A stretch of DNA of 64,000 nucleotides. Origin: Paragordius varius. Taxonomy: Eukaryota; Animalia; Nematomorpha. The translations under genes and the position numbers were made by a program. Shown here piece after piece: positions 1-64,000 of this stretch; position 1 is the stretch's first letter; each line of letters begins with the position of its first letter. The notes beneath the pieces were generated by a model, which had not been told where the DNA came from, did not search any database, and saw nothing but the letters and a program-made list of their open reading frames with translations. The stretch lies in the NCBI GenBank assembly GCA_964247055.1, contig OZ176054.1, positions 2,666,001 to 2,730,000 on the forward strand, read 5' to 3'.

Positions 1-321
1 GAATATTGCGAACAGGCGCTACTGTATTTTTAATATGTAACTACAAAAAATAAAAATCATACATACCAACATACATGTTAATTAAAACCCCTTTTTACTC
101 ACTGGAATGGGAAATAATAGCTCTCGTTACAACTCTAAATATTGATTATAACTATATGATTTAAAGTGGGAATTTTAATTTTAACAGTATTTATCGCTAA
201 ATAAAAAGCAAGCGTGTTTTATTTGTATTTTCAAAATCATTAGTTTCCCGAATATGTTTAAAGCATTCATTATGATTTTGGTAAAATTTGATATACAATA
301 AAACCTAATTTTTATAATTTA

Positions 322-2473
322 CTAGCTTAAATCTCGTGCTGCTACGCAGCCCGAGGAAGTCCATAGGACTTTTTGGGGGTCGGAGAAGGGGGCGCTATTT
401 GAAAAAAGGGTGGATTATATCAAAACATTATTTAATAGTTATGATCTCATAGGATTTTCAAAACAGTGCTTCATAGAATTTTCAAAACTGTGCATTCATA
501 CTAATATATTGCTTATTGGTGTGAAGGCCCAAAATTGACGGCTAACGGAAAAGGCCGCTATACTATAATTTATACCTTTTTATGGGTATTATTTAAAACC
601 TTTATTGAACTTGTATGGCTCCTTAAGTTTTTGGAAATTAGCTCCAAAACCATGCCTATTTTGTATGGCATCTCAGTTTTAAACCGGTCAACCCCTACCC
701 ATAGACCTATATGAAAAAAGCGCTGAGTCAAATTTCTTTGCCTTTATGGGGCAAATATTTGGAATCATCTTTGAAACCATCGTCTCATGGGTTATTCGAA
801 AAAATACCTCAACAATAATTATCGTTATATGATGGCGTGCGTATTTTTAGGGGCAAAAAGGCCCCAAAAAAGAGGCTAATAAAAAGACGCTGATCTAAAT
901 TTTTACTTAATTACGCGTAATATTTCAAGTTGATGAGCTCATATGGCTTCATAAATTTTCTAAAATTAGCTCCAAAACAAAGCAATTTTAGTGGTGCAAT
1001 TTTTTGGCGGGTAGCTCCTTACCCAGAGGCAGGTATAAAAACAGCGCCAGGCAAAATTTTTAACTTTATATGGGGAATATCTGGAATTATTATAGATTCC
1101 ATATGTTTCTAAATTCTTGGAAATATTGCTTCGAAACTAAAAAATTGTTCTATGACGGCGAATTTTTCAGAGCGTAAAACTTTTCTTAGCGACTCATTGA
1201 AATAACCCCTATACTAAAATATTTGTTTTTTAAGGGGTAATAAATACTTTAGGCCCTTATTGAACTCACATAGTGTCATAGGTTTTCAAAAATTTGGCTC
1301 CAAAGGCATGCTGTATCGATATGGTGACGCAGTTTTACGCGCCTAGCCCCCTTAGGCGACACAAAAAAACGCTCGATTAAAATTTTTGCCTTAATTCGGG
1401 TAATACCTCGAATCGTGATTGATTCCATATGCTCTAGTGGGATTCGAAATTACCTCAAAACCAATTCTATGCTGGCGCATTTTCAGGGCAAGGGCCTAAT
1501 TAATGGGTAATTTTATAAAACCGTTCTACTTAAATTGCCTTTTTACGGGTGCCCTTATTGAACTCATATGGCCTGATAAGTTTCCAGAGTCACGCTGTAT
1601 CGAGTTTTGCTTTTATAGGGGAATACCTGGAATCATCATTGAATCCATATGTTCTTAATAGTTTTTGGAGGAATGGCTTCAAAACTAAATAATAGTTAAA
1701 TGATAGTGCATTTTTTAGGGCGTAAAGGGGAAAATTAACGGCTAATTTAAAAAAACCGCACGACTTAAATTTTTGCCTTTTTACGGGTAATATTTTAGGC
1801 CCTTATTAAACCTGGCCTGACAAGTTTTTTAAAAATTAACTCCTAAACAACGCAATCTCGATATGGTGGCGCAGTTTTAGGCGGGTAGCTCCCTGACCAG
1901 AGGCTAATACAAAAAAGCGCTTGATTAAACTTTTTGCCTTTTTACGGAGAATACATGGAATCATGATTGATTCCATAAGCTCTCATTAGTTTTTGGAGAA
2001 ATTGCGACAAAACTAAAAAATCAATTTATGGTAACGCTTTTTTCAGGGCGTGAAGGGCCTAATTAACGGCTAATTTTAAAAAACCGCGCGACCTAAATTT
2101 TTGCATAGTTATGGGTAATATTTTAAGTTATTGAACTCATATGGCATGATAGGTTTCCTGAAATTTAACTCCAAAGGCACGCTATTTCGATATGACGGGG
2201 TAGTTTTTATCAGGTTTACCCAGCAGCCAATATAAAAGATACGCAAGACTAAAAATTTTGTTTTTTTACAAGAAATACCTGGAATCCTCATTGAATCTTA
2301 ACGTCTCATACCTTGGGCGAAAAATAGATTCAAAAAATTATTTTTGTGGACTTAATTTTTTTGAAACAAATGGTATTACGGGGGGAGCGGGTAAAAGGGC
2401 CTAAATTAAAAAAGCGAGCCGACTATGTTCGGCGCAATCGAAAATAAGTAAAAAAAACATATTTGAAATTGAA
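322..2473 (-). mobile_element. Non-autonomous Helitron (5'-truncated) with ~6 internal ~325-bp tandem units
   Basis: On the minus strand it ends GGACTTCCTCGGGCTGCGTAGCAGCACGAGATTTAAG-CTAG|T (CTAG at 322-325), a GC hairpin a few nt before a CTAG terminus. Internal anchor TTGAACTCATATGG-like recurs at ~605, 933, 1260, 1558, 1806, 2131. 2280-2473 matches the other copies in reverse. Confidence 0.8.
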
Positions 2474-2692
2474 TTTTGAAATTACGGTATAATCCTATTA
2501 CTATGAATGCTTCAGAATTGATTTTCATTTATTAGCTTGGCCATTAGAATCAGAAATTTTACCCATTTGCATGAATAAGAACAGGTCTTAGAAGTTTTAA
2601 TTGCAAATCGAATCAACGCTTTCAGCCCTGGGGCGTTTGCATGGCAATACTGATTAAAATTACCCTTAAAAAAGTAAAAGAGAGACTATATA

Positions 2693-4055
2693 CAAGGGGT
2701 GGCCAAATAGACCGCGGTCGACTTCGTGACCGCCTGAAAATTTTTTAAATAATAGAAAAAATATTTTTGCATAGAATTTTTTTCCACAAAATTATAATTT
2801 ATTTTTCTAAATTTATTTTTATTTTATGTTTTAAAAAGTTTAGCAGTTAACTAAATTTATATTTAACTAATTTAATTTATTGTTTTAATATATTTATTTA
2901 ATCATATGTAATTTAATCGAACTTTATATCATTTGTAATTCCTTAGAAAATAGTTTTAATTTAGCAAATAAACGAAGGCATCGTTAAAATTTATATTTTA
3001 GAGTTTTTTAAAAATTCAAGTCAGAAAAATGCTAAAATATTAGAAAAGAATGGGAAGAAGATTATTTTTTAATAATGGATAATGATGAATTTATTTGTTT
3101 AATATGCAACTCCACCGTGGCTTTGCCCTAAAAAAGCAAATGGCCAAAGACATTTACCACGCTTCACATGAACTATCAAAAATACTAATCAGATATTTGC
3201 AAATTAAAATTCCATTGCAATTTACCGAATATAAGAAATCCCATCAAAAAAACCACAAATCTTTTCAAGACGAAGAAATTCGGAAAGATGCTTTTATTAA
3301 TCGCTGCTGTAAAAATTATGAAGATAAAAACAGTATTATGGAATCAATAAAAAAGCTTATCCATATCTAAAAGCATAATAATGCGTAGTGATTATGATCT
3401 TAATCAGAATCTTACCGAAATCTTACATTAAAATATTAAATCTTTTATATTTTTTGGCTTCAATTTAAACAGTCCAATGATTACGTTGGAATTGCCCAAT
3501 TATGGGTTTTTCTTGGCATGATTTTCCATGAAATGCGTTTAACTAAACTCAAAATTACGGGACACTCTTTTCGATTTAAGAGATTTACTATCTCGCAGCT
3601 TATATCTATTATTTAAAACCTGGTATGCAGTAATCCATAAAATCTGGTAAAAGATATTTGCCACAAGCTACAAATCCATTTTTTACTTAATCATATGAAA
3701 GGTCGCAAGATATACAGTTAATTATCAAGGAAATTTAATAAATTGAATAATGTCAAGTTTTAGTAATTGTTGTGGCAACCAGAGGTCTTCAGAATCAAAA
3801 CTATGTAGGTATTTTGAAAAATCATTATATATAAAAATAACTACTAAAAATAATTATTTTTTGTAATATTTATTTTAAAATGGCCTGTGCTAGTCACCCA
3901 ATCGGTAAATTGATATATATCATATATATATATATATATATGGATTATTTGTGTTGAAGTGATAAATGAATGTTTTAATACTTGATAATCATATGTGCCC
4001 GCGTGAAATCTCCCAAAAAAGTAGCCTGCGGGAAAAAAGGTTGGCCTATACACTT
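2693..4055 (+). mobile_element. Decayed hAT (Charlie/Buster-like) element, ends degenerate
   Basis: Left end CAAGGGGTGGCCAA (2693); right-end-like GCCCGCG...AAAGGTTGGCC (~3997-4046); transposase remnant between them. No clean TSD. Confidence 0.45.
3095..3620 (+). pseudogene. hAT transposase remnant (GTF2IRD2/ZBED5-like)
   Basis: Across frameshifts: ASHELSKIL...KSFQDEEIRKDAF...ESIKKL / SISKSIIMR...NLTEIL / FWLQFKQSNDYVGIAQLWVFLGMIF, resembling the recalled hAT pattern ASY.VS..I..K.F.D.E..K / LS..TV.RR / FSLQ.DESTD....AQL.VF.R. Catalytic DES decayed; stops present. Confidence 0.6.
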
Positions 4056-6344
4056 TATCTATTTAATATTGTTAACAAAATACAATAAAAAGTAAGCGGA
4101 TATATTTTATGGTTTCATTTTCTGTAGAGTATTTTATTTGTTTGCCAAAAAAATTTTAACCGGTTTTTTTCAGTTTTCGGGTTTTTATATTTGAAATTAT
4201 CCTTTTAATAAATCAATATAAATTAGATCACTCTATTATTACATCTTAAAAAATTTGGCGTGAAAAATAAGTTTGAAAGGAACATATAAATGTATCTATA
4301 TCACCGTTAATACACAAAGATAAGAAATTTTGTTAAAACAAAAGCGTTATATTGCGGGTTTAAAATAATTAACAAAACGATCGTAAATTTTAAAAAGCCG
4401 ATACTGAGAGCAAATTTAATATTCATTTAATTTAATTAACAAATCGGTTGGAATCGATTGATACCTTAACAAAAATGTAAATATGGCCTTAAATTTTAAA
4501 TTATTCAAATAATGGCGCGTTACAAAGTGAATTTTCCGGCTAAGCCCCACCCAAATGAAAAAGCCACAATTGATTTAAAACAATTTTTCAATATATAATT
4601 TTAATTAATTCCTGAGTAGCCATTAAAAAATACCCCTATTTAGGATATACGCAAGTCTGCGAGCAGTGATTTTCGGAAAGTGAGTACCATTATAATCCAA
4701 TATCTGCCAGGTATAATATTATGGATATGTTGGCCATTTGAAAACCTTATTCAAACAGGAGGTACCATAATTTATAGATTTATGTATTGACTTAAATAGT
4801 AGCCCTTGCATTCAGCTTTTTATCGAATGGTACTGAAAAATTTGTCAGACCCTTTTTGTTTCACGTCTATAAATTAAACGAAAATGCGCAAAAATTATCA
4901 TAACCTCGATATACTTTTTGGAACTTTGTTGAAATATCTGATTCTTATCTCATCCATATATTTATCCAAATAATAAATAGGTGTAAGGCGATCACTATAA
5001 ATTGTATAAAGTAATATGAATAGAAATAGGTGTGTACCAAGGTGTTTTATTTTATGAACCGAACATAAATAAGCTGTTTTTTAATTGTCCCCAAGGTTTA
5101 GCGACGTATAATAAGGTCAACAGTTAACAGATCCCAAAGGACTAATCTTCGAAAAACCGGAAACCAAAAAAATATGATATTCTATTCATATATGTAAGAT
5201 AGCCGAGTGTTTTTGTCGACCAGGCCTTTGAATTCCTTACTTCCGCTCATTGGGGTATAACGAAAAAAAAATCGTTTAAGAAAACACAATGAACCATATA
5301 ATAGTCAGAGTAAAAGTTGGAAACATGATTACACTGATATACTTTGCATGAATTGTAATTTGTTTAATTAATACACTACTATACAAAATTGTAACATCCT
5401 GTTATATATCAGCAAACGCAACATTTTTAGTTCCGTTTGGATAGAAAATGATGCGTTTTCTTGAAAAAAAAACGTTACAGTTGGTTGAAAGTGTTGAGTT
5501 TGGTTGAAAAAGTGCTTTGGACTGCGCGAATGGCGAGTATCAAAATATCGCAAACTTTCAAGAAATATAAAATGAAAGGCAATTTATACCAATTTATTCC
5601 AGAATTTGGGTTTTAAAGACATATTCTATTGGTAACGTTTTGTTATAAACATAATTTGGGCTTGTAATCACCATGCTTTTTACAGGGAAAATAAATTATA
5701 ATCTATATTTTACGATTTTTAATAATGATTAACCCATATTAAAAAATATCCACATAATATTTCCGGGTATTATATCGCCCTGCACTTACCACATTTTTAA
5801 TTCTTCATAAGTCCTAAATTTACAAACCAAATTTTATACATAATATGGAAATATAAATGACTAAAAATATTGTTATCAAAATTACATATTCCAAATTACC
5901 AAAAATATATAAAATTAAAGACATCTATATTTTGTATTCCCATTAATTTGCTGACAATGTTTGTCCGTATGCGATATCGGTTATTTGGAAAATAAATTAT
6001 CAGGGTACAAATAATTTATTACTACACTCGATGACGGGTATTCATATTATCTTATATCTTTTACTAAATTTTTCTTATAATAGTTTTTGCAGTATTGATA
6101 AGGACAAAAAGTAACCGTTGTCATCACAGTATTAGTAAAAACTTAATAAAAAGTTTTCGATATCAACCTTACAAAAAGATATCCATAAATAATATTTATT
6201 GCGGCAAACGTACACGGAATGAAGTAATAATATAAGAAAACAGATATCATTAATATACATATACATATATATAGATTCAACATTTGTTCCCTCATACATA
6301 CATATGCTGCTAAAACAATAAACATTTCAGTAACATTTACATTC

Positions 6345-7991
6345 CTAAAACAATAAATCAGCATCGTGGGAAGAATCTAGGAGACTTTTAGGTTCCTGTT
6401 GTACAGGTTGTTGATTCTTAGCACCTTTTATTTTGGGCATGCCTGTGCCACCCGACGAGTATTCATGCATTCGTTCGGATTGCTCTTCATGCAAAACTTC
6501 CATTTGTGCGCGTTCTTTGTCCTTTTGAAGGGCTTGTTTCTTTTTTGTGGCTTGAATTTTCTTTAATCTGTTAAACGTAATATAACAGTTTATATTAGGG
6601 GGTGCGGCATTAATTAGGTAATTTATTTACAATAAAACGAATACATTGGCGGCCAAAGTGGTAATCTTATATTTTAAATTAGATTTTTCCACAATTAGAT
6701 TTAAGTTTTAACCCATATTAATAATTAATTTTATAAAAACTAAAAGTTAAAACATTAATTTCTTTTTATATTTAAAATATAAAAATTTTTAATGTGTACA
6801 GGATTGTTTGAGAATTTAATTCGCTTGTAAAATAAACCTATAAAATTCTTCGCGCTCCATTTCATCCAACTCTGTTATGATGTAAGCTAAAGTTCGTTCA
6901 ATTTTGGGGATAACGACTAAAAGCATAAAAATATAGCAAAAATTATATATATTTACAGTAGTGCAATATAAAATATTTATGCATTATCCTTTACTAATTG
7001 TTTTTATTCAAAAGTTTATTATGAATTTTTTTTAATAACAAAATTATGTTTAGATAATAAAAACTGTGCCCCCACTGATCTGTAATTACATGAATATAAT
7101 TTTAAGGACATATATTATTAACGAATTGCAAACGCATGTAATAATCAAATTATAAATTAATCTAATTAAAATATTTTAAATATTACTGACAATTTCGACT
7201 ATATACCGTATTGTAAAGCGTTCACACGTCGATTTGTAAGTTTAATACTTTCATCAAGGGCCACAAAAGATGTTTGAAGGCTAGCCACATCGATCAGTAG
7301 CTGAATGCAATGTGCAAAAGTTTTTTTCAATTTTGTCATTTGTTGGCCCCCACGGGCTAAACCGGCTAATTCATAAGAATCCCCACCAGCTGTTATAGCT
7401 TCGAAAATGGGTAATTGAACGCCTAACAATATTTTAAACAATTAAGCGACTTGATAGAAAATATAACCTTTATTAGTCACTGATAATGAAATCAAAGATA
7501 GGAATGTTGCAAAAAACTGATTATATTACTTAATATCTCAAAAAGTTAAATATGACAATTCACAGCATATATGTATATGGTAAATTAGAGTACCAGCTAC
7601 ATTGTCCTTCTTTTGAGATACTTTGATATTGGCGCGGTTTGAAACTTTTTGAATAACGCCGTTATTAAAATCTCCCGTAATAAAACGCGCTTCAATTAAA
7701 GCAAAAGATGCATCTTTCATTACAGCACCCATTTCAGTTTTACTCTAAAAATAAAGCATAAATATAGGTTATTGGTATATATAATGTTATTTTATGTTAT
7801 CATGAAAATATTACATCCACAATCTTTTTTAATATTTGACGGAACCTAATAGTAAGCGCATCAGATTTTTTCTTTAAAAGGTTATATCCTTTTTGTCCAC
7901 CCAGAAGCCGCGATTTCATCAAGGCTAAAGCCCTAAAATAAAATTAATAATTATACATTCGGGAGGGAAAGATATCAATTTTATCTGGCAT
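6345..7991 (-). CDS. ATP6V1D: V-type proton ATPase subunit D, 6 exons, 273 aa
   Basis: Exons 7957-7991, 7815-7932, 7594-7744, 7207-7422, 6838-6916, 6345-6567; all introns GT-AG with compatible phases; 822 nt. [48 protein letters not shown]...[14 protein letters not shown]...[11 protein letters not shown]...[59 protein letters not shown]...DADLLF* is unmistakable V-ATPase D. Confidence 0.98.
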
Positions 7992-8464
7992 CTCAGGGGC
8001 GACCTACGCTGAACAGCTGAATACTATATGACAAAAGAAAGTTATGGGAAACATAAATTTCAACATGATCTCACCCTAATAATTTCGATTCTCTTAAAAT
8101 TTATATATAATAAATTAATTTGGGATATTTTATAGCCTGATACAATACGAAGAGCTAGACTAAAGTATGATAATGGAAAAATAAATTCTAACATATAAAT
8201 TGATGGACAAATGCCTTAGAATTATTATGATGATTTTGGCTTTCGGCCTTAGTTTCTCATTAAAAACTTATTTTTTGTTATAAAAGCTCCATATAAACCT
8301 GCGTGAACATTAAAAATATTTTTTATGGAAAATGTTACATTTTATATGAAATAAACAATATATATGTAAATAGGGGTTTATAAGTTTTAATTGGTGCCTC
8401 TTATATTGGGAATTTTTTAATACTCGAAGCTTAATTTTCGAGATAAACAACTAAATGTTATTTA

Positions 8465-8594
8465 ATTATATTAATCAGTGTTGTTTCGGATTAACTAATA
8501 TTTATATAACATTTTTAACTTCTGGTTAATTATATTAATCAGTGTTGTTCCGTATTAAATAATATTTATATAGCATTTTATAACTTCTAGGGTT
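8465..8594. repeat. 64-bp tandem duplication (2 copies)
   Basis: ATTATATTAATCAGTGTTGTT starts at 8465 and 8529, with similar downstream sequence. Confidence 0.85.
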
Positions 8595-8649
8595 ACATTC
8601 CTTCTTAATCGTTGTCTAAAAGATCAACCTGATTCTTATAAGAATAGTT

Positions 8650-9225
8650 CAGAATTAGCATGGTGCTTTTGGTTTTGGCCATCACGAGTATAAAAAAGAT
8701 TTCGTTTTTGCTGCAAGCGCTAAAAAAATGGCCGATTGTCTCAAATATTTTGCTCTTTGTTAAATGGCCTGGTTTACTTAAAGAACACAAAAATGCCTGG
8801 ATAGGCGTTAAAAATTTCAAATTACATAAAATATTGTATCAAAAAAAATATTTTTTAAAAAATACATTTTTGCGTACATTCTATAAACATGATGGAAACG
8901 GTATAAAAATGCTCTGTTAAATATTAAACCCCTTTTTATATAATTTAATGATACAGATAATTTCATCGCTTCACAGATTTAATTTAAAAGATTGTTTACT
9001 TTCAAATTTTGCCGAATTTTTCTAAAAAAACACATTTTATATTCAACATAAATTAGAAGACGAACATTTATTTGAAATTCTTAGGTTAGAAATGTTTAGC
9101 ATCATCGTATTAAGTGTTCTGATAATATTTTAAATCGTTTTTACCGTTTCCATCATGCCTCAGACTTTGTTATTCTTGACACATTTTTCTTAAAGACGGT
9201 TACTATTTGTGGACACTATGTTATG
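8650..9225 (-). repeat. Isolated, inverted C1-centred piece of the 18.6-37 kb array monomer
   Basis: Perfect 14-bp IR CATGATGGAAACGG (8888-8901) / CCGTTTCCATCATG (9144-9157); spacer matches the array C1 spacer in reverse; GTGCTTTTGG and TTTGTGGACACTATG match arm W. Confidence 0.65.
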
Positions 9226-10111
9226 ATAGGTCCACAAGATGAACTAAACAACTGATTATAATATCGATAAATACAAATTAACGCATAAATAATATTTGGT
9301 TCTTTAAGTTAATTTAACGATTTTATTAAAATCACATTGATTTTGTTATAACTTTTATTTTCATTTATTGGAGTCTTTTACATTCGGCAGTGTAAAGTAA
9401 TATTTTATAACTTGGTTATTAAACATCTCTTGTATATTAGCTAAAAAACTTATATATTTACATTTATTTAGAGCTTAAAATTGGAAAAACTACAAAGCTC
9501 GATTGATAATTTATAAGCTTTTTTAAGTTAATCATTCATATTTTTATTAAGTATGAGTCCGGATGTATTTCCGATATAAAAATTTTAAGAAAACATGGCA
9601 GCCAAAATGTTTGAGATGAGAACTTTTTGACAATCATGCGGCTAAAATGCTAAAGAACACACTTAATCTATCTTAAATATTTACAATAATAATAATTCTG
9701 TGGGATACAAAAGTACCCGTGAAAGGCAATACGTGTTAACTCGGGATAAAATAATTTGTTATAATAATTTTTTTGCTCATATATTTGAAAAAAGAATATT
9801 TACAAACAGTGAATCAAAAAGATATATATTATCATTTAAATTATAATCCAGCTCCAGCTTAAGGCACTTGATCTTAAATATCCAAAAAAATAATATGATA
9901 TAAATATAAAAAATGTTTGTCAAATATTTATAATTAATCAATTAATACAATTTTTTTAATATACAAATATTTATTTAGGAATTTTCCCAATTTTCAATTT
10001 CCTGCCATTTTGAGAAACAAATAATTATATTTCCGCTTTTTCTTGGTAAATACTAATGTCACTATAATTTCATTTGTTTTGGGACCAAAAGTTTTACATA
10101 CTATCCGACTC

Positions 10112-10131
10112 CTCTCTCTCTCTCTCTCTCC
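10112..10131. repeat. (CT)n microsatellite
   Basis: Direct reading. Confidence 0.9.
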
Positions 10132-10481
10132 CTCTGTTTCTTCTCCCGCCAAAGTTTTTTTTATTAAACATCCGTAATTTATTTTTTTTAAAAAAACAAG
10201 ATAAAACTTTTTTACTATTATTTTTTTGTCAATTTATAAGCATCATGCCTCGCAACCATTTGGGTACGAAATTGCCATGTATTAAATAGCTTTTTACCAA
10301 TTATACTTCCAGATGTAATTGATGGTAGTTTTTAGGTGTTGTTTGTGTGATTTTTATTACGGTATTATTATTGTTGTTAAAATTTTAAATAACTATTATT
10401 CCATGATAACACATTACTTTTTATTATATGTATCAAAAACATTAAATAGCTTTATCATTACTGTTAATTAAATCACATAAT

Positions 10482-12865
10482 TTATAACATTAATGTAATT
10501 AATTTGGTGTGTTTATATTCATCAATCACACCTATAAAGATTCGATGAAAGAAACTGCCTTAATTTTTAATGGTCCTTACCAGAAAATTGATAATTTGGA
10601 TGTTTTTCACATATACCCAAGGTATCTTGAAAATCTTGGTGACAAAAATAGCCTTCCATGCATGTTCCCTGTTGGAGAGACCCACATGATTCATAATGTT
10701 TCTATAATAATGAAATTTTTTTAAAATTTATTATTAAAAACCTGCAGCAACATACAATTTTGATGTTAAAGTTTTCGAAGAGTGTGATAACTTTATATAA
10801 ATATTTGGATATAAACGTAAGTACCTATTAATATTTAACTGATTTTATCATACGAAAGATTGGGAATGAACAGTATATTTCATTACCATTCGATGAAATC
10901 TATATATTTATAAAAATGGAAAATGCAGGCTTTGTGATCTGGTACAGGAAAAACGGTAGACCCATTCAAATCCAAACTTCGAAAAAATATAATCATTAAT
11001 GAATGGCCCGACAATAGCTTCGCCCTTTTTTGAAATAGGCCCCCAGTTTGGGCCCATCCCGTGTGAAAAACGCATTTTTTTTAAAAACAGAAGTCCACAA
11101 AAATCGTGTCTTTGAGACAATTTTCTGGAGAACGTGTTGGACCATTCAATTTCAAATATGATTTTTGTTTACTTATTTTCGATTGCGCGGAACATACGAG
11201 TCACATTTTTGATTTAGGCCCTCTTTTTACCCGCTCCCCCCGTAAAATGCCATTTTTTTTAAAAAACAAAGTCCACAAAAATAATTTTTTAAATCGATTT
11301 TTCGCCTTAGGTATGAGACCGTAAAAATTCTATATGGATTCCACGTATTCCCTGTTGAAAGGCAAAAATTTTAGTCAGGCGTTTCTTTGATGATAGCTGC
11401 TGGGTAAGGAGCTACCCGCTAAAAACTGATTCCTCATGTAACTTTGTGATCTGTTTCCGGAAAACTGGTCAACCCAATCAAATTCAAATATCGAAAACAT
11501 ATGTGGATCATTTTATTGTCCTTTTTTTCAAATAACCCCCCCTCCAGAAGTCCGAAGGACTTCCTCGTGCTGCGTAGCAGCACGAGATTTACGCTAGTAG
11601 TATATAAAAGGTATAGAATATTATTCTAAATAACTGTTAATTATTATTAACCTATCAAGCACATCAGCTTTTCTAATACTTTTATTGTCCTTTTCTTATT
11701 ATTTTCAATAATTGAGTATATTCAAAATATCCATGTGCATTCAATAGTTGATATTCTTCAATTTTTTGTATACAAATTTAAATTTTAAACATAATTTATC
11801 CATTAAAATATATTTATTTATTTTATGCGAATAAAATAAAAATACATAAGTATAAAATTACTTTTTCCCTTTGTGGAACGCAAATTCCCTCGACCTCAGG
11901 ATAAAAACTTAAGCGATGTTTTATCTCACACATTAAATGGGATGAGCAACGTCCATTCACAAGGGAAGGCCCGCATGTTTCATTCAGTTGCTAAAATATA
12001 GTTAGTATATTATATTTATAAAAAGAGATAAATTTTGTTAAATGCTTTCGTTTGAACCGATCAAGTTTTGAACATTTGCTGTCATATTTCGTAATTTATG
12101 GAAAAATTAGCTCTGCTTAATTCTATGATTTTTCTTCATGGCAGGGGCATCTAACACAAATGGCTTCGCGGGCCGCATTTTTGATTAAAAAACGGCAGGT
12201 TAGATTTAAAATATATGCATGGGCACTGAAAAATAATTTTTTAGATTTTAATACAAAATTGTACGCAAATGCAATATAACAATTTTAGTAGTTTGTTGCC
12301 AATTTAATTTCATTGAGACTTTTAGTATTTTTTAAAATGATTTCCGAAATTCATAAGATAGACGCCCCTGCTGTATTATTTAGGTTTTCAAAAAGATGCG
12401 AAATCGATTGTAATCGTATATCGAATTCGAGGGATTATCCTTAATATCGTCTATCCCCGTTTTTTTAAAAAGGCTAATAAGAAACATTTTAATAATATTT
12501 ATTAAAATGCTATTATTCATAGCTCACTCCTCTCCCTGGTGCCATATTGACTGTAAATACTATTTACATTATTATTTTTCAAATATTTTTAGATTAACAT
12601 ATAAAAAACCGATTATAAAAAATTTAGTTAAAGAACTAATTGCTAATATATTTTGATAGTTTTGATCTGCAAATACTTTAATACAATTTATATTGAAGAA
12701 ATCTGGCCAACTTGTGTTAGAATATAATAATGTAAATGTGTTACCTTGGTACAAACATGACAGCAAAAGCAATTATCAAAGAAAAACTCTTCTGGACATT
12801 CAGCAAGTTGTCTTTCAGTAGGGCATCGATATTTCTCACAAGGTAAACATTCTGTACCGAATACA
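10482..12865 (-). CDS. IGFBP N-terminal (IB) domain protein, 5'-partial: one complete 12-Cys IB domain plus a second C-terminal half-IB exon
   Basis: Exon 12745-12865 (TACAG|, |GTAACA) VFGTECLPCEKYRCPTERQLAECPEEFFFDNCFCCHVCTK; exon 11862-11990 (TTTAG|, |GTAATT) QLNETCGPSLVNGRCSSHLMCEIKHRLSFYPEVEGICVPQREK; exon 10581-10701 (TATAG|, |GTAAGG) KHYESCGSLQQGTCMEGYFCHQDFQDTLGICEKHPNYQFS; likely terminal exon 10482-10531 GVIDEYKHTKLITLML*. Phases compatible. Start exon not found; a possible extra exon at 10756-10824 is uncertain. Confidence 0.85.
10899..11597 (+). mobile_element. Complete non-autonomous Helitron (699 bp), intronic and antisense to the IB-domain gene
   Basis: A|TCTATATATTTATAAAAATGG...CTAG|T: 5' TC, 3' CTAG, inserted between A and T, no TSD; perfect 10-bp hairpin CTCGTGCTGC-GTA-GCAGCACGAG (11564-11586) 7 nt before CTAG. 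Confidence 0.9.
12142..12370. mobile_element. hAT-type MITE (229 bp)
   Basis: TIR CAGGGGCATCTA / rc CAGGGGCGTCTA; left end similar to the 17866 element; 8-bp TSD poor (4/8). Confidence 0.6.
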
Positions 12866-15349
12866 CTGTATATATAGAGTATTTTATTTTTTAAATTATT
12901 GGCAATCTATACCAAACATAAAAATAAGTAGTTTTTGAAATGATCAGCAATATATACGTATGCGAAATAATCTAGGACAAACCTATCAAAATTTATTTAA
13001 TGTTTGTTAAAAGGCTCGAAACAGAATTCACAGTTATAAATCATTTCAAGTAGAAGTATTATAAATTAATTCTTCTAATTAATTAATTAATACTTGGAAT
13101 CGTATTTAATTAACATTGCATTCGAAAATAAAACAATTTTTGTTTCAACTATCAGTTTTTTGGTTAATATAACACCAAAAAACGATTTAAAAAAACAAAT
13201 ATTTTTTCCGTAAAATAATTTTATTTACATGCTGATATTGTATGGGCTATTAATTCACATTAATCAAATAGGCCGATATGTAAAAAAGTAAAACCCATGA
13301 AAAACATAGAGAACCGGGGACCTTTGAATTATCCGCAAACCGGGACGAACTTAAAAATTTGAGTTGAAAGTGGAATTAAAAAAAACTAAATTTTTATAAG
13401 TTATTAATCCTAATGGAATAATATGGTTATAAATTTAATTGCCATACTATAATTTACACATGTGTTAAACCATAACTTCCTTAAGGATATTAAAATTTTT
13501 TAGGTAATTCTGGCAGGAAATTTAAGCGATTTATAAAAGAAAAAAATATAGTTGTATAAGTTTAAAATAACCTTAGTTTATTCATGACAGGGTAAGGCAT
13601 CATTGTAAGGATAAAAAATAATCCTCTAAAAATGAAAGTTTTCCTATGTTTCTTTTAAATACTTGGAATATACTGATGCAGTAAAAAACAAAATATATAC
13701 TAACAAATTAAAGAATATCATAATGTTCTAATAGCTTAATATAATTTTTGACTAAAATAGTTTGTATTCAAAATATTTAACCAAAAACCAAACTATATTA
13801 CACGCAATAGACATGGCACACCGGCTCATTCTCTAAAAGAATATGGTTTTTGGCATATAAAATATTTCTATTTTTGGAAACATGCACACTCTGGTATATA
13901 TATATATACATAAACACAGAATATGAAGTATTTTTAATTTTTTATACCAATTAATCGCTCCAACAAAATCATAATTTAGTCAGTTAATTTTTTTCAGCGA
14001 GAGTGATCCAAAATATAAATAATTTATAATGTCATAAATAAAAAATCTTTTGGTAGAGTTGCAACATTCAATATAAACATCAAAATAATCCATATATGTA
14101 TAAATTTTTAATTGTTTCTTAGGCTAAATTTTTTAAAGTAATTTCCTGAAAGTTTATTGATACTTTGTTAGCTTTCTGGGTTAATGATATAACCTATACC
14201 ATTTTTTATATGATGAAAACTTATTATCTAATTTCTATGAGTTACATTTAAAAAATTATTTACCCCAGGAGTTTCCCGTTTTCATTTTAATCAGGGTTGT
14301 ACAGAATTAGTTATAAGGTTTTTTTGATGAATACATTGACAAATATTAATGTATATGCGAAAGTATGGTTGTAAATTTCCCTATTCATTAATTTAAAACA
14401 CCCTTAACGATAATAGCGATAGCCATTATATCATAATTTTAACATATCTATTCAAATTCGGAATTAAATAAAACCAATTTTTGTAACCTATTTAGAATGG
14501 CGACGCGGTTCAAAACAGGTCCGAAATACACATTTTTCAATTTTTCACTTTTTAGTCATGTTTTTAATGCATTAAAATATTTTATAAAAAATTAGCTTAC
14601 AACACCATTTTCTGTAATTATTTTTATTTTGTGTCTTTTCCCTTTAAAAAATATCACGAAAATTAAAATCATTTTTGACTAAAAATGGGGAATCGGATCG
14701 CGGCAAATTATCCTATAATTTAATTTCTGAATTTACATGTGAAGAATCTTTTATTAAATCATATATTTTTATTATCTACATATATGAATAAAATATGTGT
14801 TGACATATCAAATTATTCACTCTCTCCTTATTTTTCATATATTATTGTAGTTTATATATTTTGGTCCAAAATAAGTATCTTTAAATTTATATGTCAATAC
14901 ACCCATTTTTGCGTAATAATCATTTAAAAAATATAACATTATAAGAGATTTAAAATTATCATAAAGCGTTCGGTTTCAATCCTTATTTTGCAGTAATTAT
15001 AATCATATTTTACCTATAGGATTTTTGCTTATCGCTCTACTGTTGTTTCCTGAATCCCGATGTAAGTGTTAAATTTTTAAAGCCTTATTGGATATAACCT
15101 GAGATTTGTATGCTAAAATCTATACACTTTGATTATTATTAGGTATGAATATTAATTTAATAGGAGGTACCTATTTAATTAAATTATAATGGCACCTACG
15201 AGCCTACGATAAACTTTAAAAGAATCCACTTTTATTTTTAAGAGTGCTGATAATTATTATTTAAATAGTATTGAAAACTTAATGAAAGAAAAAAGTGTAA
15301 TATAATTTTTAAATTTTTTTCGCATTATGTTGATACGCCCATAGCGAGA

Positions 15350-15634
15350 GCTGAACCATCTAACGGGCCGAAAAAAAATTCTTTGCCTTAAGGGCCGCGC
15401 ATAAATACATGCAGTTGTTTTAAAAATGTGCAATGGGATATAAAATTCCTCAATATGTCATCGCGTACAAAAAAATGAAAATGTTAAAAAGTGTTAAATA
15501 CAAAAAAATAATAAAATTAATCAAAATTTTTCAATTATATGTGTATCTAAGAATACATTAAAAAAATTAATTTAAGTGTGAACAATTTAATGCCATAAAA
15601 AAGCACTTTTAGGGCCGCGTTTCGAGTATCACTG
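15350..15634. mobile_element. hAT-type MITE fragment
   Basis: Right end GGGCCGCGTTTCGAGTATCACTG resembles Charlie-type termini; left end not recognisable. Confidence 0.35.
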
Positions 15635-16634
15635 CTCTATGACTATAGGTTTTCAAATATTTTTGTAAAATATATATGTATAATGGTAGGCATAAACTTA
15701 GTAAGGTTAAAACATTAATACAATATGAATATAATTAAGTATAAAAAGCAGCTTAAAATACATTTACAAGTTTCATATTTATACTTGATTTTGCCCTTAA
15801 TATTAGTGATAAAAGTTTGCCTGATTTATGTTGATGTAATTTATTATGTATAGATATAATATAAAAACTTTTAATATTTCATTGGTTAAATAAAATCATT
15901 ATTAAGCAGCCTGTCTGGGTTTGATTGGTTTCCTAGATTATTATTTGTGAGTGTGTGATAGTTCTGTGTCTTGGCAATTCCGAATGTATATATTTTCATT
16001 CGAATAAAAATTTTAGTGATGACAATGTCCTTATCTATTGGTTGCAAATGTGTATCTAACCCTTGAAAGGACCGAAATAATGTTTTTTGCCAAAAATATT
16101 GGCGGTCTTTGTTTGATGGCACTATGGTAGGCAGAACAATAAAGGACTTGTTTAATTATTTTATCCGTAGGTATTTAAAATTTGAAAGCGATTTATAATG
16201 TGTCCTATGGTGCAAAAACGTTCGGATAACTCATTTGTTTGCGCATGTTAGGGGATGTGTACATGTTTGGTATTTGCCAGTTGTGAGTAATCATTAAAGT
16301 CTTACAAAATATTGCAATATATGCAATATGCGCGGAAACCCGTATCGAACACAGATATTAACCAATTGAGTTATATGATCATTTCACTTCTACTCACCTT
16401 TATCTAATATTGACCGGCCGAGCAAAAATACATCAATGGGACCCATATAAAGTTATATATTTTCCCATATACCCCTTTCGGAATCTAAAATTATGATTGG
16501 ATATCTGTTTAATTTATATTAGACAAGAGTCAACAAAATTTTCTCATAGTCTTCAAACTATTTCATTATGTTGATCTCGTAATGTTCGGAAAACTGTGAT
16601 TGCACAGAGCCCTAATATAATAATTGCCCCAATT

Positions 16635-16900
16635 CAGCAATACGTACGACTTAGGGATTTTATTCTTATGAATAGCGGATAAAAGAGAAGCCACCAATCT
16701 TTAGTCGCTTTAATCGACATCAAAAAATCATATAGCAGAGTAATTTTATTTCTCTTCAAATTTAACATATTCTTAGACAGATATATAAAATTTGTGCTAG
16801 TCGACAATTGCGCGCTGCTTAATACGGAAGTCTCGAAACCAACTCCAATTTTTTTCAAATCTATAAATGTTTATTAAAATTGTAATGGGTGGATTTATGT
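16635..16900 (+). pseudogene. Possible highly decayed non-LTR reverse transcriptase fragment
   Basis: LRDFILMNSG*KRSHQSLVALIDIKKSYSRV...DRYIKFV resembles the LINE RT motif (M/L)VFIDxxKA(Y/F)DxV; in-frame stop; rest poorly conserved. Confidence 0.3.
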
Positions 16901-17865
16901 AAAAAATATTCAGATCTCCTTTATAGCCATAGAAATTTAATCCAGTTAAACCACAAATTTTCTGCCAGAAATTATTTTAAACTTTTCTAATGCATATGAA
17001 ATAGCATCTACCCCTTTCCTGTCCCTACGATTCTCCGTATCCGGTTGGTATTTTGGGCTCCCTAAATGCTAAAATTCTAAATACTAAATTTTATTCATTA
17101 TAAAAATAGGCTGAAACTTAGGTTTTATGTTAATAATTTTATATTGAAAACATTGTGCATTTATATATCCCTCTCTATATACATAATAAAAAGTATAGAA
17201 TCGCTTTACCAACAATCATTTACACCTTTTCATGCTTTCAAGCTTTTACAATATTTCAAAAATTATTTAAAATTACAATTTATTATAAACAAAAACGTTT
17301 ACACTTCATATTCGATAAACAGAAGAATTAGACGAACAAAATATAAATTTTCAATCTAAATCAATGGTCAAACCGCGGGCCACGGACCACAAGCCGCCCT
17401 GAAAGTACTTTCAATCCACTACAGGTTCATTTCATTGTTCAATGATTGTTTAAACATATAGCTGGTAAAATTTAATTGATTTCCATTATTTATTTTTTAG
17501 TGTTTTTGAAATATCAGTTTAAATGTTTTCAATTTTGGTAATTTGCTATCCCATATATAAATTTATTTTGTGAGAAGATTTTCCAGTTTTTTCTTGATAA
17601 ACCTACCGGAAATGGTAGAATTTATTTAATAATGGTTTCAATTTTTTAATTATAAATTCAATAATCAATATCAAATCATAGATCAGTTAAAAATTTCAGC
17701 TTATCAATTTATCATGATCTGGATGCATTAAAAACATGTCAAAAATTATCGTTATCAATATTATTACGTTTAAGAATTGCAATATTTTTGTATATAGATT
17801 TTATGATTTTTTACCACAGTAAACACTATTCAGATTTTATAATGACAACTAACGAGTATCTAAAA

Positions 17866-18122
17866 CAGGGGTGTCTAACACAAATGGTTACGCAGCCGCG
17901 ATTAGTGGGCCGCATTCACAAAAAACATGGGCATTAACAAAAAATTTAATAAATTAAACATAAGATTGTAAAAACTACTAGTTATTGTATTATTTTTTTC
18001 TAGTTCTTTGCTAAATTCAGAAAACTTGTTTAAAAAAATTATACATAGATTTTGTAAATATTTCTCGCGGGCGTCAAACAAATTTCGAAGGGCCACATGG
18101 GGCCGCGTGTTGGCTACCCTTG
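17866..18122. mobile_element. hAT (Charlie-like) MITE, 257 bp
   Basis: Termini CAGGGGTGTCTAACAC / GTGTTGGCTACCCTTG; 8-bp TSD ATCTAAAA / ATCTGAAA (7/8). Confidence 0.75.
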
Positions 18123-21100
18123 ATCTGAAATTATTACCAATGAAAAATACCACACATAATAAATATTTTTTAGAACATAATTCCATATTTATGAAATATT
18201 TGTCCCTATTTACAATTGGTTGTTTCTCTAATATCGGAATCAATAAAAAACTTGCTTTCTATAAAATATATAATCTCAAAACCTATTATTCTTTCATTGT
18301 ATTAAAACGCAGTTTTGCGCTTTTAATATGAGTTTAATTCCGTAATTAAAACGGTTGACGATATTAACCACACCCAGTTAGAGAATTAATCATAGTATCG
18401 AAAATCTTCTAAAAAAATCATTATGAAGTATTACAAACAGACTAAAATCAATACAAATCTTGCAGTCAGAATAAATAATCATTTCGTTAATCCTATATTT
18501 TTCGCTAGAAAAAATAATTTTAAAAGGAGATTTTATCAATAAAATATTCATAAATTTTCCATTAACCGACTATTAATAATATATGGAAATTCCTAATGGA
18601 ATGATCTTAGTTAAGTTATATACACAATGGATACAAAAATACTGATGAAATACATTTATTGTGAGAGGAAAATGAAACAGGATTATCAAGGTGCTTTTGG
18701 TTTTTCTTACGAGTGATTTAAGAGTTATTTACACTTTTGTTGTAACTGTTCTAAAATAATTTGGAGAAATTTTTTTAGATAAAGTTTAATGCTTGATTCG
18801 AAAAAATACTAAAATAAATTATAAACTACATATAAAAACAAAAATGTTTTTTTTATTAAATTTTAATTTTTAGATCTGGGCTCTGAAAGTGCCTTATATT
18901 TAAATACGTGCAAAATATGCAAGTTCGTTTAAAATAACCGAGATTGTACAAACTTTTAAATAATGCTAAATTTTGACGTCAAAAAAGGTTTTTTAAAAAA
19001 ATGGATATTTGCTAAAAAATATAATTTATAGCAAAATTTTGTCAAAGCGTACATCACACTATCTTGACGCATGATGGATCAGTATAAAAAGAATTTAAAT
19101 ATTATAAAAATACTTTTTCCATATAATTTGATAATGCCGAGCATTTCTCTCACAGAAATTTTAAAATTATTTTTATGTTAAATATTTGTGTTTAATTATT
19201 TAACCAATTTAAACTTCAATTTTAAATGAAAATTTTGAAGCGATAGAAATGAGCATCATCATTAATAACTTAAAGCGTTTTCATAACGTTCCATGATGCC
19301 TAAAAATAGATAGAAGCATGCTCCAACAAAATTATGCTAAAAATTAAATTTTTGAAAAAAGTAAACATTTGTTAAAATATATTTTTAGTTTATGTTAAGG
19401 TACAGCATATATTTAACATTCTTGTCGCGCATCGCGTAATTGTTTATATATATTTTTTGGAATAGCGAAATAATTTGGAACTTTTGGAACTCACATCTAA
19501 ATATTTAAAATTTCTAAAATGTTATTTTGCTTCTTATTATATGCATTTATAATATATTTTGGTGATATTTATTAAAATGAAGCATTTAGCCATCGTTTTT
19601 AAAATAATGTGACCAAATTTTCTCATTTTCTGATATGGAGGACTTACCACAAAAGTGTAAATAACTTCTTTCAATCCTGATACATTTTCCTATCACACTA
19701 TATGTATTTTATTATGATATATATTTTGTGAACACTATGTAAAGACAAACGAAATAATGTTAGAATTAATCACCCATATAACTTTTCTCCTTAAATTTTG
19801 CGGTAAAAGGGATAAGTTGATTATGCTGAATATGTTAATTGATTGAACCCTTTTTTTGATGGTGTTTTACAATATAATTTCGGGTGGTACTCTAAATTGG
19901 TTTGACGGGCCATTAAAATATTTTTTTAAGGGCCGTGCGCCACATAATTTCAAAATTGTATGGATTTGCCAGACCTGCAGATATTTATACACTAAATCAG
20001 TATGAGATTTTTTGAGGTTCGCATATTCTTCATAGCTAAAATGTCTCTTTCCCATTAAGTTGTAATAATATAAATATTTTGATATAAAATTTATCAATCA
20101 TATAATATAAATTTTATGAAATGCATTCTAATACGTCGTCTATATGGACTATCAAGCGATCTTAAATGATTCGTTTATGAGTATGATAAGTCGTATGTTT
20201 AAGTTGAGGGAAAGTAAAAATAACTTATTTTTTCCATATAAAACGACTCATGAAGAAATGGATATTACTAATAAAATCAACCCAATATTAGATAATTTTC
20301 ATCTAACGAAATGAAACTTCATTCAGAATATATGAAATAGCGTTAAAAATTCATGGCCTATCAACATACCTAATATTACGCCACTTGTGCAATTCGGTTT
20401 TGCTCACATCGATTTTTAAATTATTTCAATTTAGAAACTATATAGAAACCGAAAAAAGAATGTGTTATTTCGAATTTCGGCAGGATGTGCCAAATAAATA
20501 TCTAAATATAAAATAATACAAGTTATTCTTGCTGTTTTACCTTAACTAACACCTGCGAGTCGGCACATTCATAAACGAATTTCCATTTAGATATCGCTTC
20601 ATATCCCATATAGACGACAAGATTGACATGTCATATGTGATATCTTGGTTAAATATTGATATTTAATATTGAAATATGTCTAATTATGTGATGCATAACA
20701 ATTAATAAACGAATTATTTTCATACATTTAACTAATGGCACAAATGACATTACTGCAAAATATATGCGAATCTTAAAAAATCTAATGTCCTGATTTAATG
20801 TATAAATAACTTTGTGCTACAAAAAACTATAGGAATTTCTGGTATTATGTGGTGTGCGACCCTTAAGAAATTAAAATAGTTGCTAGCTCTCAAAATAATT
20901 CGGTAAGCCCCACTGATCTAGGTTATGTTGTAAAACAGCATAAAAAATATGTTTAAACAGTTAAAAAACTCAGCATTAATCAACTGTTCAGCTTGGCTCC
21001 TTATACTGAGAAATTCGAGGAGCAAAATTGAATGGTTATTTAGTGATAAAATTAATTTGTTATCTTTACCTTAAATATGTAGGATAAATTGTGTTGAATA

Positions 21101-23181
21101 TCTTTTAGCATTTGAATTAAAGGAAACTCGATATTTTACCAATACTATTGATCGCCACAATTTATTAGTATAAGGAGTAAAGTTGAATGGCTGATTAATG
21201 ATGAACTCAAATTGCTAGCTGTATCTCAAATAAAGTATTGAAATCAGTAGGATAAAGGACTGTTATTATATTGAACATCGCTAATTATTAAGTCGAATAA
21301 ATTCGATTGATGCCGATACCCTTGACCGCCTCAACTCGGAGAAAAGTTGAATGGTTGATTATGTTGAATATGTTAACCTTTTAAACCCCTTTTTTATGTT
21401 GTTTTACAACATATAGATCCCTGGCAGTCACCAATTTATTTTAACTAAAATATTTTTTGTCTTGGGCGTAGCAGATAATATCCAAATTGCCTAAGTCTTA
21501 GCGAGTAGTACACCGAGATTTTTTGAGTGTTGTATATATCATGTAAAATGGCTCTTTTGCCATTTAATTTGATGAAGTTAAATATTTTTATTATAAAATT
21601 TATTATCAAATACACAACCAAACATATTCTAATATTAGACCTTAAAAAGAACTAATCTGGTTTAATACTATGAGTTAATCTTAATCTATATAAGGTATCA
21701 TACGATTTCTAAACGGAATTATTTTATGAATATGCCGACTCGCATGTGGAGATTTAGGGAAAACAGTAAGAAAACCTCATTCATAAATTCTCAGTTACCA
21801 CTCATGAAGAAAATATGGAAATTACTAATGGAATAAACCTAATATTAGGTTATTTTAATCTTATGAGTAATACTTATAATCCAAGATTTAAGAAATAACG
21901 TTGAAAATTCATGGCGCCTGCACATGCCAAATTTTATGCAAAATGTGCAAATCGCTTTTATTTATGGATATCTTGTAAATTCATCGATCTGAATATTTTA
22001 ATTTTGAAGTTATATATAAAACCGTAAACAAGAATGGTATATTGAGTTTAAGGCAAGATAAGCCAATTAAATATGTAAAACATAAGTTATTTTTATTGTT
22101 TTCCTTCAATTTACACATGCAAGTCAGCATATTTATAAATGAATTCCCATTGGAGATCGCCCAATACTCCATATAAACGACATATTGAGATTAGACTGGA
22201 ATGATGTTAAGCCATGTTATGTGATAGCTAATAAATTTAAAAATCAAAATATTTATATTTATCAAACTAAACGACACAAGACACATTTTAACTGTAAATT
22301 ATATTCAACGCTCAAATTCCGGTGTGATTTAATCTTAAATATCTGCGTGCTTGACAAAGAGTTATCCATTTTTTGGAACTATGTTGTGCACGGCCCTAAG
22401 ACAAAAAAAGTTTAAGTTAGCCCGTTGAATTAATTTGGTGACCACCACTGATCTAAATTATGTTGTATTATAAGGCATAAAAAAGGGGTTTAATAATTTA
22501 ACATAATCAGCATTTTCAACCATTCAACTTTAGCCCATACAAAGATTTGGGGTGTACAACAGTATTATTATGAAATCAAGTTTCAAACTTGATTTTTATG
22601 ATATTCAATACAATTACACTCATTCTTTTAGTGATTTTAATGCTGCGTTCAAAATCGGGTATAAATATCCTAATGAAATATATTTTGATAGGAAAATGTA
22701 TGATATAATAGTGCTTTTGGCGCTTACAAATGATTTAGGAAGTTTTTTACACTTTTAAGGCAATTGCGCCATATCCAAAATGGCGACATTTGCGCACATT
22801 TGTTCAATAAATTGACTAAACATTCCATAAAATACATATAAAAACCATTTTGGATGTGAGAAAGTCTCAAATTGTTTTGCCCTCTAACATGGGCCAGTTT
22901 GCTTCACATAAACGCAAAAATGCCGACCGAGATTATGCGATAATTTTATTTATCTCAAAAAAATTCCGAAAAAATGGATTGTTTGCTAAAAATTGAATAG
23001 AAAATTTTTATCAAAGCATAATTCACACTATCCAGGGACATGGATACTATATAAAAAGGAATTAAAATGTTATAAAAATGTTCTTTTGTTAATAATTGGA
23101 TCCGAACATTTCTCTCACCGCAAAAATTTTATTAAAAAAACTTTCGTATAATATATGTTAAATAAAATTGTTGTTATTTAG

Positions 23182-23741
23182 CACTTGGATACAACACATT
23201 CATTTCAGTCCTTCGATTGAAATTGGGGTGGTTGGATATTTGAGGCCTGTTTAAAATTTAATAATTCAAAAGGTATAGAAGTGATTGAAACGAAGGTATT
23301 AGTTTGCACTCATATAGCATTAAATAACCGAAATATAAACAAATTTCTTTCAAAAATACTTAATGTTACTTAATTTAAGGGGACAAAGGTAAAAATTGAG
23401 CCAAAATGACATTGCATAAGTTAAGTATAAAAACAATTTAAAATCTAATATTTTTTTGTTTAAATCAATATTAGATGTGATTTTAATAAAAAATTAACAT
23501 TAATTTTAGCGTTAGAATCAAATAAACACATTTTTTTTCAAAAATGTTATAAAGTGAAATGGCGAATTAATTTGATATGGAACCTTTTTTTTCAAAACTA
23601 AATTTCATTTAGATATTTTGGCTTATTTATATAATTTTTATTGCGACAGAAGCATAATTTTAATTGGGACCGTTGGTGGTTTTTTTTAAATATCAACTTA
23701 AATATAGTCTGGGGTGTTTAGATACCCCAATTTGAATCGTG
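23182..23741. mobile_element. piggyBac-like MITE copy 1 (in array C1 spacer)
   Basis: CACTTGGATACAACAC...CCCCAATTTGAATCGTG|TTAA; homologous to 35933 and 59507 copies; left flank TTAG. Confidence 0.75.
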
Positions 23742-24076
23742 TTAATTTAAATTTGAAAGCAAATTCTGTAGAGATAGCAATGTTCAGCGTTATTTAAGTA
23801 TATGAAAAAGTCTTTCTAATATCTTATGGCGTTTTTTTACCGTTTCCATCATGCGTCAAGATAGTATGAAGCACGCTCCAACAAAATTTTGCTATAAATT
23901 AAATTTTTGAATAAAGTATGCATTTTTTTAAATTCAGTTTATTTAATATTTTTATGTCGAAATCGGCATTTTTCTGTTCATTTTAAGAAAACTAGCCCAT
24001 TTTAGAAGAGCGGAAAATTTTGAGACGTAGTTCACATCTAAAAATTAAAATTTTATAAAAATATTGTTTTGCTTTA

Positions 24077-25218
24077 CACACAGTGTGCAAATAATTTTTA
24101 ACAAAAATTTTATTTCCAGATATATTTTATAACCAACAAATTTATTTGCCGCTAAAATTTTTATTTGTTGACGACCTAGTTTTTAAAATATTGAGGTAAA
24201 ATAGCTATTGGGTAAAGTGAAAATGAAGGATAATTAAGGATATTTAAAAAAATAATGAAAACTCGAGATATTAAAACATTGTCATTTTATCAGATGTTTC
24301 CAATTTATAAATAGCCTAAAATCATGTAGTTAGCGTTATTATTAATAATCAGATCAAAAAATCGTATTTATCCTTTTACATACTTAGTACACAAGATATT
24401 TTTGAAACTATATAAAAATAAATTTTTTTTCTTTATCAAATATCCAATCACTATTGAATCTTAACATTCATATTTTATACAGTAAGAATATCTTATATAT
24501 AAAAATATTGTTTTTTATTATTTCAGTTTTTTGCTATCTGGTTTATATGTGTATGAAAAATTTACTCTTTTGTTTTGGAATCCTACATGATTTGGAACAA
24601 CAAAGTATATAAATTTATACAAAATAAGATTTACGTTTAGTGGAATATAATCCAAAATCCGTAACCATTCAAAATATTATCAAACAAGGTAACTGGAATT
24701 CGTACAAATTATTGGATGATATTCCACTACTTAATCGTATTTTGTATTAACTTATATACTTTGTAATTCCCAATCATGTATTATTCAAAAATAAAACAGT
24801 AAATTTTTCATACACTTTCAAACCAGATGACGTAAAAATCAAAATTAATAACAATATTTTATTAATTTTATTTTGATATTACTGTAGAAAATATGAATTT
24901 TAAAAATTTATTATTATAATATATAAAAAATTTTTGTTTATTAATTTTATTAATGGAAAAGCATTTGATCTGAGTTTAAACAATTAACTGTATGATTTTT
25001 GAATATTTAAAAATTATAAATATATCTGATAAAATGATAATAAATTTTAATGTTTAATCATTAATTTTTAAATATCCTATATTTTTTTGACCCAATTTCG
25101 ATATTCTCTCAATATTCAAAAACTAGGTCAACAAATTTATCATAAAATTAAATTGCTGGTTATAATCTATCTCTAAAAAAATTTTTGTTAAAAAATGACC
25201 CTCTTTTTTGCACACGTG
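24077..25218. mobile_element. ~1.14-kb TA-flanked long-TIR MITE copy 1 (Tc1/mariner-like target)
   Basis: Ends ...GTGTGCAAA / TTTGCACAC...; long internal inverted arms (e.g. 24536-24566 vs 24799-24828); removal rejoins arm W at GCTT-TA-TATATAG. Confidence 0.7.
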
Positions 25219-27885
25219 CTATATATAGTTTATAATATATTTTAGTGGTATTTTTTAAAATAAAACCCTTAGCTTTACCCAAAAATAATAAAATGGGCGC
25301 AAATTTGCCAATTTCGTATGGTGCAGTTACACATAAAAGTGTAAACAACTTTCAATCCTAAGGGTCAAAACAAAAGCCCTTGATAATTTTAATACATTTC
25401 TATTAATTTCATCAGGATATTTTTTATGGAGACAGTGTTCAAAGGTAAATCAGCAGGGTAAGGGCTGCAAATGTATTGAATATCATTAGGCATCAAGATA
25501 CCGATAGTCTTGGGCGCCACATTATTTAGTATAAGGAGCAAATCTGAATGGTAAATTTATACTAAATTTGTTAACTGTTTTCATTCCTTTCAGAGCTGTT
25601 TTACAAAATAATATAGATAAGCGCTCACCAAATTATGTTAACTAAAATATTTTGTATCTTAAGGGCATACCTGATAATGTCAAAGTTGCATAGCTCTTTG
25701 TTCACGTAGTACATGAAGATTTTTTGAGTGTCGCATCTCTTTCGCCATTCAGTCAATAACATAATCATTTTGATTATAAAATTTTTTATCAATCACATAA
25801 CAGAACATTCTCTAATAAACCTTTACAAATACATTTCACTATATGAGCCAATCTTAATCGTCGTCAAGATGGGTATCAAGCAATCTTTAAATAAAATTTG
25901 CCTATGAATATGCTGACTCGCAAGTGTAAGTCTAGAGTAATCATTTATAATTTTCCACTTAAAACGACTCATGAAGAAAATATGGAAGTTACTTATGGAA
26001 TAAAACATAATTCAGTATTTAAAAAATAACGTTGGAAAATGGCATATGACTTGTGCATTGGCTTTGATCATACGTATCTTTTAAAAATTCATCAATTTCA
26101 AAATGATTTCAATTGAGAAGCTACATTAAAAGAGGTGAAACAAGATAAAATATGAAAATGTAAAATAATGTGCTTAAGCTATATTTACATTTTTCACTCA
26201 TATTACACATAAGAATAGGCATTAATAATTGAAATTGCATTTTGGGATCGCAAACCTATATAGACAAATATTAAAATTGGTCTGTCCTGATTTTAAACCG
26301 TTTTAGTTTAATCAAAACAGTTAGTATTGAAATATATCCAATTATGTGATTGATATTATCAAAATATTTATATTGAAATTGGCACAAGAAACATTTTAGC
26401 TGTTAATTAGATGCGAGACTCAACAAATCGTAAGATAATGATGTGAATATTTGCACTGTTGACAAAGAACTTTACAATTTTTAGATTTTGCACAGCCCTT
26501 AAGACAAAATAATATTATATTTAGCCCGTCAATAATTTGATGAATACAATATTTTGTAAAGCGTCAAAAAAGGGATCTATACAGTTAACGTGTTTAGCAT
26601 AAATCAACCATTCAAGATTGCTCCTTACAGCAAGAATTGTGGCGCCAAGAGTATCGGTATCAATCGAGTATTCTTCCAGTTAATACTGATAGTCAATATA
26701 ATTACAACCCTTACCCTACTGATTTTAACTTTAAAACACAGTGTCCACAAAAAATATCCTAATGAAATAATATATATATATATATATATAATCAGGAAAA
26801 TGTATCAGTATTAACATAGGCTTTTGCGTTCCCTACAAGTAATTTACAAAAGTTATTTAGACTTTTGAACCGCTCATCTGGAAATGGCAAAATTTGCACA
26901 ATTTGGTCAAACATTTTTTTGAAAGTTAGAGGCTTAATTTAAAATATGATTAAAATTATAAATTGCATATAAAAGCAAAACAATATTTTATAAAATTTTA
27001 ATTATTAGTAGATTCCGACCGAAATTTTTTCACCCTTTCTAAAATAGTATACTCTTATAAACGCAAAAATGCTAAGATTGGCAATAAATATCGTAAATAT
27101 ACACTAAATTTTGACATAAATTAAAGATTTTTCCTGAAAAATGGATATTTTAGATTTAAATTTATAACAAAATTTTGTTGAAGCGAAGTTAATACTATTC
27201 TGAGGAATTATGAAAACGGTACAAAAACGCCATATGTTAAAACATAATCCTATTTTCAATGCTGAACATTATTATCACCTCAGAATTTTGATTAAAACAT
27301 TCGTCCGTCTTTAAATGTAAGAATATAAATTGTAATATTCTACAAAGTGACAAAATTTAAACAGGATTTAAATAATTAAAATGGTGTGATTTTATTGTTC
27401 ATCATCATCAACATAAAAAAGTGTTTTTTAATATCTCAAAGCGTTTGCCCTTTCCATGAAAAAAATAGTATGAAATACGATTAACTATAAATTAGATTTT
27501 TAAGCAAAATATTCATTTTTACTAAAACAAACTTTTTTTGTTGTCAAAAATTTAGCATTTACTTAAAAGTTTTATTGAGCTTCGGCATTTATACGTTTTA
27601 TAATAACTGTTTTAAAAGGGGAATAATATATGGGATTTCAGAACCTACATTTAAAACAAAAATTCTATAAAAATATTGTATTGCTTATGCAGTTTATTAT
27701 ATAATTTAGTGATACTTTGAATGAAGCATTCAGCTTTCACAAAATTTATTTAACAAAATAGGAGCAAATTTTGTCATTTTCTATTATAGAGTTGTTATCA
27801 AAAGAATAAATAACTTTCACTGGTAAGGGCCAAAACTAAAAGCACTATAAAAATTATGATACATTTTCCTATCAGAATATATATA

Positions 27886-29032
27886 CTGTGTGCAAAATTT
27901 TTTTTAACATTTTTGTTAAAGACCAGTGAAGTCATTTGCCGTAATAATTTTTATTTGTTTGGGACCTAGTTTTAGAAATATTGAGGAAAATCGAAATCAG
28001 GCAAAAAGTGAAAATTAAGGATAATAAGGATAATTCAAAAAATAATAATAAAAGTTACGATATTATGGTTTATTATCATTTTAGAAGGTATTTTAATATA
28101 TAAATAGCCTAAAATCATATTTCAAAAATGGCGTTTTTCTTTTAACACAGACATATTTTATCAAACTATATTAAAATAATTATTATTTACTACCTAAACT
28201 CATTGTTAAAATCTTAATATTCATATTTTATTTTGTAAAAAAAAACTTATATATCATAAAAATAAAAATATTGTTTTTTATTTTTACATTTTTTTGTCAT
28301 CTGGTTTATGACGGTGAATTTCACATGAGCGGGATTTATAAATTATAAAATAATTTACAATTCATGGAAAATCAAAACCAAAATCCGTACACAACTCAGT
28401 AAAAATATTAATTTGTGTTAAAACAAACTTATTACAAGGATTTGTAACGATTGCTGGTTGATATTCTACTACTTTTAAATTTTCTATTGAATAAATTATA
28501 TACTTATGAGATTCCAATATAAACAGTATTAAATTTTTTGTACACTCATAAACCAAATGACAAAAAAATACAAAATTAAAAAACAATATTTTTTAGTTTT
28601 ATTTTGATATAGAAACATTTTTACGTAATAAAATATGAATGTAAAGATTTTAATAGTGAACTAATTAGTAAATAATCAAAAAAATATTTTAATATAGTTT
28701 CATAAAAATATTTGTCTATTACATGTGTTAAAAAACGCCATCTTTTAAACTAAGATTTTGTACAAACACTAACAATGTTATAGGCTATTTATATATTAAA
28801 AATATTGTCTTAAATGATAATAAACCATAATATCTCAACTTTTATCATTATTTTTTGAATTATCCTTATTTATTCTAAATTTTCACTTTTTGCCCGATTT
28901 CGATTTTCTCTTAATATGAAAACTAGGTCGTCAATAAATAAAATTTTTTGCGGCAAATAAATTTGCGTGTCATAAGCTATCTCAGGAAAAAAAACTTTTG
29001 TTAAAAAATTAACCCTCTTTTTTGCACAAGTG
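27886..29032. mobile_element. ~1.15-kb TA-flanked long-TIR MITE copy 2
   Basis: TA|CTGTGTGCAAAA...TTTTGCACAAGTG|TA; homologous to 24077-25218 but at a different position in arm W. Confidence 0.72.
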
Positions 29033-31702
29033 TATATGTATATATATTTCATCAAGATATTTTTTACTCCGATTTTGGATGCAATGCAAGATACACTATA
29101 AATTACAGCATTAATTAGCTATTCAACTTTGCTCCTTAAATTACTCGGTCTAAGGAGCATTTAAATGTTTAAACCTCTTGTTTTACGACATAATTTGGGT
29201 GGTGCTCAACATAATATAAGCTAACTAAAATATTTTTTGTCTCAAGGGGCGCGTGCATCATATAATTCCTTAATTTGCATCTTTCAAACATGCAGAAATT
29301 CATTCACTAAATCACTACATCGAGGTTTTTTGAGAATCACATATAATACAGATGTCTCTTCTGCATTCAGTTTAATTTGCAAAAATATATTATTATAATA
29401 TTTACATTATCAATCACACAACTTGACGTATTCAAATAACTATTAATATTAAATCGACCTGGTTTAATTTTAATACGTTGTCTAGATGGGTTATCAAGGG
29501 ATAATGCATCGTTTATAAATATGCCGACTTGCATGTTGTAAGTTGAAGAAAAGAGTGATTAATAAATTCTCCACTTAAATCAATTCATGAAGAAAATATC
29601 ATAATTACCGATGGTGAACCATTATTAGGTGATGTATTGAAATGAAAATTTGAATTCAGGATTCAGTTAATATAAAGATTGTCTTACTTTCGAAATTCAT
29701 AATATATAGACCAAATATTAGGCAACTTGTGCCATTGAGTTTTTATCATCCGTAGCTTGGTGATCATTGATTTTAAAAACGATTCATTTTAGAAGCTTTA
29801 TATAAATTGGAAATAAGAATGGGATTTGAGTTTGGCAAGAAGTTATTCTTATTGTTTTCCCTCTTACACATGCAAGTCGGCATATTTATAAACAAATTTC
29901 CATTTAGAGATCTTTTAATAGCCCATATACACAACGTATTAGGACTAACCTAGGATTATGTTAAACCATGTTATGTGGGAGCTATTAATTTTATAATAAA
30001 AATTTTTATATTTATCATAAATGACACACGACACATTTTAGGTGTTAATTTATGCAACCCTCAAACTATTTCGGTGTACTGATTTAATTACATTTTCCTA
30101 GTAGAATATATAATACATCAGGATATTTTGTGGAGGCATTCAAAGGTATAGAAATCAGTAAAACAAGGGCTGTAAATGTATTGAATCTCATTAAGTATCA
30201 ATTTGATTAAATACGTTTCGATACCCCTCATGAGCACCACAATTTCGCGCTATAAGTAGCAAGTTCGAATGGATTAAGGCAGAATATGTTAACTGGTTAA
30301 ACCCCTATTAATGCTATTTTACAACATAACTAAGACCAGTGGCGGTCACCAAATTATAAATATTTTTTATCTAAAGGCGTGCCAGATAATCTCAAATTGC
30401 TAGTTAATATGAGAAACGTAATACACCGAGATTTATTGAGTGGTCGCATATAATGGGAAGGTAAAATGTCTCTTTCGCCATTGAGATTAATAAATATAAA
30501 TATTATTATATAATTAATTGTCAATTAACTCAACATAGTTTAATATTAACCACTAAAACTGACATGATTTAACATCATGAGAGGCCAACCTTAATATATC
30601 GTCTATATACGGCATCATGCGCTCTCTAAGTAGGAATTCATTTATGAATTTGCTGATTCACATGTGTAAGTTGAGTAAAACAGTAAGAATAACTTTATTC
30701 ATAAATTTTTCAGTTAAAACGACTTATGAAGAAAATATGATAATTTAATGGAATAAAATTTAAAATTCAGTTTTTGTATAGCGTTGAAAAATCATCGTAT
30801 ATGGACATACCAAATATAATCAATTTGTGCAATTCGGTTTTGATCATACGTATCTATCTGGTTAATTCATCTATTTCAAAAATGGTTTCAATTTAGAACT
30901 TATACAAAGATGAAAGATATCTGGCAGGATGTCCAAATAAATATGTAAATATAAATCCATAAGCTCAATTCTGTTGTTTTCTCGCAACATACATATTTGA
31001 GTCGGAATATTCATAAATGAAATTCCATTTATAGATCGTCATCCCATTTAGAATATTAAAATTGGTATATCATGATGTTAAACCATGTTATTTTATTATA
31101 AATAGTTAGTATTAAAATATACCCAATTAAGTCATAGATATGATTAAATTTATAATTATCAAAATAAATGGCACAAGTGACAATTTTAACCGCCAATTAT
31201 ATGGTAGACCCAAAAATATACTGATTTAGTGATTAAGTGCACTGTAAAGAATGCAAATTTCGGAATTATGTGGTACATATATCTTAAGGCAAAAAATATT
31301 TTAGTTAGCCCATCGGAATAATTTGATAAGCACCCCTCATCTAAATTATTTTGTAAAACAGCATCAAAAAAGGGATCGAAACAGTCATCATGTTTCGCAT
31401 TAATTTACCATTCAAGATTGCTCCTTATACAGAGCAATTGTGGTGTTCAGGAGTATCGGATTGAGTTTTCTTCAAATTGATAATAATAAATGATATTCAA
31501 TACAATTACAGTCCTTACCCCAGTGGCGTACCGAGCATTTGCGGCGCCCGGGGCATAAAACTTTTATGGCGCCCCCCCCCTCCCTTTTTTTTAAAAGCCA
31601 ATAATACAATTTAGTAAAAAAAATACAAACGTTGTAACTTAAACACCAAAGATAAGACAGCACAGTCATATAAATTTTAAATTTATATATATATATCTAT
31701 AT

Positions 31703-33318
31703 CAGGGCTTCTTAAACTATGAGTCGCGACCCCATTTGGGGTCGCGAGTGATAAAATTAAACAAAAAATGTTTTTTAACTTGTAAAATGTATATGTTTAT
31801 AAAATGGAAAATGCGGCTTTGTATGTTTCCGGAAAACCGGTTGACCCATTCACATCCAAATGTCGAAAAAATAGAATCATTAATAAATGCCCCGACAATA
31901 GCTTCGTCTTTTTTTGAATTAAGCCCCCAGTTCGGGCCCACCCCGTGTAAAAAATGGGTTTTTTTGAAAAATCGTGTCTTTGAGACAATTTTCCTGACAA
32001 CGTGTTGGACCATTCAATTTCACATATATTTTTTTACTTATTTCAATTGCGCCGAACGCTCGCTTTTTTTATTTCGGCCCCCTTTTTACCCGTTCCCCCC
32101 GTAAAATGCCATTTTTTTCAAAAAATTGTCCACAAAAATAATTTTTTGAATCTATTTTTCGCCCATGGTACGAGACTCTAAAAATTCAATAAAGATCTAA
32201 AAAATCAATAATGATTCCAGGTATTCTCCGTAAAAACGCAAAAATTTTAATCAATCGTTTTATTTGTATCAGCTGTTGGGTAAGTAGCTACTCGCCTAGC
32301 GCCACCATATCGAAATTGCGTTGTTTAGGAGTTAATTTTCAAAAACTTATCAGGCCATATAAGTTTAATATAGGCCTGAAATATTACCCGTAAAAGTTAA
32401 AAATTTAAGTCCAGCGGTTTTTTCAAATTAGCCGTTAATTAGGCCCTTTACGCCCAAAAATGCGCTATCATTTAACTATTATTTAGTTTTGAAGCCATTC
32501 CAAAAACTATTAATAACATAAGGAATGAATGATGATTCCAGTTATTACCCTATAAAGGCAATTTTTTTACGAATGTCTTTTTTATATTGGCTTCTGGTTA
32601 GAAAGCTACTCGCCAACAACTGCTCCACCGTATCGATACAGCGTGACTTTGGAGCCAAATTGAAAACCTATGAGTCTAATAGGAACAATGAATTCCATGA
32701 TAATTCCAGATAATCCCCATATGAGGGCAAAAATTTTAACCAGCGCTTTTTTATACCTGCCCTGGGTTAGGAGTACCCGCCAAAAACTGGTCTACTATAT
32801 AGAAATTGCTTTGTTTTGGAGCTAATTTACAGAAAATTATGAAGCCATATGAGCTCTTGAAACCTGGAAATATTATCCGTAACTAGTTAAAAAAAATCCG
32901 GAGTTTTTTATAGCCGTTAATTTGCGGCCTTTATGCCCTAAAAATACGCCATCTTATAACAATAATTTAGTGTTGAGGTATTTTTTCGAAACCCCATAAA
33001 TGGTATCAAAGATGATTCCAAATATTTGTCATTAAGAAGCCATACGAGTTCAGTTAAACACATTTCTGAGGAATTTGTATAATATTATTCTTTCCTTTAA
33101 AAAGGCCACCGATCATTATATCTTGTATAAATTTACTATGAATCAGAAGATGTTAAAAAATTATAAAAAATGTAGATTTATTTTTTTAATCTCTTAAAAC
33201 CGAAATAATCTTGATAAATATTATCAACAACATTTATAAGCGTTTTTCGAATCGTTGGGGTCGTTGAGACTCGCTATCATAAATGGGGTCGGGAATTTCT
33301 AAAGTTTTAGAAGCCCTG
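31703..33318. mobile_element. hAT (Charlie-like) MITE nested in 31521-34392
   Basis: TIR CAGGGCTTCTTAAACT / rc CAGGGCTTCTAAAACT; TSD ATCTATAT / ATGTATAT (7/8). Confidence 0.85.
31788..33051 (+). mobile_element. 3'-truncated Helitron nested in the hAT MITE
   Basis: Degenerate 5' end TGTATATGTTTATAAAATGGAAAATG; body matches the 10899 copy, then ~3-4 partial internal units matching 322-2473 in reverse; no hairpin or CTAG. Confidence 0.75.
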
Positions 33319-33387
33319 ATGTATATGATAGTAAATTTATTCATTTTTAAATGCATAAATATTCTAATAAATTCTATAATATGGAAA

Positions 33388-33953
33388 TCTATATATTAAT
33401 AAAAATGGAAAGTGGTAACTTTGTGATCTGTTTCCGAAAAACATGTAGACCCATTCAAATCCAAACATCGAAAATATATAATCATTAATAAATGCCCCGA
33501 CAATAGCTTCGCCCTTTTTTGAAATAGGCCCCCAGTTCGGGCACACCTGGTGCAAACGGTTTTTTTTAAACAGAAGTCCACAAAAATCGTGTCTTTGAGA
33601 CAATCTTCCGGAGAACGTGGTCCATATTTCAAATGTGATTTTTGTTTACTCATTTTCGATTGCGCCGAACATGGTCGTTTCGCTTTTTTAATTTAGGCCC
33701 TACGCTCTCCTTATAAATTGCCATTTTTTTAAAAAAAAAAAGTCCACAAAAATAATTTTTTAAATATATTTTTCGCCCTAGGTATGAGACCGTTTGGCCC
33801 AAGTAAACAATATATTCGTATGAATGCACCGTTTTAAAATTTTATGAGATCATAGCTATTAAGTATTGTTTCGAAATACTTTTTTCAAATAGCGCCCACC
33901 CCCCCTCCCACCCGGAAATCCGAAGGACTTCCTCGGGCTGCTTAGCAGCCCGA
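33388..33953 (+). mobile_element. Helitron copy lacking terminal CTAG
   Basis: A|TCTATATATTAATAAAAATGG at 33388; hairpin TCGGGCTGC-TTA-GCAGCCCGA at ~33933-33953. Confidence 0.75.
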
Positions 33954-35932
33954 TAATGATTTAAAAAATAATTGTAAATCTAGGAGAATTTTACAATACA
34001 TAAACAGAATTATAATGAATTTTATTTAATAAAATATTAATTATATGAAGATTTTATCACTTGAAAAAGAAAAAGTAAGAGAAAAAATATCTTTTAAGTA
34101 AAAAATTTTCTGGCTTTTGATATTTCAAAATTATCAATTATATTATTAAATATCATATTTTTCTTTTTCCACTCTCAACAATGTTAAGTCATTCTATTTT
34201 ATGGTACTAATTAGGTGAATAATATAGAGTATATATTTTAGGGATTATTACCTAATTGCTGAAAAATCTCATTTAAAAGTTCTTATTATTTTTGCATAAT
34301 TAAAATTTAATTTTAAAAAATCATTTAGGCGCCCCTAAATAACGGCGCCCAGGGCATGATGCACCCCCTTCCCCCCCCTCGGTACGCCCCTGCCTTACCC
34401 TACTGATTTAAAGATAACACAGTGTCCACAAAAAATATCCCGATAAAATATATATCCTGATAAAAATGTATCAGGATTATCATAAGCCTTTGGCTTAAAC
34501 CCCTACAAGTGTTAGAAAATTATTTAGATTTTTGCGGTCACTGGTCCATATCAGAAAATGGCATAACTGAGCAATTTGGATAAATATTTGTATTTGAAAG
34601 CTAAAGGTTTTATTCGTAAAAATATCATCAAAATATTTAATTAACTCTAGATAAAAAGCATAACATTTAAAAATTTGCATTATTAGATCTAGACTCCAAA
34701 AGTTCGAAATTTTTTAGCCTTAAAAATGGCATAATTCTCTTGAAATTAACGCTAAAATGCAGAGATTCGCAATAAAAATAGTAAATATATGCTAAATTTT
34801 GACATCAATCAAAAAAGATTTTTTCGGAAAAATGGAATTTTGCATTAAATTTTTTTTGTAAAAAATACAAAGTTAATTCTATTTTGAGGCCTGATGAACG
34901 GTACAAAACACCATATGATATTATAAAAACATTTTTCAAGATATTTCAATGATGCTAAACATTTTTATCACCTTAGGATTGTGATCAAAACACTCGTTGG
35001 TAATTAAAGAATATAAAATGATTAAATAAAAATTTAAGAGCAAACAAACCTTTAAATTATTCTAGGGGAATATTAAAGTTCATCATCATCGATATAGAAA
35101 AGGTGTTTTTTTAACGCGTTTGATACTGTTTCCAAGAAGTTTTAAAATATTATGAAATACGATTTATCAAAATCTTACTATAAATTTGATTTTTAAGCAA
35201 AAAAATTATTTTCAAAAAACACTTTGATGTCAAAATTTAGCTATTAGATAAATTTTTTATTGAGCAATTCCGGCATTATATGTTTATTTTAAAATTTGGA
35301 GCTTATTTTAAAACGTGATAGAAAAAATTCTATGAAAATATTGTTTTGCTTATACATTTTATTTATATAATTTGGTGATTTTTGTGGAAATTTAGCTTTC
35401 ACCAAAGTTTGTTAAACAAAATATACGGAAACGCTATTTTCTAATATAGAGGAGTTCCAAAAATTATTAACTTTCTCATTCGTAAGAGCCAAAACCAAAT
35501 GGACCATAAAAATTATGATGATTGCAAGATACGCTATCACATTCCACCATTAATTAGCCATTCAACTTTGCTCCTTAAATTTCTCGGTATAAGGAGAAAT
35601 TAATGGTTGATTAATGCTGATTATTTTAACTGTTTTAACACCTTGTTATACGACATTTAGATCAATAATGCCCACCAAATTATTTTGTTGGACTAAATAA
35701 AATATTTTTTGGCTTAAGGGCCGAGTAAATTACATAATTTTAAAATTGCATATCTCTTTGTCAAGTAGCCGACATTTATACACTAAATCACTATACCGAA
35801 ATTTTTAGAGGGTCGCATATAATACGCATCTAAAGTATCTATCTGGTAATTGGACATATTTTAATATTAACTCTTAATGTTACCAACCATTTTCAACATC
35901 ATGACAGGCCAATCTTTCTAGCGGTGTATTTA

Positions 35933-36511
35933 CACTTGGATACAACACATCCATTTTAGTCCTTCGATTCAAATTGGGGTAGTTGGATACCCCAGGCCTG
36001 TTTAAAAAAAAATTATTTAAAAAATATGGAATGAATTGAAACCATGGCAAAAATTTGCACATTTATGACATCAATGAACCGAAATATAAAAAAAATTTCA
36101 TTCAAAAATACTTGATATTACTTATTTTTGGGTAAAACCTTAACGTAAAAATTTAGTCAACATGACATGTGTGCTTTAGCCAAATTTAAAAATAGTACAA
36201 AATAAACCAGTTTTTCTTTTTCTATCAATCTTAGATGTGATTTAAATGAAAAATTTGCTTTCATTTTAGCTTTAAAATCAAATAAACACGATATTTTGCA
36301 AAAATGTTATAGAATAAAAATGGCGTCGAAGTAGTTTGATATGGAACTTTTTTTTCAAAACCAAATTTTATTTAGATATTTCGGCTTATTTATATAGTTT
36401 TTATTAGGATAGAGGCATAAATTTAAATTGGGACCGTTTCTTTCAGTAGTTTTTTAAAAATTTTAATTTAAATATTGTCTGGGGTATTTAGATACCCCAA
36501 TTTTCGAAGTG
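35933..36511. mobile_element. piggyBac-like MITE copy 2 (in array arm W)
   Basis: TTTA|CACTTGGATAC...TTCGAAGTG|TTAA; 579 bp. Confidence 0.8.
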
Positions 36512-37065
36512 TTAATGGAAATTTGTTTATGAATATGCTGAATCACATGCATAAGATGGAAAACATTAATAATAACATTACTCATAAATTCCACTCAAAA
36601 CGCCTCCTGGAAAAATGTGGAAATTACTAACGAAATGTACACAATTAATTTTTATCTAATAAATGAAACTTTAAATTCAGGATTTATGAAATAAAGTTGA
36701 AAATTCATGGCATATGCACACACTTAATATTAAGCAACTTGTGCAATTCAATTTTGACCATGTGTACCTTGATAAAAAATTCATCGTTTTCAAAAAATAT
36801 TTCAGAAGCTTACATATAAATATACAGCAAAGAAGTATGGTTTTTTGAGATTTAGAAAAATGTGCCCATATATGCAAATAAAAATGTGTTCAAGTTATGC
36901 TGCTTTCTCTCAACTTACACATTCGAGTCGGCATATTGATAAACTATTCCCATTTAGACGTTTGATACTCTATATCTGCTCACCAAAAAAATTTGACGGG
37001 CCAAATAAAATATATTTTTTTTTCGAGATCTATGAAGCTTATAATGGCAAATATTCCATAGCTAT

Positions 37066-38376
37066 TTGGAGAACATGTTAAACCATTCAATTTCAAATAT
37101 GATTTTTGTTTACTTATTTTTGATCGCGCCGAACATAGTCGTCTCACTTTTTTGATTTAGGCCCTCTTTTTACCCGCTACCCCCGTAAAATGCCATTTTT
37201 TTCAAAAAACACAAAGTCCACAAAAATAATTTTTTGATTGTATTTTTTTTCCCAAGGTATGAAACTGTAAAAATTCAATAAGGATTCCACGTATTTCCTG
37301 TTAAAAGGCAAAAATTTTAGTCACGCGTTTCTTTGATGATAGCTGCTGAGTAAAGAGTATCTATCATATGTATAGGATGTTAAAAAATATATGGATAATA
37401 AAACATTATTCATGGTAATCTATATATTTATAAAAATGGAAAATGCTGGCTTTGTGATCTGGTACCGGAAAACCGGTAGACCCAATCAAATCCAAACATT
37501 GAAAAAATATATTCATTAATGAATGCCCCGACAATAGCCTCGCCCTTTTTTGAAATAGTCCCCCAGTTCGGGCCCACCCCGTGTGAAAAACGGGTGAGAC
37601 AATTTTCTGGAAAACGTGTTGGACCATTCAATTTCAAATATGATTTTTGTTTACTTATTTTTGATCGCGCCGTACATAGTCGTCTCATTTTTTTGATTTA
37701 GGCCCTCTTTTTACCCGCTACCTCCGTAAAATGCCATTTTTTTCAAAAAACACCAAGTCCACAAAAATAATTTTTTGATTGTATTTTTTTCCCAAGGTAT
37801 GAAACTGTAAAAATTCAATAAAGATTCCACGTATTTCCTGTTAAATGCAAAAATTTTAGTCAAGCATTTCTTTAATGATAGCTGAGTAATGAGTATCTAT
37901 CATATGTATAGCTATAGGATGTTAAAAAATATATGGATAAAAAAACATTATTTATGGTAATCTATATATTTATAAAAATGGAAAATGCTGACTTTGTGAT
38001 CTGGTACCGGAAAACCGGTAGACCCATTCAAATCCAAACTTCGAAAATTTATAATCATTAATGAATGCCTCGACAATAGCTTCGCCCTTTTTTTGAAATA
38101 GGCCCCCAGTTCGGGCCCATCCCGTGTGAAAAACGGGTTTTTTCTGAAAACAGAAGTCCACAAAAATCGTGTCTTAGAGACAATTTCCCGGAGAACGTGT
38201 TGGACCATTCAATATCAAATATGATTTTTGTTTACTTATTTTCGATTGCGCCGAACATAGTCGTCTGGCTTTTTTAATTTTTTCCCACTTTTTACCCGCT
38301 CCCCCCGTAAAATGACCCCCCCCCAGATTTCCGAAGGACTTCCTCGGGCTGCGTAGCAGCACGAGATTTACGCTAG
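37066..38376 (+). mobile_element. Tandem Helitron-derived array (~540-580-bp period) ending in a complete 416-bp Helitron (37961-38376)
   Basis: CCATTCAA anchor at 37083, 37624, 38205; A|TCTATATAT starts at 37419 and 37961; hairpin plus CTAG|T at 38373-38377. Confidence 0.85.
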
Positions 38377-40016
38377 TATTATATATTTTGAGACTTTATT
38401 AGCTATTAAATATGAAAGAACAAAACTTAATAAAATTATGGTGATTAGTGTATGTAGCCATGCCTCATTTGACAGTATCCAGCCAAAAGCAACATTTTTT
38501 TATCCAAATGCAACATTTTTCAAATCAAGGAAAATGTTGCCTTTGCTTGAAAAAATGTTGCGATAAGTTGAAGAAATGTTGCCTTTGATTGAAAAATATT
38601 TTATAAAAAAATTTTACCACAAGCGGTGCACAACATAACTAAAGTTATAGCGTAATATTGCATACAGCTTCAATCAAAGCTTTTGGTCGTCAAACAAAAA
38701 ATGCTATATATGCGCTTTTTATTACTCCACAGATCTGTGGAAAAATAACGTTCTATCAAATTTTATAGTCGTTTTAAGATCATATTTGGGGATTCAGTAA
38801 CCCTGATAACAGAAACCTTATTTATTCAACACTCGTGTTTTCACTAAAATAAAATTATGAAATTTAGATGATATTATCGTGATCTGTATGGGCACAAATA
38901 ACATCTCATTTCTTTAAGTCATAGCGGTTGTTCTTATGATTGTGACTAACAAAAATGTGGGTGGCAGAAATCAAAAAGCTAAAAGTTTAAACAGAATCGG
39001 ATCAATGCAACTATGTATATTTATTAACTATCTCAAGAAAATCGGTAAATCTGTAAAATGCAACGAAAAGAATAATGGAATATAAACCTAAATTGGTGTA
39101 ATTATCTTATATTTTATCATAACATTTTCCAAAAAAATATTTTTTAACTTGATGTATCTATAATGGCGATATTTATCAATCTACATAAAAATATTGGGAA
39201 AACAAGATTTATTCCTTTAACAAAAAATATATTTTTTTGTGACCAAACAAATAAGTTATTATTTAGCAAGATAACATTAACATGCTGCTACATAACTGTA
39301 AAAATCAATAAATGCTTAACTATTTTGGCACACAATGAAAAAAACTGTATTTTCTTACGCATATCTTTGAAATAATCTTTCACAAATCTTTTGTCCTAAC
39401 ACATAAAAAATCAAGGTTCGCTTCTTCTAAGCCAAAGTCAAAAGTGAACGATTTTAGTCAAAACTGTTGTAGTTTCGGTTTCCTAAGAAAGAACTGAAGG
39501 CCAAATGGCTTTCAATTTGTTTGTTATTATTAATAGATAGTTTAAATTTCATATTTTTGAAGAATTATCTTAAATATAATTTTATAATTTAAACACAGAA
39601 AAGAATATTAAAAGATAAACATTTAGTTAAAAAGGGAATGAAAATAATTGATTTTGGAACTGTTAGAAACCAAAGTTCCAGCCTTATTTAAATTTTTTGA
39701 TTCCAATCATATTAAAATATTTTATATCATGTTCATGAAATGAAAAGGTCAGTCATGGAATTTTATATGGAAAAAAAGGAAACCGCTAGAGAGTATAAAA
39801 ATTTTTACATTAAAATAATTAATTTTTCGTCGGCATTCCATACATATGAACCCTCAAAGGTGTCATAAAACTTTTTTGTTTGAATCATAAAAAAACAAAT
39901 ATATACTAGCTTTCATCAAAAATTTAATTAACTCTGACAGTTAATTAGGGATGAGACAAGTTAATATCGTGTTTTAATTTTCATTTTTTTTGTATTTTGT
40001 GAAAAAATATAAATTG

Positions 40017-40020
<4 letters not shown>

Positions 40021-40056
<36 letters not shown>
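40021..40056. repeat. (TA)18 microsatellite
   Basis: Direct reading. Confidence 0.95.
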
Positions 40057-40059
<3 letters not shown>

Positions 40060-40763
40060 AAATCGATGAAAATATATAGAATGATGGGATTACTCTCTCT
40101 ACCATCATCATTTTTTTCGTTTTATTTCATACATGTTGTATGCTTCTGTCTCTAAATAAGGTTCTGATGATATGTTATTCTTTGCACGCGACATAAAACA
40201 GAGTGTAAAAACTGTGTTATCATTATTAATTACCTTTGTTTTCGTATTATCCATGTGATTTTGTCATACTTTGATAGTTAGTTTTTGACCCGAATATGTT
40301 TAACACTAATATCTAATTTATATTTTGCAAAAATGTCCCTGGACAAACATGTTGAATAATTATACCAAGTTTTTTACAGCCAGCCCTCATTATCCATGAT
40401 TAATGATATTATCAATTTTAATATAGGGTTATCGATTCGATTAATTATAAATATATTTTAATCAATAGTTGGAAAACGTACATATATATTCAATAACCTA
40501 ATGTGTTGTTTATGGAGAATTCTGTTGAAATGATTAATTTAGACTGCTAACTTGCCTAATTAATTTTACAATGAATTTGTTAAGAAAAAAATGATAAATT
40601 CGTTTCCAAATATTTAAAACAAACAACCATAACAACACCAGTAAAAACTTTTTTCACTTTCATGAAAATGAACTTTGCAATCGATTCCATTTGTTAGCGA
40701 TGAAATATAGTATATTCGTTTATGAAAAGAATTCTCATCGGATTTTATCATCAGTACATATAA

Positions 40764-43700
40764 ATGGGATGTTTAGTTAGCCGTTCCGTACAGTTTGCAA
40801 ATTCTTGTGATACATTATGGGCCCGATTTCAGGAGTGGCGAAAGGAAAGAAAGAGACAAAAATTTTATTTAACTTCCGATTATCAACTTTGTAGTAATCA
40901 AAATGAACTTTCCAAAACGAGTAATATAACTAGTGGTGGCAACACACATCATACATCCTCTACCGCATCCGGATTTAAACGATTCAGTGAAACGCTGGTT
41001 AATCGCAAATTTTCCTGGTAATTTTGTTTTATTTTAATAACATCTATAAATCCACGATTAAAACTATCTGTTATAATCTTATGATTCTTGATTTTTTTAG
41101 GGAATTAAAACCTTGAAAAGGGCCTGTTTATAAAGTTAATTAAAATTTTGCTCCCGTTTTTTTAACACGCTTCCAGACCTGCTATATGGTAACGATTGCA
41201 TATATGACTGCTGGTGACCGCTAAAATAGTTGTAAAATTTATAATCAAAAAATCATTATAAATTAAGTAAAATCTATTTGGTAAACTTCATTTTCTTTAT
41301 TTAATTATAATATCCTACATTTAGATATTAATGACTTAAGAATAAAAAAATACATTCATAAGCGGTCTGGTTATCATTGACCGGTTAAAAATTTGGTTCT
41401 ACTCCCTATACCTCCCAGCAGCCCGTTTTTTTCGCTAATATTTGGTCTGAAATCCACATGCTAATATTCAATGTGGCTTAATTGAAATAAAGAAGAATAA
41501 AAATTAGTAGTATTTCAATGTTTAAATTGTTATAACGTGTATACATTTTTTGTATTTAGGGAAAAACGAGCGGGCCAAATCTTCCACAAAGAATTAAAAT
41601 TTGAACAACTCAACGATCAATGTGCATGTAAGGGACCAGGAACAATAAACGCCAACCAATTTACCATTTCAAAATGCAAAGTTAGTTACCTAATTCATAA
41701 AAATATATTTAAAATGTCATCAAAAACAGAATTTTAAATCATATTCCTAAAAGGGTCTCACAATATAATTGTTAATTATCATTTTTCCAACAATAAATTA
41801 ATTAGGTACTTGGTCAGCGATCGGGCTTAATTTCCTTCCATTATGTATATTAAGTATAGGGTTAGGTATTTAACCAATTAAAAATAACTAATAAGATCAT
41901 CCATAAACCATTCAATTACTAAAAACAATTGTTAATTGTTAATCAATATAATATAAATATTAATCCATTTATTTTAAGTAACAAATATTTAAAATTAATT
42001 AAAGTTTATAATTACAAAACTTTTATTACATTTTTTTAATTTCATCCTATTTAATAATGATTGTTTCATATCGCGTTATCAACATATGTTTAAAAAATCT
42101 TGATTGGCCCTTTTGAAAGCGATCACATTCATGGCCTAAGCGCATTCATACATGAATAAAACCAAACACCCCGAAAATTATATTTAAATTTTTCTAAAAT
42201 TATGCTCAATGTGATTAAAATTAAAATGTAAATATTTTTTATGATTGGAAATAAGGACTACATACAAACCATATTCCAATAATAATAAAACGATTGTGAT
42301 AGATTATTAGCGTGATTAAAGATTTTAATAATATAAAAGAAACTCTTGTACTATTCTTCTTACTTTCGTACCATAATATAGTAATGAATTAACCACTTGT
42401 CCCTAGAGTATTTTTGAGATATTGGAAGCCAAAAATTATTATTGTCAAAAATAAAATAAATAATTATTATTAAAAAATATACAATATTATTTGTGTAAAT
42501 GATCAATTTCTGGATAGAAAAATAATTTCAATTTTGATTAATTTTTGTTTTGACAGACATTTATTTTATCGCATATTTTTACTAAAATATGTAACACAGA
42601 CCTCAATCTTTATTTTGTATAATATTTATTTTATAAATTAAACATATAACTTTTATATTTTTTTGTCCAGGAAAGATATTTTATTCAAATCTTTTATATA
42701 TCTGAATTAAATAAATATCCCAGAACATTATTATTTGACACTTCATTACATATCATATTGGTAAAAAACCTTTGGCGGTTGTTCCATAGGGCCACACAGA
42801 GAATTTCGGGTTGCACTCCAGATTTCAGTTTCTAAATTATATCCTTATTTTTCGCTTTTGATTGATTGTATTTATTTTAATTGGTATTAAGTTTTAAAGC
42901 TCATTACATACTGTTTTTATGAGTTCTGTTAGCTTAGCAAGATTTAGAAACAAATATTACCAAAAGATAATGGCTAATTTATACCCCGAAAGGTAATGTA
43001 TGTATCTCAAAAGTAATGAAGGTGTTTTATAACTAACATATTATTAACATGCAATAAAAAAGCGAAAACATTTTATAATATTTTTTTGACTCTATATAAA
43101 TTAAATTTAATTATATAAAATTTAGAATTGCAAACTTTTTATCTTTGATGTATGTGATTCTGTTAATGTGGAAAAATGTTCGGATTGTGTTATCTACATC
43201 GGACCCACTAAAAACAGGTTAATTTGATAATCCAAGCTATAAACCATACGTAGATTAACTATATATTTTTCAACTTAAAATTAAATTTCAAATAATGGAC
43301 ATTTTCTTATTTGTCCCATTTTCAAAAATTATGTATTTAATCATTATTAATAAAAATGTTCATGATCACGATTCAAATTTGATAATTTTTTTAAAATGCA
43401 ATGCACTAAGCGCCAGAAATACAACCTACGCCTCATGCTAGTACAATATTACGACAATTAAATATAGTATAAAAATAAAAAAATATAATTGTGAAATCCT
43501 TATCCTAAAATTTTTTCCGACACATTATTTTTTAATATTTTTTGCGAAATCGATAAAGATTAATATAAAAGAAGATCAACCTACAAATTAATTTTATTTT
43601 ATTGAATGCATTTACTCAATCTTTTGAGGTTTTTATATTTGATAATGCAGCTTGCAATGTTTTTTACAGATAATTTACTGTAATTTTGACTTGAAAATAA

Positions 43701-46700
43701 AATAATCTCAAGATATAAGTTATACTTATATTTATCAAACATTTGTAACTTTATATTCCATATATCTTTATATAGTGTATACGTTCGAAATTGCGAAAAT
43801 TGTTTGATACAAACGGCATGTCACCAGTTCCGCATAAGAGACTGTACAAATATTCGAATATGGCTATTTAGCCTTACTAAACCAGCTCTAGAATCGTCGA
43901 CCCAAATAAAATTTGCCTGCTTTTGCTACAACTATCAAGGCCTACCACGTATATTTCTTGTTTACGCATTTTTACCATAAATAATTAAATTGATCTTTAA
44001 AATCTAAATATTACATACTCGCTCTCACTTTTTAGAGCAATTCCAGGGACCTAATTTGAATCCCTTCAATAATAAATGGAGTGAGGTGGTAGATTTTGAC
44101 CATTCTGCAGTTTCAAACACCTCTCAAAGCAATCAAAGTGAAAAATCTTTACAACAATTAAGTTGGTCGATCATGTCATCAGTAAGTGCGGAAACATTAT
44201 GTTAATACTTGTAATCATAAAATTTTAAACGTGATGCTAGCCTATTTTACGTATATGAGACTTTTTAAAAATGCAAGTTATGCCAAAAAACATTTTTAAC
44301 GCTCCCTTCTCACCATTTTATTTGGCTGATGCGATAATATTGGCCTGTAATTCTTTAAATTTTGGTGTTAATATACAACATTTAATAAATGTATTTGTAT
44401 CAAGTCTGAATCTCAAAACTATATTCAACGATTTCTTCCACCCACCAACTCAATAACCTCACCAAAAGTTAGTATTATAAAGGATGACCCCGGCATAGAC
44501 TCAACAAATTTACTCACTGAAAATTCATCTAAATCGAAATCAAAAGCGGGCAATATCAATAATACCTCGAAATCAAACGATGAATTGACAAGTCAGACAA
44601 AAATAGAATCGAATTCTATTAATGTTAATATCACCAAACCAAACAGTATTGCAGAAGAAAATGTGCCTTTTATGGATTCACCCAATAAGCATATTTCCAC
44701 ACCCACGGGCAATAATGTTTTGGAAAGCAATTTAGATGCGAAAACTCAAACACCGACAAATCTTGACTCAAATCAAATACATAGCGAGTTAAAAGAAAAT
44801 TCTTCAGACATCCATTTACCCAAAAGTATAACGCTTATAGAAGAACCTACAACTGAAAACACTGTTACACCGTTGTTGTCACCATCTCGGGAAAGTTGTA
44901 AGATATTTAGATTCATTCACAAAAAATTTTCCTTTTATAGTTAGAGGTATATAACCTTTTGGGAACGCCTTATTCAATATTATAGGATTTAACAATATGT
45001 TATATTTTAAAATAATAGTAGGGAGAAATCTGTTGCATTTTTCGTAAATAACTTTTTTCAAGATAAATTTTTTTATTAACTGCTGGCATTACTAGTATAT
45101 TGATACTCAAACTCTAGGTGCTACCGAGGAAAGTACCAATAATAATTTGTCTCAAGATTTTTTGGATTCCATTACTGTAGATGAAGAAAAAAGTTATGTT
45201 ATCCAAACACATGGCTTTACGCCCGATGTTAAAGAAAATGTATGCGGTTCGCCTTCATTCAAAGGTTAATCAAAAAATTCTGTCGAGAAAACTTACATTT
45301 TATATTTAATAAACATTTCTTTTTGGCAAAATTAACCATTTTGTGTTTGTCTAATGGCGTATTTAGGTTTCAGAATAAAACTTTAATGTTTAAAGGTAAT
45401 TTTTAACTGTTTAAAAAGGGATTTCTTTTTGAAATGTTGAAGTATATATTTTTATAATTGTTTAAGGGGTGAATATGATATTTATTTACACCTCCATTTT
45501 TTAAGGTACCAATTCTTTGATAGCATGCTTGATACTTATTTTAATACATTATTAATTTATATATTTTTAATTCAATTTTTTAAAAAATGGAAATTTTGCC
45601 ATCAAATTATATTAAATTATTTTTCATTGCTTATTTACATATGAGACTTAACTATAACTAAATCATTTTGAAAATATAACTAAACATGCCTAATTTAATG
45701 GCAAAAGGTTGCTTTCATAACTCGATTTTCTCATATTTGTAATCTTAATCGTAGAATCTGGAGTTGTAAATTCATCTACTGAATTGCAATACAAATGGCT
45801 TATTACACAGCCATAAAATGGGTCATGTTTTAAATTATTTGATGTATTTATGATAATAATTACTTTTTATGATAAACTATTTTGGGCTCTATAATAGACA
45901 AACTCAAGGCCGCAAGTTATTTCGTTCTTAAAGGATCTCAAACCTTAGCAGAACCCTTAATATCTTCGCATACGTTGAAATCGACAAACGGACATACAAA
46001 ATCATCAGATGAGCAGCCTTCTAAATCTCCAGAAGACATTAATAACAATAAAGGAAATGGTAAAGATGCTTCCCCGACCACCAAATTTTATGCAATGCAC
46101 TCTATGAATACAACCAATAATTATGTAAATTTTAATTATATGAATTTATTTTTTTATCTTGAAATTCGGAATAATCTATAAAACACTGTTTAAATTGTAT
46201 TAATATAAGTTGGTGTTAATGTCAACTCCAAATCTTAAAAAGCAACAGTAATCTCGGAGCAAATCTTTTGCTAACCGCTTTGTTGAATACATATATTTTT
46301 TAATTCCAAAATATATTTCTTTAGCAAAAATGTTTGGTTGTATTCTTTTGGGACGGACAAAATGATGATCGTGCCAAAATTTACATAACTGAGATGAAAA
46401 AACGCAACGTAAGAAATAGATTTATGAAAAATATTAAATTGTAAAAAAGTGATTATTTAATAAATACAGCCATTTTAAAAATAAATGTATGTATCTGAAC
46501 TATTTTAACACAGCCGGAATGTTACCTCATCCAAACGCGTCAAATGCGCTTATCACGATTAGATTCTCACACTATTTTTGGTTCCACACATTACGAGCAA
46601 ACAGTCGATACGGGTAATTAAAAATATTTATTTATTATATTGCAATTTAGCGCAAAAAATATGTTAAGCTTAAGGGGCTCACAACAATTTAGAAGCTTTG

Positions 46701-47550
46701 TTCATAACTATTGTTAAAATTATTTTTGTTTCCATATGATATAATAAGAGTCCAGTTGTAATTTCGTAAGTAGGGTCTTGTACCAACTTTGATCAGCGAA
46801 ATTTTGTAAACTTTTATATACAAATAAAAAATAAATACCGTTAAAAAATAAGAATTCACCAATAATGTTATTACAGGGGTCTGACACACATGCATAGATT
46901 AAACGCTTTTTAGGTTATTGTTATTGGAATAAGAATCTCCTCTCTACAATAAATTTATTTTTCGATTGTAAAGCCTAAAGCTAATACGGTCTCAAAAAAA
47001 TTTTTAAGCCTTAACCTAGCTAAAGGGTTAGTGCTACATGGTGTTGGTTGGATAACTATTGTTAGGTAATGATTCTATGTGCAAAAACATTCCTCGAGTT
47101 TTCCCAGGACATTGATCAAATATTTTTAAAGCACTTCGTACCATTTTTTACCATTTCGGTTTAAGCATGCAATATAGTAAGGTCAACACTTATTGAATTA
47201 AAAGATCTAAGATATTTTTCATCAATGACCTAAAAATCACGAATTGGAACTACATCGAATTAGAAAATTATACATATCTTATTGCTGTTGCTGTAAAAAT
47301 ATATTGTCCATCCACCTGCTTGTAATCCGAATATGGTTTTGTTCTATTTGTATAATTTTTATACTTAATTATTTTTTAAGGCCCTGTTATTGGATTGCAT
47401 TTTTATGGCCGGAATGCAATTCAAAAATGCACAAACACTCTTAAGTGCCTGGTGACAGGAACTCCTGGTTTAGTTTACATTACAACAAACCCTCAAACCT
47501 CGGAACAAATCATTTTAAAATTTTTCAAACAAAAAGATCATGCTCTTTAA
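40764..47550 (+). CDS. RP2: RP2/XRP2 (ARL3 GTPase-activating protein; TBCC domain + NDK-like domain), 11 exons, ~668 aa
   Basis: Exons 40764-41017, 41560-41680, 43126-43217, 43776-43948, 44036-44181, 44405-44897, 45118-45264, 45898-46124, 46325-46408, 46514-46613, 47381-47550 (2007 nt, phases consistent). MGCLVS acylation motif; KFSWEKR; NCKLFIFD...GPTKNSVYVRNCENCLIQTACHQFRIRDC...PALESSTQIKFACF; FNNKWSEVVDF; KCLVVFF; YLIQTR; GPVIGLHFYG, all aligning by eye with human RP2. Confidence 0.93.
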
Positions 47551-48021
47551 AACTTAGCTTTAAACATTCCCTGTGTAATGATATCAAAATTCTTCTGCAA
47601 AATGCTTATTTTCACCAAAATTTAGTTAAGATATACCACCAAGCTATATTTATATTTAGAAACTGTTTTATGATTATGAAAAATGATATGACTGTTGAAC
47701 CTCAAAAATTATATTAACATATATTGTTAATTTTGAATAAATTATATTTATGTCATATTAGTTGGTTAAACGCTAATAATTTCAATTCTATCAAAAAGTT
47801 ATAAAAATGTTTATTCACAAACACAGTTTCATTGTCCGAAAATTTAAACAAAACATAAAGTGATTTTATTACATTTCCGATATCGCACAATCTAGTTTTA
47901 AAAACTAGTCATTTTTAGGGAAGATTTTCCAAACTAATGAATTTATTAACCGCTTTTAAATTCTTGAGACATTAAATAATTGGTTAGAATCATTTTGTTA
48001 CGTTTAGTAAGCTTTTATATA

Positions 48022-48412
48022 CCATTTGCAGTTCAAATTCACCCTTGAACAATTCAAATTTACCCTCGAACAATTCAAATTTCCCCTTGAACAATTCAAA
48101 TTCACCTTCGAACAATTCAAATTCACCCTAAAAATATTTTATGTGTTTTCGAACTAATATAATTCATTATTAATATGAAATATATGCTTATGGTACAGTT
48201 TATTATTTTTTCGGTATTATTTTAATTTAAAACAAAATTTTCATTTTTGAAAAATATATAAAATATAGGTAATTTTTGATCTCAAAAAACATATATTTTA
48301 TTTGAGGGTGAATTTGAATTGTTCGAGGGTGAATTTGAATTGTTCAAGGGTGAATTTGAATTGTTCAAGGGGGAATTTGAATTGTTTAAGGGTGAAATTG
48401 AATTGTAAATGG
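48022..48412. mobile_element. Foldback-like MITE, TIRs built from 21-bp subrepeats (TTGAACAATTCAAATTCACCC)
   Basis: TATA|CCATTTGCA...TGTAAATGG|TATA; ~4.6 units per arm, inverted. Confidence 0.8.
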
Positions 48413-49165
48413 TATATATGAGATTCTTTAAATACAAATTTCTTTAATAAATGACTGCCTCTAAAAATAGCAAGACTTTCCTTTAATCAAAAAATTAATA
48501 TTCCTGATATTTTACCTTATTTGATGTTTTTTGACTTATTTACTGCGAATTCTGGTAAAAATATATGTATAAGTATAAATTTAATTAAAATTTATCACCC
48601 GATCGCGCTTTTTTGCGTTATCCTATGGATACGACAAAGTCTATATTATATCCCAATAATGTTTTGAAGGGTTATATAAAAAAGATATGAGGAATTGTTG
48701 TAATTTTAAAATATAATTATGAAACTACTTAACTTTTTGTCCCAAATTACTTTAACTGTTTACTTCAGGCCAGCCTTAATTTGCTATTTAAAAGAAACTA
48801 CTGAGGGCGGTCCAATTAAAAAATTATGCTTCTATCTTAATATATATTATAAGTTAAAATATATAATAATTAAATAATTTTAGCTTCCACCTCATGCGTG
48901 TTATTTTTGAATCTACGGTTAAAATTTAATTTGTTTTAATTTAGCCCATGCACTTTTTAATGTTTTCTCGTATCAAGTAATTTTCTTGAAAGGAGTCGTC
49001 ATCCACCCCAATTTTTCAAATCTTAGATATCCAATATTATTTGCATATCATTTTGAGTTTAACCATACAATTTGGTTTAAAACGGTTAGCCACCTTTAAG
49101 GGTTCACCTTTAGAAGCAGATTTGTCTCTCAAAGCAATTACGAATCCGAATATCTTAAAAGTATA

Positions 49166-49870
49166 CCATTTTCACTTCAAGAGTGTCCTTGAACACTTCA
49201 AGTTGGTCCTTGAACAATTCAAGTTCGTCCTTGAACAATTCAAGTTGGTCCTTGAACAATTCAAGTTGGTCCTTGAACAGTTCAAGTTGGTCCTTGAACA
49301 TTTCAAGTTGGTCCTTGAACACTTCAAGTTGGTCCTTAAAATTTATAAATTTTAATTTAACCATACTTTTTGCAATTATTTTTTTATTTTATTATTTATT
49401 AACCTAATTTTCTTTATTTATTATATATTTATTCATTTAAAAATAAAAAATTTTATTTAAAAACCACTTTGTTTGTTTCAAACTATTTTTTTATTGAACA
49501 AAATTATTGACTTTTATATGTTTTTAATGAGAAATTTTAATTAATAATCCAGAAAACTTATATCTTTTTTCATTTCGTGTTAAAATCTTATAAATATCCA
49601 AAATTATTTTAAGAAATTAATAAAGATATACGGTTTCTCAAAGATTAAAATTTGATATCGATTTAAAATTTATATCAAATAATGGAAAATAGGTTAAAAA
49701 CGATAAAATAGATGAATAATACACGATTTGATTGATAAAAGTTAAAAACAAAACAAAAAAGTCAAAGGACCAACTTGAACTGTTCAAGGACCAACTTGAA
49801 TTGCTCAAGGACTAACTTAAAATGTTCAAGGATCAACTTGTGTTCAAGGACACTCTTGAAGTGCAAATGG
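49166..49870. mobile_element. Foldback-like MITE, second subfamily (21-mer TTGAACAATTCAAGTTGGTCC)
   Basis: TATA|CCATTTTCACTTCAAGAGTGTCC...GGACACTCTTGAAGTGCAAATGG|TATA; 7 units left, ~4.5 inverted units right. Confidence 0.8.
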
Positions 49871-52531
49871 TATATTTAATGCGCCAAATTCAAAATGCAT
49901 TCTTTAGCCCTGCAGGCGCATACTAAAAATTATTTAATAAAAATTGTAATACTTCTCCATCTCAAAGGTTTTCGCCGCCAGTTTTATATTTAGATTTTTA
50001 AACTGTAATACAACAGCCGGACCAATGTATATCATGGTTAAACAATGTAAATAATTAACTTTAGAGACCTTTTAAATTACAACAAATTATTGATGATTAT
50101 TGATATCAAAATTGGCTGTTTAATCAGGTTTTAGGGCTATAATCTTGAACGCTAGAAGTTAGGAAAGAGTGTATGTTATTTGCTAATACAAGAGAATTAA
50201 GCAATAAAAACAACTGTCAAAACAGTAGTTTACTAAGTATAAGCTCTGTGATACAAAAATAATCGAAAATATAATAGTCTGCAAAAGATGAAAGGTAGGG
50301 AAGTTTTAAAAAATCACAATGTCTATATCTCAAACCTGGCTTAATAGGCAAAATATAATCGTTTCAACATTTAAAACTACTGTATAACATTAAATTGATT
50401 TAAAAGCACCTCATAAATACTGATTTCTTGATTAAATTTAATTGTCTTTGAAATATATTGAATTAAAAAAAGGCTACTCTCTATTAACATTCAATATTCT
50501 CGCTATATCAGGTTTTAGTTCAAGTACTCCCAAGGATGTCAAAATCATTTTGTGCAAAGATTTTTCGGCGTACATAATTTATATTGAGTAAATCTTTCAA
50601 TATTTTATTGTTCTTGCCAATACATAAATGTGGAAAATTGCGGTTTTGAAGGATTTATTATTTATTACCTGTTTGTGTAAAATTTTAACTTGAAAAACAA
50701 TAAATTTTTGTTTTTATGAATAGATTTTCACACCTTGTGGCAAGGTCAAAGAGATTTTTTACATTATTTTCATTAATCTAAAAAATCGGATTGCGGATAA
50801 TGATTTGATTTTTTTATAAAAAAGAAAATTAAAAATAAGCCAAACAACAACTTTGTTTTAAGAATTTTAGCCAATAAAAATTTAAAACCAATTTTTCCAT
50901 TTTCTAAAAAACATACTCCACTTAATTCAATGTTAGCAGGCCAGACATTACGGCACGATGTCAAAGTGTGGATACTTAGTTAAGACATATTTTCAGAGAA
51001 TTTTATGAAATTTGACTTGAACATTCCGTTTTGTAGCTTCAAATTGTTCAAATGTTTTTTTTCGCAAAAAATCCAAACGTCACTCCATACCTCCAGTATA
51101 TGGTACGCTAAAAAATGGTTGATTATGAGTTAGTTCCATTAGTTTACAAAAAATCAAGGTTAATTCTTATTCTTTTTTACATATAACTATCATTACTTGT
51201 GATAACATACAATACCAATATTTCTACCGCAATTTATAAAATGTATAACTATCTACACATGAAATGAAATTAACCTTCTAACATTTTACATGCAAAACTA
51301 AACTAAATGATGCAAAAAAACGCATTAAAAAATGCATAAGGAGCAGCATATGATAAAAATTAATATTATCTTTTCTTCTTTTTTGTGTAGAGTTCTCTCT
51401 CTATTTTCTAAGGATTTGTCTTATGTTATATATTTATTATTTGTATATGTATATATCTATAGGGTTTCTTACCTGTGCACACATAAAATGTATAACAAAA
51501 GTATATTATAATATGTGTAAATATAAACAAATTTTTATACCTTTGTTGAAATATGTATGTATATGCATTGGATAGATATACTATTACACAACACATAAAT
51601 ATTTACCTCAAACATAAATAGTATCTAAAAAAGAGATAAATTTATTGATATTTTTAGATACGATTTTTTTTATTTGTCACCACCATAAATCTCTCTCATT
51701 TGTAGCATAAATATTAATTGACAAAAAATTATTTGTGGAGAATGTTATGTAATCACTCTGTATCCCTAAAGCATTATATTTTGTACGTGTAATTATCATT
51801 CATTTATTTAATGAGATCATTTTTTTCCATAAATACGATGCAATGCAATGCAATAAATATATATTATTGTGTATTATCGCAAAAAATTCAATAAAATAAA
51901 ATATATCTTCTTCCTATATTCTCCTATATTAATTCTTACATTATTATCACAATATTTTATCCATAACAATCATTCCAAATATATAATTAATTAATTCTTA
52001 ATTGTTAAAAGTTCCGCCTGAAAATATCGTTTCTATTCTTTGAATAATTTGATACAACTGTCCATATTTTGTCATTTTTGATGAACAAATAATTACAAAA
52101 AGATAATTATTATGGAAAACAAACTCACTTGCTTATACGGATGGTCAGCGAAAACTTGAGTTATGGATATCAAATTCGAACAATATACTTTTTTATTTGG
52201 CTTGTTGATTCATTTTAAAATAAATCGATTGGTTTTTAACCCTTTTTTTCATTTATGACTCATATCCTACACAACGCTTTAAGGCAAATAAGGTCACACC
52301 CAAAACTATACTTATTGTAATCAATCTACGGCAAATATATTGGGAAAAAGTATCCACAAATCAATACAATCTCGTTTTTATTATAGCACACTTTGAACAA
52401 ACATTCCTAAACCGACATCTCAGTTTTACATATCATATCCACCATAGTTTTTTGTTTGGAGAAAACAACGATATTCCAAACGGCTCTCGCTAAACTATTA
52501 AATAAAAACCAATTTGACTAAGTACAATAAT

Positions 52532-55500
52532 ATGTCCATAAAATCGGCGTGCTTGCTTTCTTTAGCTTCGCTGCTTTTGTTAACTGGTCTAGCCTGTTTA
52601 GTCATAGGCTTTGCCACCGATTTTTGGCTCAAATACAATGTAAATTACCCTCAAATATTCCGTGATATAGGGCGGGCCCCTCCGACCGGCCCAGAAGCTT
52701 TAAACAGAACAAAGCTTTTGGTGGATCGAACACGAGGGCTATTCCATTGGTGTTATCCTGATTACAAGCCTACTGGTATATTATTAGCGAGATTTAATCT
52801 ATATTTTTATCTCTTATTTTCCAAAAAAAATCAAAAAAATGTTGTGTTAAACTTGAAAGGCTTAAATAATGATTATTTTTAATAAAAATTTTGTGGTTGA
52901 GTATTATTTAAAATATATGGAAAAATGTCAAAAATTCACCCAGCTTAAAAATAATTTTGTTAATGAATTATTTAAAATTTGATCCATTACATTGTTATGT
53001 AAAAATAATTTTTACTCCTGGAAATTTAATCATAATGAATTTCAATTAGATTCACTAAAATAAAATTTTCTTTTGATTGCTGATGCGTGATTGCTTTTTT
53101 TGTTTATAGTTATTTGTAAAATTTTAGTTAATTCAGTTGTTTTGAGCGTTTTTTTATAAAAAATATTTAGATGCTTTTAATTTTTTTAACCATTAAACCA
53201 TTATGTTTAATGTTTAACCTTCATTATATAGTAATAAGGTCACTTTTTACCATGTGTTTGGTTATTTTCTATAAAATATTTTTTTACTTATTATCGAAAA
53301 ATATGGCGGTGTAATTAAATATTTTTTAGATTTTTTGATTCATATTAAAAAAATCACATTTTTCGCCAAACGTAACAAAAAAAGATGGAATAAACACCAA
53401 TAATTAATTTAGTGTTGATGGGTAAATTAGGTTTAATACAATAATAATATAAAATATAAATAAATTAATGTAAAAATTGGTGTCAAGGATTATTATTTTT
53501 TTATTAACTTTCTTTGTCTAATTGTCGATAATTATTGCAAAAGAATTTAGAGAATGTCACACACAAATATATATTATACTGAATGAATTAATTGTTCTAA
53601 CTTTTGTCCTTTTTATACGAGTGATATTTCATTCCCTTTTCAATAACGATGTATTAAAATTCCGGTTTCCATAATAAAAGGCTAGCTAATTTTTCAATAA
53701 TTTAATTGTAGGAATAACAAAATTATCTTAAATTATATTTAAGCGATATATATTTTTAGCACATATAAAGTTTAGATTGGGTCGTGATTGGTATACAAAT
53801 TTCTAGCAAAATTTTTAAATAGACTTTCACAGTATTGGCTATACATGCATAAATATATCTTTTTTATCACTAGTGTCAATTTCCTTCGTTTATATTCAAT
53901 TTTTTTGTTTTAAAACTTTTTTCACCGTAAACTATTTATCAGGTCCGGATTTTTTAACAATATACCTCTAGTTACTATTACAGGTAAGGTTAAGATTATA
54001 TTCTCCATAAATGAGTATAAAACATTCTTAATCTACACAATAATGACCGAGGTATGTGTAAGATTATTAAGTATGATTTATCCATTTTCAAGAAACGTAT
54101 ACAATTATAAATAAACCACAAAATTAATTTATCAGACATGAATATATTTTTGTTTAGAATTTAATTTCTAACGAAATAATGCACAAATTCTTGCATAAAT
54201 TAGCAAAGTTAGGGGAGTTAATATTTATAAGGTTTATATTTATGAGCTCCATACTTTAATACTTGTACTTATGTATGTATATACATTTACAAAAATAAGT
54301 AATCAGGGTTCAAAACCTCTATTCTATGAATAATAATTTTATTTTTTACAAAACCATAAAATTAATTTTAAAAATAGATGCTTAGATACATATATTTATA
54401 AAAAATCTTATTATCATTTATAAAAAATTATAAAAAAATATGAGTTTGGGTTAAAATATATTATATTGCCAAAATTGTTACATGATAACTGGCTTTGCAT
54501 AAATATTATAAAAAAAGTAACTTTTTTATGACTTTAAAAGTTTTCACGCATTTTTGCGAAATATTGTAATTTTTTTAGTTTCAGGATTTTTCAGCATCAA
54601 AAAAGATGTGTTTTGTCATTAGATATAAATGAATAATATATTGTTGTATCTATTTATAATAATAATTATAATTAATTAGGTTAAGTTGATTTAAGTCGTA
54701 TATTGTTATACATGAAAAAATCAAAATAAATTAGTTATTCTCTGATTCAGAACAAAATATATAATTTATTTTCCGATACAAACTATTTATAAAAGCCCAA
54801 AGAATGGCCATAACTGATGCCTTTTAAGGATTTTTTCGTATATAAATATACTAAAGCCGCAATTTAAAAAGTGAAGCGCTGTCAAATTCATGAATCACCC
54901 ATGATTTTAAATAATTAATTTTAATAGAGCTTTTTATGATTAGGATTATTTATAATGGATTAAGAATCCTAACTTCATATTTAGCTACCACGTATTTGAA
55001 GCTTTAATCGTATTATGCCAAAAAATTTGGTTGGCTCAATAAAAAAACCTATAATTTAGAGAATTTTTTTCGCTATATATTTTGACCTGTTTGCAAATCA
55101 TAACTGCAGTTTTCGTTATATAATTAAGAAAAATGTTTTCATTCATGTTCACAAAACACGAAGCAAGAATTTTGCTAATTACTTGTGATATTAGGTGGTA
55201 TAATATTGAAACACTTAATTATCAATTTTTTTCAAATAATAAATTATTTTTTTGCAGTAAACCATATATAACCTGCATAGGATTTTACAAATACATTCCG
55301 ATATGTATACCAATTTTAGATATTAAAATTCATAAGAATATACTCCAATAATATTTTATTTATTATATATGGAATAATTCAGCAAAAATAATATAAATTT
55401 ATTATAATATTTCGATTACTACAAGTAATCTTTGTCAAACGTAAAAATAAAATAAAAATATAAACTAAAATATTTGATGACTATTTTTGTAGATGTGGGT

Positions 55501-58500
55501 TTGGTTCGAAAGTATGTAGACGATTTTTGTGAACGCATTTCTTACCGCCTATTTGATGCCATGAATGCCAGTCAAAAGAAACGAATTCGTAAGTTACAAC
55601 TATTTTACAATAGTTTTTAAACTTGTTAATATTAGTTAAATTATGCGGTTTTTGCCAAAAAATATTATTCTTACTAATTCACATTAACTCTTATTTTGCT
55701 ACCCGAAACGATAATTAAAAAATCACATAGGCTGTGTTTCATTAATAAAATGTTAGTCTTTTGGGTTTACTTTTGATTTTATAGTTTCAATCTTTACTGT
55801 AATTTAGTGAGATTGCTAAAGATTTGGTATATCCTCAAGAATATCCGTTCCATCATAGTGTTTTGTATGTGTGCCCTTTTATTAAGCTTTTTTTTATCCC
55901 TGACACTGATTAACCAGCCCCCACACACACTTTAATTCAATCGCCTTTATCATAATTAATTTTTAATATTTGGCACGTACAGCACTTTACATAACAACAT
56001 ATTTTTCAAAATCTTTATAATCATATATGAGGGGATTTTAATGGAAAAATGAATTTCGGACCAGCTATTTTTTTATAAAATGTCTTAGACGTATATTTCG
56101 TACCAAAGAATATATATGCTTTCAGTTTTATTTAAATTTGGGAATAGCCTAATTTGATAATTTGAATAAAAAGCTTAAAATTTAGAATATGAACTATGTT
56201 GGATGCTATTTTCTTTAAAAATTAAAATCTAAACTAATTTAAATAAAATAGGTTTTTTTACAAAACCAATGTTATCATTTGAAATATAAAAAATGATAAA
56301 AATTCCGGATCAAATATGATAATTATCTAAAATGGAAAATATGAATTCCATTAGCAGCGTGCGCATTTACTCTTAATAAAACTTTTGGATGGCATCCTCT
56401 TTCAAACAACTCATTTTAATTCTTTCAAATGTTTTTTTTTTAAAAAATAATTGACGCCTGATAATAGCGCTTAAGAGGTATTTTATCCCCTGATTTGGAA
56501 AGCCCCTAGCCCCGTTATCATAATAAATTTACTAAAAACATGTAGAAAATTATAGCTAAAATGTTTGATTACAAAATATTTAAATTTAATTATTAACCGA
56601 CATCCTGAATCGCACACTGGATAAAACGGTTTATATTTTAAAATCATTGAATTTCGCCATAATCTAACGACATTGATTATGGCTTTTTTCATTTTTAAAT
56701 ATGATTTATGCTTATTTAAAATAATTGGAAAATATGTAAATATCCTGGAAACTATATAATTATTTAAATTCAACATAAAATGCAAATAAATCATATGGAT
56801 AGCATTTTATTCGACTGGTTATGTTTAAAAGCGCTCATAATCATGATTATGAATATATTTACGATAGCACCGATCAGGCTGTTAGTTTTATATAATAATA
56901 AAATTCCCTATATATGTTTTCCTAGATATTTTCCACCAATTTAATACATTTGCCATAATTATTTTATAAATTTTCAATAAATTTCGTTTAAACATGTAAA
57001 ATATTGTTTCCAACTGACTATACCAAACTAAAACTTAATATTTAACTGAATTTATTTTTATGCACAGATTTGATGCGAACTCAAATTGGATTTTACGTTG
57101 TAGCATTTCTTTTCTACCTACTTGCTCTTGTAGTGGGAATTGTCGGTTGCTGGAAACGAAGCCCACTAAAAATATTAGCAACTGCTCTACTTATATTAAT
57201 AGCAAGTAACCTATTAAATTTAAAAAAAAGAAAGTTTACAAATATTTTTTCATTTGGTTCGCTAGCATTTTAATTAATACTTTGCCAAAATTTTGGCCAA
57301 TTTTAATGCAATATAATTTTTATTAGCTGCATTTGCCGCCGCGGCTACGGGTATATTTCATGCAATCAAAAATATCGAAAGCAACGTCTTAAGGGATGTG
57401 CCAGAAAGCATGACAACTTTTGACGTTCCCGATGTAAGTTTTGAATAATCTATCGATTTTATAAGAAATAACATTTTTATTTTTAAAACTATTAATTAGT
57501 TTAAATGCATTTTTTACCTTAAAAGTAAAAATGCTGTTTATTATTGATAATTATACTATTTGGCACAATTATCTTATCTACTGTCTTTGAGCAAATCTTC
57601 CTATTAATAGAATTTTTTGGAACAAACTTTTACTGCTAAATGCATACATTAAAAAGTGATACTTTTATTCCTTTCACAAAATTTGTATGTAGTAAATATA
57701 ATTTACGCCTGAATAGGTTCCAAAAAAACACCATAATATTGATACCGTAAGAATTAATATATATACATAAATAATCTTGTTATTTCAATGTTAATAAAAA
57801 TAAATTAATAAATAAGTTTGTACCTACCTATATTGTGTACGGAAATTATTACAAGGTTAAAACAAACCTAATGCAAGCAAAACTTGGAATGCAAAGTATA
57901 TTACATATAATTTATATTGGGAATAATATGCATAGGTGAAAAAAAGGAAACAAGGTAGCTTTTTACAACACAGTAACTACCAATATATTTGGCTGTAAAA
58001 ATAATTTAATTGGTGAATGGAGAAAAATTTAAATGTAAACCAATTAAATACCCTTATAATGTAATACTTTTTCCTATTTTAGTCACCATGCATGTAGCTT
58101 AAATTTTTGGTTATAATTTTTAATAAAAAATTTAAGCAAAAAAACATTGAAATAAAGAAAAGAAAGTTTATGACTTTGTCCTAACTTTTTAAAACTCATC
58201 CCAAAATAAATTACCAAACGATACAAGGGTGAACAGATCTTCATTAAATTCGGTGAACAAAACAAATTGTAAAAAGCTTCAACATTTAATAATTAAGATT
58301 TTTTGCATCCATTTTGTATTTAAAGATTCTAGCATATACACATCTTTATAGGTGGTCCGAAATAATACACACGTACGTTTCTGGTGGTCATACATGTTAG
58401 CATGGATCGGGATAGGTCTTACTCTGCTTGCCGGTCTTCTCTTCCTCCTTACGGCTTGTTGCCTTAATCGGGATCGAAATAGATCGGGTCGACGTTACAT

Positions 58501-58831
58501 GCAAAATTATGCCTCTAATAAGGTGCTTGTAGGCGGGGGCGCTGCCACTGGAGCAGCTGCGATGGCCGGAGCTCATTCTGCTCATGCAGGCGGAGGTGAT
58601 CGATATTTCATACCCGTGTACTATGATAATCCTGGAAATATACCTGTGGCTGGGAGTCAAGGGCTCCCTCCTGGGGCCTCTTCAACCGTTTACTACGATA
58701 ATGGATATTACAGATCACCACCTCCACCCGCTGGAACCAACAGCACAGTAACTCGAACAACCTATTACCCAGCTACTGGCGTGGGCGGAGATACGAATAC
58801 AGCCGGTTATGGATACGGATATTACAAATAA
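52532..58831 (+). CDS. Claudin/PMP-22/EMP-superfamily tetraspan membrane protein, 5 exons, 354 aa
   Basis: Exons 52532-52775, 55493-55588, 57068-57205, 57327-57433, 58352-58831 (1065 nt, GT-AG, phases consistent). Four hydrophobic helices, FATDFW...RGLFHWC...FC signature, FWWSYMLAWIG before TM4, long G/Y/P-rich tail. Confidence 0.9.
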
Positions 58832-59506
58832 TGAAATCAAATCAAACATATTACATCGATTCCTTTTATACTACACCTGATATACCTCTCAGAGTATGTG
58901 CTCAGATATCGAGTTTAACCTTCTTGTTCTTCTACTACTCCTATGGACATCATCTAATAATCTTACCAGTCCAAATTTATACATGTTTTGTGAAAGTGTC
59001 ATCAATCTATATATAGTGTGCGTCACAATTTAAAATTTATATGGTTAACAAGACTATTCAAAACATTCCTCCTTAAAGACAAATCTAATCGTGTATTTTA
59101 ATTATAATAATCAATGAAATAAAAATTCAAAATAAAAATCAAAAATTTGTAACATACCCCCTAATTTATGCAATGCAATTTTTATGTAAATTCCATTTTA
59201 ATACATTTAGTATTTAAATGTGTGTGTTTATCAAATATTACCATATTTTAAAAAATTATATAAAAAATGTAAAATTTTGCAAAGCAATACAAATAAATTT
59301 TTTATGTATGTATCTTATCATTAAAATTTTTATTCACTGATGCGATAAATGTAATAAATTATATCTTTATATTGGTAATTTATTTTAAAAAGGCAGTCTT
59401 GAGACTTATACAGATAGCCCCCCAGATTGTTGTTGGAAAAATAGATCATCCGCAGCATGACTTATTTGATAAATATTGAAATTATTTTTTAAGTTTAATT
59501 TATTAA

Positions 59507-60083
59507 CACTTGGATAAAACACATTTATTTTGGACCTTCGATTCAAATTGGGGTAGTTGGATACCCCAGGCCTGTTAAAATTATATCCCTTAAAAATATG
59601 GAAGAGGAATTGAAACCATGGAAAAATTTTGCACTTATATAACAATAATTAACCGAAATATATAAAAAATTTTATTCAAAAATTCTTGATATTACTTATT
59701 TTAAGATAAACCCCAAGGGTTAAAATTTAGTGAACGTGACATGTGTGCAATGGTAAAATTGAAAAATAATACAAAATACACCGCTTTCTCTATATCTATC
59801 AATGTTAGATGTAATTAAAAAAAGTAGATTTTATTTTACCCTTAAAATTAAATGAAGACGACATTTTGCAAAAATTTTGTTAAAAATGGCGTCCAAGTAG
59901 TTTGATTGACATGGAACTTTTTTTCAAAACAAAATTTTATTTAAATATTTTGGCATATTTATATAAATTTTATTAGGATATAAGCATAAATTTAAATTGG
60001 GGCCGTTTTCTTCAATTGTTTTATATAAATCCTAACTTTAATTTAGTCTGGGGTATTTAGATAACCCAGTTTGAATCGAAGTG
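59507..60083. mobile_element. piggyBac-like MITE copy 3 (577 bp)
   Basis: TTAA|CACTTGGATAAAAC...TTTGAATCGAAGTG|TTAA with TTAA on both sides. Confidence 0.85.
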
Positions 60084-61942
60084 TTAATCAATTTTATTAT
60101 TTAGCATACAGAAAAAAATAGTTAATTTTATTTTTTTGTCGTACTATTTAGGCCCCAAAATACCCCCAAACTACTAGGACTGTATTTGAAAGCTGAAAAA
60201 TGCACGATGATCGGTAAAAGTAAATTATTTTATGTGTAGTGGTTTTTTAAAAGCTTTTTATGAATTTAGGGATGTCTTTTTAAATGGCAAAGCGCAATAT
60301 TATTGTTAACCGCTTCAGCGGTGTTAAAATGGCTATTTGTGGATCAAGCAGTAAGGTTATATCTAGCAAATTTTATTATAAGGTTATTTTTTAGCTTGGA
60401 CACATGTTAGCTTATTTTATTGTTGTGTTATAAATAATTTGCGGCTCCAAATTAAAAAAATTTGTAGGGTACTTACATAAAATTATCATACAATTTAAAA
60501 AAGACTATCTCATTCAAAGATAATAACAGTTACAAATATCAACCAGCCAAATTTTTTTAAATAAAATTTTTTTGGGTGAGGTCATATACGCTTGATAAAA
60601 CCTTTTATATGATTTAACCACATCATTTTGTGAGATTAAAAATTTTGTTAATTATTTCACCAATTTATTTTTGCTGTAATATATATCCAGAATATCAATG
60701 GACTTTAACCAAAATGAAAAAATTAATTCCACTGAGAATATTCAAGTTTAAAGCATTTTGAAAGAATAAATAAAGTATTAAGATTCTGACGGTGTTATTT
60801 GTTGTGTGGCTTATTCTTAAAAAAAGTTATTTTAATATTTTATACGATTTTTTTGGGAACAACACGGTAATACCATATAAAAATGCGAAAATAATGTAAA
60901 ATAATAGTATTTTTTATGACATATGAAATCTACGAAAAGGACATCTCGACGCTAAAACAAGTCAGCTTTCAAAGTTTTTAAATTTATTTTAATGCTGTTT
61001 TTATTTTTCATAATAACTTATCTGATTATTTTAAGTTAATAGTTTAAGGAGAAAAAATAACAAAATGGTCCAAATTACACTTTTAACTAAAAAGGTAAGA
61101 ATGGACAGCTAAAACGCGCTATTTTGGAAGACGTTTTTTGAAGTTAAGTCTTCTCTAATAATTTGTTTTATCTTAGTTTTCTGTATATAGAGTCCCAAAT
61201 TTTCAAACCCGATGTAATGCGCTCATCCCCTTAAAGTAACGCAAAAGGCCACTATGGTGCGATAAATGATTTAAACATATGCTTTATTTATGTTATATAA
61301 ACGCTAAATGCGATAGATATATTGGTAACATTCTTACAAATGGTATCATACGTTAAATTGCACATAATACCGTAAATTATGTGAAACATGTCCAATATTA
61401 TAAGAAATATTTTTTGCTCTTGATTAGATATTGTTCTAAAAATCAGCCCAGAATCTAAAGTTTTAAAAGGCCATTTGCAGAATAAACAATCCAATATTTA
61501 CAGCTAGAAATCTTTTTCAAATCTTTTATAAATGTTTGTAAAGGATAACAGCAAAATTAAGCTAGATTTTTGAAATATAAATTTTCGTCAAAATATTTTC
61601 CTAGTTCATTCGAAATCATTGAAGCCATAATTTTTTTATTATAACATAAAATTTTAAACGATGTTTCTATATAAGTATATGTACTTTTTTAATCAAACTG
61701 AACATTCAAACTCAAAAATTTTATTTTATCATTTTTTTATAGATATTCGAAAGCGCTGTATACCTGTAAAATAAATTTAGATAATAAATATATGACTATA
61801 AATTCAAAAAATAAGGGAAGCAAAATGAAAATAAAAAAGAGACTATAGCTGCTTTTAATATGTGCTAATATTAATTAAATAGTTAGTTAAATATGGGTGT
61901 TAAGTTTGAATAAGAAATTGGCTGGAAAAATGAGTGTTCGAA

Positions 61943-61995
61943 AAGAGGCGTAGCTTGCATTTCTGGCGCCCGGTTGAATCCGTGATGGCGCCCCT
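61943..61995 (+). mobile_element. Fragment of a hAT left end like 31521
   Basis: GAGGCGTAGC...GGCGCCCGG...ATGGCGCCCC parallels 31521-31580; no right end found. Confidence 0.35.
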
Positions 61996-62812
61996 CTCTG
62001 TCCATGCAACCTCGTGTTAAAAAAATCAAATTCAAACCGTGAGCGGGACGAAATATGCTCGTAATTAACAGAAACACGTGAAAACACATCAACGCTATTC
62101 CTTTGAGAACGACGGCTGGCTTAGCAAATGTATCAATAATTATAAAAATAATGATATTAGTTTCTACGCGAAAAGTTCGACCTAGTCAACACTCCAATAC
62201 CTGTAATTTTATATCGCAAAGCGATTTGAAATTTGAATATTAAAATATTTAAGCTTTTGAGCCAAATTTAAAAATATGCTTTATTTAATCTTTTAAGCGC
62301 ATCATACAAAATTTTTTGTTAAAAGATGTAAAATTGTAAAAAAATCTTTATTTCAAACTTTTTTTAAGTCATCTTTCTATAATTTTTTAAAATCATAATG
62401 CAAAAGACAAATAAATGTATTTTATGGTTTAAAAATGTAAATAATCAACTTTAAAAAGATTTTAGGCTTTATTTTACCAGCAAAAAGTTGATATTTGATT
62501 TTAATACAGCTGTTCGTTTCTATCGTGTTTTGAAGCGCCAAATTAAAATTCTTGAAGTCACAAAAGTATATAAGTTTTTATCTATTACTTACTAACAATA
62601 TTTGATAATTAAATTTTAACCAAAGTAAGTTTCACAACTGTAGTTTATTTACGAAATCGAACTCTGGAAGATAAAACTACCCCAAAAGATAAACAGGTCA
62701 AAAGAGTGAAAAGGGAAATTGTTTTGTACTAATTTATTTCGTTACAAATTAATCACAATATGCTATATACTTTAAGTATGAAATTGAGAGTTGGGAGCCG
62801 TTTAAATGTTCC

Positions 62813-63927
62813 TTATCTATACCGACTGTTATAATTATTGTTATTGTCGTCATAAGGAAATTGACGATAATCACTTGGATCTTGTGGAGGTTTATATATC
62901 GAATTTCGATCAGGCGGATATTCATTATTTCGATAGTAGTCCGGCACATTATTTGCATTTCGTTGATTGTAATATGGTGATATTGGTTCTGATTCCACAT
63001 TCTGTGGTTGCTTTCTCCCAAAAGGATACCTAATTTTGTTCCAAAAATAATCCTTGATCGCGAATCGCCTTGTTTCTATAGTTGAGGCAGAAGGTGACGG
63101 GGCAGCAGAAATGGTTGTGTTTATATTTGAGATTGGTGGTACCTCGGTGCTTTGCTACACGATATTTTATCATAAATAATTGTATATAAAAACCCGTTTT
63201 TGTGATAATAAGCTATTTTAAATATGCGCGTAAAATTAATGACCTCATGCTAATAATTTTACATTATTTCAATTTATTAAATGGTTTTTCTGTTAAATAT
63301 AGGTCAGCTAAAAGTCTTATTATGTTTATAATAAGTATTTTTAGGCCCATAATTAACATATGTTTTTATGTAAAACATTTCTCCATTTTTCCTGATATTA
63401 GATAATAAAAAATTAAAAGTTCAGATAGGGTCATAATGGTTTGGATAATGAACCGATTCCTATTACAGTGAGGGGGTAAAAATACGTAACATTTAAATTT
63501 TTTAACAGTTTAAATTCACAAATAACATACTTGTGTGGTATTAGATTGATATATTGGTAGATACGGTTTATCGGGTTTTTCATAATTAAGTGACGACGGT
63601 ACATTGCCCACATAATTTTGGGGTTGGGGTTGAGCTGTTTTACAATTTAGATCATTATATTTAACAACTAAAATACATTTCTGTAATCTTTGGCAAAAGA
63701 CATCGCCGGAGAGGCATTCATAAACCACTGGAGTCCATGTATAACCATTGATATCATAATTGCAAACGAAAAATCTATATTTTTTTAAAAAAATATTTGT
63801 CGGTTAAAGAATAATTTTAAAAAACGACGGTTTCGGTACTTGTTGGGATAATATGGATCAGTTAGCAATTCATTCGGATTGTTGTAATAATAGGCTGGTC
63901 TATTACCATTTTGTTTTTGACATATCC
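62813..63927 (-). CDS. Chitin-binding (CBM14/peritrophin-A-like) protein with Tyr/Pro/Asn-rich tail, 5'-partial
   Basis: Exons 63840-63927, 63531-63774, 62813-63154, GT-AG, phases consistent: ICQKQNGNRPAYYYNNPNELLTDPYYPNKFFVCNYDINGYTWTPVVYECLSGDVFCQRLQKCILVVKYNDLNC..., then an S/T/P linker and Y/P/N/D-rich end YNSRYR*. Upstream exons lie beyond the window. Confidence 0.82.
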
Positions 63928-64000
63928 CTAAAATACGATGAAAATTTTAAATTCTCCAAATCCAAAAAATATTAAAAAGTTTGATAAAATCGAGAAAAAA

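Follow-up and report, generated by a model that had tools for sequence, protein, structure and literature searches.

Positions 18623 to 36975 of the window (the whole stretch of Paragordius varius DNA that was analysed, 64,000 nucleotides in length) hold an old, decayed tandem array of ~18 kb with a basic unit of ~2.5 kb. Judged from its sequence features, this is probably, at a likelihood of around 0.7, a decaying array with higher-order structure, the unit of which comprises two non-coding foldback elements, A and B, that were copied together. Self-BLAST of the window recovers matches in direct as well as inverted orientation throughout 18.6-37 kb, 300-1500 nt long and 62-79% identical, which in their length, identity and E-values (1e-14 to 1e-134) lie far above chance. 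The A and B parts were mapped with nhmmer profile scans combined with exact end-finding, and the resulting features are as follows, with the strand where one was assigned:

18623-19739: A1, full-length foldback of family A (a-C1-a'), matching the profile on both strands (E 1e-145), termini located
19797-21023, plus strand: B1, type Bv, without the first ~100 profile positions (B profile 106-1336, E 3e-137)
21087-21209: B-end fragment between B1 and B2 (B profile 36-150 on the plus or 1276-1394 on the minus strand)
21231-22640, plus strand: B2, full-length B, type Bf (B profile 3-1424)
22643-25437: A2, full-length A split by D1 and Cfb1, three nhmmer pieces covering the A profile
~23177-23749, plus strand: D1, small inverted-repeat element of ~585 bp at the centre of A2
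24077-25218: Cfb1, foldback of a third family (Cfb) nested in A2 (self-inverse match 24095-25194)
25439-26728, plus strand: B3, full-length B, type Bf (B profile 2-1421)
26737-29086, plus strand: A3, full-length A with Cfb2 in its right (TA)n tract (E 9e-236), the left terminus lying at 26737 and the right one ending at 29086
27886-29032: Cfb2, second Cfb copy, nested in A3 (self-inverse match 27934-28958, 71.6%)
29087-30085, plus strand: B4, type Bv, truncated at profile position 1115 (match 29161-30085, profile 154-1115)
30093-30139: A remnant, right-end piece of an otherwise mostly deleted A copy between B4 and B5, aligning to the A2 end at the A2-to-B3 junction
30140-31524, plus strand: B5, full-length B (B profile 2-1422), C2 centre at ~30683-30974
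31525-34388: EF block, later insertion of 2.86 kb splitting the B5-to-A4 junction
34418-35520, plus strand: A4, A copy with truncated right tip (A profile 1-1225, E 5e-153)
35521-36975, plus strand: B6, type Bv, last unit of the array, split by D2 (pieces 35578-35917 and 36512-36973)
35927-36519: D2, insertion in B6, ends located

With the five insertions removed, the array reads A B B A B A B B A B, or A B (A) B A B A B (A) B A B when the mostly lost A copies are included, with all B on the plus strand. The preliminary description had proposed ~1-kb inverted arms (W) alternating with two spacers in the order w'-C1-W-C2 and onward, and this order matches letter for letter when A is read as a-C1-a' and B as b-C2-b'. 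The arm and spacer sizes given there are borne out once the five nested insertions are taken away, these being real, discrete elements (D1, Cfb1, Cfb2, the EF block and D2), while the proposed C1-to-C1 spacing of 2.5 kb or 3.7-4.0 kb agrees with insertion-free distances of 3993, 2471 and 3611 nt between A centres. Neighbouring arms are indeed inverse, as self-BLAST anti-diagonals cross the A/B joins (e.g. 25392-25701 versus 26462-26781), and the small hairpin described within an arm is present at 35558-35596. The claim that every spacer points the same way stands for C2, where the plus strand scores far above the minus strand for all six centres in nhmmer, but not for C1, which is weakly palindromic with a poorly defined direction and looks inverted in A2. 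Palindromic amplification, whether by breakage-fusion-bridge cycles or hairpin-primed copying, was considered and rejected, as it would alternate the spacer orientation, whereas the six C2 centres all face one way and only A2 appears flipped among the A centres. The ~1-kb arm W is a seam between two foldbacks and not a unit of descent: it consists of the right half of A (a-C1-a', ~1.15 kb) with the left half of B (b-C2-b', ~1.4 kb) directly attached, which is a caution for the reading of such patterns from sequence alone.

Element A belongs to a high-copy dispersed family, for which the genome search returned 1826 first-look candidates, the best of which were scored, a count bounded by search sensitivity. 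The termini, 5'-CACAGTGTCC and CACTGCGTCC, align across copies, many full-length copies match on both strands, and the boundaries of dispersed copies coincide, at query positions 128 and 1277. The element is a nearly complete palindrome of ~1.15 kb made up mainly of two long inverted arms (self-inverse alignment 26777-27885), with C1 as its near-palindromic centre, and copies match the profile on both strands over nearly their full length. Directly before the terminus, the dinucleotide TA is found at about 10 of 15 independent ends, well above the expectation for a genome of 73% A+T, among copies that are 25-35% diverged. These termini and the usual TA flank suggest that A is probably a cut-and-paste-type foldback of the Tc1/mariner kind. 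The flanks of dispersed A copies showed no match to B or the array or to each other. The centre of A2 aligns better in reverse to A4 and S_A1, so that this copy looks inverted relative to A3 and A4, and its terminal variants also point to a flip, with the AAATCGGG variant at the left end and the plain one at the right. The apparent opposite orientation of A2 is not what simple tandem copying would give, and an extra inversion step is needed for it.

Element B, a palindrome of ~1.4 kb, is centred on a copy of a further dispersed repeat, family M (~720 bp), to which B profile positions 589-1235 (the centre and one arm) match. Among the best candidates of the genome search, full-length B was seen at two loci only, C5:2.685-2.697 Mb and C5:3.000-3.010 Mb. 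The outer arm gave four candidates genome-wide, within the limits of search sensitivity, all at these two loci, and the outer ~190-nt arm ends are confined to the present array and to a second one on this contig, 300 kb distant. All B copies sit in an array context. A transposon and an inverted duplication of host flank around an M copy are both candidate origins. The array contains six B and four to five A units and the second locus four B; the latter holds a block A-B-B-A that is about 80-84% identical to the array, while its inverted duplicate there stands at about 88-89%. The B-end fragment at 21087-21209 has a counterpart at the same place in the second locus.

The history of the array is most clearly recorded in its junctions. 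The monomers repeat head to tail, with A and B abutting at a distance of 0-12 nt, and the unit junctions are homologous, falling into a few idiosyncratic types that each occur in two or more units. The B3-to-A3 junction matches that of B5 to A4, the A2-to-B3 junction that of the remnant to B5, and the A3-to-B4 junction that of A4 to B6, including the same B truncation, while the A1-to-B1 and B2-to-A2 junctions match counterparts in the second locus. The B tree likewise groups the copies block by block, with (B1,(S_B1,S_B4inv)) and (B2,(S_B2,S_B3inv)) at a support of 1.0, S_B2 and S_B3inv being the two Bf copies of the second locus, and (B3,B5) at 0.96, and in the A tree A3 pairs with A4 and A1 with S_A1 (both 1.0). 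The shared junctions and block-wise trees thus point to a composite unit that was duplicated in tandem and in segments as the array grew. The deep pairs are of similar depth in A (66-73% identity) and B (68-74%), as would be expected had the two been amplified together.

The A tree also places all array copies in one clade (0.91), but on a very short branch that includes the dispersed copy L022, and A1 is 67% identical to A3 as against a mean of 72% to dispersed copies. For these reasons the A tree alone is compatible with independent insertions during a burst of the family, and an array of B palindromes might have existed first, into which mobile A copies then inserted independently, in either orientation, at the palindromic B-B join through a sequence or cruciform preference of the transposase. 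Such a course would accord with the evident mobility and abundance of A, the seemingly opposite orientation of A2 relative to A3 and A4, array A copies that are about as distant from one another as from dispersed copies, the B-to-B join forming a palindrome centre and the location of two D elements at A palindrome centres as well. It is nevertheless unlikely, since in 12 of 12 cases the flanks of full-length dispersed A copies are neither B-like nor mutual inverted repeats, and so show no such target preference, and since accidental features (the truncated B, the truncated A4 and the A remnant) are common to the junctions of several units, a pattern accounted for by copying but not by independent insertion. 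The parallel sister pairs, A3+A4 with B3+B5 and A1+S_A1 with B1+S_B1, also speak against it.

The preliminary description had further suggested an integrated concatemer of a small circle bearing inverted repeats. A rolling-circle concatemer of a 2.5-kb circle with two inverted repeats, from a plasmid-like replicon or an excised chromosomal circle, that later re-integrated would fit the ~2.5-kb head-to-tail period and the topology of two inverted repeats and two spacers, and circular intermediates are one proposed route of amplification into tandem arrays. This suggestion finds no positive support and is very improbable: as had been noted, the array region lacks a credible ORF, the longest reaching 122 aa, and ten ORFs tested from it gave no Pfam match above threshold, leaving nothing with which a plasmid could replicate or recombine. 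Both halves of the unit are ordinary genomic repeat families, the array has a 5-kb double-unit structure and visibly grew further through the copying of multi-element chromosomal blocks, and units that are 25-35% diverged would make any such event ancient, with no specific trace left. Overall, repeated insertion or a plasmid-like circle suits the evidence less well than duplication of the composite unit. The alternative class suggested at the outset, a foldback element amplified in tandem, came close to the evidence, except that the unit is two different foldbacks end to end. The statement that the array matches no repeat class does not hold, as it is made up of foldback/MITE-type elements and can be classed overall as a tandem array of transposon origin with higher-order structure.

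The copies, already described as visibly diverged, are just 65-75% identical, and the array is for this reason considered old and not homogenised; it does not show the great length, high copy number and uniform monomers of satellite DNA. Repeat-rich regions are prone to assembly error, yet a collapse or expansion is unlikely given that units differ by 25-35%, and an artefact of mis-joined repeat reads is scarcely credible, as reads from units with such differences and private insertions and deletions would place uniquely and a related array with the same junctions occurs 300 kb away at 80-84% identity.

The insertions add a further layer. D1 is 78.6% identical to 35927-36525 and 74% identical to 59503-60088 in self-BLAST, and has the ends CACTTGG...AAGTG beside TTAA-like flanks; the D family is dispersed. 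The Cfb family, with the terminus CACACAGTGTGCAAA in Cfb1, returned 847 first-look candidates genome-wide, and Cfb2 is 74-77% identical to many dispersed copies. The EF block carries 11-nt inverted ends (GGCGTACCGAG) and is flanked on both sides by a target duplication of ~12 nt (CCTTACCC..).

The locus shows how two adjoining foldback transposons can become a single repeat unit that is then multiplied in tandem, and the order of these events can be read from the array. The A+B composite was first copied in tandem, and a ~5-kb double unit, consisting of A, full B, A and truncated B, is present twice in the right-hand part. Most of two A copies was lost through deletion, which produced the 'B B' spots, and five younger transposons then landed in the array. 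The A-B-B-A block was later copied 300 kb away and then duplicated there in inverted orientation. The copying may have proceeded via unequal crossing-over or replication slippage, perhaps helped by the palindromes, while A2 could have been flipped by recombination between the flanking inverted B arms. The array would be without a function of its own, drifting neutrally.

A functional role was weighed in terms of RNA folding. The expectation that any transcript would fold into kb-long dsRNA is sound in so far as a long imperfect hairpin is predicted, but overstated, as the arms show 65-72% complementarity and perfect inverted matches in the array reach at most 26 nt. The arms 30165-30682 and 30975-31516 of B5 are mutually inverse in self-BLAST, and this unit is predicted to fold into one long imperfect hairpin. 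The locus might on this account be kept because its hairpin transcripts feed small-RNA silencing directed at the dispersed families A, M and Cfb, much as for hairpin-RNA loci or Mu killer, and the array does contain inverted copies of at least three dispersed families in units that are each still predicted to form a long imperfect hairpin. This model is exceedingly doubtful, given the limited arm complementarity, array copies that are 25-30% diverged from dispersed copies (a poor basis for small-RNA targeting), an array in which conservation or homogenisation is not seen, and a neighbouring control stretch of the window with more short inverted matches than the array (185 versus 112). The broader proposal of either a maintained hairpin-RNA locus silencing three dispersed foldback families or a vestige of two foldbacks that amplified together as an extrachromosomal circle is likewise improbable as a model.

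Among known systems, the yeast 2-micron plasmid and plastid genomes have just the formal topology of one unit in common with the array (two inverted repeats and two unique regions), although inverted-arm recombination of the kind that this topology allows, flipping a centre, may be what befell A2. Unlike them, the array has no genes and no replication or recombinase functions, and its components are genomic repeats. A closer topological likeness is found in the 1061-bp satellite of Tribolium brevicornis, with inverted segments of ~470 bp, and in TmSat2 of T. madens, which also has long inverted subunits (PMC13081366). These satellites share the head-to-tail succession of arm, spacer 1, inverted arm and spacer 2 and the potential for hairpins or cruciforms, but are megabase-scale, homogenised and probably centromere-associated, whereas the present array is low-copy, 65-75% identical and located at two sites on one contig, with ~1-kb arms that are seams of transposon halves and no centromere link.

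The components themselves resemble the foldback transposons and long-inverted-repeat MITEs, such as Drosophila FB, Galileo and Tetris, A and Cfb being non-coding and almost wholly two inverted arms, with fixed termini, hundreds to thousands of dispersed copies, mutual insertion and a usual TA flank. They differ in that their arms have no internal tandem subrepeats of the kind usual in FB and Tetris, and are known here as non-autonomous copies, 25-35% diverged, with no autonomous partner or transposase linked. The locus adds to the signs of a genome unusually rich in palindromic transposons. The TIR-220 arrays of Tetris are transposon-derived tandem arrays (PMC4079207), and tandem transposon dimers can expand into arrays (PMC5932611). 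As in these cases, mobile-element sequence became a head-to-tail monomer by chromosomal copying, with higher-order units and later block duplications, but the monomer here is two whole foldbacks of different families, and not a subrepeat or a single element, and compared with a usual satellite this is a short array, with about 10 units over 18 kb and one daughter locus, very old and not homogenised. While indicating no new kind of element, mechanism or function, the array is a curious case of a known route from mobile DNA to tandem repeats.

A tandem array of foldback elements, transposon-derived and of a known kind, occupies approximately 18.6-37 kb of the window. In self-BLAST, numerous segments of 300-1500 nt in this region match one another in direct or inverted orientation (62-79% identity), bearing out the pattern proposed in a preliminary description, and self-inverse stretches of ~1.1-1.4 kb occur at 24095-25194, 26777-27885, 27934-28958 and 30165-30682 (against 30975-31516). 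Two units make up the array: A, a foldback of ~1.15 kb with the structure a-C1-a', and B, a foldback of ~1.4 kb with the structure b-C2-b', where C1 and C2 are the centres. Profiles of these two units were used in an nhmmer scan and the ends were then set by motif.

Units of the array and later insertions (window positions)
18623-19739: A1
19797-21023: B1
21087-21209: B-end fragment
21231-22640: B2
22643-25437: A2
~23177-23749: D1, later insertion inside A2
24077-25218: Cfb1, later insertion inside A2
25439-26728: B3
26737-29086: A3
27886-29032: Cfb2, later insertion inside A3
29087-30085: B4
30093-30139: A-end remnant, 47 nt
30140-31524: B5
31525-34388: 2.86-kb block, later insertion between B5 and A4
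34418-35520: A4
35521-36975: B6
35927-36519: D2, later insertion inside B6

Written out in arms and centres, these units give exactly the string of inverted arms and spacers that had been described, the ~1-kb arm W corresponding to a' plus b, and the five insertions noted at that time are all located. With the insertions removed, the A centres lie 3993, 2471 and 3611 nt apart, in agreement with the spacings first estimated. The window as a whole belongs to an AT-rich animal genome and is non-coding and rich in repeats, with a G+C content of ~27% and only three ORFs of at least 120 aa in 64 kb. Neither tRNA genes (ARAGORN) nor matches to structured RNAs (Rfam, gathering thresholds) were found across the whole window, and none of the ten ORFs tested for coding remnants has a Pfam match above threshold, as the earlier reading of no credible ORF had anticipated.

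Unit A belongs to an independent mobile family. In the searched genome (110.6 Mb, 44 contigs), the query 26709-27860 yielded 1826 first-look candidates, and many of those that were scored are full-length and match both strands. Under sensitive search settings the dispersed copies start and end at identical positions, with the termini 5'-CACAGTGTCCAC.. or 5'-CACTGCGTCCGAAATCGGGGG... The 1.5-kb flanks of dispersed copies have no match to B, and TA directly precedes the terminus in about ten of 15 independent ends. The constant termini, the unrelated flanks and the TA before the ends mark A as a non-coding foldback element that probably belongs to the Tc1/mariner kind, which targets TA. Both the TA flanks and the CAC(A/T)G tip agree with Tc1/mariner, any likeness to the Tc1 end sequence being a lead only. 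Siting of A at the centres of pre-existing palindromes, or a palindrome running on into the flanks, was rejected, as inverted flanks above the cross-locus control were found in none of the 12 dispersed copies. A part of A recurs in family G, a ~1.5-kb non-palindromic dispersed repeat (copies 74-80% alike) of which the first ~500 nt are a single A arm; it is found at L010:1407-3109 and at seven similar dispersed loci (L007, L008, L011, L023, L025-L027), with a tandem pair in L025. W (a' plus b) as a dispersed unit in its own right was likewise rejected, as G carries one A arm and its remainder is without similarity to B or to the dispersed family M.

Full-length B has a far narrower distribution, being confined in the genome search to this window and to 3.000-3.010 Mb of the same contig (C5, OZ176054.1). 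The outer 200 nt of B, used as a query, identified four places genome-wide, all within these two loci, while B profile positions 589-1235, which span C2 and the inward portion of a single arm, match family M, which is ~720 bp long with copies 80-90% alike. Given this two-locus restriction and the inner match, B is, judging from sequence, a palindrome around an M-like copy, with outer arm ends of ~190 nt that are specific to its locus. Examples of M occur at L042-L060 (e.g. L044:1161-1909) and at C5:12033478-12034197 and 12039061-12039818. A third array at C5:12.03-12.05 Mb was considered and rejected, since this region contains M-type copies and A fragments alone, without the B foldback.

The uniform direction formerly ascribed to both spacers holds for C2, all six copies of which point the same way, but not for C1. 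Unit A is palindromic over nearly its whole length and C1 is simply its less symmetric centre, so that its direction is weakly defined. Palindromic amplification of the breakage-fusion-bridge type, which predicts spacers of alternating orientation, was rejected on the orientation of the six C2 copies. A functional hairpin-RNA locus was also considered, and the predicted fold of B5 is a single long hairpin, although much interrupted. Complementarity between the arms is only 65-72%, no perfect inverted match exceeds 26 nt, and short inverted matches are more numerous in a control stretch elsewhere in the window (40000-58371) than in the array, with 185 inverted 14-mers within 3 kb against 112, making such a function highly improbable. 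Inverted repeats are common throughout the region, and a further self-inverse stretch of ~670 nt is present at 49194-49863.

The junctions record how the units were multiplied. Adjacent A and B units are separated by 0-12 nt, and their junctions fall into a few accidental types, each common to at least two units: B3>A3 equals B5>A4, A2>B3 equals that between the A remnant and B5, and A3>B4 equals A4>B6, with the same internal cut position in B. The A1>B1 and B2>A2 junctions are found again in a smaller array built from these units (the second array) at ~2998050-3009700, within C5:2990001-3020000 (L061+L064+L062). In the B tree, B1 and B2 are each joined by a different two of the four copies at the second locus (support 1.0), with identities in these groups of 81-84% between loci and 88-89% among the second-locus copies; B3 and B5 form a pair (0.96), and deep B pairs are ~70% identical. 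The A tree contains the pairs A3+A4 and A1+S_A1 (support 1.0), S_A1 being the first A copy of the second array. The common junctions and the paired trees show that blocks of several elements were copied. In the second array, an A-B-fragment-B series is present in both orientations as a large inverted duplication, with arms 88-89% alike on either side of a 3.4-kb spacer that has no match within the window.

A1 and A3 share 67% identity, while array copies and dispersed copies share about 72% on average. As copies from separate parts of the array are no closer to one another than to dispersed ones, amplification must be about as old as the spread of the family, and the A tree alone is also compatible with independent insertions. 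It unites all array copies in a clade (0.91) that has a very short branch and also contains one dispersed copy, and, being nearly star-like, it has little power to separate these two histories. It is nonetheless unlikely that A copies inserted independently, and site-specifically, into a pre-existing B array, given that accidental junctions are common to several units and that dispersed A copies show no target preference. The earlier interpretation stands as regards a tandem array built from foldback elements, but a concatemer of an inverted-repeat-bearing circle is very unlikely: the region has no genes, the component parts are genomic repeats and block copying on the chromosome is visible. 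An assembly error is extremely improbable, because the units differ at a quarter to a third of positions.

For the tandem array of foldback elements, the following history is proposed. An A+B composite would have been amplified in tandem in ancient times, after which a double unit of ~5 kb (A, full B, A, truncated B) would have arisen; the right half of the array contains it twice. Two A copies would then have been largely deleted, which accounts for the spots bracketed in the preliminary description as w'-w-C2. Transposons would have inserted later, and an A-B-B-A block would have been copied 300 kb downstream and duplicated there in inverted orientation. By the alignment of its centre, and also by the side that each terminal variant faces, A2 appears reversed with respect to A3 and A4; dispersed copies combine the terminal variants in every possible way, so that these are a soft orientation marker. 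The whole of A2 may have been flipped by recombination between the inverted B arms on either side.

Among the later insertions, Cfb, which sits within A2 and A3, represents a third foldback family, and a younger one (847 first-look candidates; 74-77% identity between copies), the tip of which (CACAGTGTGCAAA) resembles that of A. D is a dispersed small inverted-repeat element of ~585 bp adjoining TTAA-like flanks, with copies at 23177-23749, 35927-36519 and 59503-60088 in the window and at C5:2994624-2995195 and 2998658-2999225 at the second locus. Two of these five copies lie precisely in the middle of an A palindrome (A2 and S_A1), a possible sign that D prefers hairpin tips. The 31525-34388 block has a higher G+C content, 11-nt inverted ends (GGCGTACCGAG) and a duplicated target of ~12 nt (CCTTACCC..), the length of which suggests a Mutator-like element. 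It contains copies of two other repeats of the window, repeat E (31785-32295 and 33380-33793) and repeat F (32012-33028), the latter inverted relative to the partly tandem F copies at 737-2474 (about 68-73% identity). Directly right of the array, at 37067-38314, lies a tandem repeat with a period of 541 nt (copies 87-95% alike), single relatives of which occur at 10895-11419 and inside the same block.

A foldback transposon, Tetris, is the source of tandem arrays in Drosophila virilis (PMC4079207), and tandem transposon dimers have been described as seeds of arrays (PMC5932611). In Tribolium, satellites are known whose monomers combine long inverted subunits with two spacers, the most prominent case cited being T. 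brevicornis, with inverted segments of 470 bp (PMC13081366). In contrast to these satellites, the array in P. varius is short, old and unhomogenised, is confined to a pair of sites on a single contig and has longer arms (~1 kb), which represent the seams of two elements.
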